Shown one piece after another: positions 1-64,000 of a stretch of 64,000 nt of DNA. The notes beneath the pieces are model-generated. The model saw only the letters and a program-made list of their open reading frames with translations, had not been told where the DNA came from and searched no databases. Source of the DNA: an uncultured Acidimicrobiaceae bacterium (GTDB lineage: Bacteria > Actinomycetota > Acidimicrobiia > Acidimicrobiales > Bog-793); the NCBI GenBank assembly GCA_963841155.1, contig CAWJBM010000005.1, positions 264,475 through 328,474 on the forward strand, read 5' to 3'. Both the position numbers and the translations under genes were made by a program. Position 1 is the stretch's first letter. The number at the start of each line of letters is the position of its first letter.

Positions 1-6
1 CAGGGA

Positions 7-2445
7 GTGCGGGAGCGACAAAGAAGCATGGCAGTGGACACCGCCGAGACTGCGACAGCCGGCGAGCTTGCGCACGCCTACGCTCCGGAAGCCGACCCGC
101 CGGAAGCCGACAGGCCTCCTGAGGTCCGCGGCAGGTCCACTCGCCAATTCGGCGTGACGGCCTGGACGGCGGCGATCCTCCTCGGGCTCTTCCTCATCTG
201 GGCGGCGTCTCACCAGGGTGGCCACGGTTTCACCGCTGACCAACGTGCCGTCGTCAAGCTCGCCGTCGCCGTCCTCACAGCCGCCAGCTGTGTCGTGTTC
301 GGTCGGCGCGCGGCACCTCAAGTACGGCTCGCCTGGATGTGGATCGGGGCCTTCGCCACTGTCTGGGCTGTCGGAGAAGCCATCGTCACGTGGTACGACT
401 TCGCAAGAAACGGTGCGCTGCCGTTCCCCTCGGCCGCCGATGCAGGCTTCCTGGCCGCGCTGCCAATTGCCGCAATCGGGGTCCTTCTGTTCCCCTCGGA
501 GCCAAGGCTCGGCGTCTCTCACGCACGCATGCCCCTCGACGGCATCATCGTCGCCGGATCGCTTCTCATCGTGAGCTGGACCACTGCACTCGGCGCCGTG
601 TACCACTTCGGCTCGGGCAGCGTCTTCTCCCAAGCGGTCAGGCTTGGCTACCCGATCGGCGACGTGATCGTCGCCACCGTCGCCATCAGCGTCCTCGCCC
701 AGGGCCGTGGTCGCCAGCGCGTCCCGCCCGTGCTCGTCGTCGCCGGCCTGCTCTGCATCACTGGCACCGACAGCGGTCTCGCCTACCTGAGTCACGTCAC
801 TTCGTTCGGATACGAGTCTCTCGTCGACGGCGGCCGCGTGGCTGGCTTCCTGCTCATCGCTCTCGCCCCTCTGTGGCCGCTCGAGCGGACCACCGGCACG
901 CGCGACGATGTAGGTGGGCCGTCGCCATGGCGGGTCGCGCTCCCCTATTTCTTCCTCGCCTTCGCGATCGCCGCGGCCGCCGTCAAAGGTGCCCAATCCG
1001 GTCACGTCGACCTGTTCACTGTGGTCGCCGGGCTGTGCGTCATCGCTGCCGTGCTCACACGACTAGTGCTCACCCTGGTCGAGAACCTCCGTCTCACAGG
1101 CCAGATGCAGCGCGCCGTCAACACGCTTCGCGCGAACCAGGTCGAGCTGGTGCACTACGCCCTCCACGACTCGCTCACCGGCCTGCCCAACCGTGTTCTC
1201 TTCGCCGACCGCATCGAACATGCGCTCGCCCGGCGCGCTTCACCCACTCGCCGTGTGGCCGTGATGCTCTGCGACCTCGACAGCTTCAAGGACGTGAACG
1301 ACACGCTCGGCCACTCCAGCGGCGACGAGGTGTTGATCGCGGCCGCGGATCGTCTGAGCTCGTGCATCCGTCCCTCTGACACGGTCGCACGCATCGGGGG
1401 AGACGAGTTTGCCGTCCTCATCGACGACGCCTCAGGAATCGACGAGGTGGCGTCGGTCGCGGCCCGCGTATGTTCGACGATGCGGATCCCGTTCACGCTT
1501 GGAGGCCGCGATTTCATCGTGCATGCGAGCGTCGGTATCGCGATGGCCAGCCAGCTCGACACCGACGGCGAAAAACTCGTTCAGGATGCCGATGTCGCCC
1601 TCTACGCAGTCAAAGACGCCGGAGGCGACAACTACACGTTCTTCGAGGCACGCCTCGGCAAGGCTTACGTCGACAGGCTCGGGCTGCAGGCCGAGCTTTC
1701 GGCGACGCTCGACAACGGCGAGCTCTTCGTGGAGTACCAGCCAGTCGTCGAGCTGGCTTCGGGGCGCACCGTCGGGGTGGAAGCACTATTGCGGTGGCGC
1801 CATCCCAGGCGTGGCGTGCTGATGCCGGTGGACTTCCTCACAGTCGCAGACAGCTCTGGAATCGTGGTCCAGATCGGTGCTTGGGTCCTGAACGAGGCGC
1901 TGCAGAAGCTTCAGGGCTGGAGACAGCGGACCCCTGCTGCTGCGCAGCTGTGGACATCGGTCAACATCTCTGCGCGACAGCTCGCGAGTGGCGACCTTGT
2001 CCGCGCTGTCTCCAGGGCCATCGACGCGAGCGGGCTAGAGCCGGAGTCGTTGCATATCGAGCTGACGGAGAGTGCAGTGATCGACCTGGTCGACTGGTCC
2101 TCGCTCGTCCTTGGAGACTTGAAGAGCCTCGGGGTGATGCTCGAGATCAACGACTTCGGCACGGGCTACTCCTCTCTCGCGTACCTCAAGCAGCTACCGA
2201 TCGACGCCGTGAAGATCGAGCGCACATTCGTGGAGGGTCTCGGTACCGACGGCCGTGACGCGGTCATCATCGAGGCGGTCGTGTCGTTGGCGCACGCGTT
2301 GCAGTTGAAGGTCACCGCCGAAAATGTCGAGACCAGTCGCCAGGTCGAGTGGCTGCGAACTCTCGGATGCGATTACGGGCAGGGCTACCACTGGAGCGCC
2401 CCGCTTGCGGCCGCCGACTTGGAGGAGTGGATCAGCCGCAGCTGA
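7..2445 (+). CDS. Membrane-anchored GGDEF-EAL (diguanylate cyclase/phosphodiesterase) signalling protein
   Basis: 812-aa ORF. Multiple hydrophobic N-terminal segments, then GGDEF motif 'RIGGDEFAVL' and EAL-domain motifs 'EALLRW', 'INDFGTGYSSL', 'GQGYHWS'. Confidence 0.9.
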   Translation: MRERQRSMAVDTAETATAGELAHAYAPEADPPEADRPPEVRGRSTRQFGVTAWTAAILLGLFLIWAASHQGGHGFTADQRAVVKLAVAVLTAASCVVFGRRAAPQVRLAWMWIGAFATVWAVGEAIVTWYDFARNGALPFPSAADAGFLAALPIAAIGVLLFPSEPRLGVSHARMPLDGIIVAGSLLIVSWTTALGAVYHFGSGSVFSQAVRLGYPIGDVIVATVAISVLAQGRGRQRVPPVLVVAGLLCITGTDSGLAYLSHVTSFGYESLVDGGRVAGFLLIALAPLWPLERTTGTRDDVGGPSPWRVALPYFFLAFAIAAAAVKGAQSGHVDLFTVVAGLCVIAAVLTRLVLTLVENLRLTGQMQRAVNTLRANQVELVHYALHDSLTGLPNRVLFADRIEHALARRASPTRRVAVMLCDLDSFKDVNDTLGHSSGDEVLIAAADRLSSCIRPSDTVARIGGDEFAVLIDDASGIDEVASVAARVCSTMRIPFTLGGRDFIVHASVGIAMASQLDTDGEKLVQDADVALYAVKDAGGDNYTFFEARLGKAYVDRLGLQAELSATLDNGELFVEYQPVVELASGRTVGVEALLRWRHPRRGVLMPVDFLTVADSSGIVVQIGAWVLNEALQKLQGWRQRTPAAAQLWTSVNISARQLASGDLVRAVSRAIDASGLEPESLHIELTESAVIDLVDWSSLVLGDLKSLGVMLEINDFGTGYSSLAYLKQLPIDAVKIERTFVEGLGTDGRDAVIIEAVVSLAHALQLKVTAENVETSRQVEWLRTLGCDYGQGYHWSAPLAAADLEEWISRS

Positions 2446-2954
2446 GAGGTGGCGGGCGGCGAACGGGATCTGGCCAAGCGCAACAGAGACCGCGACAAGT
2501 GCTCAAGGCTCAAAGCCGACAAGCCGATCAAGTACCTCGTGTCCCACATTGACTACACGAGCAACCCCACGAACTGTGAGAACAAGCATCCCTCGATGCC
2601 GGCGTTGACCGACACGACCGCCACGGGCGGCGGTGCGGCCGTCAGGACCAGCGCGGCCGCCGACGGCTGAACCAGCTGACCGCCTGAGCAGGCAGCGGCG
2701 CGAGAGAGGACCACGACCGTTGGCCCCGACGCCACTCGCGCCGCTGTCTGCAGCCTTCCTCGTCACGACGGCGTCCCTCGTCCCGGTCGCTCTTGCCTCC
2801 GCGTCCACTGGACACCTGCGTTCAACGCCGGCAGCGGCGGAGAGGCCCACGACCAGGATCTGAGGCTGCGCGAGAAGACGGCTGTGCCGGTAGCGCCCTC
2901 GAGGTGAAGTACAGTTGCGCCAGTCGATGAACCTCTAGGCGAGGAGCGAATCTG

Positions 2955-4010
2955 ATGCGGCTCAGGCGCAAGATCGTGACCGCCGGTTTGAGCGTCGCGT
3001 GCGGCGTCGCCCTTGCCGCGTGCGGCCAGCAAGTCGTCACGCACGTGCAGGCAGGTGACACCGTCCACTCGGCTTTGACCAGCGTGTTCAAGAGTCCCAC
3101 GACCCGATTCGTCATCACCGGACAGGATCTTCCCGGAGCGGCAAGCATCGCCGACGGCAGCTTCTCCATCGTGCTCACGACCTCACTAGCGAGCGGTGCG
3201 AGCAGCTCCGTCCTGCGTGGTGACCAGTCCGTGGATGTCTCGATCCTCCACGAGTCCACGGACCTCGTCGACCTCCGCCTGGTAGGCAAATCGGGGTATT
3301 TCCGGGTGGATCTCAGAGGCATCGCCGACTTGCTCGGCCAGGGCGGCCAAGCGACGTTCGCTTCCACAGCGAGCAGCATCAACAAGCTGGCCGGCCATCG
3401 GGGCCTCGGATATCTCCACCAGATCCTGCTCGGCAAGTGGGTAGGCGTCTCGTCGAGCACGCTCATCGCTCTAGCCCGCAAACTCGCGGGCAAGATGCCG
3501 TCAGCCGCGTCATCGATTTCGAACCTGCAGAAGCTCAGCCAGAACCTGCAGAAGATCAACCAAATGAAGCTCACTGTCTCAGCCTCCTTCGCGCAGTGCC
3601 TACGGACGTGGCTGAGCATCCACAAGAAGACGGCCGACGAGTACTCGCTCAGCCTTCCCGCTCGATCCTTTGGCGCTTCACTTGTCGAGAAGCTGGCCAA
3701 GCCTCTGGCAGCGGACCTGAACGAGCCGTCCCCGTCTCGAGCAGAGCTTTCAAAGGCGATCGGCGAGATCTCCGCCAAGCTTTCTCTCCGTGCGAACCTG
3801 TGGATCTCGAAAGGGTCGGTGAGCAGGCTCCAGGTCTTCGTCCCCAACTCCAGCGCCTACCTTCTGATCGGTGTGTCCCATCCGGCGGTGCCGGTTGAGG
3901 TTCCAGCCAACTCGACCATGCTGACGGTCGGCAACTTGAGCGTCCTGTTCGGAGCCTCGCCCCTAGGCGGGCTCAAGGACTTGGGTTCGGTTAGCAGTCT
4001 CCTCTCGTGA
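2955..4010 (+). CDS. Putative secreted lipoprotein, function unknown
   Basis: 351-aa ORF with signal/lipobox-like N-terminus 'LSVACGVALAACGQQ'. No recognisable catalytic motif. Confidence 0.6.
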   Translation: MRLRRKIVTAGLSVACGVALAACGQQVVTHVQAGDTVHSALTSVFKSPTTRFVITGQDLPGAASIADGSFSIVLTTSLASGASSSVLRGDQSVDVSILHESTDLVDLRLVGKSGYFRVDLRGIADLLGQGGQATFASTASSINKLAGHRGLGYLHQILLGKWVGVSSSTLIALARKLAGKMPSAASSISNLQKLSQNLQKINQMKLTVSASFAQCLRTWLSIHKKTADEYSLSLPARSFGASLVEKLAKPLAADLNEPSPSRAELSKAIGEISAKLSLRANLWISKGSVSRLQVFVPNSSAYLLIGVSHPAVPVEVPANSTMLTVGNLSVLFGASPLGGLKDLGSVSSLLS

Positions 4011-4356
4011 CCTGAGCCAGACAAACACCGAAGCTCGCGGTCCCGTCTGGCTCCGTTTCGCGTCCCAGGACGGCCCTGGTCGAGTGCCGGCGCCGCCTTG
4101 CCCCAAGATCCAGTCAGGTTCCTCCTCGGGCGGTGCGAACCTGAGGATCACTGGCCCCGCGATGTCCGAGATGTGAACGGTTCTCCGCTCTCATTGCCAT
4201 GGACCTCTGAGCTTCGACCCGGTTCTGCCAAGGTCCGTCCTTGCCGGCGCCGAAACCCGGCGGGCCAAACCCGTGAGCGCCCCTTGCTCGACATGTCCAC
4301 GACCCGGACGTCGTGGCGATCGTCAGGGAAGCGTTGACGGCGAGCGGGCTTGCCCG

Positions 4357-4607
4357 AACCGCCTCGTCCTGGAGATCACCGGGAGCGTGGCGCTCGTCGA
4401 TGCCCTCGAGACCAAGAGCGTGATCGAGCACCTTGGCCACTACGGGGTGACTGTCGAGCTCGGCCCGAAGCTCGAGATGACCGTGTTCGCCGAGGAGACC
4501 GAGACGCAAGGACAGCTCGAACGCCTCCGACACCTCGGCCGCGGGTCGGCCAGGGCTACCTCTTCTCACCTGCCATATCGGCCGGCCAGGTGTCGGCCAT
4601 GCTCGAC
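4357..4607 (+). pseudogene. Degraded EAL-domain remnant (frameshifted, internally deleted)
   Basis: Frame 1 reads 'LVLEITGSVALVD...LGHYGVTVEL...TQGQLERLRHLG'. Frame 3 continues 'GQGYLFSPAISAGQVSAMLD'. This mimics the C-terminal half of the EAL domain of ORF 7-2445 but lacks the DDFGTGYSSL block. Confidence 0.45.
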
Positions 4608-4841
4608 CGGGAGCCGGACAAGTGGGCGCAGAGGTTGGCGCCGTCAACTACGCACCAGGAAGACCAACAGGGAAACCAACCCGCTGACCGACACCCAGTC
4701 ACACACCATCACCAGGACTTACGCGCGTAGATCGAGGGTCCGCCGGCCCGGTCCGCCAGGACCCTCCACCTCGGGCGTTTCGCCCTTGGCCCGGCGTCCC
4801 TCGCCCTGGCTCGTTGTCGAGACCTTTGGCGGACAGTGGAC

Positions 4842-6002
4842 TTACGGCGCCCACGACACGGTGGCGGCGCTGTTCATGCCTGCGAGCGGTTTCCCGTTCA
4901 CAGTAAGCGGCCCGGAGGCGATCTCTTCCAACACGGGGGCCTCTGTCCCCCCCAGCTTGATGTGCCCGGCCTGGTAGGCGAGATCACTGCCCGCCGCAGT
5001 GGCCACCAACGCCCCCTTCTTGTCGCCGGTCAGCACTCCCCGAGGGGACACCCACAGCACCGCGGTGCGCATCGTGCTCTGTTGAGTGCAGTCGACCATG
5101 GTGGCGTCGAGGGTGTCCTTCGGGTCGAAGACGAACGACTGCACCCGCCAGCGCGGCCCGGCCGGCAGGGAGGCCTGCTTGATGGTGCGCGTCGTCTCGT
5201 TGACCACGAATATCCGCGACGCAGGCCCAATACCGCACCCGTCGGTGTGGTCGCCAAGCTCGGCAGCAAAGACGGTGCCGTCGGGCGAGACGGCGGTCAC
5301 CTCGTACAGAGGACCGTTGGAGGCGGGTTTGGGCAGCGCCTGGAGCTTGGTCACCGCGCCGGCGAGGCTGACACGCCACAGGCGGGTGCCGGACTTGATG
5401 TCCGGCCCCATGATGAAGCCACCCGAATAGCCCACAACGTCGTCACTCGTGGGGACGGCTACCGACCGGCGGCTCACATGCCCGTCGACGTTCAAGGTGG
5501 TGAGCGTCGACGGTGAGTTCAGATCCGCGCCAGGCACAAGGAGCGCCAGCCCGGAACTGCTCACGGACAGACCCTCGGAGTACTGGAACTGGGTGGGATA
5601 CGACATGCGCCGGTGAGTGACGGTGTCGTACCAGCCGATCGCTCCCCGGCCGGTGCTCAGGTTGGTTTGCTCCCAGCCAAGGTAGCGCCCGCTGGCAGAC
5701 CACTGGAAGTCGGTGACGGTCATCGGCTTGGCCGTGCCCTTCACGTCGACGGGCCCAATTACTTTGCGCGCGCCGTCCTGCACCAGGGTCAGCCTGCCCG
5801 CCGCGAGTACCGCGAGTGCAGGAACTCTCTTTCCGGCTGTCGCCCGGAGGTTCTGGGCCGCACCGGTACCCGCCAGCAGAGCGAGAACCAGCACGGCGAT
5901 GACCAGGCCGGTGATTGAGCGGCACGCCGCAATGGCCCGCCGTGTGGGGAAGAAACGTGTCAGGTTCACACGTGCAGTGATATCAAAACGGCACGGAGTC
6001 AT
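4842..6002 (-). CDS. Membrane-anchored extracytoplasmic protein, function unknown
   Basis: Long ORF. Start placed at internal Met 'MTPCRF'. One TM/signal anchor 'ITGLVIAVLVLALLAGTGAA', followed by a beta-rich sequence. Start uncertain. Confidence 0.5.
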   Translation of the reverse strand: MTPCRFDITARVNLTRFFPTRRAIAACRSITGLVIAVLVLALLAGTGAAQNLRATAGKRVPALAVLAAGRLTLVQDGARKVIGPVDVKGTAKPMTVTDFQWSASGRYLGWEQTNLSTGRGAIGWYDTVTHRRMSYPTQFQYSEGLSVSSSGLALLVPGADLNSPSTLTTLNVDGHVSRRSVAVPTSDDVVGYSGGFIMGPDIKSGTRLWRVSLAGAVTKLQALPKPASNGPLYEVTAVSPDGTVFAAELGDHTDGCGIGPASRIFVVNETTRTIKQASLPAGPRWRVQSFVFDPKDTLDATMVDCTQQSTMRTAVLWVSPRGVLTGDKKGALVATAAGSDLAYQAGHIKLGGTEAPVLEEIASGPLTVNGKPLAGMNSAATVSWAP

Positions 6003-6116
6003 CAACGCCCCTGACCCACGAGGGCGCCGCACACCAGAGGGCCGTGGTGAGCACAGAGGGGAAGGCCGGGCTGGAGGAAACCCCGGCAACCACAGGGGTT
6101 CCCCCAGGTCACTACC

Positions 6117-6161
6117 GGTGGGCCGTACAAGACTTGAACTTGTGACCTCTTGCGTGTCATG
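6117..6161. repeat. Island att repeat: displaced 3' part of tRNA-Val (anticodon loop to CC)
   Basis: 45 nt 'ggtgggccgtacaagacttgaacttgtgacctcttgcgtgtcatg', identical to 23651-23695. Confidence 0.85.
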
Positions 6162-6268
6162 TAAGAGACAGCCGTTTGCTCAGTGTTGTGCAGTGCTGCA
6201 AGGTCCTGATACGTCCAGGTCAAAGCATTGCCGGGCTGCGTGCCATGCCGTCTTGTGTTGTCCTGCGT

Positions 6269-6320
6269 TGGTTGCAGTTGGCGGTTAGCCGGGTTTTAGG
6301 TTGCAGTGTTAGGTTGCAGT
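6269..6320 (+). promoter_or_regulatory. Cluster of three (T)AGGTTGCAG repeats, putative integrase arm-type binding sites
   Basis: 'tggttgcagt' 6269-6278, 'taggttgcagt' 6297-6307 and 'taggttgcagt' 6310-6320, about 110-160 bp inside the left att repeat. The same 9-mer recurs at 8043 and 23583. Confidence 0.45.
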
Positions 6321-6324
6321 TCAG

Positions 6325-6359
6325 GCAAAACAAAACCCCCAGCCTCGAAAGACTGGGGG
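6325..6359 (-). terminator. Rho-independent-type terminator for the int operon (minus strand)
   Basis: 7-bp GC stem 'cccccag'/'ctggggg' (6336-6342 / 6353-6359). On the minus strand it is followed by 'ttttgttttg'. It lies just downstream of ORF 6387-6800. Confidence 0.6.
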
Positions 6360-6386
6360 CTTGCCGGGAAGGCTTGGAGATCTTGA

Positions 6387-6800
6387 CTAGGGCGTGTGGT
6401 GCATCACGTCTGGCCCTGACTCCCAGTCCGGTACATACGGACCAGGGCATGGTTCCGGTGGGGACCGCACGAAGTCAGGATCTTGGAACCAGTGGACCTG
6501 ACCACTCGGGTCCACAAGAGCCACCGTGTTTGCTGGTGTCCAGCCTGTGAATCTCGGCCAGTCCGGCAACACCACCGGCTTGCTACGCGCAAACTCACCG
6601 TGATCCGAGAACGGTCCATGAGTGACGTAACCGCCGCCGTCGATAGTGCAACAGCACCGAGTGCATCGGTGCTGTAGCGCATACCAAGGGCCGTGAAGGT
6701 CACCGATCACCTGGTGATCTCTCGACAAACTGTGAGAGCATCCGCACTCGTCCGGTTCACCCAGTATCTCATTGAATGTTGCTAGAACAGGGTCCATCAC
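6387..6800 (-). CDS. Cys/His-rich hypothetical protein translationally coupled to the integrase
   Basis: 137-aa ORF whose ATG overlaps the int stop (ATGA). Contains 'CGCSHSLSRDHQVIGDLHGPWYALQHRCTRCCC'. Followed by the terminator at 6325-6359. Confidence 0.5.
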   Translation of the reverse strand: MMDPVLATFNEILGEPDECGCSHSLSRDHQVIGDLHGPWYALQHRCTRCCCTIDGGGYVTHGPFSDHGEFARSKPVVLPDWPRFTGWTPANTVALVDPSGQVHWFQDPDFVRSPPEPCPGPYVPDWESGPDVMHHTP

Positions 6801-7927
6801 GACAGCACCAAGGCCAGAGCGTCGGATGCACTGCTGTTCCGTGCTGCCTCACTGGTCCACCCGTACACGTCTGCCGTGATCCTGATGCTGGCGTGTCCGA
6901 GATTCCACGAGATTTCCTCAAGGGGTACACCAGCCTCACGAGCCAAGACTGCGTAAGTGTGTCGGAGGTCATGAAAGTGAAGGACCGGAAGGATCAGCCG
7001 CTGGCTGACGTTGCGGAAATGCCTCCTAACCGTTGAGTCACAGATTGGCGTACCCTCACGACTCGTGAACACCAGGCCGTCAGTGCCTTGTGTTTCCTCA
7101 AGGTTCTGACGGACTTGCTGCTCTCTCAGAATGTCGATCACGCCTGCTGTGATCTTAAGAGCCCTACGTGATCTCGGGGTCTTTGGGGCTACCCGCTCAT
7201 GGTCGGTACGGTCCATCGTTCCTGTGACTGTAAGAGTGCCCGCCTCCAAATCGACATCTGCCCACCGAAGGCCGAGAATCTCACCTTCCCTAAGGCCGTT
7301 GTGCAAAGCCAGTACGTAAACGGGCTTCAGCCAGTCTCCATCAAGTTCGACCAATAAATCCTTGGCCTGTTGGGCAGTGAGGACAGGACGTTCAGTGTGC
7401 CTTACAGACACTGACTCCACTTGAGCAGCCACGTTCTTCCGAACGTAATCACGCTGAACCGCTTGGTTCAGTGCTGCAACCAGGATGGACCAGGCACGCT
7501 TTTGCGTGCTCGTGCTGGCGGGCTTGCCATCCTTTCGCCCTGTGGTGGCAAGGGCTTTGAGCATGGCCTCGACATCCTCAGCGGTAAGGGCTGACAGTCT
7601 GATCCGGCCCAGAGTGGGCTTGATGTAGGCCTCGATCACGTCTTGGTAGTTGCGGATGGTTGCGGGCTTGAACTTGCCCGTACCCGCCTTGGCTTCGAGC
7701 CAGCGGTCCAGCCAATCCCCAATGGTTTGTTCGGGTCCAGGCGTTGGCTTGATCCCAGCCTTAACATCCTCTAGTGCCACTTTCCGCTTGGAAATGGCTT
7801 CTTTCATGGTCTTCCCGTACACGTACTTTCGTACACGCTTGCCGCCTGTGGTGGGTGGAAGCTCATACGTGGCAAGCCACAAGCCATCAGACTTTCTCTG
7901 ATGGACTGCGGTTCCTCTTCTTGGCAT
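6797..7927 (-). CDS. int: Tyrosine-type site-specific integrase of the island
   Basis: C-terminal catalytic signature 'HDLRHTYAVL ... LGHASIRITADVY'. N-terminal SAM-like domain 'WLDRWLEAK'. Start taken at 'MPRRGTAVHQRKSDGLW'. Confidence 0.9.
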   Translation of the reverse strand: MPRRGTAVHQRKSDGLWLATYELPPTTGGKRVRKYVYGKTMKEAISKRKVALEDVKAGIKPTPGPEQTIGDWLDRWLEAKAGTGKFKPATIRNYQDVIEAYIKPTLGRIRLSALTAEDVEAMLKALATTGRKDGKPASTSTQKRAWSILVAALNQAVQRDYVRKNVAAQVESVSVRHTERPVLTAQQAKDLLVELDGDWLKPVYVLALHNGLREGEILGLRWADVDLEAGTLTVTGTMDRTDHERVAPKTPRSRRALKITAGVIDILREQQVRQNLEETQGTDGLVFTSREGTPICDSTVRRHFRNVSQRLILPVLHFHDLRHTYAVLAREAGVPLEEISWNLGHASIRITADVYGWTSEAARNSSASDALALVLS

Positions 7928-8042
7928 CTCTAGCCTTCCCTTGACTCTGACCTTTGCCACTCCCCTGCCGCAACGCGAGTCTACAGGCAAGCGCGCCCCT
8001 TGTCCACTCGCCCGTTTGTATTGGGCTTTGCCAGTTCGGCTG

Positions 8043-8051
8043 TAGGTTGCA
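8043..8051 (+). promoter_or_regulatory. Additional TAGGTTGCA copy between int and xis
   Basis: 'tgtaggttgcacc' in the 175-nt int-xis spacer. Confidence 0.35.
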
Positions 8052-8101
8052 CCTAGGCTGCCTGTGCCTCAGTGCTAGCAAGCCCTTCGGCCATCCGTCA
8101 G

Positions 8102-8299
8102 TTATGCTACCCACGACTCCTGTCCCTCTAGGAACTGGTGAAGGGCTTTCTTCGACACTAGGTAGCGCCGTCCAAGCCTGCGGCAACCTGGCAACTCGCC
8201 AGAGACAGCTAGTTCGTAGGCGAGTGAGCGGCCAATCCCAAGCAACTTCGCGGTTTCCTCAACGGTGTACGTAAGACGTTCTTTCGTGATAGCCGACAT
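8102..8299 (-). CDS. xis: Excisionase-family / MerR-like helix-turn-helix DNA-binding protein
   Basis: 65 aa. 'YTVEETAKLLGIGRSLAYELAVSGELPGCRRLGRRYLVSKKAL' is typical of the Xis/AlpA-type HTH_17 fold. Sits immediately upstream of int. Confidence 0.75.
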   Translation of the reverse strand: MSAITKERLTYTVEETAKLLGIGRSLAYELAVSGELPGCRRLGRRYLVSKKALHQFLEGQESWVA

Positions 8300-8802
8300 G
8301 GCAGATCCAATCGTTCGTAGTCATTCGGAACGACTGCGCCACGCAATGTCAGTATTCGTGGGTTCTGCCAGTCGGGTCAGTTGCCCAAAATACCTCCGGC
8401 AACCGCCAACACACAAGATATCACACCGGGACCGGCGCCGTCAACGGGTGCCCCGCCCAACGTTGCCTTTCCCATCATCGCTCACGCCCAACTGACGTTT
8501 TGCCTTATCAGAGCCGGTATATGCCTGTATAGACAGATTTGAGGCCTGAGATGCATAGCACTATAGTGTGTGGCACTCCATAGCTATTGCCGTAGCGCCG
8601 AAACCGACTTGCGTTTTACCTGCTCAGAGGGGTGCTTGCTGGTAGAAATTGAGTCCCTCGGTGTGTAATACTTACCTGCGTACCCGTGCTCCGAGAGTCA
8701 ATCAGTGCAGTGCCTACCGCGCTCGTGCGAGTTGATCGGCTATCGAGGGTGCCGTTGTTCCGCACGCCGCCGGTCCCCGTCAGCATCGGTTAGGAGAACA
8801 AG

Positions 8803-9972
8803 ATGTTAGATCTAGATGATGCTTGGGTGGACGTCGAGCTTGAGGCTGAGCAGGCGATGTGGGATGCGCCACACACGTCATGGGATGCCGTCAACACACG
8901 GTGGGCGCTGGAAGGTCTGTTGGATGACCCGCCGCCGGTGTACTTGAGCCGAACAGATGGCGTACTACTGCTGTACAAGGGGAAGGTTTCTGACATCCAC
9001 GGTGAGCCGGAGGCGTGCAAAGGCTGGTTCGCCTGCTATGCGGCGACTGACGTCCTCGCCCGTGGAGACGGTGTCGTCTACGTGGACTTCGAGGACAGCA
9101 TCAGAGGAATCCTCGGGCGGATGCGGAGTCTTGGCGTTTCAGACGAAGTCCTGCTAGACGGCTTCTCGTATGTCGGACCCACGGAGGCCTTGCAATCAGC
9201 AGCCGTCGAAGGCGGAAAGGACACGAGGCTCAGCTTCGAGAGGACTCTCAGGGTGTTAAGTCGGCCAGTCGGGCTGGTCGTGCTCGACGGGGTCACGCAG
9301 GCGATCGCCAATCAGATGATGGGTTCCTCGAACAGCAATGATGACATCGCAGCTTTCTACCGGGACATGCCGAGGATGATTGTCCACGATGAGAACTGTG
9401 CGGTACTGCTCGTGGACCACGTCACCAAGGACGCTGGCAATCCACGGTTCGCCATCGGCGGGATGATGAAGCTCGCCGCGGTGGACGGCGCATCGTTCCA
9501 AGCCGAAGTTAAGGTGCCGTTCGGCCGTGGGCGGAATGGCCTCGTCCTCATCAAGGTCGCGAAGGACAGACCCGGCTACGTCCGTGAGCATGGCGGTGAG
9601 ACTGATGGCCTCCTACAGCAGATTGCGGACATGCACCTCGAATCCGATGCTGAGACGGGTGCGGTCACGGTTCGGCTTGAGCCACCCATCGACGATGCTG
9701 GACTGCTCCGGATTCGCATGGGCATCGTCTGTCGAGCGTTGCAGAACAACGCCCTGCTCAACGTCCCAGACCCTGGTCTCTCGCTTACTAAGCTGCGGGG
9801 CGTCCTTCGTGGCTGCGGTAACGACAAGAAGGACGAGGTCGTTAAGGAACTGGTTCGGCGCAAGTACGTCCGAGTCGAGGTCCAGGGGATTGGCAAGGCG
9901 ACGCTGCACTTCCTCATAGACCCTCAGCTAGACATCTTGGCGGCACAGATGGCCGAGTTTCCACCTCGATAA
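8803..9972 (+). CDS. RecA-fold ATPase of the AAA_25/RepA-like type (island replication/maintenance), atypical P-loop
   Basis: 389 aa. P-loop-like 'GEPEACKGW', Walker-B-like 'GLVVLDGV' and 'LLVDHVTKD' resemble plasmid RepA/AAA_25 proteins. RBS 'aggag' upstream. Confidence 0.6.
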   Translation: MLDLDDAWVDVELEAEQAMWDAPHTSWDAVNTRWALEGLLDDPPPVYLSRTDGVLLLYKGKVSDIHGEPEACKGWFACYAATDVLARGDGVVYVDFEDSIRGILGRMRSLGVSDEVLLDGFSYVGPTEALQSAAVEGGKDTRLSFERTLRVLSRPVGLVVLDGVTQAIANQMMGSSNSNDDIAAFYRDMPRMIVHDENCAVLLVDHVTKDAGNPRFAIGGMMKLAAVDGASFQAEVKVPFGRGRNGLVLIKVAKDRPGYVREHGGETDGLLQQIADMHLESDAETGAVTVRLEPPIDDAGLLRIRMGIVCRALQNNALLNVPDPGLSLTKLRGVLRGCGNDKKDEVVKELVRRKYVRVEVQGIGKATLHFLIDPQLDILAAQMAEFPPR

Positions 9973-10039
9973 GGCTACCCTGCCACATATGTGATATTTC
10001 ATCTAGAACCTATGAAGAGTGGTTTGCGACCTGCTCTTG

Positions 10040-10076
10040 ACCCTGCCTGCCCTAGACAGAGTCTAGGGGGCAGGGT
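10040..10076 (+). terminator. Strong hairpin downstream of the RepA-like gene
   Basis: 16 paired bases ('accctgcc..ccctagac' / 'gtctagggggcagggt') with a 2-nt bulge and 3-nt loop, followed by 'tggttgatt'. Weak T tract. Confidence 0.45.
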
Positions 10077-10424
10077 TGGTTGATTAGATGCACATATGAC
10101 AGATCCACTATTTTAGGGTTGCTACGCAGAAGGGTGAGTCTCGGACGCGAGACTGGTATAAAGCGTGGGTTCTCGCCACCCACAATGTCAGCAAGCCATC
10201 AAGCTACCCATAGACTAGCAGATGTATGGGGGGGCGGGTCAAACCCCTATGACCTTGTTGCAAATGTCACCCGCGCCTCAGCAGACAATTTGTACGGGTT
10301 ATTGAGCCTCAACGTTCAATAATCGGTACGGTGTAGCACATAAGTCGACGACGGCTCCGCTTGTACACAGCCAGAGGCCGTCCTTCTGGCAACCCTCGCG
10401 TATCATCTCACCAGGGAGGACGCC

Positions 10425-10601
10425 ATGCCCCGTCGCCGATCACTCACGAGCAACCTCTACCGGGCCGCACGGCTCAGCAACAACGTCCGGGCCGCCTCAC
10501 GTGCTCCAGGCGCCTACGCGAAGCGCGTGGTGCGTCGGAAGACCTACGGCAAGTCCATGGGCGCCACCGGACGGTTTCTGAGGATCTTCGGACTCAAGTA
10601 A
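10425..10601 (+). CDS. 58-aa highly basic small protein, unknown function
   Basis: ATG preceded by 'agggagga' at -5 to -11. Translation 'MPRRRSLTSNLYRAARLSNNVRAASRAPGAYAKRVVRRKTYGKSMGATGRFLRIFGLK'. Below the ORF-track length cut-off. Confidence 0.5.
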   Translation: MPRRRSLTSNLYRAARLSNNVRAASRAPGAYAKRVVRRKTYGKSMGATGRFLRIFGLK

Positions 10602-10611
10602 GGAGGCGGCT

Positions 10612-10758
10612 GTGGAGATCAGATGCGCCGAGTGCGGTTGTGTCGTCGACCGAGGCGTCCGCGTCACTCCCTGCGGCGATCCGGAGTGTTGCTGCAAAGA
10701 GCTTCCGGTTCGTGGGGGCGACAAGGATCAGGCACGCGAGACAGGGCGGATTAAGTAG
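10612..10758 (+). CDS. 48-aa seven-cysteine (zinc-ribbon-like) micro-protein
   Basis: GTG start 4-5 nt after 'aggagg', which overlaps the upstream stop. Translation 'VEIRCAECGCVVDRGVRVTPCGDPECCCKELPV...'. Confidence 0.4.
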   Translation: MEIRCAECGCVVDRGVRVTPCGDPECCCKELPVRGGDKDQARETGRIK

Positions 10759-10917
10759 GCGGCGCTCTGGCGGACCTGCACCCGGGGCTACGGTATCTCG
10801 CCCCCAGACCCGGGTGCCGGCTGAGAGCGACTTTACTACCAGTTCGCTCCGGATGTTCGTGGACGGTGTAACCACTCCCGGTGCTCAAGGTGACGGCGCG
10901 AGGGACCGATGAAATGA

Positions 10918-10972
10918 GTGGGTGCACGACCTCAACTTGCCTGCGAGGGTGAGCAGCGGGTCGTGCACCCAC
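10918..10972. repeat. 14-bp perfect inverted repeat (possible bidirectional terminator or protein-binding site)
   Basis: 'gtgggtgcacgacc' 10918-10931 and 'ggtcgtgcacccac' 10959-10972, between convergent small ORFs. Confidence 0.4.
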
Positions 10973-11093
10973 CCGTTTAAGTATCCCGCGGGACCGGGCA
11001 TGGGTGCGGCAGAGTTTCGGATCGCAACGTGAAGCGGGTGCACGCGCTCGCCTGGCTCTAATAGCCCCGCTACCTTCAGCCTCGCGGAAGATT

Positions 11094-11330
11094 TCAGGGG
11101 CTTAGAAACGATCTGCGACCAGGGATTTCGCGCCGCCCCAACTCCCTCAACGCCCGCACGAGCTGACTGAGGATCGCGAGCGCCCGCTCCCGACTGAGCC
11201 CGCTTGCGGCCTGCGGGGGGAGCATGGCGATCGAGCGACGGAGCACCTCGGCTTCCTCCGGCGACAGGTCGGCCACGTTCCTACAGTACCGAACGTGTGT
11301 TCGACGCGCTAGGTGAATTCGGAGCCGCAC
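11094..11330 (-). CDS. Hypothetical 78-aa protein (weak call)
   Basis: ORF lying between two ~37-bp direct repeats. No recognisable motif. Confidence 0.3.
   Translation of the reverse strand: MRLRIHLARRTHVRYCRNVADLSPEEAEVLRRSIAMLPPQAASGLSRERALAILSQLVRALRELGRREIPGRRSFLSP
11098..11134 (+). repeat. Imperfect direct repeat, copy 1
   Basis: 'gggcttagaaacgatctgcgaccagggatttcgcgcc'. About 31/37 identical to 11357-11393. Confidence 0.5.
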
Positions 11331-11356
11331 CTCTACCCCTCGACGACGGCTTTACC

Positions 11357-11393
11357 GGGCTTAGAAACGACCTGCGAACAGGACCTTCGCGGC
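11357..11393 (+). repeat. Imperfect direct repeat, copy 2 (70 nt upstream of the TIGR04255 gene)
   Basis: 'gggcttagaaacgacctgcgaacaggaccttcgcggc'. Confidence 0.5.
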
Positions 11394-11462
11394 TCAGTTC
11401 GCAGATCGGCTCGCTGCTGTTGGCTGCGCCACTACGCGATTACGAAAGCATGACTCCCTCAA

Positions 11463-12329
11463 GTGGGAGAAGCGCCTAACATAATCCCTGCCGTGGCCGA
11501 TCCACTCGTACGTCCTGCTCACCTTGCCGATTATGAGAACCCTCCCATCAGGGAAGCTGCTGTAGGCGTTGAGTTCACGCGGCTACTGGGCCTTCGTCAG
11601 GCACACTTAGGTCTCTACTGGGAACGCATACGGTCCGACTATCCGGTTGCCGAGGACTATCCCGCGCTTCCGCCAACTCAGGATTCCCCCGTTCCGATTC
11701 TCATGCCCGCGTTTCAGTTGAATCTTGGAGGCACTATACCGCCCCAGCGGGCCATTTTTGCCTCGATGGAAAAGGATCGACTCGTTCAGGTACAAAACGA
11801 CCGTTTCGTTATTAACTGGCGAGGCCCTGGAGAGACCTATCCACGCTTTGATGCCCTCCGCGAACGCTTTAAGACTCTGTGGCTTGACTTCTCGGAATTT
11901 GTCACCGAAGAAGGCGTCGGTTTAATAGTGCCATCGCGCGTGGAAATAGCCTATGTAAATCACATAATGAAGGACTCTCCTGTGGAGTTCCTGAACTTCG
12001 CAGAACAATTTGCGGTCTCGGCACCTGGAGTCGGATCCAAACCGTCAGACGTTCAGGTAATGCTTCGATACACGATCAACGTCGGCGACGGTCAGGAGGG
12101 CTCGCTTCAAGTTGCAGTCAATCGGCCCGTTCTTACACCATTTGCAGTCAGTCAGCTAATTGGCGGTTGGGTACTCACCCTCGTTTTTCGTGCGCCGATT
12201 CCGGATCCAACAGCGCCAGAGGCGGTTTATCCATTACTGGATCGTGGTAGAGAAGTTATCGACCAGACCTTCGAGGACTTGACACGACTTGATGTCCAAC
12301 GCGATGAATGGAAGAAGAAAGTTGTCTGA
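11463..12329 (+). CDS. TIGR04255-family protein (uncharacterised, sporadically distributed family)
   Basis: 288 aa. N-terminal signature 'YENPPIREAAVGVEFTRL...AHLGLYWERIRSDYP' matches my memory of TIGR04255 proteins ('Y.NPPI.EAV..v.F', 'hlG.fw'). Confidence 0.65.
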   Translation: MGEAPNIIPAVADPLVRPAHLADYENPPIREAAVGVEFTRLLGLRQAHLGLYWERIRSDYPVAEDYPALPPTQDSPVPILMPAFQLNLGGTIPPQRAIFASMEKDRLVQVQNDRFVINWRGPGETYPRFDALRERFKTLWLDFSEFVTEEGVGLIVPSRVEIAYVNHIMKDSPVEFLNFAEQFAVSAPGVGSKPSDVQVMLRYTINVGDGQEGSLQVAVNRPVLTPFAVSQLIGGWVLTLVFRAPIPDPTAPEAVYPLLDRGREVIDQTFEDLTRLDVQRDEWKKKVV

Positions 12330-12807
12330 GATAACAGCGTTCTATTCGCCTGCTCTGCTGCAATCGTGGCAGGTTGCCACATCGGCTTCGCCGAGCGTGG
12401 TCATCGAACCATGGAGTCCGGAACACGCGCCAAACTGGCTGGGAGAGGTCGCGACCAGACTCAGTGAGCTAGAGCAGCTGGCTGATGGCTGGGATGGTCA
12501 CGGCGCTCTCGCTCCGACCAGTGACGTGCTCGTCGATTCCTTCAGCGAATTCGGCTCGATTATTCCGAGTGTCGCTCCTGAGCCGGCAATTTTTCCGACA
12601 ACCGTAGGCGGCGTCCAGTTCGAGTGGACAGTCGGAGACATCCACGTTGAACTCGAATACCTACCAGGCGGTGTCGTCGACGGATGGGCAGGCGATTCAC
12701 ACGGTCAAGAATGCTGGCACGGCGCCATGGCCGAGATCGGGTCCGCAGTATCTCCGTGGTTGGAGCGATTGTCGCGGTTCGTCCTCGTCAGAGATTTAGG
12801 TTTGTAA
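12292..12807 (+). CDS. Hypothetical protein, second gene of the TIGR04255 operon
   Basis: About 171 aa. Overlaps the upstream gene by 26-38 nt depending on start (ATG 12292 or 12304). Motif 'LEQLADGWDGHGALAP ... FPTTVGGVQFEW'. Confidence 0.55.
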   Translation: MSNAMNGRRKLSEITAFYSPALLQSWQVATSASPSVVIEPWSPEHAPNWLGEVATRLSELEQLADGWDGHGALAPTSDVLVDSFSEFGSIIPSVAPEPAIFPTTVGGVQFEWTVGDIHVELEYLPGGVVDGWAGDSHGQECWHGAMAEIGSAVSPWLERLSRFVLVRDLGL

Positions 12808-12815
12808 GTGCGCTA

Positions 12816-13328
12816 ATGCCGGTACCAGACGATTCAGTAGTGCCGGACTGGGAGCTTCTGATTCGCCGTGTGATCATTAACAAAAACTCTGTGAAGGTGA
12901 ATCAGGACGGACGACTACAGTTCACAACAGCCGGCTTTAAGCTGGACGCTGACGGAGTCTCTGTCTATCGGGCACAGTTGTTGCACCTTCTGGGTCTTAG
13001 GCCGAGTGACACCGTCGGTGGCCGAAAGGATGGCGCTCCCGTTGGGATAATGGTGGGACATGTCCGGGCTGCAGGGGCGGGAGTCGTGCCCGACCCAGTT
13101 CCGCTACCGGTTGCCGTCATCGACCCCGCTCACGCGCTCCTCAAGGTCGACGGCAAGCCCTCTCTCTATCACGTGCTTGAAAGAGCATTCATCCTCTCGC
13201 GCACGGTGGTGGTGCAGGGCACACCGCCAGAGGTTGTCGTCGTTGAAGTACCTGAACAGGAGAAGGTATCCAGGCCGCGGCGTTTCGGCCGCTTGTGGTT
13301 CCTGCCGCGTCAGCGTCCACGCGAGTAG
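12816..13328 (+). CDS. Hypothetical protein, third gene of the TIGR04255 operon
   Basis: 170 aa from ATG 12816, 8 nt after the upstream stop. 'DWELLIRRVIINKNSVKVNQDGRLQFTTAGFKLDADGVSVYRAQLL'. No family recognised. Confidence 0.55.
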   Translation: MPVPDDSVVPDWELLIRRVIINKNSVKVNQDGRLQFTTAGFKLDADGVSVYRAQLLHLLGLRPSDTVGGRKDGAPVGIMVGHVRAAGAGVVPDPVPLPVAVIDPAHALLKVDGKPSLYHVLERAFILSRTVVVQGTPPEVVVVEVPEQEKVSRPRRFGRLWFLPRQRPRE

Positions 13329-13711
13329 TTCGAAGGGAGTTCCCGACAACAACGTGACTACAACTCCCGGCCAAACTCCGCGAAGGATGGTGAGCTGCAA
13401 AGCCACCTCCACTCAGGTAAACATTACGGGCGGGCGCCGGAGGTCGCGTTGATCCTCGTCAGGGTGCTCGCCGAGGCGTCGGCCACCCACACCGAGCCGT
13501 CCCCCACGGCGAGCCCGGTCGGTTCCGGGCCGACGTGCGAATTCCGAGCCATTCCGTACACCCGTTCCGATCGAATCCGTACACCGATTCCGACGTTTTC
13601 GTACACCCGTTGAGGAGACCCTCCTAGCAGCTGGCGCGAGGTAGCCCCTGCTCGGCAGGCTCCTCGGACAACCCGTCCGAGGAGCAACCGTTGACCAGAC
13701 CCCGTGTCGCC

Positions 13712-15232
13712 ATGCGCAAGATCCGAGATGTCCTCCGGCTGAGCTTCGGTGAAAAGCTCAGCCGCCGCCAGGTGAGTGCCTCGCTCGGCATTCCCGTCAC
13801 CACCGTGTCCGACCACGTCATGCGTGCTGTGGCGGCGGGCTTGTCCTGGCCGCTCCCCGACGAGCTCGACGACCACGGCCTCGAGCAGTTGCTGTTCCCG
13901 CCAGTGGTGCCGAAGGGCATCGTCCGGCCCACTCCGGACTGGAAGTACGTCCACCTCGAGCTGCGGCGAAAGGGCGTGACCCTGCAGCTTCTCTGGCTCG
14001 AGTACCGCGAGGACCATCCCGACGGTTACGGCTACAGCCAGTTCGCCAACCTGTACCGGGCCTTTAGGGGACAAGTCGACGTCGTCATGCGCCAGGAGCA
14101 CCGGGCGGGCGAGAAGCTCTTCGTCGACTTCGCGGGCCAGACGATCCCGATCTACGACCGAAGAACCGGCGAGGTGACACTGCAAGCCGAGCTGTTCGTC
14201 GCCGTCGCCGGGGCGTCGAGCTACCTCTACGCCGAGGCCTTCGCCTCCCAGGAGCTCCTGTACTGGGTGACCGCCCACACCCACGCCTTCGAGTTCATGG
14301 GGGGATGCCACGAGATCGTGGTCTGCGACAACTTGAGATCGGGCGTCACCCGGCCGCACCGCTACGAGCCCGACGTGAACGCCACCTTCCAGGAGATGGC
14401 GGCCCATTACGGCGTCGCGGTCATCCCGACTCGGACCTACAAGGCCCGGGACAAGGCCAAGGCCGAAGCCGGAGTGCTCTTGGCCGAGCGCTGGATAATC
14501 GCCCGGCTGCGCCACAGGCACTTCACCTCGCTCGGCGAGGCCAACGCCGCCATCGCCGAGTGCGTCGATGCCATCAACTCCCGCCCGTTCAAGAAGCTGG
14601 ACGGCTCCCGCAAGATCCTGTTCGAGGCTTTGGACCGCCCGGCGCTCAGGCCACTTCCGCCCGAGCGTTATGAGTTCGCCACCTGGAGGCAGGCCAAGGT
14701 CAACATCGACTACCACATCGAGGCCGACCACCACTACTACTCGGTGCCCTACCAGCTCGTCGGCAAGGTCGTCTACGTGCGCAGCTCCGCCACGACCGTC
14801 GAGGCCCTCTACAGCTCGAAGCGTGTCGCCTCGCACCCCCGCAGCTTCAAGCGTGGGCAGTTCACGACCGATCCGGCCCACATGCCCGAGTCGCACCGGC
14901 GCTATGCGCAGTGGACCCCGAGCCGCATCATCAACTGGGCGAGCGCCACCGGCCCCTCGACCGCGAAGCTGATCGAGGCGCTCATCAGATCACGGCCCCA
15001 TCCCGAGCAGGGCTTCCGCTCCGCGCTCGGCATCATCCGCCTCGCCGATCGCTACGGCACCGAACGCGTCGAGGCGGCGTGTGGCCGGGCACTTCACCTT
15101 CGTGCCTACTCGTATCGAAGCGTGCAGTCGATCCTTGCCCACTCGCTCGACAAACAACCCTTGCCCGAGGCGCGCCCGAATCGTCCCCATCCCCGCCACC
15201 ACAACGTGCGCGGGGCGACCTACTACCAATGA
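13712..15232 (+). CDS. istA: IS21-family transposase IstA
   Basis: N-terminal HTH 'MRKIRDVLRLSFGEKLSRRQVSASLGIPVTTV'. DDE core 'FVDFAG...VVCDNLRSGV...', 'ARDKAKAE'. ATGA overlap with istB. Confidence 0.9.
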   Translation: MRKIRDVLRLSFGEKLSRRQVSASLGIPVTTVSDHVMRAVAAGLSWPLPDELDDHGLEQLLFPPVVPKGIVRPTPDWKYVHLELRRKGVTLQLLWLEYREDHPDGYGYSQFANLYRAFRGQVDVVMRQEHRAGEKLFVDFAGQTIPIYDRRTGEVTLQAELFVAVAGASSYLYAEAFASQELLYWVTAHTHAFEFMGGCHEIVVCDNLRSGVTRPHRYEPDVNATFQEMAAHYGVAVIPTRTYKARDKAKAEAGVLLAERWIIARLRHRHFTSLGEANAAIAECVDAINSRPFKKLDGSRKILFEALDRPALRPLPPERYEFATWRQAKVNIDYHIEADHHYYSVPYQLVGKVVYVRSSATTVEALYSSKRVASHPRSFKRGQFTTDPAHMPESHRRYAQWTPSRIINWASATGPSTAKLIEALIRSRPHPEQGFRSALGIIRLADRYGTERVEAACGRALHLRAYSYRSVQSILAHSLDKQPLPEARPNRPHPRHHNVRGATYYQ

Positions 15233-16002
15233 AAGGAACAGACGTGCTCTCCAACACGACCATCGAGGGCCTGCACACCCTTCGGCTCCAGGCCATGGCC
15301 TCCGGCGTCATCGAACAGCGCGAGCAGCCCGACTACGCCGCGCTCAGTTTCGAGGACCGCCTCGGCCTGCTCGTCGACCGGGAGCTCCTCGCCCGGAGCA
15401 ATAGGCGCCTGACTCGCATGCTCAAGTCCGCGAAGCTCAAGGTGCCCGCGGTGGTCGAGGACCTCGACTTCCGCCGTCCCCGCGGGCTCGAGCGGCAGAC
15501 GGTGCTGCACCTCGCCGAGTGCCACTGGGTGAACCAGCACCAGGCGGTTCTCGTCGTGGGCCCGACCGGGGTCGGAAAGACCTACCTCGCCTGTGCGCTC
15601 GCGCACTGCGCGATCCGTCACGGGCACACGGCGCTCTACCTGCGCGCCCCACGGATGTTCGACGAGCTCGCAATCGCACGCGCGGATGGCCGGCTTGCAC
15701 GGCTCATGGCCAGCTGGGCACGCATTGACGTCCTCGTCATCGACGATTTCCTGATCCGTCCGCTCAACTCCGACCAGGCGGCCGACCTGCTCGAGGTGAT
15801 CGAGGACCGTGCCCAGCTGCACTCGACGCTCGTCACGAGCCAGCTCCCGGTCGCCCACTGGCACGAAGGGATAGGAGACGCCACGATCGCCGACGCCGTG
15901 CTGGACCGGCTGTTGGAGAGGGCGAACCGCATCGAGCTCGTCGGCGAGTCCCTGCGCCGGAGCGAGACGGCGACCGCCGCCAAGCCGAGGAACGCCAAGT
16001 GA
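15229..16002 (+). CDS. istB: IS21-family helper ATPase IstB
   Basis: Walker A 'GPTGVGKTYLA', Walker B 'DVLVIDDF' and a typical N-terminus 'LRLQAMASGVIEQ'. Confidence 0.9.
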   Translation: MKGTDVLSNTTIEGLHTLRLQAMASGVIEQREQPDYAALSFEDRLGLLVDRELLARSNRRLTRMLKSAKLKVPAVVEDLDFRRPRGLERQTVLHLAECHWVNQHQAVLVVGPTGVGKTYLACALAHCAIRHGHTALYLRAPRMFDELAIARADGRLARLMASWARIDVLVIDDFLIRPLNSDQAADLLEVIEDRAQLHSTLVTSQLPVAHWHEGIGDATIADAVLDRLLERANRIELVGESLRRSETATAAKPRNAK

Positions 16003-16096
16003 CCGTCCGAGGATGTTCCACGGTCCGGGTCAGCCCGCCGACGTCCTTCGTCACGCCGGAGTGCCTTCTACGAGGTTCACCTCCAAGCCGAGGTGT

Positions 16097-16429
16097 ATGG
16101 CCGTCCGCGCAGCTATGAACGAACGTCGCGACCACTACCTCGCCCCCGCCACAGACAACGACACCGAGTCGGTGCTCGACGAGGCGATCGACTCGCTCGC
16201 GAGGTTGCGTGCCATGGGAGGGCGGGGCAACGCCGGCGTCGATCTTCACCTTCTCACGAGCTTGATCGACGAGGCGACGAGACGGCTGCGCGGCGCCGTT
16301 GCCCGAGCGCGCGTCCAGGGCTACTCATGGGCGGAGATCGCCGATCTTCTCGGAGTCACCCGGGCGAGCGCGTGGCAGCGCTACGCCGGGCGAAGCGACG
16401 ACCCGACGCCGGTCGAGGACAGGCCATGA
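16097..16429 (+). CDS. Passenger HTH protein inside the IS21 copy
   Basis: About 110 aa. C-terminal 'VQGYSWAEIADLLGVTRASAWQRYAG' is a sigma-70 region-4-like HTH. Lies between istB and the right IR. A 45-codon ORF follows with ATGA overlap. Confidence 0.45.
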   Translation: MAVRAAMNERRDHYLAPATDNDTESVLDEAIDSLARLRAMGGRGNAGVDLHLLTSLIDEATRRLRGAVARARVQGYSWAEIADLLGVTRASAWQRYAGRSDDPTPVEDRP

Positions 16430-16889
16430 ACGGCCGGGTGAGGCTGTTTCTCGTCAGCGAAGTCGAGCCGGATCAGCGCGACATTTCGCCGCGTTCGACG
16501 GCGAGCTCCAGTGCCTGCAAACTATCGATCAAGCACCGCGAAGGAGGTGAGCTAACGGGATAGGCCCCCAAGCGTCGGCCGCTGCGCGGCCTCCGACGCC
16601 CGCGTCCGAAAACGTCGGACTGGGTGTACGGAATCATCGGAATACGCAGCCGACGGGCCTCGTGGCCGGAAACCGCTTGCCCGAGATCCAGGTCGGGTCG
16701 GGTCAGTGGTCGGGGCAGGGCGTGAGTGGAGGCCAGCCGATTGTGCGTCCGGCTCTAGCCGCACGTTGTCCACGACAGGCGCCCACGTTCGCCCACTGTA
16801 GGGTGGACAAGGCGCTCTTCTCTTTGTGGGTCTCGACGATGCCGCATCTGCCCAGCGCTTGCCGACATAGCGATCGCATCTGAAAGTAG

Positions 16890-19800
16890 CTAGCTTCTAC
16901 CGGCTCGGAATGCCTCAGGCCAACCGCCGTGCTGCTCGATCAACTGGTCAATCTGAACCATGACGCGCCCTGTCTCCCTGACACCCGCGACAATCCTTCC
17001 GTAATGTTTGATGTCCGCCTTAGACAGTGTTCGACCCCGGCGATCCTTGAGCCATTTCTCGCAGACTCGATAACCCCCAACCCGGAACTTCCAGACCGCC
17101 TCGTCCACCCCGCCAAAACCGTTACCGCTCGCCCCGGCGATCACATCGAGCCACACGCTACCGTCCGACCAACCCACGCGACCCACTACCGGATTCCTCC
17201 TACCGGTGTATGTGCAGCCTTTGTGGCCAAGCTTCGACGACTCCATAAGGTGCAGCGAAAGAAGTTCCTTGCCGAGCCGAACCAGCTCCTCAAACAGCCT
17301 TCGGTTCTCCGTTACGGGTATTCGTGGAAAGTCTAGCTGAAGAGCTAACCGAAAACGCCGCCTATACTCAGGCGAATTCAAGACGGCATAAACGTATGCA
17401 AACACATCGCCATCAGGAGGCTCTCTCCCGAGCCTTTCGCGAAACACAGCGATATCGAGATTAGAAGTCATTGGCGAAATCCCAGCACCAAAGGCGCCCA
17501 ACCCCCTTGGAACCCTCTGAGGAAAGGAATAGCAGTTAACCGAGCTTGTATTCGATAGAAAAATTACGTCGGCGAACGTTCGCGAAACGAACACGTGCGC
17601 GAAAACAGAATCCTTTACGATCTTCGTGGTCAGCAAGATCGGCGTTCCGTCGACACAAGATTTAAGCTTCGGCACCGCCCGCGTCCAAATCGCAGGATCA
17701 TAGTACGTGAAACGAGTGTCGAAAGGCCTATAAGAGTAGGGCACCACAGCGCTATCACGCAGCGGCCGATTGCTAGGTAAGTCTGCAAACTTCCGACCCG
17801 CCTCGGTCAGTTTATGTCCAGAAGCGATGGCCTCCGACCTCTTGAACTCACGAAGTTTCGCTATCACCTCCTCCGGCGAGAAGGAGACAAGTAGATCATC
17901 ATCCCCAGGCTTGCCGGATACGCTACAGAATCGGAATATGGCAGTCAAACTCGGATATTCACTGAATTCAGGCGTGAGGTCCCCGGCCCATGGGACAAGC
18001 AAGAAATACGGAGCGGTCGGTACGATACTTACAGATGACACTCCTCTCGCTGCGGAGAGCGCGTCATACTTGTACTTTCGTTCACCGACCAGTTCTGAGT
18101 ACTGAACTGCCTTATCGAAGGGTCCCTTCGACACCAAGCTAATAGCGACTCCCTGTAGAATGTCAAAGACGTTTTGATCTCCCACGCCTCTGCTACCAAG
18201 GAAGTCGACGTAACCACTGCCGTGTAGGTTGACAACATGGACGACCGCGTTGTCCATCAAAAGCTGTTCTCTCATTCCTCGGTGTATCCTGCCGGACAGG
18301 TACGTGTTATTGGTGATCATGCCGGATATGCCGAGACCTGACTGCGAAAGTAGGCGTTGCGCAAGCGCAATGAACTTAATGTAATCGTCAGAGAGCGGCT
18401 GGATATTCTTCTCTTCCTGAACGGCTTGCTTGTAGCTCTTGATTAATGCCGTGGCAAAGTTGCCCTTGTTCGCGGATGCTCGTGAATAGGGAGGGTTTCC
18501 GACGACAACCGTGAAGCGGCGGTCCCGCTTGATCTTGCTGACCGCCTCCGCTTCATGAGCAAGGGCCGGAATCGCAAACTCAAACTTCCCCGTGAAGTCG
18601 TAGGGAGGCTCAAGGGAATTCGTCAGGTAGATGCGAGCCCGCTGGTTGCTGCGGAAGCGATAGCCCGTCTCGTAAAGCTTCAACCCTGTCTTGAGGTGCG
18701 CTATCGCGTAGGGGGCCATCAGGAGCTCGTAGCCGTACAGGCGGGGCAGCAGGTGCTCCGGCACGTAGTCGTTCCATAACGTCTGGATCTTCCTCTCGTC
18801 ACACCCATCAGACTTCCACCTCGCGGTGAGCGTCTTGTGAATAACGTCGATTACCTCGACGAGGAAGGTGCCGGTTCCGGTGGCGGGGTCGAGAATCTGG
18901 ACGAAGGCTTGATCCGGGTTGACGCCAGTAGGAATCTGGAGCTCCTTGTGTAGCTTGGCCATCTCACGCCACGTGGTCGTGTCGGCAAGACCGTCCTCAA
19001 GGCCGAACTTTGTACGTAGCATTTCGTCTACAGAACGCACAATGAAGGCGACTACGGGCCGTGGAGTGTAGAAGACTCCTCGACTTACCTTTTGTTTCTT
19101 GTCGTAGGCGGCCAAGAAGTCCTCGTAGAAGTGGATGACAGGGTCCTCGTTAGGGTTCCTGTCCCCGAAGTCCCGAATGACTGCCTCCATGTTGGCGTCG
19201 TCGAGCAGCTCTACCACCTCGCCGACCCCCAACTCGTCGAAATCGATTGCAGGTCCATCAGTCTTCGTCCGCCGACCGCCTGTATAGAGGAAGGTCTCCA
19301 TCAACTCCTTGAGGAACGGATTGGTCATCGGCATCGCGAGAGCCGCGTCGTGCGCACGGTCTGTCTTTGGGTTGGCCACCCGCGCCGAGAGCAAGCCGTA
19401 CGCGATGGTCTGCGCGTACATGTCCGCGAAGCCAGGTTCGTCCAGATCGTGCACGAGAGCCTCGCGGAAAGCCGCCATCAGCTTGGTGAGCCGCCCATTC
19501 TTCGTCTCGATTGCCAGCGCTGTCTGGATGCGGTCTCGAATCGCGCGAGCGAGCACTGCCAAGCGGATCGACAGCTCACGAGAAGTCGTGATGACCTCGC
19601 GGTGTCGGACCGTGAAAGCTGCAGCCCAAGCAGCGCGCCATGACTCCACATTCCTGTCGTCATCGGGCCATGCGAGATCACGCACCAAATGATCGGCTAC
19701 GTCGTCCAGGTGCAGCAACGTATCGAGGTTGTCCCAGCCCAGAACCTTTAGCGTCGGCAGACTTTGTCTGGTCGCGTCCTCGGAAAAGTGTGCAAATGTT

Positions 19801-20192
19801 ATCTGGCGCTCCGAGCCCTCCCCGTAGTTGGAGATGAAGAGCAGATCGTTCACCGCCCACGCGGTGCGCTCCGCCTTATTGGCAGATGCACGCTTCTTGA
19901 GAGCCACCTGGCTGAGAATTCGTCGCAACGCAACTACAGGCAACCGCTTTGGTTCGAACTTGATGAAGAAGATTCCCCAGGGCTGGTTCACGGAAAGCGG
20001 ACGTAAGCGCTTTATCTCCTCGATCTTGGCTGCACTCTTCGCGTCGATCCCGAGTTCCTGGGCTGAGTACTCAAACGTCATCTCCTCGAAGTCAGCCGTA
20101 CCGATCGGCCAATCCATTTCATCGTGCAGAAATCGGAGCAGTTGGGGGAACGTACGAATCCTCTGCAGCTGAGCACGGTAGTTGCCTTGCAT
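16890..20192 (-). CDS. N6-adenine DNA methyltransferase / target-recognition protein of a split type ISP-like R-M system
   Basis: About 1100 aa from 'MQGNYRAQL'. SAM motif I 'ILDPATGTGTFLVEVI', motif IV 'VVVGNPPYS' (gamma-class order) and C-terminal 'LQLDFPRIPV...LGKELLSLHL', typical of type ISP/PglX-like C-terminal domains. Start is 4 nt after the helicase stop. Confidence 0.85.
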   Translation of the reverse strand: MQGNYRAQLQRIRTFPQLLRFLHDEMDWPIGTADFEEMTFEYSAQELGIDAKSAAKIEEIKRLRPLSVNQPWGIFFIKFEPKRLPVVALRRILSQVALKKRASANKAERTAWAVNDLLFISNYGEGSERQITFAHFSEDATRQSLPTLKVLGWDNLDTLLHLDDVADHLVRDLAWPDDDRNVESWRAAWAAAFTVRHREVITTSRELSIRLAVLARAIRDRIQTALAIETKNGRLTKLMAAFREALVHDLDEPGFADMYAQTIAYGLLSARVANPKTDRAHDAALAMPMTNPFLKELMETFLYTGGRRTKTDGPAIDFDELGVGEVVELLDDANMEAVIRDFGDRNPNEDPVIHFYEDFLAAYDKKQKVSRGVFYTPRPVVAFIVRSVDEMLRTKFGLEDGLADTTTWREMAKLHKELQIPTGVNPDQAFVQILDPATGTGTFLVEVIDVIHKTLTARWKSDGCDERKIQTLWNDYVPEHLLPRLYGYELLMAPYAIAHLKTGLKLYETGYRFRSNQRARIYLTNSLEPPYDFTGKFEFAIPALAHEAEAVSKIKRDRRFTVVVGNPPYSRASANKGNFATALIKSYKQAVQEEKNIQPLSDDYIKFIALAQRLLSQSGLGISGMITNNTYLSGRIHRGMREQLLMDNAVVHVVNLHGSGYVDFLGSRGVGDQNVFDILQGVAISLVSKGPFDKAVQYSELVGERKYKYDALSAARGVSSVSIVPTAPYFLLVPWAGDLTPEFSEYPSLTAIFRFCSVSGKPGDDDLLVSFSPEEVIAKLREFKRSEAIASGHKLTEAGRKFADLPSNRPLRDSAVVPYSYRPFDTRFTYYDPAIWTRAVPKLKSCVDGTPILLTTKIVKDSVFAHVFVSRTFADVIFLSNTSSVNCYSFPQRVPRGLGAFGAGISPMTSNLDIAVFRERLGREPPDGDVFAYVYAVLNSPEYRRRFRLALQLDFPRIPVTENRRLFEELVRLGKELLSLHLMESSKLGHKGCTYTGRRNPVVGRVGWSDGSVWLDVIAGASGNGFGGVDEAVWKFRVGGYRVCEKWLKDRRGRTLSKADIKHYGRIVAGVRETGRVMVQIDQLIEQHGGWPEAFRAGRS

Positions 20193-20196
20193 TGCC

Positions 20197-23100
20197 CTAC
20201 CCCTCGTTGAGTTCCATCCAGCACTTGAGCGCTGGCTTTGGCGCGTCGAGCGGGACATCGAGGCGCTTAAGGTAGGTGTTCTTAATGTGCTTCAGCACCG
20301 TGTCCCTCGCGTCCTTGAGGGCGTCCGCACCCGTGACACAACATCGAGGTGTGTTGGGCTTCGAGCGGATGCTCTCCAGGATGTCCCCCGGTACATCAAA
20401 GATTTCGCCGGGGTCAGAATCGCATAGGAACCAACTGGTCGGCCCTGCCTCTAGGGTGAATCTTCCAAGGTCGTGATCGAAGGCTGGCAAGGCGTAACAG
20501 AGGAAGACGCCACGCCTTCCTCGGGTTGGACGCTTCCGACCTGAGAACACCGAGCCCGGTAGGGCGTCGAGCCGGGCAACGAGAGTCTCGTCGTCGTTCA
20601 GTAGAGCCTGATACTCAAGGCGCATGTCCTCGACTGTGGTCTTCGTGCCCTCGTAACGAGCATTGAACTCTCTGAGGGCTTCGTAGTTGTCTTCAGGGGT
20701 CAGGAGCTTCCGACCCTCTATGCCAAAGGTCCTGGAGATCAGAAGCGTCTTCCGGGTGACTTGCGTGTAGAGGGAGAGAATGCCTTTCAGTTCATCGGGA
20801 GGAAGGAAGTTCCAAAACGCAACATGGCCGCGATCTTCGGCGATCTCGGGATGGTCCCTGATCAGAGCGGCCTCGATCACTGGGTCTAAGCGCCGGTCGA
20901 CTCGACCGATGCGTTGCATCAGTCGCACCGGGTTCCAGTGGATGTCGTAGTTGATGAGTCGGGTGGCGTCCTGAAGGTTCAAGCCCTCAGAGAGGAGGTC
21001 CGTGGAGATGAGGACACGAATCTCACTCTTACCCTGTCCAGCGAGAACTGCAGTACTTGACCGGTTGTAATAGGGCGAGAAACGCTTGATGACTTCGGTC
21101 CGGTCTGTCTTCGTGGCACTATCAATCTGGCTCACACCGAGGATGCCAGCGTTGGAGAGCTGACGTTCAAGGTAGCGAGCTGTATCGGCGAACTCTGTGA
21201 AGATGAGAACTTTTCGCCGGGCGAGATCTTTGCTCTTGAGCAAGCGGATCAGCTTCTGGACCTTGTCATCCTGCGCAGGCGTGAATTGCTGCGTGTGCTC
21301 AAGGAACTTAGCGATCTGATCGAGGTCGAGCATAGATTCCTGCAGCATCTCGCTGAGGTTGTACTCATCTGGAGGTAGGTGACGGACATCTTCAAGCAGT
21401 TCGGGCGACACAACGTCTTCATCGGCGTCTTCATCGGCGTCTTCCTCCTCGCCTCCCTCCGGCCAAAGGGTGAGCTGCGAATCGGGGTGATAGCCGATCA
21501 CGGCGGCGTGCTGACGCTTCCAACGGTCAAGACGGCTCTTTTCCGCTTCGGTTTCACTGTGGACCTGCACGAAGGCAAACAGCTTTCGAAGGAGGGTGTC
21601 CAGGGAGCGCTCGAAGGCATATACGGAACTCTCGAAGCGTTTTAGGAACTGGGTTCGGATCAGGCCCACCACCTGCCGCTGGCGGTTTTCTTCGCGTGGA
21701 TCGACGCTGTCGTCCGGGCCGATGTAGTAGGCCAACGGGTAGTACATCGGCAGCGAGAAAAGAGGGTTCTTCTTCTCGAACGCCTGCTCAAAGAGGTCGA
21801 GCACCTGCCCGTAGGACTTCCTCACTGAGTAGTCGGCTACCTGGGGCGGGCGACGCTCCGGGAAGACCGTCGCTGCACCCGTTTCTTGGATCTGGCTGGC
21901 CCGAGCGTAAGCCCGGCTTCGTTGAACGACGAGACTGCGAAAGATCACGTCTCCAGCCAGCACGTCGTGGGCTTCCTCTAGTAAGCCCTCCTGTTGGGCC
22001 TCGGGCGCGTCACCCAGTGAAAGCTGGAGCGTCTTGTCCATGGCCTTGAAGTGCGCGGTCAGGCTGTTCACGCCGAGAGTGCGTGCAAAGTAGGTCTCTT
22101 CGCGGCGGGTGAACAGTTCGGCCATGTGGCGAAAGTCGGAGAGCTGGTTGTTGATCGGCGTAGCTGTCAACATGTAGAGCGTCTTCTCGCGACCGCCGCC
22201 AAGGACGTCGTAGAGACGCCGATAGCGTGAGCGGCGGTCCCCATTTGTATCCGAGTCACCAGTTCGGCCTGGGTTCCGGAAATGATGTGCCTCGTCAATG
22301 ATCACAACGTCGGCAAGCTCGGTGACACGCGCAAACCGCTCTGGGAAGTCTCCCTTGCGATTCAGATCTGTGTGGCTAAAGACAGCTAAGTTGCTGAAAT
22401 CCGCGCCGCCTCCGATGCCACCGATGTGCGGCAACCGGTCCCGCAAGTGAGGTTCCCAGACACTCTCCTTGGCTCCCTTCGGCGCAAACAGGAGCACCCG
22501 CTTGTTCTCGTGCAGCACCAGCCTTTCGATAAGCATCAGGCCAACGAAAGTCTTGCCAAGCCCTACGCCGTCGCAAAGGAAGGCTCCGCCGAATTGTCGG
22601 GCGATCTTCATGAGCGACCCGTAGGCTTCTTTTTGGTAAAGGTCGAGCGCGGGAAACATCTTGGACTGGGTCTCGTCCCATTCCCCAGCCGTCAGCTCGT
22701 GGCCGCGGAAAAACTCGTGCAGCGCTTTCGCGTACACCTCAAATGGTGTGTGCTCCGCTGTGTGACGCGTGATGACGTGGAGAAGGTCCGGGGTGACGTC
22801 CTTGGCTTCGGACCAGTGTTGATCGAACCACGCCTGGAGCTGGGCAACCTCCCGGCTACTCTGGACTTGGATGTTGAGCTCGATGTTCTGGGTCAGCCCG
22901 GGCCGCGTGAAGTTGCTCGATCCCACGAGAGCCTGAGCACCGACCACTTCGAGCCGGGCGCGTGTGATGTAGGCCTTGGCGTGGAACTTCTCTTGGTTGT
23001 ATATCCGGCACTCGATTCGCCCGGTTTGCAGCGCGTGAACGATGGCATCCACGCCCTGGAGGAAGGGATTCTCGTGCTTCTCTTCCTCCAGGCTGACGTC

Positions 23101-23364
23101 AAGCCGCACCTTGGACCGCTTTCGAACTGCCTCCAAGAGCGCCTGCCTCGTCGGCCGGCTGAACTCATCCCCCATGAGGATTCGAATCTTGTCAAGTTTC
23201 TGCCAGTCGCTGTCGAGCTCCAGCAGCGCCCCAATCTCGAAAAACCCTGTGGCAATGTCGAAGCTGGTCGCGATCCCGCACCACTCGCGGAGGTACCTCA
23301 GGCCGGTCCAGCCAGAAATGCTGTTGTCGACGATGAAGAGGTCCCTGCCGGTCCGTTCAGCCAT
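20197..23364 (-). CDS. PLD-family nuclease fused to SNF2/SF2 helicase
   Basis: 1055 aa. N-terminal single HKD motif 'FHAKAYI...LVGSSNFT'. Helicase motif I 'DGVGLGKTF', II 'DEAHHFRN', VI 'QRIGRVDRR'. Confidence 0.85.
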   Translation of the reverse strand: MAERTGRDLFIVDNSISGWTGLRYLREWCGIATSFDIATGFFEIGALLELDSDWQKLDKIRILMGDEFSRPTRQALLEAVRKRSKVRLDVSLEEEKHENPFLQGVDAIVHALQTGRIECRIYNQEKFHAKAYITRARLEVVGAQALVGSSNFTRPGLTQNIELNIQVQSSREVAQLQAWFDQHWSEAKDVTPDLLHVITRHTAEHTPFEVYAKALHEFFRGHELTAGEWDETQSKMFPALDLYQKEAYGSLMKIARQFGGAFLCDGVGLGKTFVGLMLIERLVLHENKRVLLFAPKGAKESVWEPHLRDRLPHIGGIGGGADFSNLAVFSHTDLNRKGDFPERFARVTELADVVIIDEAHHFRNPGRTGDSDTNGDRRSRYRRLYDVLGGGREKTLYMLTATPINNQLSDFRHMAELFTRREETYFARTLGVNSLTAHFKAMDKTLQLSLGDAPEAQQEGLLEEAHDVLAGDVIFRSLVVQRSRAYARASQIQETGAATVFPERRPPQVADYSVRKSYGQVLDLFEQAFEKKNPLFSLPMYYPLAYYIGPDDSVDPREENRQRQVVGLIRTQFLKRFESSVYAFERSLDTLLRKLFAFVQVHSETEAEKSRLDRWKRQHAAVIGYHPDSQLTLWPEGGEEEDADEDADEDVVSPELLEDVRHLPPDEYNLSEMLQESMLDLDQIAKFLEHTQQFTPAQDDKVQKLIRLLKSKDLARRKVLIFTEFADTARYLERQLSNAGILGVSQIDSATKTDRTEVIKRFSPYYNRSSTAVLAGQGKSEIRVLISTDLLSEGLNLQDATRLINYDIHWNPVRLMQRIGRVDRRLDPVIEAALIRDHPEIAEDRGHVAFWNFLPPDELKGILSLYTQVTRKTLLISRTFGIEGRKLLTPEDNYEALREFNARYEGTKTTVEDMRLEYQALLNDDETLVARLDALPGSVFSGRKRPTRGRRGVFLCYALPAFDHDLGRFTLEAGPTSWFLCDSDPGEIFDVPGDILESIRSKPNTPRCCVTGADALKDARDTVLKHIKNTYLKRLDVPLDAPKPALKCWMELNEG

Positions 23365-23582
23365 CCCTTGTCACGATACGTCGCACCCAGTCAGTGGGTG
23401 AGCTTTCCCAGAGCAGCGGCCCTCACGCGCAGTCAACAAGGCAGCGTCCGACTCAAAACCTGGCAACTGCGCCAGACTCAACCAAGTCGTCTTCTTGGGC
23501 GCTTCCCGGCGTCAAAAGGCACAGAAATGGCGGGGTCTGATGCCATCGGTTGAAAGCAACCTTACGAGCGGCCTGGAAGCTG

Positions 23583-23591
23583 TAGGTTGCA
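23583..23591 (+). promoter_or_regulatory. TAGGTTGCA copy about 60 bp inside the right att repeat
   Basis: 'tgtaggttgcagtg'. Same orientation as the copies at 6297, 6310 and 8043. Confidence 0.35.
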
Positions 23592-23649
23592 GTGATGGTT
23601 GTAACAGCCACCATTCTTGGATTGCTGCCCGACAAAAACTGCCTCTGAA

Positions 23650-23726
23650 CTGGTGGGCCGTACAAGACTTGAACTTGTGACCTCTTGCGTGTCATGCAAG
23701 CGCGCTACCAGGCTGCGCCAACGGCC
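23650..23726 (-). tRNA. tRNA-Val (anticodon GAC), CCA-encoded
   Basis: The reverse complement folds by hand. Acceptor GGGCCGT/ACGGCCC, D stem GCGC/GCGC, anticodon stem CTTGC/GCAAG with loop AT-GAC-AC, T stem ACAAG/CTTGT with loop TTCAAGT, discriminator A plus CCA. Confidence 0.9.
23651..23695. repeat. Island att repeat within the intact tRNA-Val
   Basis: Identical to 6117-6161. Confidence 0.85.
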
Positions 23727-23839
23727 CCTGAGGAGGTGACGCTACCATCGTGCAGCGCCTTGCTCATCGTCGGACACCGGGGTGCGTCCATCGCGTCGCC
23801 GCCCACGGCTAGATTGCCGCCGTGCAGGCCAACGGTGAG

Positions 23840-26239
23840 ATGCCGCGCCCGAGCGTCGGTGAGAAGATCACAAGGGCCCTCGGGTTCGTCGCAGTAGCCG
23901 GGGCGACGATCTTCGTCATCTGGCAACTGCGACCCGACCTGCTCTTCAGCTCGAACATGGACGTCGGCGGCGACAACGCCGGCCACATAGTGACGCCGTA
24001 CTTCCTGATCCACGACCTGCTGCCCCAAGGGCGCATCACTGGGTGGGATCCTCAGTGGTTCGAAGGCTTCCCGTTGTACGTCTTCTACTTTCCCCTACCT
24101 GCCTTGTTCGTCGCGGCGCTCTCGGTCGTGTTCCCCTATGCGGTTGCCTTCAAGCTCGTCACTGTCCTCGGCCTGGTCACTTTCCCGGCGTCGGCCTGGG
24201 CCTTCGGGCGATTGGCGGACTTCAAGAGGCCCGTGCCCGCGTTGATGGCCGCGGCAACTTTGCCGTTCTTGTTCAATACCTCCTACCACATCTATGGCGG
24301 GAACATAGTCTCGACGCTCGCAGGCGAGTTCTCGTTCTCTCTCGCGCTCACGAGCGGATTGCTCTTCCTCGGCGTGTTCGCGTACGCGCTCCGGACCGGC
24401 CGGCTCCGTTGGCTGGCGGCGGCGCTGTACGGGGTGACGCTGCTGTGCCACGTCGTCCCGGCACTCGGCTATGCGGCCATCGCGATCCTGCTCGCGCTGA
24501 GCCGCTGGAACAAGAACACCTGGCGGGTGCTTGTTCCGGTCGGCGCGGTCGGTGCACTGCTCGCGGCGTTCTGGCTCGTTCCGTTCGCCGTTGACCTCCC
24601 CTACAGCTCGTCCATGGGCTACACGAGGGTGATCGGCGTCTGGTCGAACATCTTTCCGCGGGGCTATCTCTGGATGATCGTTCCAGCGGGGCTCGGCGCG
24701 CTGATCGCCGTGATCCGTCGAGACCGGACGCCCATCGTGTTCCTCGTCGCGACGCTGGCCTCGGTGGCAGGGTTCCAGTGGCTACCGGCCGGCTTCGTCT
24801 ACAACGGCAGGTGGCTGCCGTTCTACTTCCTCTTCACGGCGCTGCTCGCCGCCTACGGCGTCGGGGAGGTCTTCCGCCTCGGCGGCCGCTGGCTGCAGCT
24901 CGACTCCTGGCAGGCACCGGCCGCGATCGTCGTCGGCAGCCTGGGCGCCCTGCTTGGCGCGCTCATCGCCGGCGGCATTGCGATCCCGGGCTTCCAGCCC
25001 AGCGGCAGTCAGATCGAGGTGCCCGGCTGGATCTCCTGGAACTACACCGGGTTCCAAGGCAAGTCGGGCTGGCCCGTCTACCAGGGAATCGTGCGCATGC
25101 TCGACAAGGCCGGCCGCACCTACGGATGTGGGCGGCTCCAGTACGAGTACATCACCGAGACCCAGAACCCCTTCGGCTCCACCGAGGCAACGATGGCTCT
25201 GCCGTACTGGACCAACGGGTGCATGGACACCATCGACGGGGTCCTGTTCGAGTCCTCGACAACCACGCCGTTCCACTTCCTCGACCAAGCCGAGTACTCG
25301 CTTCCAGGCGAGTCCTCAAACCCGGTCTCGTTCCTGACCTATCCCTCCTTCGACCTCGCCGACGGGATCCGGCATCTGCAATTTGCGGATGTGCGCTACT
25401 TCCTGGCGGTCTCGCCGCAGGTCGAGACGGCCGCCAAGAGCGTCCCCGGACTCGTCAAGATCGCGTCGACCCCGGGTTTCCCCGGCCCGATCGACCAGGC
25501 GACTGTGAGCGACCCGGTCTGGGACCTCTACCTGATCAAGGGCTCACAGCTCGTGACGCCGCTGGACCACCTCCCCGTCGTGGAATCCGGTGGCTCCGCA
25601 ACAGAGTGGCTCGACACCAATCTGAGCTGGTGGGAGAGCGAGAACTACTGGCCCGTTGAGCTCGCACTGAATGGACCACCGAACTGGCCCAGGGCGCCGG
25701 TGGGGACGCTTGTGCCACCGTCGCAGGCACGCCCCGTCGAGCCGACAACGGTGACAGACGCGCGTACGACGAACTCGGGGGTCAGCTTCAACGTCGGGCG
25801 GCTCGGCGCCCCGGTGCTCGTGAAAGTGCCCTATTTCCCGAATTGGCATGCCACCGGCGCCCTCGGTCCGTACGAGGTGTCTCCAAATCTGATGGCAGTC
25901 GTGCCGACAGCACACCACGTCACGCTCACGTACGGCACCACGGGAGCCGACCAGCTTGGCAAGCTTGCCTCGCTCGGGGGCGTTGTCGGTCTGGGCATGC
26001 TCATGACGCTCAGACCGCCCGTGGTGAGACAACCACCCAGCACGCCCGAGCCGGTGCCGCCGACGCGCGACGACGAGCCCGAGGGTGGAACGCAGAGTCG
26101 CTCGGAAGACGAAACCGAACCGATCGCGACTGTCGCGGTCCAGGAGCTCCACGGCCCCCCGTTCCCGGAGCCGGAGCCAGAACCCAAGCCGGGGCCGGCG
26201 CCCAACCCCGGTGCCACACGCCGGACGTGCGGCATCTGA
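23840..26239 (+). CDS. Large polytopic membrane protein with extracytoplasmic C-terminal domain (GT-C-like glycosyltransferase candidate)
   Basis: About 800 aa. More than 10 hydrophobic helices in the first ~400 aa, a soluble C-terminal half and a Pro/Glu-rich tail. Followed by an LCP gene. Function inferred from architecture only. Confidence 0.55.
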   Translation: MPRPSVGEKITRALGFVAVAGATIFVIWQLRPDLLFSSNMDVGGDNAGHIVTPYFLIHDLLPQGRITGWDPQWFEGFPLYVFYFPLPALFVAALSVVFPYAVAFKLVTVLGLVTFPASAWAFGRLADFKRPVPALMAAATLPFLFNTSYHIYGGNIVSTLAGEFSFSLALTSGLLFLGVFAYALRTGRLRWLAAALYGVTLLCHVVPALGYAAIAILLALSRWNKNTWRVLVPVGAVGALLAAFWLVPFAVDLPYSSSMGYTRVIGVWSNIFPRGYLWMIVPAGLGALIAVIRRDRTPIVFLVATLASVAGFQWLPAGFVYNGRWLPFYFLFTALLAAYGVGEVFRLGGRWLQLDSWQAPAAIVVGSLGALLGALIAGGIAIPGFQPSGSQIEVPGWISWNYTGFQGKSGWPVYQGIVRMLDKAGRTYGCGRLQYEYITETQNPFGSTEATMALPYWTNGCMDTIDGVLFESSTTTPFHFLDQAEYSLPGESSNPVSFLTYPSFDLADGIRHLQFADVRYFLAVSPQVETAAKSVPGLVKIASTPGFPGPIDQATVSDPVWDLYLIKGSQLVTPLDHLPVVESGGSATEWLDTNLSWWESENYWPVELALNGPPNWPRAPVGTLVPPSQARPVEPTTVTDARTTNSGVSFNVGRLGAPVLVKVPYFPNWHATGALGPYEVSPNLMAVVPTAHHVTLTYGTTGADQLGKLASLGGVVGLGMLMTLRPPVVRQPPSTPEPVPPTRDDEPEGGTQSRSEDETEPIATVAVQELHGPPFPEPEPEPKPGPAPNPGATRRTCGI

Positions 26240-26304
26240 GCCGGGGGCGACGCGACCAAGAGGTGATCACGAATTCCGGCTGATGATGGGTATCCTCCCT
26301 TGAC

Positions 26305-27462
26305 GTGTCCAAGGATCTCGCGACCAGGTCACGGGTGCGTCGCCGGTCCGTTCTTCACGCCAGCGGACATCGCCGATGGCCGAAGCGAGTGCTCCTCGGC
26401 GTGTCGATCCTGCTCGTCCTGGTGCTCATCGGTGGCGCCGGAGGTTGGTTCTACGTCAACTCGGTACTGAGCTCGATCAAGCGCTTTCAGGTTCAGACCA
26501 TCACACCGGAGACCTCCGGCGCACCGATCGACATCCTCCTGGTTGGCTCCGATTCCCGCGCCTTTGTCACCGAGCCCGGCCAGGTCTCTTCATTCGGCAG
26601 CCCGGCCACGCAAACCGGACAGCGGTCCGATGTGATCATCGTCGTGCGGCTGGTGTCGAGCACGCACCGGATCGAGATGCTCTCGATCCCACGGGACACC
26701 TACGTCCCGATACCGGGCTCAGGTGGCTCGAACCGGATCAATGCAGCCTTCAACACCGGTCCAAGCCTGCTCGTGCAGACGATCCAGCAGAATTTCGGCA
26801 TCCCCATCAACCACGTCGTGGTGGCGAACTTCCAGGGCTTCGAGGGCATGGTGAACGCCCTCGGCGGCATCTCCCTTGACTTCCCGTACCCGGTTCGTGA
26901 CCCGGACTCCGGCCTGAACGTGACCACGGCGGGATGCCAGAGCGTGAGCGGGACGACCGCCTTGGCGCTGGTTCGCAGCAGGCACCTTTACTACTTCAAG
27001 GACGGCTGGAACTACGACGGCATGAGCGACTGGAGCAGGATCCAGCGCCAACAGGCGTTCTTCCATGCCCTGATCAACAAGGCGAACGGCGAGTTCCCCA
27101 ACCTTCTGGCGATCAACAGCTTCCTGCAGGCGACCTCCCACGATCTGCAGGTGGACGCGGGATTCTCGGCACGCCAGATGATCTCGCTCGGCCTGCAGTT
27201 CAGAGGCGTCGCCTCGGCCAGCCTCGCGACCGAGGTCCTGCCGACCTATGGCACGCAGATCGACGGCAATGACGTGCTCATGGCGGCACAGCCTTACGCC
27301 CAGAAGATGATCTCGAGCTTCCTCGCGTTCGGATCATCACCTCGCAATACTTCGACGACCACCTCGGCTCCGGGCGTGACCACGACCACCACCCCCGCGA
27401 GCGAGGTGGTCCTCGACAACCCCAAGGACTTGCCTGAGCCCTGGAACCCGAAGCCCTGCTGA
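26305..27462 (+). CDS. LytR-CpsA-Psr (LCP) family cell-wall glycopolymer ligase
   Basis: TM anchor, then 'LLVGSDSR', 'RSDVIIVVRL', 'LSIPRDTYV', 'NRINAAF'. Confidence 0.85.
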   Translation: MSKDLATRSRVRRRSVLHASGHRRWPKRVLLGVSILLVLVLIGGAGGWFYVNSVLSSIKRFQVQTITPETSGAPIDILLVGSDSRAFVTEPGQVSSFGSPATQTGQRSDVIIVVRLVSSTHRIEMLSIPRDTYVPIPGSGGSNRINAAFNTGPSLLVQTIQQNFGIPINHVVVANFQGFEGMVNALGGISLDFPYPVRDPDSGLNVTTAGCQSVSGTTALALVRSRHLYYFKDGWNYDGMSDWSRIQRQQAFFHALINKANGEFPNLLAINSFLQATSHDLQVDAGFSARQMISLGLQFRGVASASLATEVLPTYGTQIDGNDVLMAAQPYAQKMISSFLAFGSSPRNTSTTTSAPGVTTTTTPASEVVLDNPKDLPEPWNPKPC

Positions 27463-27469
27463 CATGCCT

Positions 27470-28540
27470 CTAGCCGAGGCCGTCCTCGGCGGCGGCCTTC
27501 GACACGGCCACGAGCCGATCGAGCGCGCTACGGGCGTTCCCGTCCTCGACGGCCGCGCTCGCGATCTCCAGGCCGTCGGCGAGATCGTCTGCAAGACCGG
27601 CTACGACGAGGCCCGCCGCGGCGTTCAGGCACACCAGGTCGCGCCTTGGACCAGGCTCGCCGTCCAACAACTGCAACCCCAGTCGAGCGTTTCGCGCCGC
27701 GTCACCGCCTTTCAGGTCGCCGAGCGCGGCCCTCTTCAGCCCGAGCGAGGCCGGCTCGATCTCCAACCGGCGGCGGCGGCAGGTTCCGTCCTGTTCGCGC
27801 ACCGACTCGATCAGGGTCGAGCGTGCCGTGGTCGACAGCTCGTCGAGGCCGTCGTGGCCGAACACCACCATCGCGTGCACGGACCCGAACCTTTCCAGCA
27901 CGTCCAGCATCTTCTCGGCCATCACGGGGTCGGAGACGCCGACGAGCTGGCGCGTGGCCCCCGCAGGATTCACGAGCGGGCCGACGAAGTTGAAGACCGT
28001 TGTGACGCCAAGCTCACGGCGCACCGGCGCCGCGTATCGCATCGCCGGATGAAAGCGCGGAGCGAAGCAGAAGCCGATCCCGGCCTCGTCGATGCATCGT
28101 CGCACACCGCCGGGGCCGAGGTCGATGACCACACCGAGGGCCTCGAGAACATCGGCCGAGCCGGCAAGCGACGAGGCTGCACGCCCGCCGTGCTTGCAGA
28201 CGACCGCGCCTGCGCCGGCGACTACGAGGGCACTGAGCGTGGAGACATTGATCGTGCCGCTGCGGTCCCCGCCCGTGCCGCAAGTATCCACGACCTCGAC
28301 GCCGACCTCGAGGCTCTCCGCGTGGGCCCGCATCGCCCGCACAATGCCGGTCATCTCTTCCACTGTCTCACCCTTGGTCCGCAGACCTGCCACGAGAGCG
28401 GCGATCTGGGCCGGGGTCGCCATGCCCTGGAGCACGTCGTCGAGGGCTGCGGAAGCCTCATCCGCCGTCAGGTCCTGCCGGCAGAAGATCTTTCCGAGAA
28501 CCGCCGGCCATCCGCCGATGGTCTCGAGAGTGGTCACCAT
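27470..28540 (-). CDS. trpD: Anthranilate phosphoribosyltransferase
   Basis: 'DTCGTGGDRSGTINVSTLSALVVAGAGAVVCKHGGRAASSLAGSADVLEALG'. Start taken at 'MVTTLETIGGW'. Confidence 0.85.
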   Translation of the reverse strand: MVTTLETIGGWPAVLGKIFCRQDLTADEASAALDDVLQGMATPAQIAALVAGLRTKGETVEEMTGIVRAMRAHAESLEVGVEVVDTCGTGGDRSGTINVSTLSALVVAGAGAVVCKHGGRAASSLAGSADVLEALGVVIDLGPGGVRRCIDEAGIGFCFAPRFHPAMRYAAPVRRELGVTTVFNFVGPLVNPAGATRQLVGVSDPVMAEKMLDVLERFGSVHAMVVFGHDGLDELSTTARSTLIESVREQDGTCRRRRLEIEPASLGLKRAALGDLKGGDAARNARLGLQLLDGEPGPRRDLVCLNAAAGLVVAGLADDLADGLEIASAAVEDGNARSALDRLVAVSKAAAEDGLG

Positions 28541-28778
28541 CGCCACCTCAGTCCCTCCAGAGGTCGCGGTCGAGAACACCCCCGCGCGACGAGGTCCCGT
28601 GGGGCTGCGAAGCCGCCTCGTCGATCTCTCGCGCCCGAGGCGGCGCCTCGTCCTTGACAGGCCCTGGAACCGCCTCACGCAGCGCGGTCAACTCCTCGGC
28701 GGGGTCGAAGTCCACCCAGGGAGGCTACCCCGACGCCTTCACCTCTTCGTTCTTGGAACGAACTGAGCCCCGGCCGCG

Positions 28779-29009
28779 TCAGGCGGACTTACGGTGCTGG
28801 CGGAGCATCCGGCGACGTTCGCGCTCGGTGCGCCCGCCCCATACGCCTTCACGCTCGCGGGCGGCAAGTGAGTACTCGAGACACGCCTGGCGTACCGAAC
28901 ACGACACGCAAACCGCCTTCGCCTCTTCCGAGTCGGCATCCGACACTGGGAAGAAGACGTCTGGGTCAACCCCTCGGCATGCGGCTCTTTGGCGCCAATT
29001 GGCGTTCAT
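28779..29009 (-). CDS. whiB: WhiB-family redox-sensing transcription factor
   Basis: 76 aa. Four Cys ('AACRGVDPDVFFP', 'CVSCSVRQAC') and a 'GVWGG' turn. Confidence 0.9.
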   Translation of the reverse strand: MNANWRQRAACRGVDPDVFFPVSDADSEEAKAVCVSCSVRQACLEYSLAAREREGVWGGRTERERRRMLRQHRKSA

Positions 29010-29409
29010 CCCAGTTCACTCTCTTCGTCTTTCAGTCTTGGCGACCTGCCGCGACAAGACCGATTTGCAGGGGATCGGTCGGCGGCAGCGGCGCTCTCAT
29101 CGCACGCCAGGGGGTTCGCCGGCCGAAGTCTCGATTATGAATGATCGTAACGAAACTGTCAACGATTCGCATTCCGCCGGGCCTGTCCAGCTGTGCCCGT
29201 AAGTGTGCTAGTCGCACTTCCAATCTTCGGCCGACAAGGCCTTTTCCTTGACAGGCAAATCCGCTCGGAAGCGACAAGCCGCGTGCCCGACCGCGATCGG
29301 GACCTGCCCTCGGGCCAAGCCTCGGCCGCGGATTTCGCCGACGCAAACGAGCGCCTCGGTGGCCTGGTCTTGTCGTCTGTTTGTGGCAGGCTGTCGATAC
29401 GGTGCCTTG

Positions 29410-31164
29410 ATGAGACGACCAGCGACCATGTTCGACCGGGAGGTCGCTCTATCCAAGCTGGCCGACGAGAGCTTCGACGTCGTCGTCGTGGGCGGAGGGA
29501 TCACCGGAGCCGGCGTCGCGCTGGACGCGGCCTCGAGAGGGCTGCGCACCGCGCTCGTGGAACGTGGCGACTTCGCGTCGGGCACGTCCTCGAAGTCCAC
29601 CAAGATGGTGCACGGCGGCTTGCGCTACCTCCAACAGCATGAATTCGGCCTCGTCCATCAGAGCCTCAGCGAGCGTCGTCTCCTGCTGCAGAATGCTCCT
29701 CACCTCGTCGAACCGCTTACGCTCCTCATTCCCCTGTTCGCCAAGGGAGGACTCGTTGACCGGGCCGCCGCGCGAACGTACTCGACCGCGTTGTGGATGT
29801 ACGACCTCGCCGGTGGATGGCGAATCGGCAAGCGCCATCATCGCATCACCGCTGAAGAGCTTGCCTCCCACTTCCCCACGCTGCGCACCGACCGCCTCGT
29901 TGCCGGATTCGTCTACTACGACGCCTGGGCCGACGACGCCCGGCTGACTCTTTCCATCCTGCGAACCGCCGTGCTCGAGCACGCGGCCGTCGTGGTGAAT
30001 TACGCCCCGGCCGTCGGCCTTGTGCACGGTGAGACATCCCACCTGAGCGGTGTACGGGTCGCGCCCGTCACCGAACCTCGCTCTGGCGCTTGGCTGGCAC
30101 AATCGCCCGGAACCGACACCTGCTCCGATGTGTTCGAGGTCCGGGCGAAGGTCGTCGTCAACGCGACCGGCGTGTGGGCCGATGGGCTCCGCAGCATGGA
30201 CGACCCCACCTACCCGACATCGATTCGCCCAGCCAAAGGCATCCATCTCACGGTCCCGCGTAGCAAGTTGCCCTGTGACCTCGCGACGGTGCTGCCGGTG
30301 CCGGAAGACCGCCGCTCGATCACCCTCATACCTTGGGACGAGCACACCTATATCGGGACGACCGACACCGACTACAGCGGCCCGCTGGACGACCCCCGGG
30401 TGGAGCCGGGCGACATCGCCTATGTGCTAAACGCCGTGAACGCGGCCGTCTCGTCGCCGCTCGGGCCGCAGGACGTGACCGCGAGCTGGGCGGGTCTGCG
30501 CCCCTTGCTCGCCACGGCGGGTGCTCACGGCCGTGTCCCGGGGGCGCGCACAGCCGACCTCTCCAGACGCCACAAGGTTCAGCGATCGGCGTCCGGGCTC
30601 ATCACCATCACCGGGGGCAAGCTGACGACCTACCGCAAGATGGCGGCTGACACCGTCGACGTCGTCCAGCGTGAGCTCGGAGCGCGTACCGTGGCGTCCC
30701 GCACGAAGAACCTGCGCCTTCGCGGTTCGGAACCCGTCAACGTCCTGCAAATCCGCGAGCTCGCCGACAAGCTTGGCCTCGACGCGCGGGTCCTGGACCA
30801 CCTCCAGAGTCGTTATGGAGGAGAGACGATGGCCGTGCTCGGCCTCTGCTTTGATCGACCGGAGCTTCGTGAGCCCCTCATCGAGGGTCTTGCGCACCTT
30901 GAGGCGGAGGTCGTGTACGCGGCTCGGTTCGAGATGGCCACCTGCGTCGAGGACGTCTTGTCGCGCCGTACCCGTGCCCTGCTGTTAGACGCCCAGTCCG
31001 CGGCCGTGGCGGCGGTCCGGACCGCGGAGCTGCTGGCAGCCGAGATCGGCTGGGACGCGATTCATGCGCGCGAAGAGTGCGCGGCGTTCTCCGGCATCGG
31101 CCAGCACGACCTCGCCGGGGCGGCGTCCCTTGCTGACCAAGGCTTCTGGCGCCAGGAGACCTGA
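29410..31164 (+). CDS. glpD: FAD-dependent glycerol-3-phosphate dehydrogenase
   Basis: 'FDVVVVGGGITGAGVALDAASRGL' and 'GTSSKSTKMVHGGLRYL'. Start placed at 'MRRPATMFDRE'. Confidence 0.85.
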   Translation: MRRPATMFDREVALSKLADESFDVVVVGGGITGAGVALDAASRGLRTALVERGDFASGTSSKSTKMVHGGLRYLQQHEFGLVHQSLSERRLLLQNAPHLVEPLTLLIPLFAKGGLVDRAAARTYSTALWMYDLAGGWRIGKRHHRITAEELASHFPTLRTDRLVAGFVYYDAWADDARLTLSILRTAVLEHAAVVVNYAPAVGLVHGETSHLSGVRVAPVTEPRSGAWLAQSPGTDTCSDVFEVRAKVVVNATGVWADGLRSMDDPTYPTSIRPAKGIHLTVPRSKLPCDLATVLPVPEDRRSITLIPWDEHTYIGTTDTDYSGPLDDPRVEPGDIAYVLNAVNAAVSSPLGPQDVTASWAGLRPLLATAGAHGRVPGARTADLSRRHKVQRSASGLITITGGKLTTYRKMAADTVDVVQRELGARTVASRTKNLRLRGSEPVNVLQIRELADKLGLDARVLDHLQSRYGGETMAVLGLCFDRPELREPLIEGLAHLEAEVVYAARFEMATCVEDVLSRRTRALLLDAQSAAVAAVRTAELLAAEIGWDAIHAREECAAFSGIGQHDLAGAASLADQGFWRQET

Positions 31165-31170
31165 GCCCTC

Positions 31171-32709
31171 GTGCACGACGAGCGCAGGGCCGCGCCAGCG
31201 CCGATCGAGACCGGCGTAGGAAGCAGCGAGCTCAAAGAGCGGCTCGGCGGTGAACATGTCGCGCTCGGCGACCGTTTTCTCGAGCGCCTCTCCGGCGCGT
31301 GCGCCATCATCGACCTCTCTCCGGACTCTCTGGCCGAGGCGGGCCGAGACTGGTGGCCCATCTCACTGAGATGGGCGCTGTCGGGTACCGTGCCCGCGCG
31401 GCCTGGCGTCATCGCTCGACCAGCCGACACCGCCGAGGTCGCCGGCGTGCTCAGGTGCTGCAACGATGCCGGCATCCCCGTCACTGCAGCTGGTGGGCGC
31501 AGCGGTGTCTGCGGCGGCGCCGTCCCGGTCTTCGGCGGTGTCAGTCTCGATTGCTGCGGTCTCGGCGGCGTGCAGGAGGTTCACAGTGCAACTTCGCTCG
31601 TCGATGTCCGAGCCGGCACTTTCGGGGACGATCTCGAGCACGAGCTTCGCTCGGTTCATGGGGTCACGATCGGCCACTGGCCCCAGTCCGTCGCGCTAGC
31701 GACCATCGGAGGGTCGATCGCGTGTCGCGGTGCGGGCCAGTACTCCACCCGCTACGGAAAGATCGAGGACATCGTCGCCGGCCTTGAAGTGGTTCTCGCC
31801 GACGGCACCGTCGTGCGCACGGGCGCGCTGGCCGGGCGAGGAGCGGGGCCACGCTCGGCAATGGGCCCGGACCTGACGAGCGTGTTCGTCGGCAGCGAGG
31901 GGACGCTCGGCGTCATCACCTCTGCCCGGCTGCGCGCGCACCCGGTCGCTCTCGAGGAACGGCGCGCGGCGTGGGCGTTCCCGAGCTTCCCTGAGGGTCT
32001 CGAGGCACTCCGCCGGACCCTTCAACGTGGCGCGACCCCCGCGGTGGTGCGCCTCTATGACACGACCGAGTCGCAGCGAAACTTCGACGGTCTCGACACC
32101 AACGTCCTCATCGCCCTCGACGAGGGAGACGCCGTCATCGTCGACGCCGCGATGCGGGTGCTCGCCGAGGAGTGCAGGACCGGTGAGCCGCTCGACATCG
32201 GCCTCGTCGGGCGCTGGTTCGCCCACCGCAACGACGTATCGGTGCTCGAGGCGGTCATTCGGGCCGGGATCGTCGTCGACACGATCGAGATTGCCGCACC
32301 TTGGGATGCACTGACCAGCATCTACGACAGCGCCTTGACGGCGCTTCAGGAGACGGCCGGGATCGTCGCAGCCTCAGCCCACCAGTCACACGCGTACCTC
32401 GAGGGCGCCTGCCTCTACTTCACGTTCGCGGGTCTGGGCCCTGACCCCGGCGACGACGCCTGGGCGGAGCGGTTCTACCGGCGTTGCTGGCAGGCCGTCC
32501 TCGGGGCCACTTTGGCGAAGGGTGGCTCGATCAGCCACCACCACGGCATCGGAGTCGTGCGCGGCCCGTACCTGCCCGATGCCCTCGGCGCCGGTTTCGA
32601 CGTGCTCAAGAGGCTCAAGACGGCGCTCGATCCTCGGGGCATCCTGAACCCCGGAAAGCTTGGCCTCCCCTCGCCGTTCGGCGCCCTGCCCTGGCCAGGT
32701 GGTCGTTAG
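31171..32709 (+). CDS. FAD-binding (GlcD/PCMH-type) oxidoreductase
   Basis: 512 aa. FAD-binding 4 region 'PVTAAGGRSGVCGGAVP' and C-terminal 'GGSISHHHGIGVVRGPY ... LDPRGILNPGKL'. Confidence 0.75.
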   Translation: MHDERRAAPAPIETGVGSSELKERLGGEHVALGDRFLERLSGACAIIDLSPDSLAEAGRDWWPISLRWALSGTVPARPGVIARPADTAEVAGVLRCCNDAGIPVTAAGGRSGVCGGAVPVFGGVSLDCCGLGGVQEVHSATSLVDVRAGTFGDDLEHELRSVHGVTIGHWPQSVALATIGGSIACRGAGQYSTRYGKIEDIVAGLEVVLADGTVVRTGALAGRGAGPRSAMGPDLTSVFVGSEGTLGVITSARLRAHPVALEERRAAWAFPSFPEGLEALRRTLQRGATPAVVRLYDTTESQRNFDGLDTNVLIALDEGDAVIVDAAMRVLAEECRTGEPLDIGLVGRWFAHRNDVSVLEAVIRAGIVVDTIEIAAPWDALTSIYDSALTALQETAGIVAASAHQSHAYLEGACLYFTFAGLGPDPGDDAWAERFYRRCWQAVLGATLAKGGSISHHHGIGVVRGPYLPDALGAGFDVLKRLKTALDPRGILNPGKLGLPSPFGALPWPGGR

Positions 32710-32803
32710 CCTCGGTTGGCCGCTGAGCCGGGCGTGTTCACGGGCCGGTTGAACGGCAGGTGCCCAAAGTGGGGGTACGCTCGCTCAGCGTGAGGAGTTA
32801 TTC

Positions 32804-33787
32804 GTGACGACCGATGACATGGTCAGGGAAGCCACCGTGAACCCGTCGCTCGACGACGCCCTCGAGTTGGCGGCGTCGCTACAGGCAAATCTGAACGCCG
32901 TTGTCCTCGGCACCCCGGGGGCGGTCGTCGCGGCGACCACGGCAGTGCTGGCAGCGGGACACCTGCTCATCGAAGACGTGCCGGGCGTCGGCAAGACGAT
33001 GCTCGCAAAGGCGGTCGCAGTCTCCATCGGCACTCGCCTCGCCCGGATTCAAGGCCACCCGGACCTGCTCCCGTCCGACATCACTGGTGTCTCGATCTAC
33101 TCGGCCTCGTCTGAGACTTGGGAGTTCCGGCCGGGTCCCGTCTTTGCCCACGTGGTTCTTTTCGACGAACTGAACCGGACCCCACCGAGAAGCCAGGCAG
33201 CGCTGCTCGAAGCAATGGAGGAACGACAAGTCACCGTCGACGGCGAGTCGTGGCCCTTGCCCGAGCCGTATCTCGTACTGGCGACCCAGAACCCGATCGA
33301 TCAGACGGGCACGTTTCCCTTGGTGGAAAGTCAGATGGACCGCTTCCTTCTCGCCACACACCTCGGTTACCCGGACGAGATCACCGAGACGAAGCTTGCC
33401 GTGTCTCACGGAGCGCAGCCACTGCTTTCCTCGCTCTCGCCCGTGTGCACGCCGGCGGGCCTGGCTGGCGCCCAGGCGGCCGTCGCCGACGTGCCGGTGG
33501 CGCCCACGGTCGCGAGCTATGCCGTCGCCATCGTGCGGGCGAGCCGGGCGGACCCCCTCATCCGTCTCGGTGCGAGCCCACGTGCGGCAATCGGCCTTCT
33601 CGCTGCCGCACGTGCACACGCCGTGATCGCCGGCCGGGACTTCGTGCTTCCCGACGACGTGAAGGCAGTGGCCGTCAGCGTGCTCGCTCACCGCCTGGTC
33701 ACCGATGCCGCCCCGGTCGCCGCCTTCGATTCCGGGATCGCCGCAGTGCAGGCGATCCTCGAGCGGGTTCCTTCGCCGAGGCCCTGA
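32804..33787 (+). CDS. moxR: MoxR-family AAA+ ATPase
   Basis: 'HLLIEDVPGVGKTMLAKAVA', 'VLFDELNRTPPRSQAALLEAMEERQVTV', 'VLATQNPI'. Confidence 0.9.
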   Translation: MTTDDMVREATVNPSLDDALELAASLQANLNAVVLGTPGAVVAATTAVLAAGHLLIEDVPGVGKTMLAKAVAVSIGTRLARIQGHPDLLPSDITGVSIYSASSETWEFRPGPVFAHVVLFDELNRTPPRSQAALLEAMEERQVTVDGESWPLPEPYLVLATQNPIDQTGTFPLVESQMDRFLLATHLGYPDEITETKLAVSHGAQPLLSSLSPVCTPAGLAGAQAAVADVPVAPTVASYAVAIVRASRADPLIRLGASPRAAIGLLAAARAHAVIAGRDFVLPDDVKAVAVSVLAHRLVTDAAPVAAFDSGIAAVQAILERVPSPRP

Positions 33788-34737
33788 TGCGACGGCGCTC
33801 CCGCCAGCATCGTCCGGCGGTCGACGGGGCGCGCGAGCCGATGGCCCCGAGACAGCATGTCCGTCACTTGGCTCTACCCGAGCGCGCCTTCGGACCGGTC
33901 GCCGGCACGGCTCTCTTGTTGTTCATGTGGGCCGGCGTGGCACACGCGAGCGGCTCCGGCTGGGTGCAAACCGTGGGCGCGGTGGTTGCCGGTTTGCTCC
34001 TTCTCGGCCTGGTCGCCCCTGCGTTCGCGGCTCCAGGGCTCACCCTCGTTTGCGAGAAGTCCCCCACCGATGCAACCGCCGGTTCGGCGGTGGAGATCGA
34101 CGTCGTCGCGAACCGATCGATGCGATGCACCCCACGATCGCTCCCAGGAGCTCCACTGCTGCTGGCACGGAGGACTCCTGCACGCCTTGTCGTCGTGCCG
34201 CGCCGCCGAGGCGTCATCTCGACGGTCACGGTCCGACTCGCCACCGCCGCCCCGCTCGGCCTGCTCTGGTGGTCACGAGATCAGGTCCTCGAGCTCCCCC
34301 ACCCGCTCTATGTCGCGCCACAACCCCTGAAGCGGGGTGCGGCACTGCGCCAGGCGCTCACGCCGGAGGAGGGCCACGGGCCCCCGCGTCCGACGCTCAC
34401 CGGAGACCTGCGGGGAGTTCGCCCCTACCAGCACGGCGATGGTCGGCGACGTGTTCACTGGAATGCAAGCGCCCACACCGGCGACCTCATGGTCCGCGAG
34501 TCCGAGAGCCAGAGTGACGACCCGATCCGGATGGTGATCGATCTCCCCCGAGACCTCGACGCCGCCGACCGGCTCGCCGAGGAGGCGATGGGAGAGATCG
34601 TGGCGCAGCTGAGCAGGGGCCGTCGTATCGTGCTCGAGACCACCGAGGTCACCGGCAGGGTCGTCGCTCCTGTGGCCGAGCGCCTCTCAGCGGGGCGGCG
34701 CCTCGCCCGTTCGGTGGCCTCTTCAGATGCGCGCTAG
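33787..34737 (+). CDS. DUF58 domain protein (MoxR partner)
   Basis: ATG overlaps the moxR stop. 'LRGVRPYQHGDGRRRVHWNASAHTGDLMVRE'. Confidence 0.8.
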   Translation: MRRRSRQHRPAVDGAREPMAPRQHVRHLALPERAFGPVAGTALLLFMWAGVAHASGSGWVQTVGAVVAGLLLLGLVAPAFAAPGLTLVCEKSPTDATAGSAVEIDVVANRSMRCTPRSLPGAPLLLARRTPARLVVVPRRRGVISTVTVRLATAAPLGLLWWSRDQVLELPHPLYVAPQPLKRGAALRQALTPEEGHGPPRPTLTGDLRGVRPYQHGDGRRRVHWNASAHTGDLMVRESESQSDDPIRMVIDLPRDLDAADRLAEEAMGEIVAQLSRGRRIVLETTEVTGRVVAPVAERLSAGRRLARSVASSDAR

Positions 34738-37015
34738 GCGGGCCAGCGTGCGGAGAGGCCCAGACTCAGGAGGCCAGGTGGACCGTCCGAGCGCGGCGGG
34801 CCACTCCAGTGTCCCGAGCCGCCCGGGCACGGCGGGCCGGCGTGGAATCGGCTTTGTCGAGATGGTCCGGCGCGCAAACGCCCCTCTCCCGCCAGAGCAT
34901 TCCGTGACCTTCCGGATCGCGACTGCGGTCGCCGTCCTCACCGGCATCCTCTCCTGTGCCGCGGTGGGCGAGGTATCGGTCTCGAGCGCCGTCTTCGCGT
35001 CTGTGGGAACCGTGGCCGGCATGGTGTTCTCCTACATGACGCGTGCCAAGCCGTGGCAGTGGGTGAAGATCCTGCTCGCCGTCGCGGTCCTCGGCATCTT
35101 CGCCTCGTTCGTCGTCCAGATCCTCGGTGCGGCCCAAGTCGGCCAGCTGAGCTCGATCGAGGTCCCGCTCGCCGGCTTGTTCACCTGGGTTCAGCTCATC
35201 CACTCCTTCGACGTGCCGGCAAGACGTGACCTGCTCTTCTCGCTCGCTGCGGCCGGCGCGCTCCTGACCCTCGGAGCGGCCCAGGCGGTCTCGGTCGGCT
35301 TCCTCGCCTACGTTGCAGTCTGGCTCGGAGCCTGCCTCGTCGGGCTGGGATGCTCGTGGCGTTCGATGACGGGAGGTGTCGGGCCCATCGCGCTGGGCTC
35401 GATAGCGACCACGGGTCTCGTGATCGTGCTGGCCGGTGCAGGCTTCCTGGTCCTCTTGCCGGCACCCCGAACCACTCAGTTGATCACTCTGCCCGCCTCG
35501 CTCACCTCGTACCTTCCCCTTCGAGATCCCGGTGGCATAACCGGGACCGGAGCCCAGGCGACCGAGCCAGCCCAGGCCGGTGAGGCGAGTGGGGCAACCG
35601 GGGTCGGTGGCTACCTCGGCTTCGCGAGCGAGCTCGACACCGCCGTCCGCGGCGCGTTCGGCGACGAGGTCCTCATGCGAGTGCGAGCCGACCGGCCCGG
35701 CTATTTCCTCGGGATGACCTACGACACCTGGGACGGCCGGAACTGGAAACGTTCGCCTCCGACGGCGAGGATCGTGCAGCTTACGACCGGATCGCCCTTC
35801 GACGTGAGCTCTGTATTGAGCTCCTTCGCCCAGGCGCAGGGTCAAATGGGTGGCGGAATGGTCCCGGGCCTGTACGGGGATGAGCTTGGGTCCGGGCCGG
35901 TCAACATCCAGACGTTCTATGTGGCACAGCCCATCGCGAACCTGCTGTTCGCGACCCCCGATCCCACTGAGGTCTACTTCCCGGAGCACTCACTGATCGT
36001 CGGTGCCGATGACTCGATGCGATCCACGATCGCGATGACCCCGGGCACCGTGTACACGGTCGTGTCCACCGACACTGCGGCGGCGCCGAGCGTGCTCGCG
36101 AAGGTCCGACCCCTCCAGTCCTCACAGATCCCGGCCGCTCTGGGACCGGATCTGGCGCTCCCGCCGGGACGCTACGAGCAGGTGGCCGCGCTCGCCCGCC
36201 AGATCGTGAGCGCCGCCCGGGCGACGACGACCTACGCGAAGGTGACCGCTCTCGAGGCTTGGATGGGTCGCCATGTGCGGTACTCGACCGACATCCCGCC
36301 GTTGCTCCCCGGACAGGACGCCGTCAACCAGTTCCTCTTCGGCTCTCGAGTGGGCTACTGCGAGCAGATCTCGACATCGCTCGCTGTCATGCTTCGCACG
36401 CTCGGGGTACCGACACGCGAGGCGATCGGGTACGTGCCGGGACCCTTCGATCCCCTGAGCGACCTCTACGAGATCCAGGCCAAGGATGCCCACGCGTGGG
36501 TGCAGGTGTGGTTCCCGGAGGTTGGCTGGCAGAACTTCGATCCGACTGCTCAGGTGCCTCTGGCTCCGCCGAACCCCGGTGCGGTGCTTCTCTCCGACCT
36601 GGGACATGCGATCGCCAACCTCCCGTGGGCACCCATCGGCGGCGGCCTCGGCGCAATCGCGACCGGAGCGCTCGTCGCCCTCGGAGTGCGCCGTCGGCGA
36701 AGACGCCCGACGGGATGGGCAGGACGGGTCACAGCTGAGCTCGAACGAAGGGGCGCGGCAGCCGGGTTGAGGCGGTGGCCGACCGAGACTCTCGGCGAAT
36801 ACGCCTCCCGGCTCGGTACCTTCGACAGCTGGCGGGCGGGTCCAAGCGCGACGGCCCCGCTCCGGGCGGCGTCCGCACTTCTCGAACGCGCCGCTTACGG
36901 CTGCTACGAGCCGGACGCCGGAACGCGGGCCTTCGTCGAGGACGTTGTGCGAGGGCTCCATCCGGCGCGTGGCTTCCGCCGGAGAAGTCCCCGACGCCGG
37001 CTCACAACGGCGTGA
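34727..37015 (+). CDS. Transglutaminase-domain membrane protein (TgpA-like)
   Basis: N-terminal TM bundle, then a Cys-His-Asp core 'GYCEQISTSLAVMLRTLGVPTR', 'DAHAWVQVWF', 'WQNFDPT'. Confidence 0.8.
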   Translation: MRARRASVRRGPDSGGQVDRPSAAGHSSVPSRPGTAGRRGIGFVEMVRRANAPLPPEHSVTFRIATAVAVLTGILSCAAVGEVSVSSAVFASVGTVAGMVFSYMTRAKPWQWVKILLAVAVLGIFASFVVQILGAAQVGQLSSIEVPLAGLFTWVQLIHSFDVPARRDLLFSLAAAGALLTLGAAQAVSVGFLAYVAVWLGACLVGLGCSWRSMTGGVGPIALGSIATTGLVIVLAGAGFLVLLPAPRTTQLITLPASLTSYLPLRDPGGITGTGAQATEPAQAGEASGATGVGGYLGFASELDTAVRGAFGDEVLMRVRADRPGYFLGMTYDTWDGRNWKRSPPTARIVQLTTGSPFDVSSVLSSFAQAQGQMGGGMVPGLYGDELGSGPVNIQTFYVAQPIANLLFATPDPTEVYFPEHSLIVGADDSMRSTIAMTPGTVYTVVSTDTAAAPSVLAKVRPLQSSQIPAALGPDLALPPGRYEQVAALARQIVSAARATTTYAKVTALEAWMGRHVRYSTDIPPLLPGQDAVNQFLFGSRVGYCEQISTSLAVMLRTLGVPTREAIGYVPGPFDPLSDLYEIQAKDAHAWVQVWFPEVGWQNFDPTAQVPLAPPNPGAVLLSDLGHAIANLPWAPIGGGLGAIATGALVALGVRRRRRRPTGWAGRVTAELERRGAAAGLRRWPTETLGEYASRLGTFDSWRAGPSATAPLRAASALLERAAYGCYEPDAGTRAFVEDVVRGLHPARGFRRRSPRRRLTTA

Positions 37016-37194
37016 GCGCCGACGCCTCCGCGGAGCCCGCCCCCGCGCCCGAACAAGATCCGACACCGATCGGCGCCCCGGGCGACTGAGCCCGAAGGCG
37101 ACCTCCGAAGCCTTGTCGGCGGATGGCCTTTCGAGCGCGCCTCACCCCAGGCCCGCGTCGGCTGTCGGAACAAGACTGAGCGGAACTGGTGCAG

Positions 37195-37461
37195 CTACCT
37201 GCTCTCGTCCTCTTGGGCGGCGTCCTGGCCCACGGCTTCAAGCCGCGGCAGGAGCGAACTGACCTTCTCCCGGGCGCCGCGAATCCGGCGATCAAGCTCC
37301 TCGACAATCTCCACTGCCCGGCGCAGCCGGACCTCGAGGAGGTCAACGTCAATGACGCCACCCTCGAGCTCGGCAATGATGGCGTCAAGCTCGTCGGACG
37401 CATCGGCGTAGCCGAGCTCGCCGACCGGCACGTAGTTGGTACCGGGGTCGAATGCGCTCAT
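37195..37461 (-). CDS. xseB: Exodeoxyribonuclease VII small subunit
   Basis: 88 aa. 'ELDAIIAELEGGVIDVDLLEVRLRRAVEIVEELDRRI'. Overlaps the xseA stop. Confidence 0.85.
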   Translation of the reverse strand: MSAFDPGTNYVPVGELGYADASDELDAIIAELEGGVIDVDLLEVRLRRAVEIVEELDRRIRGAREKVSSLLPRLEAVGQDAAQEDESR

Positions 37462-39089
37462 GGGATTCCTCCGTCGTTCGCAGTTTCGCCGTTGACCGCT
37501 GCGGCTTGGACCGGCGGTCGGATCTCGTCGACCACCGAGCGTGCGCTACCCTCCGCAAAGGTCGTGATCAGCCTTTCGCCCCGCCGAAGCGAGGCCGACG
37601 ATCGAACCACCCTGCCGGCTTCGTCGCGCGTGAGCGACCAGCCCCGTTCCAGCTGGTGGCGGGGGTTGAGCAACTGCAGCAGTTCCCGCTGGTGGGCAAC
37701 ACGTTGGGTTTGCACGACGAGCTGCCGCGACGACGGGGCGGCCAACTTCTGGGCGCGGTTGACCAATCGCCCCTGGCTCCGCTCGATCGCCACCAGCGCA
37801 GCGTTGCCGATGCGCGTCTCGGCACTGCGCAGGTTCAGCGACGAGCGCTCGAGGGCTTGACGGGCCACCCGGCGAGTCAGGGCACAGGAGGTGACAAGCT
37901 CCCGGCCCGCTTCGTCCAGCCGGGCCTCGACGCGCTGCGCGAGTCTTCGTGCGCGCTGGTCCACGCCTCGCAGGTACGCCCCGACCACGGCCACCACCGC
38001 CTCGCCGCATTGCGTGGGAGTCACGAGCGCCTGATGTGCGACTTCGTCGGCAACTGAGCGGTCCCCGGTATGCCCGATACCGGTCCAAACGGGGCACGGC
38101 GCCTTGGCAATGGCTCGCGCGACCGGCTCGGAGTCGAAAGCCGCCAGATCGCCTCTTGCCCCTCCTCCGCGAACCAGGACCAGGAGCTCAGGCTCGAACG
38201 CGCTGAGCCTCGTCAAAGCATCGACGATCTGGGCCGGCGCCTCGGGTCCCTGGACGAGAGACGGCTCGAAACGGACGTCGAACAGATAACCGGATCGTTC
38301 CAGTTCACCCGTGAAGTCGCGATATGCCTCCGAACCCGGGCTGGTGACAAGCCCAATTCGCAGGGGGACCAATGCCAACGGCAGGCGCCGGTTCGCCTCG
38401 AGGAGGTCCTCGGCCGCGAGTGTGCCCAGCAATCGTCTCCGGGCCGTCGCGATCGCGCCGACCAGCGCCTCCACATCGAGGGCGGTCATGGAAAAGCGCA
38501 ACTTGCTTCCACCTTCCCAGACCGAGACCTTGCCGCGCACACGCACGACGAGCCCCGGCACGAGCTCGACTCCGACCGCCGCCAGCTCGTACTGGACGGC
38601 AGGCCACTCCCGCGCCCAACAAGCGACCTCGAGCGTGGCGTTCAGGTTGCGAGCGGCTGAGCCGCTCCGAGGCGCCGCCGAGCCATCGGAGACCGGTCGT
38701 GCCAGCCCGTCGAGATGGTCCGCTAGCTCCAGGTAACGGTGACCCCGAGACGTGGTCACCTTGCGGATCTCTCCTGTCACCCAGACCTCGTCGGGAAACG
38801 CCTCCCGGAGTGCACCCCGCACACAGTCGTAGAAGTCACTGACCGACAAAGCCGCGTCGGAGGCCGATCCCGGCGTCAAGAGCGGTTCGGAGGCGACGAC
38901 CGACAGCACTGATGGCGGTCCCGGGGCGCCGAGAGGCCACCCGGTTGGCCGAGCCGCGGGCACCACGTGACCGGACAAAGGACCCTCCGGATCCGGCCCT
39001 TGAGCTCCGCCAGAGGTGAAATCGAACCGCAGCTCCTCGACGTCGGGCCCTTTCGCGTCCCGCCCCCGCGTCGCTCGGGTGCCGGCCAT
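37458..39089 (-). CDS. xseA: Exodeoxyribonuclease VII large subunit
   Basis: 'VWVTGEIRKVTTSRGHRYLELAD' (OB fold), 'IGLVTSPGSEAYRDF', 'LVLVRGGGARGDLAAFD', 'PVWTGIGHTGD'. The N-terminal ~90 aa is unusual, so the start is uncertain. Confidence 0.8.
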   Translation of the reverse strand: MAGTRATRGRDAKGPDVEELRFDFTSGGAQGPDPEGPLSGHVVPAARPTGWPLGAPGPPSVLSVVASEPLLTPGSASDAALSVSDFYDCVRGALREAFPDEVWVTGEIRKVTTSRGHRYLELADHLDGLARPVSDGSAAPRSGSAARNLNATLEVACWAREWPAVQYELAAVGVELVPGLVVRVRGKVSVWEGGSKLRFSMTALDVEALVGAIATARRRLLGTLAAEDLLEANRRLPLALVPLRIGLVTSPGSEAYRDFTGELERSGYLFDVRFEPSLVQGPEAPAQIVDALTRLSAFEPELLVLVRGGGARGDLAAFDSEPVARAIAKAPCPVWTGIGHTGDRSVADEVAHQALVTPTQCGEAVVAVVGAYLRGVDQRARRLAQRVEARLDEAGRELVTSCALTRRVARQALERSSLNLRSAETRIGNAALVAIERSQGRLVNRAQKLAAPSSRQLVVQTQRVAHQRELLQLLNPRHQLERGWSLTRDEAGRVVRSSASLRRGERLITTFAEGSARSVVDEIRPPVQAAAVNGETANDGGIP

Positions 39090-39143
39090 TGGCCCAAGGC
39101 TACCGCTGGGCGTGTCAACGCCTCCGGATCATCTCGGTGGACA

Positions 39144-40370
39144 TCAGCCCGAGGACCCGAACTGAATCGCCACGTGCAGGTTCTGCTCCTTCGACCAGCG
39201 GCGACCGCCGTCGGCAAGCCGCCAGTCGGCGAACGAGGTGTCGTCGACGACGAGGGCGTCCACCCTTCCCGCCGGAGCGAACACAACCGTGGCCGTACGC
39301 GCCGGCGGTGAGCGCAGCGTGCTCCAAGTCATGTGCGATTCGCCCAAGACCGCGAGCGTGTCAGGGTGAGCCGAGCCCGAGATCAATGCGAACAGTCCCA
39401 CCTTGCCCGCCGGGCCGAACGAGACCACGCCCTCGGGCCCGGCAAGCAGCAACGCCGGTGAGACCCGCCACGTCAGCCTGCTGCCCCTCGTGCAGGCCGC
39501 GACCAATTGTGCACTGCGCCTGCCGGTGATACCAACGAGCGCGCACAGGCCAGCAGTCGTCGTCTGCAGGCCCAGCACCTCGGTGCTCGAATGACCGAAC
39601 GGCTGGGGTAGCCCTGGGCCGACGAGGCGCCAGGCGCTGTCTTGCTCGGTGAAGATGCCGACAACTCCGTCCCGGCGACAGCTTGCCCCGATGAGCCGAT
39701 GCCCGGCCGAGTAGCCGACGGCCGTTAGTGAGACGATCCCACAGGCACGCCCTGGCGGCGAGGCAGCCAGGGCCCTCTCGGAGACCAGCGACCGCCAGCT
39801 TGTCAGGGCCGCCGGGCTCACCAACACCTGAGCTGCCCGGCCCTCTCCCACCAGGGCCAGCGCCTCGCCTCCAGCCGCGATCGCCAGGGCGTCGGGCTGC
39901 TCGGCGAGCGCGCCGACAGGGTCGGCGGGAAACCACGAGCGAGCATCCGAGGTGACGATTAGCGGCGAGTAGCTGAGCTTGGCGGCGGATCGAATTCCGA
40001 CAGCGAGCGACTCGCCGCCCCGTGTGGCGACGATCAGGCCCCCGTTTGTGGCGACCGCAAGCACCGAGGCCCGGTCGGACCAGGCCGAGGCGCCGGCCGG
40101 CCTGAACAAGAGCTGCCAGAACGTGTTCAGCGGTTGGTCGAGGTGTCCCATCGGGACGACCGCCCAGGAGCCAGCAGAAGTCTCGATCGAGGTTGCCAGC
40201 GAGGCACGGACCACTGCACTGCTCACTTGCGACTTCGGGCTTGCCGCCGTCGTCGGCCCACAGCCTGACACGGCGAGCGCGCCGAGCGTCATCAACGCGA
40301 ACCCCTCGGCGAGAAAGCGCCGTGCCCACGGGCAAGACAGCGCTCGTCCAGACTGAGCCCAGGTGCTCAC
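39144..40370 (-). CDS. Putative lipoprotein, function unknown
   Basis: 'MTLGALAVSGCGPTT' lipobox. Coupled to the upstream SCO-domain gene (4-nt overlap). Confidence 0.5.
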   Translation of the reverse strand: MSTWAQSGRALSCPWARRFLAEGFALMTLGALAVSGCGPTTAASPKSQVSSAVVRASLATSIETSAGSWAVVPMGHLDQPLNTFWQLLFRPAGASAWSDRASVLAVATNGGLIVATRGGESLAVGIRSAAKLSYSPLIVTSDARSWFPADPVGALAEQPDALAIAAGGEALALVGEGRAAQVLVSPAALTSWRSLVSERALAASPPGRACGIVSLTAVGYSAGHRLIGASCRRDGVVGIFTEQDSAWRLVGPGLPQPFGHSSTEVLGLQTTTAGLCALVGITGRRSAQLVAACTRGSRLTWRVSPALLLAGPEGVVSFGPAGKVGLFALISGSAHPDTLAVLGESHMTWSTLRSPPARTATVVFAPAGRVDALVVDDTSFADWRLADGGRRWSKEQNLHVAIQFGSSG

Positions 40371-42202
40371 GATGACCCAAGCACGGCGCGAAGCTCGCCG
40401 GCGAGCACGGCGGCAAACGAGGACCTCGACGCCTGCGTGCCGGGGCCCGGGTCGCTGTTGAGGATGTAACGGATGTGGCCCGTCGGATCGATCACAAAGG
40501 AGATGTCATTGTGGGCGATCATCGCCCCTCCCGGAGCAAAGGCAACCTGGACACCGAACGAGCTCCAGACCCGCGTGAGCTCGGAGGTGGAACCGGTGAG
40601 GTAGTGCCAGTTCGAGAGCTGCTGGAGATCCTCTTGCCGGTCGAAAGCGACCAGGTACGAGCGCGCACGGTAGACCGGGTTGGCCACGACGGCCACCAGC
40701 GCGACACGCCTAGCGGTGGCACCAAGCAGGCCGTCGGCCTGTCGGAACTCCTCGGCGATGAGCGGGCAGTCGGAAACGCAGACGGGATCGAGGAACGTGA
40801 CGGCGACCGCCTTGCCACTGAGGCTCCGCAGCGACACCGTCGCTCCGTGCTGATCGACGAGCCGGAATTCCGGGGCCGCGGTGTTGACGACGCCCGGTGC
40901 GCCGTCGACGGCCTCGGCGATTATCGGGTCCGCGTTTGGATTCATGGAAGCCGCGGCCATGGGCACGACGCCGACAAGAATGATCCCGATCGCGGCGAGG
41001 GCGGCGATGGCGCGCAAGGCGTACGCCGGTCGGCTGGCGAGCCGTGCCCAGAACGACGAGCCGTCGCCAAGCGTGGTGGGGATCGCGACCGGCGCGCCGA
41101 TCACGGCGGGAAGGCGTGTCATCGCCAGATACCCGGCTACGAAGATGAGACACATCGGGATCATGCTGTTCGGGTCGGTCCCCACGCCGCCGAAGAAACC
41201 GAAGTCCTCGATGAGCACCCAGTCTGCGATGCACAGGACGATCCCGGCATAGACCGCGACACGCGCCACCGAGGCTCGCCCGGCCAACAAGCCGATCCCG
41301 ACGCCAGCGAGACAGACCACGAGGAACAGGTTCACGGCCCAACCGTGCGCGGCGTCAAAGGCCGCAAAGCTCGCCAGCAGGGAGGAGATGAACGCGGGCT
41401 GGGGCGTCGCCGACATCTGTTGCACCATTCCGAGAAGTGTCCCCGGGGTCGCTTCATGGCCCAGCTGCCCCTGCCAGAAGCCCCGGCCCGGCCAGGCCTG
41501 AAGGACGGCCATCCCGACGAAGAAGAGGCCCATGACCGAAAGAACAGTCCTGCCGAGCCGCGGGCTCGACCACGTTCTCTCAGGCAGGGCGATGAGCACC
41601 CCGGCCAAGCAGTAGAAGACGACCGCCCCAGGGGCGCCAAAGGCCCAGGTGAGTGCCGGCGCGAAGACCCCGCCGAAGCTCTCGCCGAAGATCCAGACGA
41701 CGATTCCCCAGAACGCGCTCGCCATCCCGGCCAGCCGTGACCAGTACCCCAGGGGCGCGACAATCAGCCAGATGCCGAGACCGACCTGGATCCACACCGC
41801 CGAGGCAGGCACGGCGATCGGGTGGTTGCTCCAGATCGTCGCCCCAGCGTTCACGACGTGCTGCACCCACGCCGGCGAGCTTGCCGCGGTCGGCTCGATC
41901 ACCTGGGTCGTCATGCCGAGCGGCATCGAAGGCTGAGCCTGGAGCAGACCGTCGAAGATCCAGATGAGGCCGAAGGCGATCCGGAGCAATCGCCGGCCGG
42001 CCGCCTCGGGGTAGGACCAGGCTCCGGCGGGCGGCGCACCAGCTCTCGCCCGCCGCAACTGCACCGCACGCAGCAGGTTCCAGGCCAACGCGAGCAAGGC
42101 GAGGATGACCACGGCGATCAGTGCTTCGTGCAAGAGTAGTGATCGAAAGGCCGAGACGATCGTACGGTTGTCCGTCGAAATCCCAGAGCTCATCCCTGGC
42201 AT
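40367..42202 (-). CDS. Polytopic membrane protein with C-terminal SCO1/SenC thioredoxin-like domain
   Basis: About 10 TM segments, then 'GKAVAVTFLDPVCVSDCPLIAEEF' (CxxxC) and 'HNDISFVIDPTGHIRY'. Confidence 0.7.
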   Translation of the reverse strand: MPGMSSGISTDNRTIVSAFRSLLLHEALIAVVILALLALAWNLLRAVQLRRARAGAPPAGAWSYPEAAGRRLLRIAFGLIWIFDGLLQAQPSMPLGMTTQVIEPTAASSPAWVQHVVNAGATIWSNHPIAVPASAVWIQVGLGIWLIVAPLGYWSRLAGMASAFWGIVVWIFGESFGGVFAPALTWAFGAPGAVVFYCLAGVLIALPERTWSSPRLGRTVLSVMGLFFVGMAVLQAWPGRGFWQGQLGHEATPGTLLGMVQQMSATPQPAFISSLLASFAAFDAAHGWAVNLFLVVCLAGVGIGLLAGRASVARVAVYAGIVLCIADWVLIEDFGFFGGVGTDPNSMIPMCLIFVAGYLAMTRLPAVIGAPVAIPTTLGDGSSFWARLASRPAYALRAIAALAAIGIILVGVVPMAAASMNPNADPIIAEAVDGAPGVVNTAAPEFRLVDQHGATVSLRSLSGKAVAVTFLDPVCVSDCPLIAEEFRQADGLLGATARRVALVAVVANPVYRARSYLVAFDRQEDLQQLSNWHYLTGSTSELTRVWSSFGVQVAFAPGGAMIAHNDISFVIDPTGHIRYILNSDPGPGTQASRSSFAAVLAGELRAVLGSS

Positions 42203-42305
42203 GGCGGTTGACGCACTCCTGTCGTTGGCGACGAGGCCGGACCGGCCGGATCCTAAGACACCCGGCCGAGGTGGTGGTGGCGAGCCGGCCCTTGGACGGG
42301 ATGGC

Positions 42306-42363
42306 CGCTCAAGACACCGCGCCGGTGTCCGCGCTCAAGCCACCACGCCGGTGTCGGCGCTGG
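42306..42363 (+). repeat. 26-bp tandem repeat (about 2.2 copies) in a divergent intergenic region
   Basis: 'cgctcaagacaccgcgccggtgtccg' / 'cgctcaagccaccacgccggtgtcgg' / 'cgctgg'. Confidence 0.4.
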
Positions 42364-42467
42364 CCCTTTCGGTGGCCTAGGTCAACTCGGTAGTGTTGCA
42401 ACCGCCAGGCACCCGCCCCGAGACGCATACCTGTTGAGCGGCTGAGGGTGCCGGCGAGGGAGGTCGT

Positions 42468-42806
42468 GTGGCTAAGTACTTCGTCCAGGTGGGTTATACC
42501 GCAGAGGCGTGGGCTGCGATGAGCCGTGGGCCGCATAGGGTGGTCGAACGGGTGCAGGCATCGGCAGAGGCCCTGGGCGGGTCAATCGAGAGCCTGTTCT
42601 TCTGCTTTGGCGACTACGACCTCGTGGGCATCGTCGACTTCCCAGACAGCCGGGGCGTCGCGGCGTGGTCCATGGCCGTGAGCAGCGGGGGCGACGTGCG
42701 CGCCTTCAAGACCACGACGCTGCTGTCCATCGAGGAGGGCCTGCACGCCCTCGGTCGGGCCGCGGAGGCCACCCGGGCACAACGGCCGCCCAACGCGCCG
42801 GCCTGA
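42468..42806 (+). CDS. GYD-domain protein
   Basis: 112 aa. 'MAKYFVQVGYTAEAW ... FCFGDYDLVGIVDFPD'. Confidence 0.8.
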   Translation: MAKYFVQVGYTAEAWAAMSRGPHRVVERVQASAEALGGSIESLFFCFGDYDLVGIVDFPDSRGVAAWSMAVSSGGDVRAFKTTTLLSIEEGLHALGRAAEATRAQRPPNAPA

Positions 42807-42866
42807 ACAACCTCCGCCTCTCGACGGCCGACGACACCTCGAGACGGCTGTACCGCGCCCGAGGAA

Positions 42867-43370
42867 CTGGTGTGGGATCGAGTAGAGCGCCTTGTCCGTC
42901 TCGACGTGGAAGTCACGGTACAGCTTCGGCTCTGACCAGCGCGGGACGTCGAAGGCTGTGCCCGGCAGCGCCAGGAGTTTGCCGAGCTCCTCGAGCCTGA
43001 ACTCCTCGGCAGGCCGGCACTGGGTCGTGCCGTGGATGCGCATGCCGGCAGTCTGTTTGCGCCATGTCTCGGCACGTTCCCGGCAGTCGGTGAGGTCGAC
43101 AAAGCTCCCACCGGCGAAGAAGTTGTTCCGCGCATAGGGCACGACGCCTTCCACCCGAGGCTGTCGGTCGGCGTCGCGACGCGGGCGGCGTCGATCACAA
43201 AGCCCCGTGCCTGGGCGTACTCGAGGAACGTGTCGTTGAAACGAGGGGCGGTGTTCTGCTCCGGCCGAGCGAACCATCACGATGTCGTCGATGTGACCGT
43301 TGTCGAGGGCGCGGCCCGCCGCGACAACGACGTTATCATCACCTCGAACGAGAGCCATGTCCGAAGCCAA
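42867..43370 (-). pseudogene. IS21-family istA fragment (internal piece, at least 2 frameshifts)
   Basis: Minus-strand frames read 'ALDNGHIDDIV', 'PEQNTAPRFNDTFLEYAQARGFVIDAARV', then 'QPRVEGVVPYARNNFFAGGSFVDL...RIHGTTQCRPAEEF...FDVPRWSEPKLYRDFHVETDKALYSIPHQFLG'. The HTH N-terminus and the C-terminus are missing. Confidence 0.6.
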
Positions 43371-43493
43371 GCAGGTCTTGATCTGGCGCGAATGCAGCCC
43401 GTTTCGTAAGACGATGTGATCGATGTCTAGACGGCCGCCGCGTTACAAACTTTCCGAGGCCAGGGCTACGGAGATAGGAGTCGCGAAATCCGC

Positions 43494-44717
43494 GTGTTGT
43501 TGTCGACATATGGGGGGCGCGGTGACGTCGAACCGCTGGTGGGACTCGCGGTGCGGTTGCGTGAACTCGGCGCGGAGGTGCAGATGTGCGTGCCGGTGGA
43601 TCGCGCGGAGCGACCAGCCGAGATCGGCGTGCCCCTGCTGCTGGCCGGCCCCCCGGTGCGCCCGCTGGTACAGGGAGCGGCGCGGCCGTCGCCAGCCGAC
43701 CTGCCCAGGCTCGCGGCAGAGGTGATGGCCGCGCAGTTCGACACCCTTGCAGCGGCAGCCGAGGGATTCGATGCGTTGCTGGCGACCGGTCTGCTGCCGG
43801 TCGCGGCGAGCGCGCGGTCGGTGACCGAGAAGCTCGGCATCGGCTACGTCTACGCGGCCTACTGTCCGATCTTCCTGCCTTCGCCCCACCACGCGCCGAC
43901 TCCGTTCCCGGGTCGGCCGTTCCCACCGGAGGTGACCGACAACCGGGTGCTGTGGGACCTGCAAGCCCAGATCGCGAACGAGCTGTTCGGCGCGGCGCTC
44001 AACACCCGCCGGGCGTCGATCGGCCTGCCGCCGGTGGACAGCGTCTACGACTACGGCTTTACCGACCACCCCTGGCTGGCGGCAGACCCGACCCTGGCTC
44101 CGTGGCAGGAGCCGGCGGATCTCGAGGTCGTGCAGACGGGAGCGTGGACCCTGCCGGACCAGCGTCCGCTCCCGGCCGAGTTGGCGGCGTTCCTGGACGC
44201 CGGCACACCACCGGTGTACGTCGGCTTCGGCAGCATGCGCGCCCCGAAGGACATCGCCCGGGTGGCCATCGAGGCGATCCGCGCGCAGGGCCGTCGCGCT
44301 GTCGTTGCCCGCGGCTGGGCCGACCTGGCCCTGACCGACGACCGCCACGACTGCTTCGCTGTCGGCGAGGTCAACCAGCAGGCACTTTTCGCCCGGGTGG
44401 CCGCCGTCGTGCACCACGGCGGCGCGGGCACGACGACGACGGCCGCCCGTGCTGGTGCGCCTCAGGTTGTGGTACCCCAGATGGCGGATCAGCCGTACTG
44501 GGCCGGCCGTGTGGCCGACCTGGGCATCGGCGCGGCGCACGACGGTCCGACTCCGACCACCGAGTCCCTGTCTGCCGCGCTCAGGGCGGCCCTGACCCCT
44601 GAGACCCGCGCCCGAGCGAGCGCCGTGGCCGGCACGATCCGTACCGACGGAGCGACGGTGGCCGCGAGCCTGCTGCTCGAAGCGATCAGCCAGGAAAAAC
44701 CAGCAGCGTCCGCGTGA
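43494..44717 (+). CDS. GT1-family (Gtf/MGT-type, UDP-sugar dependent) glycosyltransferase
   Basis: 407 aa. 'GGRGDVEPLVGLAVRLRELGAEV' and 'VVHHGGAGTTTTAARAGAPQVVVPQMADQPYWA'. Confidence 0.8.
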   Translation: MLLSTYGGRGDVEPLVGLAVRLRELGAEVQMCVPVDRAERPAEIGVPLLLAGPPVRPLVQGAARPSPADLPRLAAEVMAAQFDTLAAAAEGFDALLATGLLPVAASARSVTEKLGIGYVYAAYCPIFLPSPHHAPTPFPGRPFPPEVTDNRVLWDLQAQIANELFGAALNTRRASIGLPPVDSVYDYGFTDHPWLAADPTLAPWQEPADLEVVQTGAWTLPDQRPLPAELAAFLDAGTPPVYVGFGSMRAPKDIARVAIEAIRAQGRRAVVARGWADLALTDDRHDCFAVGEVNQQALFARVAAVVHHGGAGTTTTAARAGAPQVVVPQMADQPYWAGRVADLGIGAAHDGPTPTTESLSAALRAALTPETRARASAVAGTIRTDGATVAASLLLEAISQEKPAASA

Positions 44718-45055
44718 ACCACGGCATCTCCTACCGTCTTTCGGGCGATCGCCGGGTTGTTCTCGGAAGCGGAGGATGTAAGAAACGATGGGAAGTCGAC
44801 CGGGCTCGACAAACAATGCGCACCTGCATCGAGCCGGGCGGCGTCGCCTCACTCCTGGTCGCTGGCGGAGCACCGATCCAAATCTGCCTTGCCTCTCGTG
44901 CTCCAAAGAGTTCAGTAAGTCGGGTCACAGCGCCAGATCTGCGAAATAGAGCGCGCAAACATGTATCCGTCGGAGAGGCACAATCGCACACCGACCGACG
45001 TCTCGGACCGTCGACTGCCGGCGAACCCAGATTGAGACCTTTCGGCGACGCACGC

Positions 45056-45670
45056 TCAACGCGTCCTGACCAGCTCGATTGCCACGACGAACAAGAAGCC
45101 AATCGTCCCCGCGTAGAAGGCTCTCTCCACGAGGCCGAAATAGCGGCGCATCGATTCGCTTCGCCGGGCTGCACCCATCGAGACCAGGCATACGAGCATC
45201 GCAATCCCGAGCCCGGCGATCGGCCAGCGTGCGTGCACCCATAGGTTCGATCCACTGATATCGGTCCCGAGCCGCAGTGCGGCGAGAGTGGCGCCTGCGA
45301 ACGCCGCGAGCGCGAGCACTCCGTGCCGGCGGCCGGACTCGGTGCGTGCTGCGCCGGGAAGGTCCATTGGGAACCAACTGATGGCGAGACGCGCTGCACC
45401 GAAGACTACGAGGAGGACAACAACGAGCGGACCACCACGGATGGCGAGCTTGGAGATTCCGATTGCTGCAGCGATGGCGGCGATTCCCATCGCGATTGTC
45501 TGAACCCGATAACCGAGCCGGTAGGACGTGATCCCGTATTGGCTCACCGGATTCGTGAGGGGTGAGAGCCCGGTCGGAAGCACGTGGAGAACGACGAGCG
45601 TCACCAGACATGACGCCGTAGCGGCGATTGCGATCGAACCCGTGACGGTGAAGACCTCTGGACTTGTCAC
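45056..45670 (-). CDS. DUF998-type membrane protein
   Basis: 204 aa with six hydrophobic segments. 'VLHVLPTGLSPLTNPVSQYGITSY'. Confidence 0.6.
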   Translation of the reverse strand: MTSPEVFTVTGSIAIAATASCLVTLVVLHVLPTGLSPLTNPVSQYGITSYRLGYRVQTIAMGIAAIAAAIGISKLAIRGGPLVVVLLVVFGAARLAISWFPMDLPGAARTESGRRHGVLALAAFAGATLAALRLGTDISGSNLWVHARWPIAGLGIAMLVCLVSMGAARRSESMRRYFGLVERAFYAGTIGFLFVVAIELVRTR

Positions 45671-45809
45671 GAAAGGAAGGTTACGCGCGGCGTTTGCGAA
45701 GGCTTGCGCTTACGCGCGGGAACAGAATGTCGACCCGAACACCGGGAGGCACACAGGCACCAAGACGACGAACCGACGGGTCGGCGCGTTGACCGGGCGG
45801 CCCGGAACA

Positions 45810-46328
45810 TCACTCCCCCGTGGTGCCGTCGAGCAGCTCCCGCGTCGCGTCGACGTGTCCCGCGTGCCGAGCAGTCTCGTTGATCAGGTGGAGCAGCACC
45901 CAACGCAGGTCCTCACCTTGGCCTCCCCATCCGCAGCAAGGCGCCGTGAGTGACATCGCCCGGACCGCAGCGTCGGTGACCTCGCCCCGCTTGCGATAGG
46001 TGGTCAGGGCGGCTTCGATGCTCAGCTCCGGACCGGGCCTGAACTCGGCCTCCTCCCTGGTCACCTCCTCGCCGAACATGCCGCCATCGATCCAGCGCCA
46101 TTCAACTCTGGTCAGGTGGTTCAGGACTCCCTTGATCGAGATCAGCCTCCCGTCGAGCCTCCAATCGGCTTGAGCTTCGTCTATGCCCTCGGCCTTCCGC
46201 AGTACAGCCCCCCGCAGGTAACCAAGCCAGGCCAGGAGCAGCTCTTGATCATCGGAGTTGGCCTCAGGGAAGCCGATGTCGGGATCGGTCACAGACAGCA
46301 CCATATTGCGGGCCGTCGAGGCGGGCAT
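45810..46328 (-). CDS. DinB/DUF664 (mycothiol-transferase-like) family protein
   Basis: 'LLAWLGYLRGAVLRKAEGI' and 'LHLINETARHAGHVDATRELLDG'. Confidence 0.8.
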   Translation of the reverse strand: MPASTARNMVLSVTDPDIGFPEANSDDQELLLAWLGYLRGAVLRKAEGIDEAQADWRLDGRLISIKGVLNHLTRVEWRWIDGGMFGEEVTREEAEFRPGPELSIEAALTTYRKRGEVTDAAVRAMSLTAPCCGWGGQGEDLRWVLLHLINETARHAGHVDATRELLDGTTGE

Positions 46329-46361
46329 CGATCTGGTCGGTGAAGAGGTGCGCAGCGCGCC

Positions 46362-46640
46362 CTATCGACCGGTCGGGCTCGCCTTCCGACATCGCGCGAG
46401 CCACGGGGGGCCGCCATCGGTGGGCCTATCCCCACGCCATGCCGCGGCATAATCACGAAACAACGTGCGTGCCCCCGCCGGGTGGATGTAGAGCCCGTGG
46501 GCGACCTCGCCCCGGACGACGTCGAGGAACTGCTGGGCGTCGCCCTTGCGGTCGAAGAGGCGCGTCTTCTGCGGGCCACCCGGGTACTCGCGCCACCTCC
46601 TCCGGTACCGCCAGTTCGGTCTCTTGTCGATGCTCGACAC
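46362..46640 (-). pseudogene. Tyrosine integrase N-terminal stub (about 90 codons)
   Basis: 'WRYRRRWREYPGGPQKTRLFDRKGDAQQFLDVVRGEVAHGLYIHPAGARTLFRDYAAAW' resembles the arm/SAM-like N-terminus of actinobacterial integrases. No catalytic domain follows. Confidence 0.5.
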
Positions 46641-46649
46641 GGTGCCTCC

Positions 46650-47115
46650 GCTGACCGCTCGGAGACCGGTCTCAGTCCTCAAGAAGTCCTGAGGACTGAA
46701 GCGGTGTCTTTCGGTCACCAACGCCAACCAGCGGCAAGAACGAAACCGCAGGCCAAGGGCGGCCTCCTCGCCGAGCTTTCTCCGCCTTATCGTCTGGAAG
46801 TAGGCGGCTGACCATGCCTTGGTGACGTCCTGGGCGCAATGGGCGCTGAGGTCCCCGAAAGGCCCGTGGGCCTTCTGGTCGGGCCAGAGCTGGACAAGGG
46901 AGTTGGCGTTGGGGGAGCCCGGCCCGGATGCGTTCATGGAACCGGTCGATGCAGAATGCCCAGGCGTCCCCACCGGCCACGAGCATTCCCCTGGCCCGAC
47001 GGTGCTTGGCGCGAGTTGACACCACTTTCACCCGGTAGCTGCGGATCACGTGCCCTTCGGGGACCTCCGCACCGCGAAACCCCATGGCCAGCAGACTAGG
47101 CGTGGGGTGTTTCAC
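46650..47115 (-). pseudogene. Possible TnpB/OrfB-like transposon protein N-terminal remnant (frameshifted)
   Basis: 'IRSYRVKVVSTRAKHRRARGMLVAGGDAWAFCIDRF', then in another frame 'LSAHCAQDVTKAWSAAYFQTIRRRKLGEEA'. Weak recollection-based similarity only. Confidence 0.3.
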
Positions 47116-47200
47116 TCACCTGGCTGACCCCGAACACGTGCCCGTACTCATAGTCTCCTGTGCTTAGCTTGACCGGCACGGCTGCCGATACAGTCATGTA

Positions 47201-48820
47201 GTGGCTGCGCACGCGCGTTCCGAGAGTATCGATGACCTGTCCGAACGCGCCCTAGCAGCCGCGTCACCTGAGGACCGCGCCCGCTGCCTGGAGGATATTG
47301 AAGCGGCGTTCGAGAAGGCCTCTGACCCAGTGGAACGGGGCCAGTTGCTCATCTGCCGGGCCCAAGTGCACCATAACCAGTACGAGTACCGTCTGGTGCT
47401 CGATGACGCCCGGGCGGCGATGGCCCTGTTCGAGGAGGCCGGCGAAGCGGACCTGGCCGTCGACGCCGCCAGCCGCGCTGCCGTGCTCGCTTCGCGGTTG
47501 GGTGAGCAGCCGCTGGCCGCCGATCTGGTCACCAAGACCGTTCTTGGGTTGGCTGCGGTCCATGACAAGAGGCTGACCGCTGCGGTCGCCAACCGCCTGG
47601 GCGCCTTCTGTTGCTCGTTGCTCGATTATGACCGCGGCTTGGCGTACTTCGAAATGGGGTTAGCCGCCGCGGAGCACGCCGAGGACGGTTACCTTGCCTG
47701 CCTCGAGCTATATAACATCGCCAATACCCTGCTCCTGGCCGTGCGTGCCAATCGCGCCTCGGACCCGTCGGAGTCGCCGCTGCGCCCCGAGGACAGCAGC
47801 CGCCTCGAGCGGGCGGCGCAGGTGCTGGAGCGACTGCTGGCAGAGGTCACCCCAGAGCGGCAACTGTCACTTAGCGCGCAGCTGCTGCGGGCGGAGCTAC
47901 TCGCGGACACGGGCCACCCGCGCGAAGCATTGGAGGCGTTGGACGCCATCACCGACGCGGCCGGTAGGGCAGGTCTCGCAAACGACGCCCAGAGAGCTGC
48001 CTTCGCTGTTGTCGAGTCACACTGCCGGCGCGATCTTGGCCAGAACGGCGACGCCGTCGCCGCAGCCGAAAGGGCAGTCCAGCTAGCTCAGGCCAGCGGC
48101 GATGACTACGAGCTGATGCTCACCCTGGAGGAGCGGCTGGCTGCCAAACGGGCGGCCGGCGACCTCGCAGGTTTTGCCGCTGACGCCCTGGACGTGAAGC
48201 GGCTGATATGGGCCGTCCACCAACGTCAGACAGTTCAGATCGCAGAGCAGGTCTGGGAGCGCGCCGCCTCGGAACAGGAACGCCGTCAGTTCGAGGAGCA
48301 GGCGGCTGCCGCGGTCCGCTCCGCCGAAGAGGACGCCCTCACCTGCATAGGCAACCGCCGCCGCCTGAAGCGTTTTTTGGACGACGCGGCCGAGACCCCG
48401 GCCACGCTCGCGCTCGTCATGGCCGACATCGACCTCTTCAAGGAGGTCAACGACGCCTTTGGCCACGAGCTGGGCGACATGGTGCTACGGGCCTTGGGCG
48501 GGCTGTTGGCCGCGGAAGCCCGCTCGGGCCAGGTCGTCGTACGCTACGGGGGAGATGAGTTCGTTTTCGCCATGCCTGGTGCCGATCTGGCCGCGCCGGC
48601 GAACTTCGCCGAGCGCGCGCGGCTAAAGGTGGCCTCTTACCCCTGGGTGGAGCTCGACCCACGGCTCGCGGTTACCATCAGTCTCGGTGTCTCTTCGGGC
48701 AGGTCGGACGAGTGGCCTTCGGTCCTTGCGGAGGCGGACAGCGCTCTTTACCTGGCCAAGCGCCGTGGCCGCAACCGTGTCGAGGTGGCCACCCGCGCGC
48801 TGGAGCAGACAGCGGGTTGA
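47201..48820 (+). CDS. GGDEF diguanylate cyclase with helical-repeat N-terminal sensor domain
   Basis: 539 aa. 'DIDLFKEVNDAFGHELGD' and 'RYGGDEFVFAM', 'ALYLAKRRGRNRV'. Confidence 0.85.
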   Translation: MAAHARSESIDDLSERALAAASPEDRARCLEDIEAAFEKASDPVERGQLLICRAQVHHNQYEYRLVLDDARAAMALFEEAGEADLAVDAASRAAVLASRLGEQPLAADLVTKTVLGLAAVHDKRLTAAVANRLGAFCCSLLDYDRGLAYFEMGLAAAEHAEDGYLACLELYNIANTLLLAVRANRASDPSESPLRPEDSSRLERAAQVLERLLAEVTPERQLSLSAQLLRAELLADTGHPREALEALDAITDAAGRAGLANDAQRAAFAVVESHCRRDLGQNGDAVAAAERAVQLAQASGDDYELMLTLEERLAAKRAAGDLAGFAADALDVKRLIWAVHQRQTVQIAEQVWERAASEQERRQFEEQAAAAVRSAEEDALTCIGNRRRLKRFLDDAAETPATLALVMADIDLFKEVNDAFGHELGDMVLRALGGLLAAEARSGQVVVRYGGDEFVFAMPGADLAAPANFAERARLKVASYPWVELDPRLAVTISLGVSSGRSDEWPSVLAEADSALYLAKRRGRNRVEVATRALEQTAG

Positions 48821-49474
48821 CATGGCCGGTCACGGTGCGGCGTCCCCACCGACAAGCAGCGTTGGCGGACGGCCAATGTCTATGTGGCGGTCGAGGTCCA
48901 ACACGACGCTCGTCCAGCGGCCGTCGCCGCCTCCGGCTTGGGGTTCCTCGAGGAGCCAGCCCACGCTCTTGGCGCCAGGGTACTGTCCCGTCCAATGCTG
49001 GCGCTGACCTTGCAACCAATACGGCCCGCCCCGCCCGGCGAGCGGCCCGCAGGACCAACGAGATCGGCCCGTGGCTCGGGGACAGCTGTGTCGGCCGCGG
49101 GACGCTGCATGTCACAGGCAGCGACCCAAGGCGGTCCTACCCGCCGGCAGCAGCCCGAGTGATGGGCCGGCGGTCTCACCGCACGCTGGACACCTTTGTG
49201 AACTGACCATAACCGCCAGCGACAGCGCCTCTTTGTTGACCACTAGGACGAGCGCTTAGGATCACGTCCACCGCGCGCCGCACAGCTCGCACTGGCCGCC
49301 CGCTCACTGCGCTCAGAGACCGCGCAAGCGCCATAACCGGACGTTCGGGACGCCCGACCTTCTGCAGGACCCCACGACGAGCGGGCTCGGACTGTGATTC
49401 TGCGCGTGTTCGCGAGGGTGAGGATTGACTATCCACGCAACGCTGCGGAGACGGGCCGCTGATAGCGTTGCTCC

Positions 49475-49651
49475 ATGGGTGGACGAGCGACCATCGTGCT
49501 TTACGTGCTTGCGCTCGTCGCCGTCGTGGTCGGTGTTGACGTTCTGTTCTTCAAGCACCACTTTTGGCCACGCCTGATGGTCAACGTTGGCATTGTCCTA
49601 GTATTTGCGGCCTTCTACCTACGGTTCCAGGCCGCACTCGGCGGTAAGTAA
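49475..49651 (+). CDS. 58-aa two-helix small membrane protein (weak call)
   Basis: 'MGGRATIVLYVLALVAVVVGVDVLFFKHHFWPRLMVNVGIVLVFAAFYLRFQAALGGK'. Found by reading the DNA; below the track cut-off. Confidence 0.4.
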   Translation: MGGRATIVLYVLALVAVVVGVDVLFFKHHFWPRLMVNVGIVLVFAAFYLRFQAALGGK

Positions 49652-50094
49652 GCGCCTTCTGCAGTTCGGCTACCCGCCCGCAGGCCTCTTGGACTCCGGC
49701 ATTTCAGATCACACCATCTGTGCAAGGTGAGAGACCGAGGGCAGCCGTTGAAACCGCCCAGATCGACTCGGCGTGCGCACCAGATCCCGGCCGATTATCG
49801 TGCGTGCTCCCCAGCACTTCGAGCAGCGCGGTGGGTGTCGTTCCGGCGCGTCACCGTTTCGGCGACTGGGCGACTCGCCGTCTGACGGTGACGCCGACTT
49901 TCGTCTGGTCGCGCGGAGTCGACAGTATTGCTGCCGGAAACCGTGGAGTTGTCTCAGGCGGTTGTGGAGCCCCTGGTGAGTGACAGTCTCGAAGACTAAA
50001 GTTTGGGCGGCGACGGCGTGCGAGTGCCGATTGCTGGCAACCGTGGTGGCCTGTTTGTGCGAGCCAGGAGTGTCGTGGTACGTCGGGAGTCGAC

Positions 50095-51405
50095 ATGGCA
50101 CAGAGATTTCGAAGTGGTTCTTGGGGTTTCGGGGTTTCAGCTGCCCTAGTGATGTGCATCGTGGCTTTGGCGGGGTGCAGCTCCAGCACGTCGCCTCCTG
50201 CGGCCACGTCGACGTCGACGACTCCGTCAACCTCGACCAGCACAACAATCGCATCCACAGGCTGCAAATCCCACAAGGCCGACTCCTATTCACGGGCTGT
50301 GCTGTCTGACTCGCCGATCGCGTACTTCCGGCTCGACGAATCGTCCGGGCCGACGATGTGCGACTCGTCGGCATCAGCGAATGACGGCACCTACGTTTCC
50401 GGGGTGCACTTCGGCGTGCCGGGGGCCATCGCCGGTGACTTTGCGGTAGCTGCTGTCTCTCCGAGCTCAGGTGTGGGTACAGGAGGTCCCGGCTCGGGCC
50501 TGACGGGCGATCACAGCTTCACACTAGAAGCGTGGTCCCGTAGCACCGGAACCGCTCGCGACCAATCGCTGGTCAGTATGGGCGAGGCAGGCGAGGGCAA
50601 CGTCGCCGGGCTGTCGACCTGGACGGGCGACACAGGGAACGGCACTCCCAGCCAATTGGTTCTCGACCTCTACGTTGGGGTGGAGAACGCGAGCACGCTC
50701 CCCATCTGGGATACCAGAACTGTCGGCGTGAACCTCTGGGACGGCAAATGGCACTACCTCGCCATCACCTACAGCGCCGCGGCCGATAAGGTAACCGGCT
50801 ATGTCGACGGGCACGACCTGGGCGCGCTCACCCCTGTCACAGCAATCAACCTGTCGGCGAGCAAGATCCGGATCGGGTACTGGCTTGACAGCTACATCAA
50901 CCAGGGCATGATCGGGGACGTGGATGAGGTGGCGGTCTACCCAACTGCCTTGTCTCCGGCACGGGTCCGAGCGCACTTTCTTGCCAGTGGAAGATCCACG
51001 TCCACCTCCACGTCCACGTCCACGTCAGTACCGGTCACTGGCAAGAGGGTGGCGTTGGGGACGAACAATCCCGCCCAAGGAGACTGCGCGACGAACGTCA
51101 ACGAGGCGGCTACCTCTGTCGGCTTTGTGGTGCTGAGCGTTACGGCCAGCTCATTCCAGGCGGAGATCCAGCTTCAAAAGGGCTCTCCGAACACGACCTA
51201 CGCGGTGCTCATGCAGCAGGTCCCAGGATCGTGCCCTCAAACATCGGACAACGGCGGCACACTGACCACCGACTCGACCGGCCGTGGTCATGCGTCCCCC
51301 AGCGTGCCGCGCGTGCCCGGCGCGACCACCTTCTTTCTGCAACTGCTCCCTGCCGGATCAGGGGCGCCTCAGTTCACCAGCGACCGCGTCTCATCCGGCT
51401 CGTAA
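50095..51405 (+). CDS. Secreted LamG/concanavalin-A-like lectin-fold lipoprotein
   Basis: Lipobox 'IVALAGCSSS'. 'YFRLDESSG', 'WHYLAITY' and 'IDEVAVYPTALSPARV' are typical of LamG_3 domains. (ST)n linker. Confidence 0.7.
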   Translation: MAQRFRSGSWGFGVSAALVMCIVALAGCSSSTSPPAATSTSTTPSTSTSTTIASTGCKSHKADSYSRAVLSDSPIAYFRLDESSGPTMCDSSASANDGTYVSGVHFGVPGAIAGDFAVAAVSPSSGVGTGGPGSGLTGDHSFTLEAWSRSTGTARDQSLVSMGEAGEGNVAGLSTWTGDTGNGTPSQLVLDLYVGVENASTLPIWDTRTVGVNLWDGKWHYLAITYSAAADKVTGYVDGHDLGALTPVTAINLSASKIRIGYWLDSYINQGMIGDVDEVAVYPTALSPARVRAHFLASGRSTSTSTSTSTSVPVTGKRVALGTNNPAQGDCATNVNEAATSVGFVVLSVTASSFQAEIQLQKGSPNTTYAVLMQQVPGSCPQTSDNGGTLTTDSTGRGHASPSVPRVPGATTFFLQLLPAGSGAPQFTSDRVSSGS

Positions 51406-51886
51406 GGGAAACCACCGCAGCCCTCAGCCCTGTTGCCGAGGCGAAGGCGAGCAGCCCCTCACGCATCGCCCCCGCGACCTCGGCCAGTGCGAGGGTCACT
51501 TCCCCGGGAAGGCCCTCCAGCTCAGCGGCCTCGTCCGCTCGCGCCACGATGGCGACAGCTACTTGCTTACTCAACGCCAAGCAGCGGCAGAGGGCAACAC
51601 CACCAGGCGGCGTGACCGGTGTGGGAGCGGGCGCTGACTATCGCTGGTAGACCGCGCTGCGCGGTGACAAGTCCGCGTCGTCCTGCCCCTCTAGCGCGTT
51701 GGAGAATTGGCCAGGAGCGCTCGTCGGCGGCTGTCGCGCACAGATCGCCGTACCGAACCTCGACCAGTTGACGCCGGTCCGTCGCGCCTGATCGACGGAT
51801 CTCGAGCGCCTCCTCCGAAACGGAGAGCATCTCAGGCGTGCGACGAATTGCGCAGCTGTCGCGCGGGCATTCCCGTGCTTGCTCAC
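51374..51886 (-). pseudogene. Degraded transposase N-terminal (HTH) remnant, multiple frames
   Basis: 'SKHGNARATAAQFV...' resembles IS481-type N-termini. The adjoining frames show only vague similarity. Confidence 0.25.
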
Positions 51887-51925
51887 CGGATCGTCGTCCG
51901 GGAACAGTCGACGCCGAGCGGATCT

Positions 51926-52062
51926 TCAGTGCTCGTAGTGATACCTGGCCTGGAGGATTACGACGTCATCGCCGTCGACTAGGTACACGAGGCGGTGCTC
52001 CTCGTCGATCCGCCGCGACCAGCAGCCCTGCAGAACATGTTTCAACTGTTCGGGCTTGCCGA
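51926..52062 (-). pseudogene. Truncated yoeB copy (3' 135 nt)
   Basis: About 93% identical by eye to 52690-52826. Encodes '[44 protein letters not shown]'. The N-terminal half is replaced by integrase sequence. Confidence 0.75.
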
Positions 52063-52200
52063 GCGGTCCACCCGCACATGCCGGCGCAGGAAGTCGACGC
52101 GATCGACGGTGAGCCCGAAGCATTCGCCCTGGCGCAGTCCCATTGCGACGGCAAAGACGATCAAGGCCCTGTAAGGCTCAGGAACCACCGGCAAGAACGA
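52063..52200 (-). pseudogene. Integrase internal fragment fused to yoeB'
   Basis: 52063-52159 is almost identical to 63905-64000. Encodes '[40 protein letters not shown]'. Confidence 0.65.
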
Positions 52201-52416
52201 AAACGCAGGCCAGACGCCGGTTTGGCGCGCCTGGCGGGAGGTGGTGATGGCGAGCCGGCCTGTAGGCAGGGAACAGCTCAACAGGGCCTCTGACCTGCGG
52301 TTTTGTCTCTCCAAAAGGGGCTCGGTCCTCAGCTGGTCCTCAGTTCGCCGGGTTCTCGGACCCTCTGAGCGCAGTTCGGACGACCGATAGGCAGCCCGAT
52401 CTGAGACCATGAAGCG

Positions 52417-52659
52417 ATGGCAATCGAGTCCCTCGACCTCATAGACGCCGACCCAGCGGTCGTGCACGGGCAGGCCCGGATTCGCGGGACCCGCATCCCG
52501 GTGAGCGTGATCCTCGACTACCTCGCCACGGGAATGACCGAGGAGCAGATTCGCGCCGAGTACCCGTCACTGCCTCGAGGCGCCGTCGCTGCCGCCCTTG
52601 CCTACGCGGCCCTTCTCGCGCGTGACGACCTGCACCCGCTCGAGCCTTCGCCGGGGTGA
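52417..52659 (+). CDS. DUF433 domain protein (antitoxin-like), partner gene absent
   Basis: 80 aa. 'DPAVVHGQARIRGTRIPVSVILDYLATGMTEEQIRAEYPSL'. Confidence 0.8.
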   Translation: MAIESLDLIDADPAVVHGQARIRGTRIPVSVILDYLATGMTEEQIRAEYPSLPRGAVAAALAYAALLARDDLHPLEPSPG

Positions 52660-52689
52660 GCGGTAATTGTCCGAGAACAGTCGTCGTCT

Positions 52690-52950
52690 TCAGTTCTCGT
52701 AGTGATACCTGGCCTGGAGTATCACGACGTCGTCACCGTCGACTAGGTACACGAGGCGGTGCTCCTCGTCGATGCGCCGCGACCAGCAGCCCTGAAGAAC
52801 ATGTTTCAACTGCTCGGGCTTGCCGATCCCCGTCAGCGGATCGCGGAGTACCGCTTCGAGCAGGCGATTGATCCGCTTGCTCGTGGTCCGGTCCGTCGCT
52901 TGCCAGTAGAGGTAGTCCTCCCAGCCGTTTGGCGTGAAGACGAGACGCAC
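52690..52950 (-). CDS. yoeB: Txe/YoeB-family type II toxin (mRNA interferase)
   Basis: 86 aa. 'FTPNGWEDYLYWQATDR', '[10 protein letters not shown]', '[13 protein letters not shown]', 'RYHYEN'. Confidence 0.9.
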   Translation of the reverse strand: MRLVFTPNGWEDYLYWQATDRTTSKRINRLLEAVLRDPLTGIGKPEQLKHVLQGCWSRRIDEEHRLVYLVDGDDVVILQARYHYEN

Positions 52951-53192
52951 TACGTGATCTCGTGCTCTTCACGTTGTCCATCGAGTGACTGTCGGAGGCT
53001 CTCGAGCAGGCGACGGGCATTGGCCGGAACACGGAGCAGGTAGGCCGTCTCTTGAAGCGCGTCGTAGTCCACTCGGGACATGAGGACGGCATCGCCCCGC
53101 TTCGAGGTGATCTCGACCGGTTGGCGGTCCTCATTCACCTGCTCGATCAGCGGGAAGAGGTGCTTCCTCGCCTCGCTCGCGGTTATCGCCAC
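52950..53192 (-). CDS. yefM: Phd/YefM-family antitoxin
   Basis: GTG start giving 'VAITASEARKHLFPLIEQVNEDRQPVEITSKRGDAVLMSRVDYDALQETAYLLR'. 1-nt overlap with yoeB. Confidence 0.85.
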   Translation of the reverse strand: MAITASEARKHLFPLIEQVNEDRQPVEITSKRGDAVLMSRVDYDALQETAYLLRVPANARRLLESLRQSLDGQREEHEIT

Positions 53193-53471
53193 GGCCGTCT
53201 CCTCTCCCACTGGTACATCATACGGTACCAGTGCGCGTTCCACCCACCCTGTCGCGCCCACGCTCTTGCCGCCGGTCTTCCGGTTTCGTCGTCGTCGTGA
53301 TCGTCGTCGTGATTGTCACGCACTTGGCCGCCTCATCCGCCGCCCCTCCCGCCCATCGGTGCCGGCCCAGATACCGACCAGCTCGGGCGAGGCGAGGGCG
53401 TAGCAAGACAGTCACGTCGCCGCGTGACATGAGCGCTTGTGAGCGGGAGCCTCTTCCCAGACACCGATTAG

Positions 53472-53738
53472 TTGTATTACACTTATTGGGTGGAGGTCCA
53501 TCCGTCGGCTCGGCGCCACCAGGTCCCTGACGCAGACATCTCCCATGCCTACGAGCACGCCATCGCCTGGGTGGAACTGGACGACGATCCCTGCCGATAT
53601 CTGGTGGCCGGGCCCGACCGAGCAGGCATCCTCCTCGAGCTCGTCGTTCTTGAACTGCCTGACACCGTGCTCGTGATCCACGCCATGGCCCTGCGACGCT
53701 CAACTCGACACGAACTATTCGGAGACGAATCATCATGA
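53472..53738 (+). CDS. Small toxin-like protein coupled to an RHH protein
   Basis: 88 aa. 'HPSARRHQVPDADISHAYEHAI...LVIHAMALRRSTRHELF'. ATGA overlap with the downstream RHH gene. Family not recognised with certainty. Confidence 0.45.
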   Translation: MYYTYWVEVHPSARRHQVPDADISHAYEHAIAWVELDDDPCRYLVAGPDRAGILLELVVLELPDTVLVIHAMALRRSTRHELFGDESS

Positions 53739-54019
53739 CGAAGAGAACCTACGGACACACTCGAAGCGGTGAACCCATCGACGACGCCATGATCGGACGC
53801 CTTGCTGACGAAGCCGAAAAGGGCTACGAACCCGGTGAGCTGCTGGCCAAGCCCCGCGGCCGCGGACGCCCCCCTCTTGGCGAACTCGCAAAAGAAGTCG
53901 AATCTGTCCGACTCGACGTGCAACTACGAGACGAGACCACCCGGCGAGCCGCTCAGGAAGGCATCACCGTCTCGGAACTAATCCGTCGAGCGCTGCGGCA
54001 GTACCTCCGCGCAAGCTGA
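53735..54019 (+). CDS. Ribbon-helix-helix (CopG-like) protein, putative antitoxin
   Basis: 94 aa. C-terminal 'SVRLDVQLRDETTRRAAQEGITVSELIRRALRQYL'. Confidence 0.7.
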   Translation: MTKRTYGHTRSGEPIDDAMIGRLADEAEKGYEPGELLAKPRGRGRPPLGELAKEVESVRLDVQLRDETTRRAAQEGITVSELIRRALRQYLRAS

Positions 54020-54078
54020 ACTCCTCTCTCGCAGGGGTGGAACCACTTCTGGGACACCACGCGATGGCGCCGCGCGGG

Positions 54079-54321
54079 TCAACGACGGTGACCGCTCTGA
54101 ATGGTCTGTGTCCCCCGATGGTCGCCCTGCCGTTCTGGATGGCGAGCACCGTCGAGCCAGGCGGCGATTTCGGCCGGGTCGAATCTGATGAACCAACCGA
54201 CCTTCAGGTAGGGCACCCTTCGTTCGGCGATGAGCCGGCGAATGTGGCGGATGCTCACCCCGAGCCGCTCGGCGAGCTGGTCGATGGTGAGGAGCTGGGG
54301 CAGGGCGTCAGTATTGGCCAT
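54079..54321 (-). CDS. Excisionase-family helix-turn-helix DNA-binding protein
   Basis: 80 aa. 'LLTIDQLAERLGVSIRHIRRLIAERRVPYLKVGWFIRFDPAEIAAWL'. Confidence 0.75.
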   Translation of the reverse strand: MANTDALPQLLTIDQLAERLGVSIRHIRRLIAERRVPYLKVGWFIRFDPAEIAAWLDGARHPERQGDHRGTQTIQSGHRR

Positions 54322-54484
54322 TGGTCTCCTTGAGCGTCGTGGTGTTGGGTGCAGACGAGGCCGGCGCCGACTGGATGACAGATGGTGACGAGCCTCTACT
54401 AAGGAGGCACTGGGGCGTCCAGGCTAAGTGCGCGCATCCCACCCGGACCCTCGTTCACCACCAGAACGCGGCCGTACCAAGTCG

Positions 54485-54784
54485 ATCAACCAAACACAAT
54501 GACATTCACCATCCTTCACCATCAATAACCTCTATCTACCAACTAACAACCCACTCACATCCTCACCCATTTCCTCGCCCTTCCCCCTTCCATTAACCCA
54601 CTCCTCTCATTCCCTCTTTCCCCATCACCATCGCCATCTTCCCGCTTCACACTCTCCATCCACTCTCTCCTCCCCACTCGAACAACTTTCCCATTCACCA
54701 TCACTTACCTTCCTTGACCTCTTTCTACCCAACATCAAACAACCCCTTTACTTCACCTCCATTCCTGCTATAACCACAAACCAA
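54485..54784 (+). other. About 300-nt G-depleted (C/T/A-only) tract upstream of the relaxase gene
   Basis: My manual count gives about 7 G in 300 nt on the + strand, in a genome that is otherwise G+C-rich. Contains four '(T/A)TCACCATC' copies (54505, 54515, 54624, 54694). Multiple in-frame stops in all + frames. Confidence 0.8.
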
Positions 54785-54795
54785 GAGGAACACGT

Positions 54796-55115
54796 TTGCA
54801 ACTTTCAGTTGGCGAGGAGGTAGTGCGCGTGGCGTGGATGCGGATGATGGGAGCCGACTCTGTCGACTACCACGAGCACACCGTCGCCGGCCGCGGTGAC
54901 GACCCGGTCGCTGCCTCCGGTGAGTACTACGCCTCGCGAGGAGAGACTCCGATGTCCTGGGGAGGCTCCGGGCGCGGGCTGCTCGGCCTGGCCGGTGAGG
55001 TGGACATCGCTGATTACAGGGCCCTCTTCGGCATCGGTGGTGCCCACGACCCTCGCACCGGCCGGCGTCTCGTGGGCTGCCTGCGTCCCGGTCTGGAGCT
55101 CGTGGTCTCCCCTCA
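54796..55115 (+). pseudogene. MobF (TrwC/TraA-type) relaxase, 5' fragment upstream of the RIT insertion
   Basis: 'MGADSVDYHEHTV...GEYYASRGETPMSWGGSGRGLLGLAGEVDIADYRALFGIGGAHDPRTGRRL...LELVVSP', then the reading frame runs into the RIT end. Confidence 0.75.
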
Positions 55116-55224
55116 TTTATGCCGCGCTCGGCATAAGGAGATTTATGCCGAGTTGTTGATTATGCCGAGTAGACGCACGAATGTCCCGAGTTTCGGGGGG
55201 AGCCGGTCCGAGGAGTCGGCATAA

Positions 55225-56214
55225 TCACAGCGAGTCCAAGAAGGCGAGCAGCGCGTCCGGAGGACGGTAGCGGCCCGGTGGCGTGCCGGGTGGGGCGGCA
55301 AGAGCGAGCGCCCGCTCCTTCATAGCGAGGTCGGCGTGGAGGTAGATCTGCACCGTCGAGAGCTGCTCGTGCCCGAGCCAGAGCGCGATGGTCGAGATGT
55401 CCACGCCTCCTTCACGAAGAAGCATTGCGCACGTGTGCCTCAGCACGTGGGGGGTGACGTGCTTTGCGCCAAGCGACGGGCAGCGTTGCCCGGCCACATC
55501 GGCGTGACGCGCCACGAGAGACTGGACGGCGTCGGAGCTGAGCGGCCCTCCACGGCGACTGGGGAACAGCGGGTCCGCCGGGTCACCCTGGCGCTCGTCG
55601 AGCCAGATGGCGAGCGCCGCTACTGCGTCCGGCCCGAGTGGTGTGACGCGCTCCTTGCGTCCCTTGCCGAGGCATCGCACGTGCGCACCTCTCGAGAGCA
55701 CGACGTCTGTGCAGCGCAGCCCGGTGAGCTCCCCGAGTCGCAAGCCCGTGTGCACCGCGAGCATGAGCAGGGCATGATCGCGCCGTCCGCACCAGCAAGA
55801 GCGATCGGGAGCAGCCAGCAACGCCTCGACCTCGGGGCGGGTGAGGAAACAGACCACCGCCCGCTCGAAGCGCTTCTGCGGGATCGCCAGCACGCGCTGG
55901 ATCGATGCCCCATGTTCGGGGTGGGAGAGCGCGGCGAAGCCGAACAAGGCGCGGATGGCGGCCAGGCGGGCATTGCGTGTCCGGGCGCTGTTGTTCCTCT
56001 GGCGCTCGAGGTGCTCAAGGAACGCCCCGATGAGTGGAGCGTCGAGATCGGCCAGGTCGAGCTCCTGTGGCGGGCGGCGGGTCCGTTCCGAGGCAAAGCG
56101 GACGAGCAGCCGGATGGTGTCGCGATATGAGGCGACGGTGGCTGGGCTCGCCTCTTGCTGGAGGGCGAGCCTCGTCGTGAAGAACGCCTCGAGAGTCGGC
56201 GCGAGGCGGCTCAC
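55225..56214 (-). CDS. Tyrosine recombinase, third gene of the trio (RitC-like)
   Basis: 329 aa. 'TGLRLGELTGL', 'TPHVLRHTCAMLL', 'WLGHEQLSTVQIYLH'. Confidence 0.85.
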   Translation of the reverse strand: MSRLAPTLEAFFTTRLALQQEASPATVASYRDTIRLLVRFASERTRRPPQELDLADLDAPLIGAFLEHLERQRNNSARTRNARLAAIRALFGFAALSHPEHGASIQRVLAIPQKRFERAVVCFLTRPEVEALLAAPDRSCWCGRRDHALLMLAVHTGLRLGELTGLRCTDVVLSRGAHVRCLGKGRKERVTPLGPDAVAALAIWLDERQGDPADPLFPSRRGGPLSSDAVQSLVARHADVAGQRCPSLGAKHVTPHVLRHTCAMLLREGGVDISTIALWLGHEQLSTVQIYLHADLAMKERALALAAPPGTPPGRYRPPDALLAFLDSL

Positions 56215-57137
56215 CTGAGACCCCCGAGCGTCCGAGCGGCTCGGGCCCGGGCGACTTCCATCAGCTCGGGCACCGCTTCCAAGTACCAGTAGGTGGACGA
56301 AGGGTTGGCATGGCCGAGCACCTTGGACAACAAGGGCATCGCCCGATCGACGTCGACACCGTCGCGGTGCCAGTCCATCAGCGTGTTCACGGCGAAGCTA
56401 TGGCGAATGTCGTGCAGACGAGGGCGCCGCCGCCCACCTCGCGCCTCGATCCCGGCGCTTGTCACCAGCTCGGCGAATGTGTGATCGGCGCTGCAGGACG
56501 CCAGACAGTTGCCGGCGAGGCTGACGAGCAGAGTCGGCGACGCCGCCTGCGGGGCGAGCCGCTCGCGGAGCTCTCGATAGCGAGCCAGCGCCGTGAGAGT
56601 GCTCGCGCTGAGGGGGACCTCCCGCTCCGGTGAACGCTTGTGGGGACGGACCGCCAGGCACGAGCAGTCGAAGTCGACGTCACTGGGCAGGAGTCGGGCC
56701 GCTTCGCCGAAACGGATCCCGCTCACCGACAGCAGCCCGATCAAGACCTCGTAGGTGGCGGCGCGAAGCAGAGGCGAGAGCCTGGCCGCGGCGGCCATCA
56801 AGGCACCGATCTCTGCGTCCGAGTAGATGTGGGGCGTGAGCCGCGAGTACCGCCGTGGCAGCAGGTCCGGCGTAGGCACCTCGGTCCTCTCGTCGAAGGC
56901 AACGAGGTACTTGGCGAACCCGCGCACTGCCCCGAGCCGCTGGCTGCGCGTGACGGGCAGTGAGCCCGGAGAGTCGTTGGCCCATGCCAGCGCCTGCTCG
57001 GTGGTGACATGGTCAGCACCTGATCGCTCCATGAAGGCGACGAAGCTCACCAGCAAGTGGTTGCACTCGTTGGCGACGTAGCCGAGCGAGCGCCGCAGGA
57101 CGGTGTACTCGGCGAGGTGTTCTTTGAGCTCGCTCAC
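56211..57137 (-). CDS. Tyrosine recombinase, second gene of the trio (RitB-like)
   Basis: 308 aa. 'SGIRFGEAARL', 'LHDIRHSFAVNTL', 'LGHANPSSTYWYL'. 4-nt overlaps on both sides. Confidence 0.85.
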   Translation of the reverse strand: MSELKEHLAEYTVLRRSLGYVANECNHLLVSFVAFMERSGADHVTTEQALAWANDSPGSLPVTRSQRLGAVRGFAKYLVAFDERTEVPTPDLLPRRYSRLTPHIYSDAEIGALMAAAARLSPLLRAATYEVLIGLLSVSGIRFGEAARLLPSDVDFDCSCLAVRPHKRSPEREVPLSASTLTALARYRELRERLAPQAASPTLLVSLAGNCLASCSADHTFAELVTSAGIEARGGRRRPRLHDIRHSFAVNTLMDWHRDGVDVDRAMPLLSKVLGHANPSSTYWYLEAVPELMEVARARAARTLGGLR

Positions 57138-58390
57138 CGCGCTCCTCCCGGCCAGTACCGTGCGAGCGCAGCGACGGTCGGTTGGGGGACGTCGACATAG
57201 ACCGTCGTCATCGAGAAGTGGTGGTGGCGAAGCACCTCGGCGATCCCGACGAGCGCAGTGCCTGTCCGGTGCATCTCGCTCGCTGCGTGCTGGCGCAGGC
57301 GCCTTGGCCCGAAGGGCACAAAGCCCGCCCTGCGGGACGCGTTCTGGACGACGGACTGCACGCCGACGAAGTCAAGGCGAGTCCATGGAGCCCTCGCCCG
57401 AAGGAACACCTCGCGGAACTCCTGGCGTCGCGGTCGACCTCTGTGCAGGTAAGCGGCAATGGCAGCCCCGACGTCTGGTGGAAGGGGCATGCGCTCGTGC
57501 CGGTCGCCCTTGCCGCGCACGAGTATCTCGCCGTGGTGCCAGTCGATGTCGTCGAGGGTGAGCGCCGCCACCTCGCAAGGCCTGAGCCCGAGCCGGCTGC
57601 ACAGCAGTATGACCGCGTAGTCACGCCGCCCCGCCGCCCGCCGCCGGTCACAGCTCGCGAGCAGACGGGAGATCTCGCCCTGGCTGAGCGCAGGGGGCCG
57701 CGGCGCGGGGCGTTGCCGGGCGAGCTTGGGAACGGCTGATGCCACAGCGCTGGTGACCATCCCCTCGACCTGTAAGAACCGCAGAAGCGACGAGGTCGAC
57801 AAGACCGCTGAGCGTGCGGTGCTGGCGGTCGCATCTCGGCAGGTCTGGACTACATAACAGGTGACATCACAGGCTCGCAGCCCCGTCAGTTCGCGCCGAT
57901 CGCCAAGGACGGAGTCGAGGAATCGGCGAGCGCCCACGAGATGTGCCACCACGGTCTTTTCCGCCAGCCCCCGCTCGTGCACGAGGTAGCTCCGATACGA
58001 CGCGAGCAGATCGCCGAAGCGTCCAGCGTCATCGGGCCGTTCCGGGACGACCCCGGCGCCACGCAGGTAGGTGAGCGGCAGCCGCATCGTGAGCGGGCTC
58101 GTCAATGTGGACCGCCCGCGGGCGGTCCGCCAGTCAGCAAAGCAAACGGCAGTCGACTCGTCGAGATCGCAGGCTCGGAGGCCTTCCGACGCCAGCCACG
58201 AGCTCACGCCGGCGAAGTAGGTGAGCCGCTGCTGCACGCTCCAGAAGGTGTATCCGCGCGCCTCGAGGTGGCGTCGATAGCCGTCCGCGTAAGGTCCGAG
58301 GGGACCTGGAGGTGTCTGGAACCTGTGCTCTCTCATCGCTTCCTCCATCTCGGACCGTCGGTCCGTTAGGAGAAAGCTTCGGGTGAACAC
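57134..58390 (-). CDS. Tyrosine recombinase, first gene of the trio (RitA-like)
   Basis: 418 aa. 'LGLRPCEVAALTLDDIDW', 'LRQHAASEMHRTG', 'LRHHHFSMTTVYV'. Confidence 0.85.
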   Translation of the reverse strand: MFTRSFLLTDRRSEMEEAMREHRFQTPPGPLGPYADGYRRHLEARGYTFWSVQQRLTYFAGVSSWLASEGLRACDLDESTAVCFADWRTARGRSTLTSPLTMRLPLTYLRGAGVVPERPDDAGRFGDLLASYRSYLVHERGLAEKTVVAHLVGARRFLDSVLGDRRELTGLRACDVTCYVVQTCRDATASTARSAVLSTSSLLRFLQVEGMVTSAVASAVPKLARQRPAPRPPALSQGEISRLLASCDRRRAAGRRDYAVILLCSRLGLRPCEVAALTLDDIDWHHGEILVRGKGDRHERMPLPPDVGAAIAAYLHRGRPRRQEFREVFLRARAPWTRLDFVGVQSVVQNASRRAGFVPFGPRRLRQHAASEMHRTGTALVGIAEVLRHHHFSMTTVYVDVPQPTVAALARYWPGGAR

Positions 58391-58488
58391 CCGCGATTAT
58401 GCCGAGCTGCTCATCTGATCCGCTTCCCAAAGCAGGCACGATGTCGACGACTCAGCGTCTAGTCGGCACAATCACCAACTCGGCATAA

Positions 58489-61296
58489 CCTCACAAATCA
58501 GTGGCAGAGCTCGGGGTGATCGGACGCGCCGAGGACATGCACGAGATCGTCGACGCCGAGCGCGACGCCACTCTTCAGTACCTGGACCGTCTCGTCGCCG
58601 AACAAGGTGGCAGGCGTGGACGTGCTCAGACCCGCGTCGCCACTGGTGGGCTTATCTGGGCGACCTCCCGGCACGCGACGACCCGGGCTGGCGATCCCCA
58701 GGTGCACGAACATGTCCTGATCGCGAATGCCGTGTTGATGCGAGACGCCCGCGGAGGGTGGAAAGGCGCCGACACGGCGTTCTTGCGCGACCACCTGCAT
58801 GCGGCGACGGCCGTCGGACGTATGGCCGCTGCCGCCAAGGCGGTCAAGCTCGGATACGGGATCGTCGCCGACCCGGGCCCGTCCGGGCGGCTCGGAGGAT
58901 GGGCGATCGCCGGCATCCCGGACGAGGTCTGTGAGCTGCACTCCACCCGCTCTGCGCAGATCACCGCCGTGGTCGGACCGGATGCCTCGTATGCGGCACG
59001 GTCGGTCGCGGCCCGGGCCACGCGGGGCCGCAAGGCGGAAGTCCGCGTAGAGGACCTGTTGACCCGCTGGCAGGACGAGCTGACCACTGCTGGTCATCCC
59101 CCGGCCGATCTCCTCGCTGAGATCGAGGCGGCGGGTTCCACCTATGAGCTCCCGGAGGTCGACCTCGAGCAGCTCGCCGGAGAACTACTCGGCCCGGACG
59201 GGCGCCTGGCGGAAGAGAAGACCTTCACCCGAGGCGACGTGATCATCGCCGCCGCTCCGCACCTTCACGGCCAGCCCCTTTCTGCGCTCGACAAGGCCGT
59301 CGAGACAGTCCTCGCGAATGACGACACGGTCGCCCTGCCGGTCGTGACGGGGAGCAGGGAGCAGGTCTGGACGGCACGCTGTGTCCTCGCCGACGAGGAG
59401 CGCATCGCAACTGTGGCTGAGTCACTGACTGACGATGACGGGCCGAAGGTCGAAGAACAGGCCGCTCTCGATGCTGTCACCCTGCTCGAGGAGCACCTCG
59501 GCGTCCCGCTCACCACCGCCCAGCACGAGGTGGCGATCGGACTCATGGTGAGTGGGCACCGTTTTGATCTCGTCATGGGTGTAGCCGGATCCGGGAAGAC
59601 AACGACGCTGGCGGCGGTCCGCGAGGGTTTCGAGAGCGCCGGTTACACCGTGCTCGGCACCGCGACCTCGGGACAAGCAGCCAAGAACCTCGGAGACGGC
59701 GCCGGGATCGAGTCGCGCACCATTGCCTCGCTTTCCTGGCGGCTGGACCACAACACACTCGAGCTCTCCGACCAGCACGTGCTGATCCTCGACGAGGGCG
59801 CCATGACCTCAGATATGGACCTCGCCCGTCTTCTCACCGCGGTCGAGCGATCGGGGGCAAAGCTGATCGTCGTAGGAGACGACCGCCAGCTCGGTGCCAT
59901 CGGTCCTGGCGGCGCACTCACCGCCCTCGCCGAACGCCACCCCGAGCAGCTCTGGGCGCTCACCGACAACCTGCGCCAGACCAATCCCGCCGAACGCGTC
60001 GCGCTCTGTGAGCTCCGAGACGGCAACATCGCCGCGGCGGTCGGCTGGTATGCCCGCAACGGGCGGGTCCATCCCGTGCCCGACCGCCGGCGAGCGGTCA
60101 CCGGCATGATCCGTGCCTGGGCGGCCGACATCGACGCCGGACAGGACCCCCTACTTCTCGCCTACCGACGCGACAACGTCGAGACGCTCAACCGCGCTGC
60201 TCGAAACCTCTGGGAACGGTCCGGGAGGCTCACCGGCCCCGAGCTCGTAGCACCCGGCGGGCGCACCTACCGGGCCGGGGACCGGGTCATCGCCCTTGCC
60301 CCAGGACCTCAAGGCGCCTGGGTCACGTCACAAGCTGCCCAGGTCACCGCCGTCGATCCTGAGGCCCAGACCCTCACTGCGATCACGCCCGACGGCCGCC
60401 AGCTGCACATGGGCGCCGATGACATCGGCGCGGACCACCTCGGCTACGGCTACGCCATCACCGCTCATCGCGTCCAGGGCACGACGGTCGAAGTCGCGCA
60501 CGTCCTCGACGACGGCGGTGGCCGGGAGCTCGCCTATGTGGCCATGAGCCGCGCGAGGAGCACCAGCCACGTGTACACCACCGCACCGGACCTCGACCAA
60601 GCCGCCCAACGCCTCACCTGGTCCTGGGATGACGAGCGCCGCCAGCAATGGGCCACTGACCAGGCCCGGGCCGCCCAGCATCTCGTCGAGCTTCGTGCCG
60701 AGCACAGAGAACTCGTCGGGAGCATCCCGCCTGACGTCACCGACCAGCTTGCTCACGTCCACGAACAACAGGCCGCGCTCGAAAAGGACCTTGCCGACCT
60801 CCGGACCGGCGCCGGGCGGTGGGCGAAGACACCCGTTCGACCTAGCTACGAGGATCTCCAACTTGCGCGCAGAGCTCACGAAGAGATCCTCCGCCGCGTC
60901 CAAAATCCCCGCCGTGGACTCCTCGCCCGGCACCGGAGCCGCGATGACCTCAAGACCAGTGCCGCCACCCTGCAAGCGGCCGAGCGTGCCTGGCAGCGCA
61001 CGACCGAACCTCACGCTCGGCTTATCGAGGGCGAGCGGTCACGGCTCACCACCGAGGAGTGCCGTTTAGAACAAGCACGGCAAGCAAGAGCAGAGTTCAT
61101 CGAGACCAAACCTGAGCTCATCGACCGGCTCAACCAACTGCACCGAGCCAGCCAGATTGCGCTGACCAGCTCACATTCCCATCGTTCCGCCGGCAGGAGT
61201 GTCCCGGCACCGTCCTTTAGCGGCCAGTCGCGGGATGCGGCGCTCGCGCACGAACCCCTCCCACTGCCCGCGGAACTCTTTGGTCGGGATCCCTAA
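58489..61296 (+). pseudogene. MobF relaxase-helicase, 3' portion downstream of the RIT insertion
   Basis: 'HKSVAELGVIG', histidine triad 'SRHATTRAGDPQVHEHVLIAN', RecD-like helicase 'GVAGSGKTTTL', 'VLILDEGAM', 'ITAHRVQGTTVE'. Confidence 0.8.
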
Positions 61297-61391
61297 ACGA
61301 AAGTGAGTCCCTGCACCAAAGCACCAGAGGACATGGGCCTCGTCCAGGGACCCTTTAAGTATTGAGAGTTACAGGGCACACACCCCGATGC

Positions 61392-61940
61392 TTATGAGCC
61401 TCCGTCGACGCGAAGGTGTTTCATCGTCGCGTGAGATTCGACCCAGACACCAATGCCCCCGCCGCGCGGAATCTTGCTGACGTCGGGCACCTCGTCACAC
61501 AGGTCGAGATGGAGACGCCCAATTGGCTCCTTCCACACCTCCCCGACCCAGCCGAGTGCTAGAGCGAGCCACCGGCCACGCGCAATCGAAACCTGCCTCA
61601 GCGGGCGATAGTTACCGCGACCAAAATCGCGCCAACCACCGCTTGCGGTATCAGCGATCTCAAGCTGGAGATCCTCGTCCAGTTCCACGACTGCCCAGTG
61701 CTCGCCCACGCAGCTGATCGTCCCGCTATACCCGTGTCCCTCCTTGTCCCACTCCGGGTGCTGGTCGTAACCGCCCCCAACAAGCACGCGATCGCCTGCG
61801 ACGAACGGCTCACCGTGCGCGTTGTCCACTTGACGGCCCATATCTGGAGCGTAGGCGTCTATCGGGTTGATCGGATACGGGACTTCGTGGCCAGTCGGAG
61901 ATCCGGGACGTCGGCCCTCCGATGCGAACCCCCGTGCCAC
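61392..61940 (-). CDS. Hypothetical protein (element cargo)
   Basis: 182-aa ORF in a lower-G+C stretch. No motif recognised. Start may be the internal 'MGRQVDN'. Confidence 0.45.
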   Translation of the reverse strand: MARGFASEGRRPGSPTGHEVPYPINPIDAYAPDMGRQVDNAHGEPFVAGDRVLVGGGYDQHPEWDKEGHGYSGTISCVGEHWAVVELDEDLQLEIADTASGGWRDFGRGNYRPLRQVSIARGRWLALALGWVGEVWKEPIGRLHLDLCDEVPDVSKIPRGGGIGVWVESHATMKHLRVDGGS

Positions 61941-62031
61941 CGAGGACGATGAGTCAGAAACTCACAACGGCCCTGCCCGTGAGGGGGCGGTGGCCAGCTC
62001 GCGAGAAGTTGCGACGCGACTGGAAGGGGAC

Positions 62032-63378
62032 TCAGACGCGCCAGGACGGCAGTACGGCCTCCGCCAATGAAACTGGGAGAGTTTCACCGATCCAGTATCG
62101 CCAGCGGAACCACCGCACTCGATCGACGACCGCCCATATCAAGAGCAAGAGTCCGACGACAGTCGGTCCGATCCAAGGAAGCACCGCGATGGCCGCCTCG
62201 CCGTTGCTCTGGTCGAGAAGGAAGCGCAACCCACGGTTAGCGCGAAGTGCGAATATTGCTATACCTGGCCGCTGCATGTCGAGGGAGAAGACGCCTTCGT
62301 AGGTCTCACCCTGCTCAGAGAGCCTGTCGCTGCTCGGATCGTTCGTCACATGCACGTCAGTCCCCGCCGATGACCTGACATGCAGCATCGACGACGCGGT
62401 CTCGGCGCAAACTGAGTTCGGACAACGAAGGAAGACGACATAGTGTCCTGCAGGCAAGGAAAGCCGAACACTCCCGTGATCGGGGATCAGCTTGGCGTTG
62501 CCAAAGTAACTCTGAAGGTGGACAACGATGAGCCCGCCGCCTAGGCCGGCTCCAGCTCCGGCGAGCAACAGGACCACGAACAGGGTGCCAGCCCTCATAA
62601 CGTACGGCGGCCTTGGCTCTACTGGCCCAGGCCATGGCTCGCTTCCGCCCCATTGCGCGGTCTGGTCTTTTCTCAGGCGACGCCGCCGTGCCCACTCACC
62701 GAAGGCCATCATCGTGGCTATCGAGATGAAGACCAGAGAAACTCCTAGAAACAGTCGGCTCTGCAAGGCGAGGTCGTGCAGATAAGTGGTCCGCGAAACG
62801 GAGATGAGCCAGCCATGGTCATCCAGGTAGTAGTGGTGACCCACGGCGTGGTACTCGGGTTGCCCGGCGAGACTGTGGAAGGAGGATTCGAAGCCAAATA
62901 CTCCGAGGATTACGAAGATCGGAACGACAACGTAGCTGGCACGGGGCATGAGGCGAAACATTCGCAACTGCGATTGCAGGCCGGCCGAAATGTCAAAACG
63001 CCGGGTCCCCTCTCGTCGCAGGACTCCCCGGCTCCCAAGCGCGTAGAACATCCCGAACCAGAGAGGGAAGACCAGTGCGAAGAACGGCGCGAACTCGGCG
63101 CTTCCCAGCCCGACGTCGCCGGGCAGGAATGTCAGCATATAGAGGGCCGTAGCAAAGAGGAGGGCGAGCAATCCGACTACGGCTGCCAATGCGTTGAGAC
63201 CGGAGACCAGCGGAGTGTCGAACACCCGGATGCGCCGACCCTGAGAGTCCATCGGCTGGCTGGACCACGCCACGCGTGGAGTCTCGCGCAGAACTACATG
63301 GCTTCTGAATTTGCCTGGATTGCTCTGACGGCGAGAACTCGCAAGGCGCGTTCCGGAGCAACGCATCGAGGAGCTCAC
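62032..63378 (-). CDS. Hypothetical polytopic membrane protein (element cargo)
   Basis: 448 aa. At least 6 hydrophobic segments plus a soluble domain 'GNAKLIPDHGSVRLSLPAGHYVVFLRCPNSVC'. Confidence 0.55.
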   Translation of the reverse strand: MSSSMRCSGTRLASSRRQSNPGKFRSHVVLRETPRVAWSSQPMDSQGRRIRVFDTPLVSGLNALAAVVGLLALLFATALYMLTFLPGDVGLGSAEFAPFFALVFPLWFGMFYALGSRGVLRREGTRRFDISAGLQSQLRMFRLMPRASYVVVPIFVILGVFGFESSFHSLAGQPEYHAVGHHYYLDDHGWLISVSRTTYLHDLALQSRLFLGVSLVFISIATMMAFGEWARRRRLRKDQTAQWGGSEPWPGPVEPRPPYVMRAGTLFVVLLLAGAGAGLGGGLIVVHLQSYFGNAKLIPDHGSVRLSLPAGHYVVFLRCPNSVCAETASSMLHVRSSAGTDVHVTNDPSSDRLSEQGETYEGVFSLDMQRPGIAIFALRANRGLRFLLDQSNGEAAIAVLPWIGPTVVGLLLLIWAVVDRVRWFRWRYWIGETLPVSLAEAVLPSWRV

Positions 63379-63466
63379 GAGGTCAGGAGGCTCACTTTCC
63401 CTTTTGCGCCGTTCGCGAAGTCAGAAGATCCGTCTCTCCCTAGCCGCTCCGACCACCGGCACAAGC

Positions 63467-64000
63467 TCAGCCCAGAGCGGTGAGCCCGCCGAGGACTTGA
63501 TCGACGGCGTTCCTCGTCTCGTCGTCGCTGTCGGGCCACAGATGCCCATAAGTGTCGAGCGTCTCCATGGCCGATTGGTGGCCGAGGCGCTCTTGGACGG
63601 CCTTCACTGAACATCCCCGGGAGATGAGGAGCGAGGCGTAGAAGTGCCTCAGGTCGTGGAACGTGGCCCACGCCGGCAGGTTCGCCTGCAGGGCTGCGCG
63701 ATGCCACATGTCCCCCAGCGTGTTGCGCCGCAGGGGGCGACCGAACGTGTTGGTGAACACCAACCCCGCTGGTCCCGGTCCGTGTCGGGCCAGATGCTCG
63801 GCCAGCGTGGCGCACACGACCTCGGGCATCGGCACGGTGCGAAAGCCGGCTTTGCTCTTGGGGGGACCGAATGTGGGCACTCCCCCGAGGGCGGAGGTGA
63901 GCTGGCGGTCCACCCGCACATGCCGGCGCAGGAAGTCGACGCGATCGACGGTGAGCCCGAAGCATTCGCCCTGGCGCAGTCCCATTGCGGCGGCGAAGAC
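63467..64000 (-). CDS. int: Tyrosine site-specific integrase (C-terminal part; gene continues beyond the window)
   Basis: '[18 protein letters not shown]', 'FRTVPMP', 'FHDLRHFYASLLI', 'LGHQSAMETLDTYGHLW'. Confidence 0.85.
   Translation of the reverse strand, partial: VFAAAMGLRQGECFGLTVDRVDFLRRHVRVDRQLTSALGGVPTFGPPKSKAGFRTVPMPEVVCATLAEHLARHGPGPAGLVFTNTFGRPLRRNTLGDMWHRAALQANLPAWATFHDLRHFYASLLISRGCSVKAVQERLGHQSAMETLDTYGHLWPDSDDETRNAVDQVLGGLTALG

Follow-up and report, generated by a model that had tools for sequence, protein, structure and literature searches.

What kind of unit is formed by three small adjacent genes, the first of which belongs to TIGR04255, an uncharacterised NCBIfam family described as "sporadically distributed"? 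The genes lie on a contig of an uncultured Acidimicrobiaceae bacterium (CAWJBM010000005.1, assembly GCA_963841155.1), in a stretch of 64,000 nucleotides (positions 264,475 to 328,474) that was analysed as a whole and is referred to here as the window. The original prediction, made from the letters of this stretch, was that the genes might constitute an undescribed, self-contained defence or toxin-immunity module. We refer to the three genes and their products as g1, g2, and g3 and to the set as the trio.

Genomic setting and gene structure

The trio lies inside an integrative island and close to genes of the restriction-modification (R-M) type. The features of the window that bear on its interpretation are as follows.

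6114..23727, no strand assigned: integrative island at tRNA-Val, 17.5 kb, identified by 52-nt att repeats, integrase, and G+C content
6797-7990, minus strand: integrase, within the island
8102-8299, minus strand: Xis-like HTH protein, within the island
8803-9972, plus strand: AAA_25 protein, within the island
11463..12329, plus strand: gene 1 (g1), TIGR04255 family, 288 aa from GTG 11463 or 278 aa from GTG 11493
12289..12807, plus strand: gene 2 (g2), adaptor-like protein, 172 aa from TTG, 161 to 172 aa depending on the start
12816..13328, plus strand: gene 3 (g3), small protein, 170 aa
13536..16648, plus strand: IS21-family insertion (istA, istB; Pfam rve, Mu-transpos_C_2, IstB_IS21)
16890-20258, minus strand: type IIG/ISP methylase-specificity protein (Pfam Type_ISP_C, Eco57I, N6_Mtase; PADLOC REase_MTase_IIG, 8e-153)
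20197-23364, minus strand: PLD+Snf2 helicase (Pfam PLDc_2, ResIII, Helicase_C; PADLOC C3a139 "HKD+Snf2", 4e-57)

The island is bounded by a 52-nt direct repeat of the 3' part of tRNA-Val (6114-6165 and 23649-23700), and its G+C content is ~58%, compared with 66 to 67% outside. The methylase-specificity protein and the helicase form an R-M-like pair (16890..23364, minus strand) that is convergent with the trio and split from it by the IS21-family element, which has terminal inverted repeats, a 7-bp target duplication (GCCGACG), and a host-like G+C content of 66.8%. The tRNA island, the convergent R-M-like pair, and the IS21 insertion had all been read from the window beforehand, and the 52-nt repeats, the Pfam and PADLOC matches, and the 7-bp duplication bear out each of them. 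The position of the trio adjoining the R-M-like pair is a side observation that counts in favor of a conflict module.

All three open reading frames are on the plus strand, and their joint G+C content of 56.6% (53.5% for g1, 57.4% for g2, and 59.6% for g3) is ~10 points under that of the host (65.7 to 66.7% outside the island), in agreement with the low G+C content originally noted. They are real genes and not chance open reading frames, because same-order homologues of all three are present in dozens of unrelated genomes. Gene 2 has further in-frame starts at ATG 12292, ATG 12304, and TTG 12322, and its overlap with g1 varies with the start from 8 to 41 nt; the 26- to 38-nt overlap reported earlier corresponds to the two ATG starts. 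TTG 12322 is the likely start, because the L001 homologue has an 8-nt overlap and a purine-rich stretch lies upstream. The stop codon of g2 at 12807 and the start of g3 at 12816 leave a spacer of 8 nt, as had been stated. A scan for promoters and terminators gave nothing above background.

Co-inheritance and distribution of the trio

A word-indexed homologue search returned 2 to 4 relatives per protein, and wider sets were obtained by exhaustive HMMER searches and a genome scan. The scan with g1 identified 277 relatives among 185,579 species genomes (~0.15%), distributed sporadically over more than 10 phylum-level lineages, and locus counts were taken from 80 kept genomes of these 277. Directly downstream of g1, we found g2 in 76 and g3 in 73 of the 80 genomes, the misses including five contig ends and one locus (L077) with divergent g2 and g3. 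Among the genomes with enough downstream DNA, g2 and g3 directly follow g1 in 74 of 75. One TIGR04255 member, that of Burkholderia paludis (L079), has unrelated downstream partners. When g3 is taken as the starting point, g2 is always immediately upstream in nine independent g3 lineages and in a Mycobacterium paragordonae plasmid, with g1 before g2 wherever the contig reaches. In 73 loci, the aligned part of g3 begins 3 to 62 nt (median, 32 nt) past the g2 stop. The trio is inherited as a unit and is translationally coupled, and the self-contained unit that had been suspected from a single locus thus recurs across genomes, both at nearly all informative g1 loci and, as far as the contigs reach, at every g3 locus. 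No neighbor of the trio is recurrent, and the largest neighbor family is present at 6 of 73 loci. A 171-aa gene that follows the trio in L001 to L004 was considered as a conserved fourth partner and rejected, as this neighbor does not recur.

Trio copies occur elsewhere in a prophage-like element with an integrase, in recombinase/transposase clusters, adjoining a MobF relaxase on a conjugative plasmid, and inserted between bipA-like and KAS genes; for many chromosomal copies, no mobile element is apparent within 8 kb. Immediate neighbors are mostly ordinary or housekeeping genes, with defence genes in the minority. The defence-type or mobile neighbors found at some loci include OLD/AbiL-type ATPases, DUF499/HmaC, MADS components, AbiEi, DrmC, a type I S subunit, PIN proteins, and integrases. 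Viral contigs seldom contain the module, with 3 matches in IMG/VR. Nucleotide searches of phage and plasmid collections with the trio found nothing, and protein searches of such collections with g1 returned a single plasmid record and no phage. This scarcity in viral contigs and on plasmids weighs against the conflict module proposed below, as do the mostly ordinary neighbors.

Gene 1 and family searches

The earlier assignment of g1 to TIGR04255 stands well above the family threshold (68 bits versus a cutoff of 30; E = 1.1e-18), with residues 24 to 275 aligned to profile positions 2 to 244 of 252. By this profile match g1 is a bona fide TIGR04255 member, and g1 homologues in other trios carry the TIGR04255 name in JGI and NCBI. 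The AF2 model of g1 (pLDDT, 73.7; pTM, 0.75) has two beta-alpha-beta(3-4)-alpha repeats, for which Foldseek against the PDB returned weak matches alone (TM ≤0.34) to several unrelated duplicated alpha/beta folds, including phosphagen kinases/McsB, AdoMetDC, TBP, RepB, and EspG; SecB was absent from these matches. Conserved elements are PPxxE, R96, QxQxDRFxxNWR, YPR, ExxYxN, R243, and W283. Conservation reaches 90% or more at ~25 residues, a large share of which are polar and located on beta-strands, and conserved polar residues are far fewer in g3. Such polar conservation on beta-sheets would also fit an enzyme, an observation that counts against a sensor role of g1 and an effector role of g3. 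None of the PADLOC models searched matched g1 at an E value of ≤1.

Searches of Pfam, PHROGs, and NCBIfam with the trio, 52 g3 relatives, and 10 further relatives recovered nothing beyond TIGR04255 and a weak match of g2 to phrog_30544 (PHROGs), and neither single proteins nor profiles found a meaningful sequence match in the PDB for any trio protein. No HTH, RHH, AbrB, or known toxin domain was detected in the trio with Pfam, NCBIfam, or PHROGs, and none of the three proteins matched SecB or a related Pfam family. A match to a metabolic or housekeeping family had been named beforehand as evidence that would speak against a defence module; neither Pfam nor the PDB sequences contained one.

Gene 2 and gene 3 are related to PDC-M32

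The g2 protein begins with a variable N-terminal stretch of ~50 aa, and the rest is a conserved domain of ~95 aa (WDGxGA ... PxPxxxPT..GGVQxEW). It evolves fastest among the trio proteins, and its conservation is limited to structural-type residues (W, P, G, and E), with W68, G107, G108, E112, and W113 as family-conserved positions. Residues 1 to ~140 of g3 form a conserved domain, and the remainder (~140 to 170) is a low-confidence tail shared by close relatives only; an exhaustive HMMER search with g3 yielded 49 cluster representatives of ~130 to 160 aa. Its AF2 model is compact and confident (pLDDT, 88). Conserved g3 residues are D5, D6, R17, R18, F41, S49, R84, P94, and H106, of which R17, R18, S49, R84, and H106 are kept at 86 to 98% (R17 at 95% and S49 at 98%). 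The motifs singled out in g2 and g3 by the original prediction contain exactly family-conserved residues, namely, the five g2 positions given above and R17, R18, F41, and S49 of g3.

PDC-M32 is a two-gene "phage defence candidate" that was nominated for its embedding in BREX, DISARM, and type I R-M loci; the 145 PDC systems are candidates by their authors' own description (Payne et al., bioRxiv 10.1101/2024.01.29.577857). In hmmscan, g2 matched PDC-M32A with an E value of 2.7e-12 over profile positions 257 to 327 of 375 only, and hhalign of a deep g2 alignment against the C-terminal domain of PDC-M32A gave 99.0% (E = 7e-18). The comparison of g3 with PDC-M32B by hhalign gave 97.8% (E = 8e-13); the alignment spans nearly the entire protein and brings the R, S, and H positions into register. 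The g3 protein of the window has no hmmscan match to PDC-M32B at an E value of ≤1, and a plasmid orthologue reaches 0.015. Rhodococcus plasmids carry a true PDC-M32 pair, and a genuine PDC-M32A protein reaches 1.7e-168 over positions 1 to 371; no trio protein has such a full-length match, as that of g2 is partial and g1 has none. We also considered PDC-M32A as a TIGR04255-like domain fused to g2, and this was rejected, as hhalign of g1 against the PDC-M32A N terminus gave 0.2%. The g2-like domain is elsewhere paired with effector-type domains (HEPN-type DUF4209 and NERD), a side observation that counts against the proposed effector and sensor roles of g3 and g1, respectively.

The trio thus shares two homologous parts with PDC-M32, g2 corresponding to the C-terminal ~95-aa domain of PDC-M32A and g3 to PDC-M32B, and likewise has same-strand overlapping genes on plasmids and islands. 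It differs in having three genes instead of two, with a separate and unrelated TIGR04255 protein in place of the ~250-aa N-terminal half of PDC-M32A. Therefore, the trio is a three-gene variant of a defence candidate. Given the remote homology of g2 and g3 to PDC-M32, the trio is not the wholly undescribed system that was first supposed. Since g3 lies beyond the reach of the PDC-M32B models and g1 has no PADLOC match, PADLOC would not call the locus.

Two conserved residues of g3 invite comparison with the ADP-ribosyltransferase toxins and Tpt1 (DarT, ParT, and Tpt1): in the model, R17 is on strand 14-20 and S49 on strand 47-52, and such an Arg of the first strand with a Ser of a later one may correspond to the arrangement in R-S-E-type transferases. 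The g3 protein is unlike them in that its alignment has no conserved Glu, the third invariant residue being H106, so that His would take the place of Glu at the third catalytic position, and in that it has no Pfam or PDB sequence match. Foldseek of the g3 model against the PDB and BFVD gave no significant fold match; the sole coherent signal, below significance (E ≥1), was to Tpt1/KptA and AvrPphF, which have the ADP-ribosyltransferase fold (best Tpt1/KptA matches, E = 1.7 to 4, probability of 0.15 to 0.23, and TM of 0.33 to 0.36; AvrPphF, TM of 0.27). A relationship to KptA at the profile level was rejected, as hhalign against Escherichia coli KptA found nothing.

Proposed function and alternatives

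Two of the three proteins are distant relatives of candidate PDC-M32, which makes it probable that the trio is a mobile module of the defence or toxin-antitoxin-like kind. More specifically, we propose, at about even confidence, that it is an autonomous, mobile, three-protein conflict module with input, adaptor, and effector parts, a split and re-assorted relative of PDC-M32. The TIGR04255 protein would be the exchangeable input (sensor) module; g2 would be a noncatalytic adaptor or neutraliser that physically links g1 and g3; and g3 would be the catalytic effector, kept inactive within the complex. A trigger, for instance an infecting phage or the loss of the element, would lead g1 to release or activate g3, resulting in growth arrest. 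The Arg/Arg/Ser/Arg/His set of g3 may bind a substrate that carries a phosphate or is a nucleotide, NAD+ being one possibility if g3 acts like ADP-ribosyltransferases or Tpt1. A broader version of this proposal, which we regard as doubtful, is that the trio, PDC-M32, and the DUF4209-linked pairs represent one widespread immune architecture, in which a g2-like adaptor couples interchangeable inputs (TIGR04255, the PDC-M32A N-domain, and HEPN/DUF4209) to a small enzyme family not recognised before, g3/PDC-M32B, with an R-R-S-R-H active site and a fold without a significant PDB match, perhaps a very divergent NAD+-using ADP-ribosyltransferase/Tpt1-like effector.

Control might also run in the reverse direction, such that the TIGR04255 protein, like the PDC-M32A N-domain and DUF4209/HEPN, is a variable toxic effector or enzyme, and g2 and g3 are a regulatory core in which g3 is a sensor or an enzymatic (type VII-like) antitoxin modifying the effector and g2 is a scaffold. 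The swapped part of conflict systems is usually the effector, and here g2 and g3 are constant, with TIGR04255, the PDC-M32A N-domain, or a split DUF4209 protein taking the first position. An HEPN RNase activity is predicted for DUF4209, which occurs in R-M-related operons, and the highly conserved polar residues on the beta-strands of g1 and the enzymes among its weak fold matches (phosphagen kinases/McsB and AdoMetDC) point in the same direction. However, those fold matches are mixed as well as weak, g1 has no recognisable catalytic motif, and a first protein of 250 to 290 aa with a last protein of 140 aa fits the common large-sensor/small-effector layout at least equally well. The Hymenobacter locus is decayed, with a split DUF4209 protein and a frameshifted g3-like gene, and therefore does not discriminate between the two directions of control. 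We consider reversed control rather unlikely.

Distinctly unlikely, in our judgement, is a plain addiction module of the toxin-antitoxin type that stabilises its carrier islands or plasmids and has no role in phage defence. Small, tightly coupled genes with a fast-evolving middle protein whose N terminus is disordered would suit such a function, as would the presence of trios on an integrative island, by a plasmid relaxase, and beside recombinases, and on a Limnohabitans plasmid a PDC-M32 relative has RelE/ParE and VapBC modules around it. Against this stand the many chromosomal copies without an obvious mobile element nearby, the lack of a detectable DNA-binding autoregulator domain in the three proteins, and the presence of three genes with a 288-aa first protein, which is atypical of simple addiction modules. 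Addiction and phage defence are compatible roles and are not mutually exclusive. A function outside conflict altogether, for example that of a small operon for metabolism, stress, or regulation or that of a helper of mobile-element transfer or integration, seems improbable: it would agree with the mostly housekeeping immediate neighbors and with the fold class of g1 (duplicated beta-alpha-beta-alpha, TBP/AdoMetDC-like), which is common in nondefence proteins, but not with the patchy spread over more than 10 phyla in ~0.15% of species genomes, the lack of a conserved functionally related neighbor, the foreign G+C content, the absence of any match to a curated metabolic or transfer family, or the homology to a system nominated from R-M, BREX, and DISARM loci.

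Comparison with known three-part and fused systems

In CmdTAC, CmdT is an mRNA ADP-ribosyltransferase toxin, CmdA is its antitoxin, and CmdC is a SecB-like chaperone that senses the phage capsid. The input-adaptor-effector module that we propose would share with this toxin-antitoxin-chaperone system three small co-transcribed genes, the logic of an effector checked by a labile partner while a third protein couples the trigger, and, as a weaker parallel, a possible ADP-ribosyltransferase-like effector, which is putative for g3. The trio differs from CmdTAC in gene order and sizes, and neither in sequence nor in Pfam matches is it similar to SecB-type chaperones, CmdT, or known antitoxins.

CapRel is a fused toxin-antitoxin sensor. 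PDC-M32A likewise fuses a large N-terminal domain to a g2-like domain, and the two parts are separate proteins in the trio, which parallels the fused and split forms of toxin-antitoxin systems; unlike this formal resemblance, homology between CapRel and the trio or PDC-M32A is absent. Canonical type II toxin-antitoxin systems are also unlike the trio, which has three genes and neither a DNA-binding antitoxin domain nor a known toxin fold.

Implications for TIGR04255 and its partners

The TIGR04255 family had no assigned partners before, and the trio provides the first firm genomic partners for this orphan family; in one subfamily, the same two small proteins come next in practically all cases. 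The trio and PDC-M32 have a common core, an adaptor domain together with a small protein whose conserved residues look catalytic, to which an exchangeable first module is joined. PADLOC models would miss the trio despite the presence of g1 relatives in at least 277 species genomes from many phyla. If the trio acts in defence or abortive infection, g3 would be a new effector family without structural precedent, and the swap of the input module would be a natural experiment on changes in sensing. If it is an addiction module only, it would still represent a new three-component type. Should the shared adaptor architecture prove true, it would provide a first function for TIGR04255 and define a new effector family.

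Gene organization and composition

In the window, we observed the three same-strand genes of the original prediction between positions 11463 and 13328, here called the trio. All are plus-strand ORFs, the first two overlapping and the last two separated by an 8-nt spacer.

11463-12329, plus strand, g1, TIGR04255 protein, 288 aa from GTG (278 aa from GTG 11493)
12289-12807, plus strand, g2, adaptor-like protein, 172 aa from TTG (alternative starts ATG 12292, ATG 12304, and TTG 12322)
12816-13328, plus strand, g3, proposed effector, 170 aa

The g1/g2 overlap is 8 to 41 nt, depending on which g2 start codon is chosen, and the short overlap is favored because the two genes overlap by 8 nt in the closest homologous operon and a purine-rich stretch lies just before TTG 12322. 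The G+C content of the trio (56.6%) is lower than that of the chromosome on both sides (65.7 to 66.7%), as had also been predicted.

Just upstream of g1 lies a 35-nt direct repeat (11098-11132 and 11357-11391), the copies of which are 259 nt apart and share 86% identity; it may have a regulatory role or be left over from a duplication. The 3' end of a small minus-strand ORF (11094-11330; 78 aa), for which no family match was found, overlaps with the first copy.

Island around the trio

The trio lies in a 17.5-kb integrative island (about 58% G+C) with the following features.

6114-6165 and 23649-23700, direct repeat of the tRNA-Val 3' part (52 nt, 96% identical), bounding the island
6797-7990, minus strand, tyrosine integrase
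8102-8299, minus strand, Xis-like HTH protein (65 aa)
8803-9972, plus strand, AAA_25 (RepA-like) protein
13536-16648, complete IS21-family element (istA 13691-15232, istB to 16002), between the trio and the convergent R-M-like pair
16890-20258, minus strand, methylase plus Type ISP C-terminal specificity protein (Type IIG/ISP-type; PADLOC REase_MTase_IIG, 8e-153)
20197-23364, minus strand, PLD(HKD)+Snf2 helicase (PADLOC C3a139, 4e-57)

This tRNA-Val island, with its convergent R-M-like pair and intervening IS21-family insertion, agrees with the context originally described. The integrase is at the island end distant from the intact tRNA gene. The genes of the R-M-like pair overlap by ~60 nt and resemble a Type ISP enzyme divided over two polypeptides; no recognizable nuclease was found in the methylase-specificity protein. 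The IS21-family element has multi-repeat inverted repeats at its termini (TGCGAATTCC... / ...GGAATACGCA), is flanked by a 7-bp target duplication (GCCGACG), and has a G+C content of 66.8%, like the host and unlike the island. Downstream of istB, the element carries an extra ORF (16093-16563; 156 aa), the gene-caller version of which has weak Sigma70_r4/HTH matches.

Conservation of the trio across genomes

A word-indexed search recovered only two or three relatives of g2 and g3. On their contigs, the trio is again present with its gene order unchanged, and its surroundings are of two unrelated kinds: a prophage-like element that also encodes an HK97-type protease, an HNH protein, and an integrase, and a cluster of genes for serine recombinases and transposases. 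When the g3 alignment was used for an exhaustive HMMER search, 49 cluster representatives of about 130 to 160 aa were obtained; all seven that were looked up have a g2 homologue upstream, and a g1 homologue as well where the contig is long enough. On a Mycobacterium paragordonae plasmid, the trio lies directly 3' of the MobF relaxase gene.

A g1-alignment scan of 185,579 species, each represented by a single genome, yielded 277 relatives. Among the best 80 of these 277, which cover Acidobacteriota, Planctomycetota, Nitrospirota, Pseudomonadota, Actinomycetota, Gemmatimonadota, Chloroflexota, Myxococcota, NC10, SAR324, and others, g2 follows directly downstream in 76, and g3 likewise in 73. Five of the seven loci without a g3 match are contig ends, with g2 also missing in two; at another (L077), g2 and g3 are divergent yet detectable. 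With the contig-end loci set aside and L077 counted as a trio, 74 of 75 informative loci among the best 80 have the full trio, so that the predicted three-gene unit does recur in other genomes. The sole locus with unrelated downstream partners is L079 from Burkholderia paludis.

The first aligned g3 residue lies 3 to 62 nt past the g2 stop in all 73 complete loci, indicating universal tight g2-g3 coupling. No recurrent fourth gene was found when 693 neighboring ORFs were clustered (largest family, 6 of 73 loci). Given this co-occurrence, tight coupling, and absence of another cotraveling gene, the trio is a self-contained, sporadically distributed, mobile module.

Several loci show local variation. 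In L079 (NZ_JPGL01000049.1, 7965-9705), the TIGR04255 protein belongs to the same subfamily, and the two small proteins encoded after it (163 and 176 aa) are unrelated ones, having neither a Pfam match nor similarity to g2 or g3, which suggests that TIGR04255 is able to partner with other cassettes. The trio's closest relatives, four loci from peat and soil metagenomes (L001-L004), carry a 171-aa same-strand fourth gene (10556-11071) between g3 and an integrase. Other lineages do not conserve this gene, and the window has the IS21 insertion at that place. In L068 (7971-8781), L072 (7938-8846), and L065 (9341-9880), g1 or g3 is split by reading frame or an in-frame stop, and these copies could be pseudogenes or metagenome-assembled-genome errors.

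Relation to PDC-M32 and other assortments

PDC-M32 is a two-gene PADLOC phage defense candidate (PDC-M32A and PDC-M32B). The 145 PDC systems owe their nomination as candidates to being embedded in BREX, DISARM, or type I R-M loci, and their authors call them untested (bioRxiv 10.1101/2024.01.29.577857). The match of g2 to PDC-M32A is limited to profile positions 257 to 327 of 375 (E = 2.7e-12). A plasmid search with g2 found a bona fide PDC-M32 pair from Rhodococcus (1.7e-168 for A and 2.1e-41 for B), and more pairs occur in Rhodococcus opacus, Rhizobium, and Limnohabitans.

We compared the families by hhalign, using deep alignments from all loci (84 to 93 unique sequences per family). The g2 family matched the C-terminal domain of PDC-M32A (99.0%, E = 7e-18), and g3 matched PDC-M32B over 108 columns (97.8%, E = 8e-13), in which the Arg, Ser, and His positions that are conserved line up, whereas no relation was found between g1 and the N-terminal half of PDC-M32A (0.2%). 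At the profile level, these results show homology of g2 and g3 to the PDC-M32A C-terminal domain and PDC-M32B with the first module exchanged, so that g2-g3 is the conserved core that the trio shares with PDC-M32, and TIGR04255 in the trio takes the place of an unrelated N-terminal module. Since the trio has no full-length A protein, its g3 in the window falls short of the PDC-M32B models, and it has three genes, it lies outside PDC-M32 as defined, yet it is clearly a relative.

Two plasmids carry other assortments. In L021 (Hymenobacter volaticus, NZ_CP095066.1, 2045-4950), the first component is a split DUF4209 (PDC-S39-like) protein. After it come a g2-like gene and a g3-like gene, the latter frameshifted such that its N- and C-terminal halves are in different reading frames; the locus represents a third, decayed assortment of the adaptor-effector pair. 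DUF4209 occurs in R-M-related operons and is predicted to be a HEPN RNase (PMC3710099). L019 (Streptomyces europaeiscabiei, NZ_CP107843.1, 3959-5986) consists of four overlapping genes. The first encodes a g2-like protein of 146 aa that stands alone and matches the C-terminal domain of PDC-M32A (9e-17), and the next three encode an HTH_31 protein, an unknown of 131 aa, and a NERD nuclease-related protein; no g3 homologue was detected in this cassette.

Protein features and putative mechanism

The g1 protein is a TIGR04255 member (68 bits versus a cutoff of 30). Its model (10-sequence alignment) is of moderate quality (pLDDT 73.7, pTM 0.75) and has two beta-alpha-beta(3-4)-alpha repeats, with many conserved polar residues on the strands (E31, R96, Q109, Q111, D113, R114, N118, R120, E161, Y164, N166, and R243). 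Foldseek matches are weak, none above a TM of 0.34, and point to several different duplicated alpha/beta folds (phosphagen kinases/McsB, AdoMetDC, TBP, RepB, and EspG); we assign no family.

Neither g2 nor g3 matched a family in Pfam or NCBIfam, or a meaningful one in PHROG. The fastest-diverging of the three proteins is g2, with a highly variable N-terminal segment of ~50 residues and only W, P, G, and E as conserved residues. The AF2 model of g3 (52-sequence alignment) is confident (pLDDT 88), with a mixed alpha/beta core (residues 1 to ~140) and a low-confidence C-terminal tail of 30 residues limited to close relatives. Conserved across 84 sequences are D5, D6, L15, R17 (95%), R18, F41, S49 (98%), R84, P94, and H106 (98%). 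No significant Foldseek match to this model was found in PDB or BFVD; the sole coherent weak signal is the ADP-ribosyltransferase-fold group, comprising Tpt1/KptA entries (TM, 0.33 to 0.36; probability, 0.15 to 0.23) and AvrPphF. Because this signal is weak and a profile comparison with Escherichia coli KptA was negative, a possible ADP-ribosyltransferase/Tpt1-like enzyme handling NAD+ or phosphate is a lead, not a finding.

The three genes of the trio are inherited together, translationally coupled, and mobile as a unit. The model we favor is an adaptor-effector-input module, a general class to which we give an even chance, holding its details to be less certain. TIGR04255 would be the exchangeable input module, g2 a noncatalytic adaptor or neutralizer, and g3 an effector with a phosphate- or nucleotide-binding catalytic center; a trigger would release or activate g3, leading to growth arrest. 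The main rival reverses the control, with g1 as the effector and g2-g3 as a regulatory core, and it draws on the many conserved polar residues in g1 and on the fact that g2-like domains elsewhere are paired with HEPN and NERD proteins. A pure addiction module and a nonconflict role both seem less likely.

The case for a defense role is circumstantial. In the window, the R-M-like pair is a neighbor of the trio. Elsewhere, the 140 immediate neighbors include a few genes for OLD/AbiL-type ATPases, DUF499/HmaC, MADS components, AbiEi, DrmC, a type I S subunit, PIN proteins, integrases, and transposases, but also many housekeeping genes. The trio is rare in viral contigs (three loci, two with the full trio). 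The original observation is confirmed and its interpretation supported in part: there is good support for a self-contained conflict-type module, and the defense or toxin-immunity function is still hypothetical.

Overall, the trio appears to be new as a three-gene variant, the related PDC-M32 kind having already been proposed as a candidate. It is one more candidate among many, and its biochemistry is putative. On the other hand, the module is broadly distributed, all three families are without Pfam coverage or a sequence relative among solved structures, and the trio puts TIGR04255 in a genomic context and uncovers a modular adaptor-effector core.

Follow-up and report, generated by a model that had tools for sequence, protein, structure and literature searches.

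The window analysed here, a 64,000-nt stretch from an uncultured Acidimicrobiaceae bacterium (GCA_963841155.1 CAWJBM010000005.1:264475-328474), carries an integrative island with two adjacent minus-strand genes, A and B. Both open reading frames lie where the initial annotation had placed them, and their 4-nt spacing and every motif quoted there were recovered in the sequence. GC content is 0.55–0.60 within the island vs 0.66–0.69 outside. The main features of the island are as follows.

6114..23700: integrative island, ~17.5 kb, with 52-nt direct repeats at both ends
6114-6165 and 23649-23700: direct repeats, 52 nt, 96% identity, island boundaries
6797-7990, minus strand: integrase (Pfam), inside the island
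13691-16002, plus strand: IS21 istA/istB (Pfam), inside the island
16890..20192, minus strand: gene B, 1100 aa, predicted modification and specificity subunit
20190..20205, minus strand: A/B junction (GAGGGG, TAG stop, GGCA, ATG of B)
20197..23364, minus strand: gene A (open reading frame and translation), 1055 aa, predicted motor-nuclease subunit
23651..23727, minus strand: tRNA-Val(GAC) (ARAGORN), integration site of the island

Gene A combines a single-HKD PLD domain and a SNF2/RapA-like SF2 ATPase in one chain, as judged from Pfam and from its relatives, and Pfam matches for both A and B lie far beyond chance.

22813..23190, minus strand: PLD nuclease domain, aa 59-184 (Pfam: PLDc_2 E 2e-13, RE_NgoFVII E 9e-6)
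22975-22983, minus strand: HxK of the PLD domain (HAK, aa 128-130)
22912-22923, minus strand: GSxN of the PLD domain (GSSN, aa 148-151)
20893..22644, minus strand: SF2 ATPase core, aa 241-824 (RecA1, long helical insert, RecA2)
20200..20877, minus strand: C-terminal region, aa 830-1055 (~225 aa), 59–74% conserved

RecA1 reads GLGKT (268-272), DEAH (357-360) and TATP (400-403) in the translation and RecA2 reads QRIGRVDR (817-824), with Pfam placing ResIII at 241-404 and Helicase_C at 701-824 (E 6e-19). The Pfam SNF2 domain scored slightly under its cut-off (21.8 vs 24.9 bits); we nevertheless call the motor SNF2 because its best relatives are DrmD, HmaA and RapA. Searches of PDB by sequence and profile found RapA Swi2/Snf2 proteins as the nearest solved structures and otherwise generic SF2 proteins, and did not retrieve LlaGI/LlaBIII (4xqk, 5ffj) or HsdR with this motor. 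PADLOC scores for A were 192 bits against 'HKD+Snf2' (C3a139), 114 bits against DrmD and 77 bits against PLD_Helicase. Across 18 homologs, the PLD residues H128, K130, G148, S149, S150 and N151 and all ATPase motif residues (GKT, DEAH, QxxGRxxR) are invariant. Single-HKD proteins such as Nuc, BfiI, SauUSI and MtsD need a dimer to form an active site; A has only one HKD copy, so its active site should likewise need a dimer. Residues 830-1055 had no Pfam match, no SRA or DUF3427-type domain was matched by Pfam anywhere in A, and the AF2 model of A is poor (pLDDT 51), with confidence in the C-terminal region too low for interpretation. Homologs of A occur across phyla at ~68% identity, a patchy spread that fits horizontal transfer.

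Gene B joins a family-specific N-terminal domain to a gamma-class N6-adenine methylase and a Type-ISP-type TRD. We took the ATG at 20192 as the biologically sensible start and set aside an in-frame ATG upstream at 20258.

19158..20192, minus strand: N-terminal domain, aa 1-345 (alpha/beta part ~1-160, helical part ~200-345)
18033..19157, minus strand: gamma-class N6-adenine methylase, aa 346-720 (motif order X-I-IV, TRD C-terminal)
19062-19073, minus strand: motif X, FYTP, aa 374-377 (read from sequence)
18864-18890, minus strand: motif I, DPATGTGTF, aa 435-443 (read from sequence)
18486-18497, minus strand: motif IV, NPPY, aa 566-569 (read from sequence)
16959..17822, minus strand: Type_ISP_C TRD, aa 791-1078 (PF18135 E 1.3e-50)
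17316-17333, minus strand: DFPRIP, aa 954-959, inside the TRD

Pfam assigned N6_Mtase/Eco57I to residues 432-657. Homologs conserve the methylase motifs, motif I and NPPY among them, at 90% or more. PDB sequence matches spanning methylase and TRD were LlaBIII (E 3e-20), DrdV (7lo5, E 2e-19) and LlaGI (E 5e-17). The domain content thus bears out the two-gene unit proposed in the initial annotation, a PLD-SF2 motor paired with an N6A methylase that carries a Type-ISP-type TRD, by Pfam domains and intact motifs. The N-terminal domain (aa 1-345) matched neither Pfam, MmeI_N-type models included, nor any PDB sequence, and Foldseek returned nothing significant, with weak DrdV and LlaGI matches only. 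It is always N-terminal in its relatives (proteins of ~1100–1350 aa), is among the most conserved segments of B and contains seven invariant charged residues (E46, K99, R101, D116, R129, D154, D157). In the AF2 model of this domain, which is of medium confidence (pLDDT 71), these residues do not line up as a D...(D/E)xK motif along consecutive strands, and Pfam matched no PD-(D/E)xK family in A or B. In about one third of the nearest family members, an intact S24 self-cleaving domain of the LexA/UmuD type closes the specificity subunit; restriction, or its relief, could in this way be linked to RecA and the SOS response.

The two genes are tightly linked. A Shine-Dalgarno-like GAGGGG (20205-20200) precedes the TAG of A (20199-20197), exactly 4 nt (GGCA) separate this stop from the ATG of B, and the layout suggests translational coupling. 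In 77/80 genome loci, drawn from Acidimicrobiia, Acidobacteriota, Pseudomonadota, Gemmatimonadota, Chloroflexota, Spirochaetota and others, B immediately follows A, and contig ends account for two of the three exceptions. Among metagenome loci retrieved with the N-terminal domain of B as query, 71 were evaluable, and in 70 of these A sat upstream of B in the same orientation. The gap between the genes is 3–60 nt in most related loci. No conserved third gene was found, any other flanking family occurring in at most 7/80 genome loci, and none of the 150 best relatives of the B N-terminal domain was a fused A-B form of at least 2000 aa. A and B therefore constitute a fixed, functionally linked module with near-obligate linkage in both directions; the functional link claimed at the outset, for which co-occurrence was the proposed check, held in both locus sets, and the helicase gene is seldom found without the methylase. 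A minority of loci have Fic/DOC, RhuM, YhcG/DUF1016, NYN or KilA-N genes embedded between A and B. Type I hsd operons carry the same kind of embedded genes.

Conservation is uneven along the pair. Identity to homologs is ~0.6–0.8 throughout A and ~0.7–0.8 over residues 1-550 of B, vs 0.27–0.39 over residues 650-950 of B. In the closest relative (L001), A is 88% identical and the TRD only 36%, and DNA similarity stops at NPPY of B. This divergence is as expected for a diversifying specificity domain, and the pattern is typical of restriction-modification systems. Among Acidimicrobiales loci, A keeps 65–69% identity while the N-terminal domain of B falls to ~33%, which weakens a simple argument from A-B co-evolution.

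Taken together, these features make it probable that the A-B pair is a self-contained, ATP-dependent restriction-modification system with two subunits, carried on a mobile island. In the mechanism we infer, B would serve as modification and specificity subunit, its TRD reading a short, probably asymmetric DNA sequence and its methylase placing m6A on the site, probably on a single strand, as LlaGI/LlaBIII and members of the MmeI/DrdV family do. On an unmodified site, B would recruit or activate A through physical contact, most likely via the conserved N-terminal domain acting as a docking or coupling element; this domain may instead hold a cryptic nuclease or another function. A would then use ATP to translocate along double-stranded DNA, and the single-HKD PLD domains of two A protomers would build one active site and cut away from the site, with any dependence on site orientation part of the same putative scheme. 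In view of the further proteins on which the related MANTIS system depends, a set of two proteins may be incomplete or rely on host factors. More tentatively, the pair could represent a distinct, unnamed and widespread class in which an ISP-type methylase-specificity subunit itself loads the SNF2-PLD motor, no MANTIS-type AAA+ loader being involved, and cutting needs two single-HKD motors. If true, that need could impose a two-site or orientation rule. The literature yielded no publication describing the A-B pair and no biochemical characterisation of it, in agreement with the initial annotation, which had considered the architecture uncharacterised. In PADLOC, with which it had called for a comparison, B alone was flagged as 'Type IIG', the best models being REase_MTase_IIG with 509 (PDLC03610) and 245 bits. 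Because PADLOC already flags B in this way, the pair, which is assembled from known parts and widespread, is under-described rather than invisible to tools.

We consider it unlikely that the module instead acts as a BREX-, DISARM- or MANTIS-like exclusion system that needs host or unlinked factors, with A loaded by another ATPase or blocking replication without collision-type cleavage. Such a reading draws on the nearest named relatives of A (DrmD, HmaA, BrxH and the Gao_RL PLD-helicase) and on MANTIS, which needs an AAA+ loader (MtsA) and a cofactor for methylation (MtsB), and whose PLD-SF2 effector MtsD can need these partners and, alone, showed no nuclease activity in vitro (preprint 10.64898/2026.09.23.753747). 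Against this, the scanned island ORFs include no DUF499, DUF3870 or DUF1998 gene, no flanking family recurs in more than 7/80 related loci, scores for DISARM (137.5 vs 610 bits) and Gao_RL (144 vs 1100 bits) fall far short, and B pairs a gamma-class methylase with an ISP-type TRD, an arrangement that in LlaGI and DrdV binds DNA unaided.

It is quite improbable that B is an autonomous Type IIG/IIL enzyme (MmeI/DrdV-like) with a cryptic N-terminal nuclease and A an accessory or second-line effector. The REase_MTase_IIG models and the DrdV match over methylase and TRD point in that direction, as do the ~345 unassigned N-terminal residues, which sit where IIG/IIL enzymes carry their nuclease. For this N-terminal domain, however, Pfam and PDB sequence searches gave no match and Foldseek no significant one, its invariant charged residues show no D...(D/E)xK arrangement in the model, and the near-obligate linkage and 4-nt junction to an intact nuclease-motor gene argue that A is integral. 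Very improbable indeed is a role outside restriction-modification, in which A would be either a modification-dependent, SauUSI-like Type IV nuclease or a motor for repair or remodelling whose partner is an orphan or regulatory methylase. The PLD and SF2 layout shared with SauUSI and a ~225-aa unassigned C-terminal region of A that could be a reader domain speak for it. On the other side, an m6A-dependent nuclease beside a self-encoded m6A methylase would be suicidal, the patchy distribution at ~68% identity fits horizontal transfer, and hypervariability confined to the TRD of B, the mobile island and the embedded Fic/RhuM/YhcG genes fit restriction-modification rather than housekeeping.

We compared the preferred reading, a two-subunit ATP-dependent restriction-modification system, with known systems. 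Classical Type I systems differ in that B holds methylase and TRD in one chain and the nuclease is PLD instead of the PD-ExK of HsdR; no hsdS-type gene was present among the scanned island ORFs. SauUSI (Type IV) likewise places PLD and SF2 on one chain and forms a dimeric single-HKD active site, but it recognises methylated cytosine with a TRD of its own and lacks a methylase, whereas A is obligately linked to a methylase gene. CglI and NgoAVII (ATP-dependent Type II) also couple a PLD nuclease with a dimeric single-HKD active site to an SF2 translocase; in contrast to A and B, their nuclease and motor are on separate R and H/N subunits, the DNA-binding domain sits on the nuclease subunit and the methylase is a C5 enzyme. 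Type IIL/IIG enzymes (MmeI, DrdV) have a methylase-TRD part homologous to that of B but carry their own PD-ExK nuclease and work ATP-free with no motor partner; Pfam, PDB sequence and Foldseek searches detected no nuclease in B, and B obligately adjoins the SNF2-PLD gene A, at odds with a stand-alone enzyme of this type.

DISARM class 1 (DrmA, DrmB, DrmC, DrmD, DrmMI) shares a SNF2 helicase, a PLD nuclease and an adenine methylase with the pair, yet in A the first two are fused in one protein. Scores were far under threshold (NF038317 DrmD 137.5 bits vs cut-off 610; DrmC 22.5 vs 133; PADLOC DrmMI 25 bits), and DrmA and DrmB (DUF1998) were absent among the scanned island ORFs, as the initial annotation had stated.

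A Type ISP enzyme runs from nuclease through translocase and methylase to TRD within a single polypeptide (Loenen et al. 2014, PMC3874165). Enzymes of this type also methylate one strand, require sites placed head-to-head and cleave in a collision-dependent manner. A and B together hold the full set of nuclease, SF2 motor, methylase and TRD, and B repeats the order of LlaGI and LlaBIII, a gamma-class N6A methylase followed by a PF18135 TRD. They are nevertheless two ORFs split by a stop and 4 nt, with the same split at 77/80 and 70/71 loci; the nuclease is PLDc_2/HKD, not Mrr-like PD-(D/E)xK, the motor is SNF2/RapA-like, not of the LlaGI/LlaBIII type, and Type ISP enzymes lack the conserved 200–345 aa N-terminal domain of B. 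Of the original 'split type ISP-like' designation, the homology of the methylase-TRD half to LlaGI/LlaBIII stands, and a split by descent does not, because only this half is homologous, the motor of A differs and the N-terminal domain of B is extra.

The remaining comparison is with MANTIS/Gao_RL (BREX-related type 2), in which MtsD is an effector with an N-terminal HKD nuclease and a Swi2/Snf2-type helicase and an N6-adenine methylase sets specificity (preprint 10.64898/2026.09.23.753747; PMC12839542). A matched the corresponding models of NCBIfam and PADLOC weakly, with 144 bits against NF042964 (cut-off 1100), and the DUF499 AAA+ protein (MtsA) and DUF3870 protein (MtsB) are absent from the scanned island ORFs and related loci. 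The methylases also differ, MtsC being alpha-class with a central TRD (preprint 10.64898/2026.09.23.753747) and B gamma-class with a C-terminal ISP-type TRD. Judged from sequence, the MtsD effector of the 2026 preprint is the closest characterised counterpart of A in architecture, and the relationship is a distant one.

The pair under study consists of two long ORFs arranged head-to-tail on the minus strand, which an ORF scan of the window placed at the positions reported in the initial annotation:

23364..20197, minus strand: gene A, 1055 aa
20192..16890, minus strand: gene B, 1100 aa, with the ATG at 20192 as the best start
Gene A, residues 59-184: single PLDc_2 domain (Pfam), with HxK at 128-130 and GSxN at 148-151
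Gene A, residues 241-404: ResIII domain (Pfam), with GLGKT, DEAH, and TATP
Gene A, residues 701-824: Helicase_C domain (Pfam), with QRIGRVDR
Gene B, residues 432-657: N6_Mtase/Eco57I domain (Pfam)
Gene B, residues 791-1078: Type_ISP_C domain (Pfam, E 1.3e-50)

Every motif that had been quoted for A and B was present in the translations, and Pfam matched the proposed domains, a phospholipase D (PLD) nuclease with one HKD motif and an SF2 motor in one gene, next to a gamma-class methylase with a target-recognition domain (TRD) in the other. In B, the motifs run in the order FYTP (X), DPATGTGTF (I), and NPPY (IV), with the TRD at the C-terminus, which identifies it as a predicted gamma-class methylase. 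The description of A as SNF2-like stood in part: the Pfam SNF2 domain itself scored slightly under threshold (21.8 vs a cut-off of 24.9 bits), so that the label rests on the nearest relatives, which are DrmD, HmaA, and BrxH in PADLOC, RapA and DrmD in NCBIfam, and RapA in the PDB. The AF2 model of full-length A had a mean pLDDT of 51 (<40 in the PLD domain). At the junction, the TAG stop of A is followed by GGCA and then the ATG of B, and GAGGGG is found 8 nt before the B start, within the last codons of A; this arrangement makes A and B look translationally coupled. A sigma-70 promoter scan between the upstream tRNA and A returned no match, a scan that is uninformative for a high-GC host.

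Judged from database matches, A has a very broad distribution and unusually high conservation, with thousands of homologues at ~65-70% identity along the full length. In the genome collection it occurs in at least 581 species representatives, which belong to Acidimicrobiia, Acidobacteriota, Alpha-, Beta-, and Gammaproteobacteria, Gemmatimonadota, Chloroflexota, Spirochaetota, Planctomycetota, and others. Hundreds of metagenome contigs carry the family as well. Of the 80 loci returned from these (at least 581) species representatives, 77 had a B homologue 3' of A and on its strand. Two of the three remaining loci are contigs ending at A, and in the third (L072) the 1.3 kb 3' of A is non-coding. 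B homologues occur, for example, in Chromatium okenii DSM 169, Bradyrhizobium sp. RP6, and Bradyrhizobium sp. CCH5-F6. Conversely, 80 metagenome loci were fetched with the N-terminal domain of B, and among the 71 with room for A, 70 carried it upstream on the same strand. The A-B gap usually measured 3-60 nt across related loci. A helicase commonly found without the methylase, which the initial annotation had named as a refutation, is thus not what these loci show: linkage holds in both directions, and A and B are a two-gene module. All-against-all clustering revealed no third conserved gene, as no other flanking ORF family occurred in more than 7 of the 80 loci. An RT-like protein, an SF1 helicase, and a KAP NTPase were rejected as system members, being lineage-specific defence-island neighbours of some loci. 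Phage and plasmid collections yielded only distant A relatives (25-29% identity), located in other methylase-containing operons. For instance, on the Lactococcus plasmid pUCCL633B (locus L081, 6926-16334), an A relative with PLD and SNF2 domains (26% identity) starts a different operon comprising a helicase-related protein, DUF4391, a site-specific DNA methyltransferase, two more methyltransferase ORFs, and a DEAD/DEAH helicase; the PLD-SNF2 module is thus reused with other methylase systems.

A minority of related loci have additional genes in the A-B interval (L033, 3716-4378; L129, 4509-5558; L091, 3801-4919; L154, 4621-5976; L104, 4009-4845; L068, 13261-14283; L044, 13359-18297). Their products are Fic/DOC, RhuM with Fic, a YhcG/DUF1016 PDDEXK nuclease, NYN, KilA-N, an SDH-protease-like protein, and Sacsin/NOV_C with an AAA_21 ATPase, the last encoded on the opposite strand. 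Type I hsd operons are well known for harboring similar embedded genes. The Fic/DOC, RhuM with Fic, YhcG/DUF1016, NYN, and KilA-N genes are context in favour of a restriction-modification reading.

Conservation is distributed unevenly along B. Compared with 119 homologues in 50-residue windows, B showed ~0.7-0.8 identity over most of residues 1-550 (0.52 in the first 50), 0.27-0.39 over residues 650-950, and 0.5-0.6 over residues 950-1100, while the identity of A to its homologues was about 0.5-0.8 along its entire length. The nuclease and ATPase motif residues of A and motifs I and IV of B were invariant or nearly so across homologues. The closest genomic relative (L001) shares 88% identity with the window in A and 82% in the B N-domain, vs 36% in the TRD. 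DNA similarity between the two (79%) extends across A into the middle of B and ends at 18484, exactly at the NPPY motif (B residue 569). This end point, with a TRD half of 36% identity beyond it, indicates that NPPY is a probable recombination boundary for specificity swapping. A conserved enzymatic chassis combined with a swapped or diversifying specificity domain, as these alignments suggest, is the hallmark of restriction-modification specificity subunits.

The N-terminal domain of B (residues 1-345) had no Pfam match and no PDB sequence match. Its AF2 model, of medium confidence (pLDDT 71), begins with an alpha/beta part and continues as a helical one. Foldseek against the PDB retrieved nothing at E <= 0.001; the top matches were diphtheria toxin noise and weak matches to DrdV and LlaGI, which we assume to fall in the helical region ahead of the methylase. 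The invariant charged residues form no recognisable D...(D/E)xK arrangement. Among its 150 best relatives, the domain occurred only N-terminally, in ~1100-1350 aa proteins with the architecture of B, and never fused to A. We infer that it is likely a docking or coupler element for A. What is puzzling for this role is that in other Acidimicrobiales loci (L002, L003, L004, L006, L007, L020, L022, and others) A is 65-69% identical to that of the window, whereas the adjoining B is only ~33% identical, with unchanged architecture (N-domain, methylase, Type_ISP_C). A single, conserved type of motor is thus paired with two deeply diverged lineages of B.

Some B homologues carry an additional C-terminal module. 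Of the 120 closest homologues, 48 have a C-terminal extension (about 170-210 aa in the proteins P0125, P0126, P0162, and others). In 36 of these, P0125 and P0162 being examples of S24-fused homologues, the Ser-Lys dyad of a LexA/UmuD-type Peptidase_S24 is intact (G[KR]SMEP ... VKRY), and some have, 38 residues before it, VAAG, which resembles a cleavage site. The dyad motif is absent from the other 12, several of which (P0122, P0173) have a different ~200-aa extension without a Pfam match. The intact dyads suggest that, in some family members, the methylase/specificity subunit may be controlled by self-cleavage, possibly linked to RecA/SOS, and hint at DNA-damage control of restriction. The B of the window has no S24 extension; 3' of its stop, a search for S24 or other extensions gave only a weak alignment over 28 codons and no domain remnant.

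The pair lies directly downstream of a tRNA gene, within a region with the following features:

23651-23727: tRNA-Val(GAC)
23649-23700 and 6114-6165: 52-nt direct repeat of the tRNA-Val 3' part (96% identity)
6114-23700: integrative island, ~17.5 kb, low GC, bounded by the 52-nt repeats
6797-7990: tyrosine integrase, at the far end of the island from A-B
13691-16002, plus strand: IS21-family istA/istB, istA with rve/Mu-transposase C domains
12289-12807, plus strand: 172-aa ORF partially matching a PADLOC candidate defence model

GC content is 0.55-0.60 within the repeats vs 0.66-0.69 outside. The tRNA-derived repeats, the integrase, and this GC contrast show that the A-B pair is cargo of a 17.5 kb integrative island. 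The IS21 copy lies ~0.9 kb downstream of the B stop, and the other genes between the repeats are an AAA_25/primase-like gene and small ORFs without known function. Among the other island ORFs scanned, the sole defence-model match was to PDC-M32A (E 3e-12), on the 172-aa ORF; it spans only positions 257-327 of the 375-position profile, and this ORF may be a gene fragment.

The best-supported reading is that A and B form a predicted two-subunit, ATP-dependent restriction-modification system. B would read a short DNA sequence through its ISP-type TRD and methylate adenine; homology of its methylase-TRD to LlaBIII, LlaGI, and DrdV leads us to expect methylation on one strand of an asymmetric site. 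A would contribute the motor and the nuclease. A lone HKD motif cannot make an active site, as known from Nuc, BfiI, and SauUSI. With a single HKD in A, two A protomers would have to pair to build the PLD active site, as also suggested by MtsD, the PLD-helicase of MANTIS, which is a dimer by structure (preprint 10.64898/2026.09.23.753747). Pairing might involve either a constitutive dimer loaded by B or association upon collision.

Full-text searches found no description of the A-B pair. [quoted passage not shown] In PADLOC, the best match to A bears the name 'C3a139', which refers only to a gene cluster seen beside type III CRISPR loci (PMC6546367).

Among known systems, MANTIS/Gao_RL is closest to A in architecture, combining PLD with a Swi2/Snf2-type helicase and an N6A methylase. 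Yet the core of that system consists of DUF499 and DUF3870 proteins, neither of which is among the island ORFs scanned, it uses an alpha-class methylase whose TRD is central whereas B is gamma-class with a C-terminal TRD, and A scored 144 bits against the matching NCBIfam model (cut-off 1100). DNA cutting in vitro by MtsD has so far not been demonstrated (preprint 10.64898/2026.09.23.753747). Type IIG/IIL enzymes share the methylase-TRD with B, which PADLOC would label 'Type IIG', but they are ATP-independent and stand-alone, with their own nuclease. Current tools thus label B and leave A without a label, so that restriction-modification and defence censuses would miscount the family. The initial proposal of a split type ISP-like system survives for the methylase and TRD of B; Type ISP is defined by a single chain with an Mrr-like nuclease, translocase, gamma-methylase, and TRD (PMC3874165), and as the pair has only the last two, we reject Type ISP membership and a detached ISP motor as the origin of A. 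DISARM class 1 is rejected, as DrmA and DrmB are absent from the island ORFs scanned, in agreement with the initial annotation, and scores against the DISARM models fall far under their cut-offs.

SauUSI and CglI/NgoAVII offer precedents for SF2 motors driving PLD nucleases. In the A-B pair, restriction-modification modules that are already known are predicted to have been recombined to give an uncharacterised system that is both compact and widespread, and whose hypervariable TRD could be a source of many new m6A specificities. Its reconstitution could reveal how the motor is loaded and what activates a single-HKD nuclease. If two proteins suffice, the 'methylase plus PLD-SNF2 effector' logic common to DISARM class 1 and MANTIS would have no smaller known version than this pair, which, with an ISP-type DNA-binding subunit, would be easier to reconstitute than either.

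Follow-up and report, generated by a model that had tools for sequence, protein, structure and literature searches.

In an element of uncultured Acidimicrobiia, a stretch of 300 nucleotides with almost no guanine on its plus strand (54485-54784) separates a divergently oriented excisionase-like gene from the gene for a MobF relaxase. The reading put forward here, tentatively and somewhat short of calling it probable, is that this tract belongs, as an accessory region, to the origin of transfer (oriT) of a small integrative mobilisable element, and that it acts as DNA, not as RNA.

Base composition and coding potential

A direct count over the 300 bases gives 7 G, 136 C, 80 T and 77 A on the plus strand, the minus strand being nearly C-free. 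The guanines are found at 54501, 54577, 54633, 54644, 54680, 54716 and 54767. The window, i.e. the whole 64-kb stretch of DNA that was analysed, has 31.5% G overall, and the probability of seven or fewer (n = 300, p = 0.315) is ~1e-38 for one given 300-nt stretch. Within the window, G falls below 10% per 100 nt at 54447-54811 alone, and no comparably C-poor region is present. All of the five longest G-free runs (75, 55, 50, 35 and 35 nt) lie inside the tract, the longest run outside it being 24 nt. The GC skew descends to -0.90 in a tract of ~48% GC, with G and C segregated on opposite strands over 300 nt. The formal count thus agrees with the original prediction of a nearly G-free region, as it does for a word said to occur four times: TCACCATC is found on the plus strand at 54506, 54516, 54625 and 54695, the first two copies in tandem with a 10-bp period (10 copies in the 64-kb window against 1.7 expected).

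The tract had also been held to be non-coding, and this is upheld. No ORF longer than 49 aa lies entirely inside it on either strand, and the indels that distinguish the tracts of relatives have lengths that are not multiples of three; a coding sequence is ruled out by these indels and by the presence of short ORFs only. A regular tandem array was likewise rejected, as TRF detected just a 1.9-copy 10-bp repeat and spectral and autocorrelation signals were weak.

The element and its relaxase gene

The features of the region are collected in Table 1; the genes on either side of the tract are those named in the original prediction. An excisionase-like gene lies upstream of the relaxase gene in most related loci, including some that lack the tract. 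The Shine-Dalgarno sequence of the relaxase gene is GAGGAGG (54814-54820) and its probable GTG start is at 54829, 44 nt from the end of the tract; in this Shine-Dalgarno and N-terminal region, GTGGCGTGGATGCGGATGATG is nearly invariant across loci. The gene is disrupted by an insertion with CCTCA at both junctions, a 34-nt terminal inverted repeat and TTATGCCGAG words, which, judged from its sequence, is an element of the recombinase-in-trio type. Joining 55115 to 58494 restores the reading frame, and the gene is uninterrupted in relatives. The reconstructed relaxase has a DPQVHEH histidine motif and N-terminal tyrosines.

Table 1. Annotated features around the G-poor tract (window coordinates).
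Feature	Position	Strand	Basis or remarks
Excisionase-like gene (HTH_17 / TIGR01764), divergent from relaxase	54079..54321	-	Pfam HTH_17 E=9e-11; NCBIfam 'excise' E=7.5e-11
Candidate -10 hexamer TAGCCT of the excisionase-like gene	54421..54426	-	putative promoter role
Distal direct repeat DR-L	54503..54554	+	52 nt, 73% identical to DR-R; repeat search
C-rich, G-free variable spacer	54555..54691	+	fast-changing sequence; partial third repeat copy at ~54616-54632
Proximal direct repeat DR-R	54692..54743	+	directly upstream of -35
Promoter-like element for relaxase	54747..54774	+	-35 TTTACT (54747-54752), 16-nt spacer, TGc + -10 TATAAC (54766-54774)
Invariant core GAACACGTTTG (minus strand CAAACGTGTTC)	54788..54798	-	candidate nic-recognition sequence, transferred strand
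Hairpin / inverted repeat CAACT-TTC-AGTTG	54799..54811	.	adjoins core
Shine-Dalgarno and N-terminal part of TrwC/MobF relaxase gene	54814..55115	+	Pfam TrwC, translation
Insertion disrupting relaxase gene	55116..58493	-	three tyrosine recombinase genes in a row (Pfam Phage_integrase)
Rest of relaxase: remaining TrwC domain and AAA_30 helicase domain	58494..61296	+	Pfam TrwC E=2e-31, AAA_30 E=2e-51
Tyrosine integrase gene, probably of the element	63467..63985	-	Pfam Phage_integrase E=3e-21

In the related locus L004, the order is xis-like gene, tract, relaxase, cargo and integrase, with no mating-pore genes and nothing else; direct repeats marking attachment sites were not found in this locus, and in the present case the right end of the element falls outside the 64-kb window. 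The element would best be read as a small integrative mobilisable element that carries an integrase and lacks a mating apparatus. A search of PLSDB plasmids for DNA similarity (blastn, distant mode) returned no match. For the 448-aa ORF at 62032-63378, searches of Pfam, NCBIfam and PDB sequences gave no match and thus no clue to a primase or replication function. A ribbon-helix-helix gene at 53735-54019 was considered as a source of an accessory protein and set aside, as it lies beside the element only in this window and in locus L007.

Candidate nic region at the 3' edge

The promoter-like element at the 3' end of the tract was recognised by comparison of clades alone. Its general form, TTTACA/T-16/17-TAWAAN, keeps a fixed distance of 13-15 nt to the GAACACG core and is found in clades with relaxase identities as low as ~70%, and also in loci L006 and L014; it is absent from the clade at 61-64% relaxase identity. 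In all clades the -10-like hexamer is devoid of the T at its final position, which is why a simple consensus scan missed it; the consensus promoter and terminator scan of the tract gave no match. Owing to the missing T, the promoter assignment, and hence the description of the tract as untranscribed, is one that we infer.

The tract ends 3-4 nt before a core, GAACACGNTT, that is nearly invariant in relatives whose relaxases are 57-100% identical, a few loci having single-base variants. It has one occurrence in the 64-kb window, and conservation ends abruptly on the side of the tract. The inner pair of the adjoining hairpin covaries, being C:G in 10, G:C in 4 and U:A in 3 of 18 sequences, and other clades have ACAACC..GGTTGT, GCAAGC..GCTTGC or an 8-bp GCAAGGGG..CCCCTTGC stem at this place. 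Together, promoter-like element, GAACACGTTTG and covarying hairpin probably constitute the nic region. The original prediction had placed the tract where the oriT or promoter region of a MobF relaxase is expected; the conserved promoter-like element, an invariant motif of 10-11 nt and the covarying hairpin, all at the 3' edge, bear this out.

In the MobF systems that have been solved (R388 TrwC, F TraI), the single-stranded recognition segment lies 3' of a hairpin on the transferred strand. Here, a conserved single-stranded segment is found 3' of the hairpin on the minus strand only. Since an inverted repeat 5' of a conserved nic sequence fits no other strand, by analogy the G-rich minus strand would be transferred, with the tract entering first. 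Transfer of this strand would also put the relaxase gene last, as in F and R388.

Phased arrays within the tract

Each of the two direct repeats contains four TNACC words. In DR-L, the ACC triplets are at 54508, 54518, 54528 and 54538, with exact 10-bp spacing, and in DR-R they are at 54697, 54707, 54717 and 54727. These triplets are kept in 22-27 of 27 unique tracts, while the second base of TNACC varies freely, and two arrays of four ACC at 10-bp spacing arose in 0 of 5000 shuffles. Such exactly phased arrays point to recognition of double-stranded DNA. Among relatives, DR-L and DR-R are separated by 113 to 226 nt, with G remaining at ~2-3%; as these distances are not multiples of the helical turn, helically phased looping between the repeats is ruled out. 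The middle spacer has no detectable similarity to the repeats and is G-free nonetheless. It is composition rather than sequence that is kept in the tract, the spacer changing in both length and sequence while G stays at 2-3%.

Distribution and evolutionary history

The contigs compared come from peat and bog sites. A tract of 220-337 nt is present in nearly all relatives with a relaxase identity of at least 88%. It shrinks to ~110 nt in those at 80-86% and is absent below ~78%; in one close relative, L042, it has been cleanly deleted. The tract is therefore not essential for the existence of the element. The expectation that homologous elements would carry a similar tract holds for close homologues and fails for distant ones. 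Across 569 kb of related loci, such tracts occur at this position only. A milder asymmetry is more widespread: directly upstream of the nic core, the skew in the whole family is -0.15 to -0.48, of the same sign, compared with -0.90 in the tract clade, and distant MobF genes on Clavibacter, Curtobacterium and Cryobacterium plasmids have an upstream skew of -0.32 to -0.44, in each case the minimum of the locus. One further locus, L015, was ruled out as evidence for deep conservation; its relaxase gene is a fragmented pseudogene, which renders its '53% identity' figure meaningless. Several copies look decayed: besides the insertion in the relaxase gene of this window, L018 and L019 have a 32-bp deletion, and L011 and L012 carry insertion sequences. 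The current function of the copy in this window is therefore doubtful.

The array homologous to DR-R in tractless relatives contains G (TGACCG / TGTCCG words); at homologous positions, G is thus present in tractless relatives (TGACCG), scarcer in the 80-86% clade and almost gone in the tract clade. DR-L and DR-R are copies of one module, DR-L keeping remnants of the promoter part that include a single G (54577, equivalent to 54767). The two genes are ~320-370 nt apart in the 80-86% clade and ~520-540 nt apart in the full-tract clade, an increase close to the 189-nt repeat spacing. The tract looks in part like the product of duplicating a module that was G-poor beforehand, so that some of its composition may be historical.

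This history can also be told without any function for the composition, an alternative that we consider possible, if on the unlikely side. The region would then be regulatory only, a tandemly duplicated TNACC operator/promoter module controlling both divergent promoters, with a G-poverty that was inherited by chance, was perhaps reinforced by local strand-biased mutation, and is a functionless by-product. The common origin of the two repeats, the promoter remnants in DR-L and the match between intergenic growth and repeat spacing all fit this account, as does the lack of a tract in L042. About 19% of inferred changes are towards G, which at ~18% pairwise divergence makes 2-3% G comparable to neutral decay from a G-free ancestor. 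Against it, the graded loss of G across clades indicates that G-purging began in place and preceded any duplication, and the middle spacer is G-free without detectable similarity to the repeats. The inferred substitutions (T>G 4 versus A>C 33; A>G 35 versus T>C 49) show changes towards G to be under-represented relative to their strand-symmetric partners, and the first of these ratios is not expected under strand-symmetric neutral mutation. Deamination of C on an exposed minus strand would give a plus-strand excess of A; with A at 77 and T at 80 there is none, and it is ruled out as the sole cause. Finally, an unrelated group of MobF plasmids has a skew of the same sign as well.

Transcription of the tract

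On the minus strand, the candidate -10 hexamer of the excisionase-like gene is the sole TANNNT in 54400-54830. It is kept in 96% of tract-bearing sequences, and TAGCNT is found at the equivalent position in the 80-86% clade. This single -10-like hexamer sits to the left of the tract; there is none within the tract or to its right from which a G-rich RNA could start, and an R-loop-primed origin, one of the functions initially proposed, is accordingly not borne out. A search of 52-57 kb against Rfam in permissive mode gave nothing relevant. With a conserved promoter-like element at its 3' end and not upstream, the tract is probably untranscribed, and the leader RNA that had been envisaged is disfavoured. 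Because the tract appears untranscribed, a function that distinguishes the two DNA strands is the most economical reading; the general idea of a strand-specific role is favoured in this way, its quadruplex, R-loop and leader RNA forms being unsupported.

The same evidence makes a role in Rho-dependent termination improbable. Rho utilisation (rut) sites are defined by a C-rich, G-poor composition, and the description of such a site (C-rich, G-poor and unstructured over at least ~70 nt) applies to the tract, which has 45% C and 2% G over 300 nt. A rightward C-rich RNA could load Rho and so end read-through transcripts short of the nic region and the relaxase gene, or else attenuate expression of the latter. 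By analogy with the folding of single-stranded DNA (see the next section), this RNA would be unable to fold; the hairpin directly after the tract could be a pause site, and the Shine-Dalgarno region of the relaxase gene can pair, as one half of an inverted repeat, with C-rich words, for example CTCCTCCCC. However, these anti-Shine-Dalgarno-like words are not conserved, the same site reading CACCTCC, CACATCC or CACCCAC; the promoter-like element is shared across clades at the 3' end of the tract, and no convincing plus-strand promoter was found upstream of it. The upstream gene is divergent, which leaves little co-directional transcription to stop, and arrays with exact 10-bp phasing suggest a ligand of double-stranded DNA.

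Duplex stability and G-quadruplex potential

Whether taken over 100, 200 or 300 bp, no duplex in the 64 kb is less stable than the tract (-1.36 compared with a mean of -1.59 kcal/mol per bp, sd 0.06), and this low stability arises without CG or GC steps. When folded as single-stranded DNA, each half of the tract gives 0 to -0.2 kcal/mol on both strands, compared with -26 and -31 for the flanks. Confining G to one strand and C to the other thus produces the most easily melted duplex of the window, in which neither strand folds back on itself.

The original prediction also pointed to GGG and GGGG runs on the complementary strand and to the quadruplex potential that they confer. Such runs are present and yet rarer than composition alone predicts: in every one of the 29 unique tracts, runs of at least three G fall short of their number in shuffles (mean z -1.7). 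Just one of these 29 has a canonical quadruplex motif (loops of up to 7 nt), and a relaxed motif (loops of up to 12 nt) is found in 21 of 29 as opposed to 52-99% of shuffles. The mean G4Hunter score is ~0.9, with some 25-nt windows at 1.5-2.2. As G-runs are rarer than chance, G-quadruplexes are not what is selected, and the quadruplex claim is not sustained.

That a folded minus strand, or a leftward G-rich RNA, holds the transferred strand open and recruits a quadruplex-binding coupling protein is for these reasons, and for want of a minus-strand -10-like hexamer in or to the right of the tract, a distinctly improbable account. In its favour are the high-scoring windows and the extreme GC skew, a classical predictor of R-loops. 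There are precedents in transfer systems as well: TrwB and TraB are reported to bind quadruplex DNA, a G-rich sequence is required in the pIGRK oriT (PMC8152469; PMC7434980), and it has been hypothesised that quadruplexes load DNA into the transfer channel (cited in PMC13478746).

Evasion of recipient defences is very unlikely: a cytosine-free leading 300 nt, whose duplex offers no palindromic site including G or C with G confined to one strand, could escape single-strand cytosine deaminases or restriction, the tract enters first if the strand assignment is right and defence pressure is known to have left its mark on leading regions (PMC13478746), but just 300 nt would be protected, with the rest of the element normal in composition, and no candidate defence system was identified.

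Proposed mode of action

In the favoured reading, the tract as an accessory, unwinding zone of the oriT, the TNACC arrays would be the binding sites of a small protein, for which the product of the divergent excisionase-like gene is the most likely candidate. Once bound, it would organise the relaxosome and also regulate the neighbouring relaxase promoter. The relaxase may recognise the covarying hairpin and CAAACGTGTTC on the minus strand and nick there, upon which the nicked strand would depart 5' to 3' into the tract. Since the minus strand would leave in this direction, the first ~300 nt transferred would consist of G, A and T only. The tract would then serve as a structure-free zone for loading on the transferred strand, to be used by the 5' to 3' helicase domain of the relaxase and possibly by the coupling protein of a helper element. 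Such a zone requires low stability and not a strict absence of G; the model leaves this strictness unexplained.

Comparison with known systems

The closest parallels are the oriTs of R388 (TrwC, TrwA) and F (TraI, TraY, TraM). As in these, the relaxase operon begins directly downstream of the locus; on the transferred strand, a conserved single-stranded recognition sequence has an inverted repeat on its 5' side, and direct repeats are available for a small accessory DNA-binding protein, although binding is putative here. An easily melted region beside nic, a promoter overlapping the nic region and a relaxase gene that is last in transfer are further shared traits. The differences are that the relaxase is only ~30-33% identical to any plasmid MobF/TraI, that nic is predicted, and that the easily melted region is not AT-rich, having ~48% GC. 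As far as literature searches show, segregation of G and C between strands over 300 nt is undescribed for MobF-type oriTs.

In the minimal oriT of the Klebsiella plasmid pIGRK, too, a G-rich element with strand asymmetry immediately precedes the relaxase promoter. That element is reported as needed for transfer, is short and is a predicted quadruplex (PMC8152469); the coupling protein TrwB is cited there as binding quadruplex DNA (Matilla et al. 2010, cited in PMC8152469). In contrast, the tract described here extends over 300 nt, canonical motifs are almost absent and G-runs are depleted.

With rut sites, the tract shares a C-rich, G-poor, unstructured character in which composition rather than sequence is conserved. 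It is, however, about three to four times longer than typical rut sites and far more extreme, contains phased double-strand arrays, and apparently lies upstream of a promoter instead of inside a transcript. Like the DNA unwinding elements of replication origins, it forms a minimum of helical stability beside the site of a strand-specific initiator and helicase, having the lowest stability in its neighbourhood and adjoining the predicted initiator site. In contrast to these elements, it is not AT-rich and has no 13-mer-type repeats; its low stability comes without CG or GC steps, and self-complementarity is fully lost on both strands.

Excisionases of the lambda Xis type form micro-filaments on phased direct repeats. 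The present arrangement is similar in that an excisionase-family gene is found beside short direct repeats one helical turn apart. It differs in comprising two arrays of four sites, 113-226 bp apart without conserved phasing between them, and in its location at an oriT/promoter and not at an attachment site; here too, binding is putative.

Implications

How conjugative relaxase-helicases gain access to single-stranded DNA at oriT, and how mobilisable elements compete for the machinery of their helpers, is so far poorly understood. The present locus offers a candidate natural oriT in which, over 300 bp beside the probable nick site, one base has been nearly eliminated from one strand. Relatives graded from normal to extreme skew, together with natural deletion variants, form a comparative system for the composition of the leading end, in which the effect of strand composition on nicking, unwinding, loading and recipient survival could be tested.

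A broader proposal, speculative and rather unlikely as things stand, is that exclusion of cytosine from the first few hundred transferred nucleotides is a selected design principle of MobF origins in high-GC Actinomycetota. If so, it would create a zone that melts easily and is foldless on both strands, and that either loads the relaxase helicase or a hijacked coupling protein, or protects the entering end; the Acidimicrobiia clade would be the extreme, and the milder skews in its relatives and in Microbacteriaceae plasmids the common case. If the composition is a by-product, what remains is an annotated oriT/promoter region belonging to a new family of Acidimicrobiia integrative mobilisable elements. 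Local GC skew that is sharp and accompanied by a hairpin and a conserved core may provide a signature for orienting oriTs in uncultured high-GC bacteria, and the same signature would predict which strand is transferred.

Composition of the tract

The G-poor tract between the xis-like gene and the MobF relaxase gene is a real, highly non-random and clade-conserved feature. Direct counting of its plus strand found just 7 G, alongside 136 C, 80 T and 77 A; at a window-wide G content of 31.5%, a given stretch of 300 nt would have 7 G or fewer with a binomial probability of ~1e-38, which bears out the G-poverty originally noted. Nowhere else in the 64-kb window does G fall below 10% per 100 nt, and the window has no C-poor counterpart. 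All five of the window's longest stretches without G (75, 55, 50, 35 and 35 nt) fall within the tract; outside it, the maximum is 24 nt. GC skew goes down to −0.90, and GC content is ~48%, compared with 65% for the window. The TCACCATC words originally noted were also recovered: four occur on the plus strand of the tract, two of them in 10-bp tandem. A clean tandem array was rejected by repeat tests.

Features of the tract, its surroundings and the window
Feature	Position	Strand	Remarks
IS21-type IstB ATPase gene	14911–16002
Type ISP restriction-modification gene	16890–20258
PLD-nuclease/helicase gene	20197–23364
DUF433 gene	52417–52659		just left of element
Ribbon-helix-helix gene	53735–54019		just left of element
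Excisionase-family HTH_17 (xis-like) gene, 80 aa	54079–54321	−	left of tract, divergent
Candidate −10 of xis-like gene	54421–54426	−
G-poor tract	54485–54784	+
Direct repeat, 52 nt (DR-L, distal / DR-R, proximal)	54503–54554 / 54692–54743		73% identical
Relaxase promoter-like element	−35 54747–54752, −10 54769–54774	+	inside 3′ end of tract
Core with GAACACG	54788–54798
Hairpin	54799–54811
TrwC/MobF relaxase gene	starts ~54829	+	right of tract
Insertion splitting relaxase gene, 3.4 kb	55116–58493	−	CCTCA at both junctions
448-aa ORF	62032–63378	−	between relaxase and integrase
Tyrosine integrase gene	right end of window

The host element

The insertion in the relaxase gene carries three consecutive tyrosine recombinase genes on the minus strand (329, 308 and 418 aa) and a terminal inverted repeat of 34 nt; TTATGCCGAG words recur in it, and it resembles a recombinase-in-trio element. 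When 55115 is joined to 58494, a relaxase-helicase of 1032 codons is recovered. In the related locus L004, the xis-like gene is followed by the tract, the relaxase, a cargo gene and the integrase, and the element has neither mating-pore nor coupling-protein genes; the host of the tract is therefore probably an integrative mobilisable element. To its left, the window is mostly ordinary chromosome. The closest plasmid relaxases are only 30–33% identical.

No sequence match to the 448-aa ORF came up in Pfam, NCBIfam or PDB; it encodes a novel cargo/maintenance protein unless it is a spurious gene call. Only in the window and in one related locus (L007) does the ribbon-helix-helix gene occur beside the element, so it probably belongs to the flanking host DNA or a variable end. 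At 13424–23364, the ATPase, restriction-modification and nuclease/helicase genes look like an island of defence and mobile-DNA functions with no relation to the tract.

Distribution among related loci

Species-representative genomes, when scanned, yielded 17 loci, each in a metagenome-assembled genome of Acidimicrobiia or Actinomycetota, and a metagenome scan with a relaxase alignment gave 80 further loci (61–100% identity over the relaxase domain). The expectation of comparable tracts upstream of orthologous relaxases held at relaxase identities of at least 88%, where essentially every locus has 220–337 nt of tract directly upstream, and in shorter form at 80–86% (~110–120 nt). At 79% identity, one locus has a tract of 266 nt and another a tract of 60 nt; below ~78% the expectation failed, with no tract upstream of the relaxase in the related loci, and these tractless distant relatives, like the tractless close relative L042, count against the role proposed for the tract. 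Control C-poor segments in related loci reach 11–42 nt at most, and in 569 kb of related DNA the only tracts elsewhere are a second copy in L005 and the split halves in L011. The second L005 copy (1–532, C-poor at 1–226) is inverted and lies ~1.2 kb from the main one; a partial xis-like gene occupies 410–532 on the plus strand, and two element ends stand head to head at the contig start.

Over the 200 nt that precede the conserved core, GC skew is −0.90 at identities of at least 88%, −0.48 at 79–86%, −0.15 at 68–78% and −0.20 at 57–64%, the locus background being 0 ± 0.09. Upstream of mobF in three distant MobF plasmids, Clavibacter pCM2 (L098), Curtobacterium (L099) and Cryobacterium (L100), ~200 nt with more C than G have a moderate skew of −0.32 to −0.44, the minimum of each 5.5-kb locus. 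The tract is thus the extreme of a wider skew tendency. In these plasmids a common motif with an inverted repeat, GTCACACCTCNGGCATTA...GAGGTA, comes after the skewed stretch and may be their nic region.

Some copies look decayed. L042 (relaxase start 2344, 93% relaxase identity) has lost the whole tract in a clean deletion that begins at the 5′ flank and stops just short of the core, joining ...CACCACCAGA directly onto TCCAAGAGGAACACG; core and hairpin are kept, and the promoter-like element is lost. Two metagenome loci, L018 and L019, have a relaxase N-terminus 100% identical to that of the window and a near-identical tract, and lack 32 bp (ACACGTTTGCAACTTTCAGTTGGCGAGGAGGT, aligned to window 54790–54821). 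This deletion, with GAGGA repeats at its bounds, removes core, hairpin and Shine-Dalgarno sequence. An IS3-family element with a two-ORF transposase splits the tract of L011 in two (4516–5806), a DDE-transposase element lies between xis-like gene and tract in L012 (3815–5243), and L040, with an intergenic distance of 1749 nt, probably also has an insertion sequence. Given such deletions and insertion sequences, and the disruption of the window's own relaxase gene, many element copies are probably no longer mobile. The relaxase gene of L015 (6001–9055) is fragmented, residues 26–255 having no match and the remaining pieces being out of frame; upstream tract and core are well preserved despite this.

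Phased arrays, nic region and promoters

Each copy of the direct repeat carries four TNACC words with ACC at exact 10-bp intervals; two such arrays occurred in none of 5000 shuffled sequences. Of 27 unique tracts, 22–27 keep the ACC triplets, the second base of TNACC being free to vary, and tractless relatives have a homologous proximal array with G (TGACCG, TGTCCG). The fast-changing spacer between the repeats measures 113–226 nt between anchors, and no conserved helical phasing was found across it among relatives; despite these changes in length and sequence, its G content remains 2–3%.

Directly right of the tract lies GAACACGNTT, near-invariant across relatives of 57–100% identity, with conservation ending abruptly at the tract side of GAACACG. 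The hairpin that follows shows compensatory changes in its stems (CAACT/AGTTG, CAACC/GGTTG, CAACG/CGTTG; further ACAACC/GGTTGT, GCAAGC/GCTTGC and GCAAGGGG/CCCCTTGC); its inner pair, in an RNAalifold analysis of 18 sequences, is C:G in 10, G:C in 4 and U:A in 3. Together, GAACACGNTT and hairpin form a candidate nic region.

A promoter-like element (TTTACA/T, 16–17 nt, TGn and TAWAAN), 13–15 nt upstream of the core, is present in clades down to ~70% identity and in L006 and L014, tractless clades included; it was not seen in the 61–64% identity clade. Because its −10 in the window is without the usual final T, a simple promoter scan missed it, and it is conservation that suggests a role as relaxase promoter. 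The sole minus-strand TANNNT in 54400–54830, 96% conserved, is suitably placed as a candidate promoter of the xis-like gene.

Origin and possible maintenance of G-avoidance

Parsimony on the well-aligned ends of 26 tract sequences gave 296 changes in 168 columns. Changes to G are rarer than their strand-symmetric partners (A>G 35 vs T>C 49; T>G 4 vs A>C 33), and the 5′ flank has no such asymmetry; the T>G versus A>C difference is unexpected under strand-symmetric neutral mutation. At a G content of 2.9%, 56 changes towards G against 13 away from it are compatible both with selective removal of G variants and with the decay of an ancestor that had no G. With no A excess on the plus strand, simple deamination of C on an exposed minus strand is rejected as the cause. 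Part of the tract's length appears to have arisen by duplication of an already G-poor module. The intergenic distance rises from ~320–370 to ~520–540 nt, and DR-L keeps remnants of the promoter part; the purge of G started in place, prior to duplication.

A leader RNA, as originally envisaged, is not borne out: the promoter-like element sits in the tract's 3′ end and the other candidate −10 at 54421–54426, positions from which the tract is probably not an RNA at all. It matches no known RNA family. The proposed G-quadruplexes fare no better. Minus-strand runs of at least 3 G are below composition-matched shuffles in every unique tract (29 of 29, mean z −1.7), only one of which has a canonical motif, and relaxed motifs are no more frequent than in shuffles; the depleted runs and the single canonical motif lead us to reject selection for such structures. 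Elsewhere, a short G-rich sequence with a predicted quadruplex is required in the pIGRK oriT, and TrwB and TraB reportedly bind quadruplex DNA (PMC8152469; PMC7434980). A coding region is rejected, as predicted, with no ORF longer than 49 aa wholly inside the tract.

Proposed role in transfer

The analysis demonstrates position, conservation, covariation, phased arrays and physical properties of the tract region. At 100, 200 and 300 bp the tract is the window's least stable duplex (−1.36 kcal/mol per bp; window mean −1.59, sd 0.06). As single-stranded DNA, its 150-nt halves fold with 0 to −0.2 kcal/mol on either strand, and the flanking 150-nt segments with −26 and −31 kcal/mol.

In the solved MobF systems, R388 TrwC and F TraI, the relaxase binds a hairpin and 8–9 single-stranded nt 3′ of it, where it nicks, and the relaxase operon enters the recipient last. 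For the present element, we infer nicking, strand choice, protein binding and any effect on transfer. Since a conserved segment 3′ of the hairpin (CAACTGAAAGTTG then CAAACGTGTTC) is found on the minus strand only, that strand would be nicked at ~54789–54799 and then transferred leftwards. The tract's complement, made of G, A and T only, would be the first ~300 nt to leave, and the 5′→3′ helicase domain of the relaxase would load on it. We propose that the tract is an accessory oriT region that plays two roles. Its TNACC arrays would be bound by a small protein, most likely that encoded by the xis-like gene, and would help build the relaxosome and regulate the relaxase promoter; and the placement of G and C on opposite strands would create a zone that opens readily and where both strands are unable to fold. 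Between two divergent promoters, negative supercoiling may collect in the tract when both fire.

This oriT-accessory model fails to account for the strictness of G exclusion. We consider a DNA-level oriT/regulatory region the likely identity of the tract; more tentatively, we propose that selection acts on structure-free strand opening or loading. In the literature searched, no long tract devoid of one base and flanking an oriT is described. The MobF oriT, as in R388 and F, is a known kind of region, and the tract would be a G-purged version of it in Acidimicrobiia. The element represents a new family of mobilisable elements of the Acidimicrobiia, with the tract at its probable oriT.
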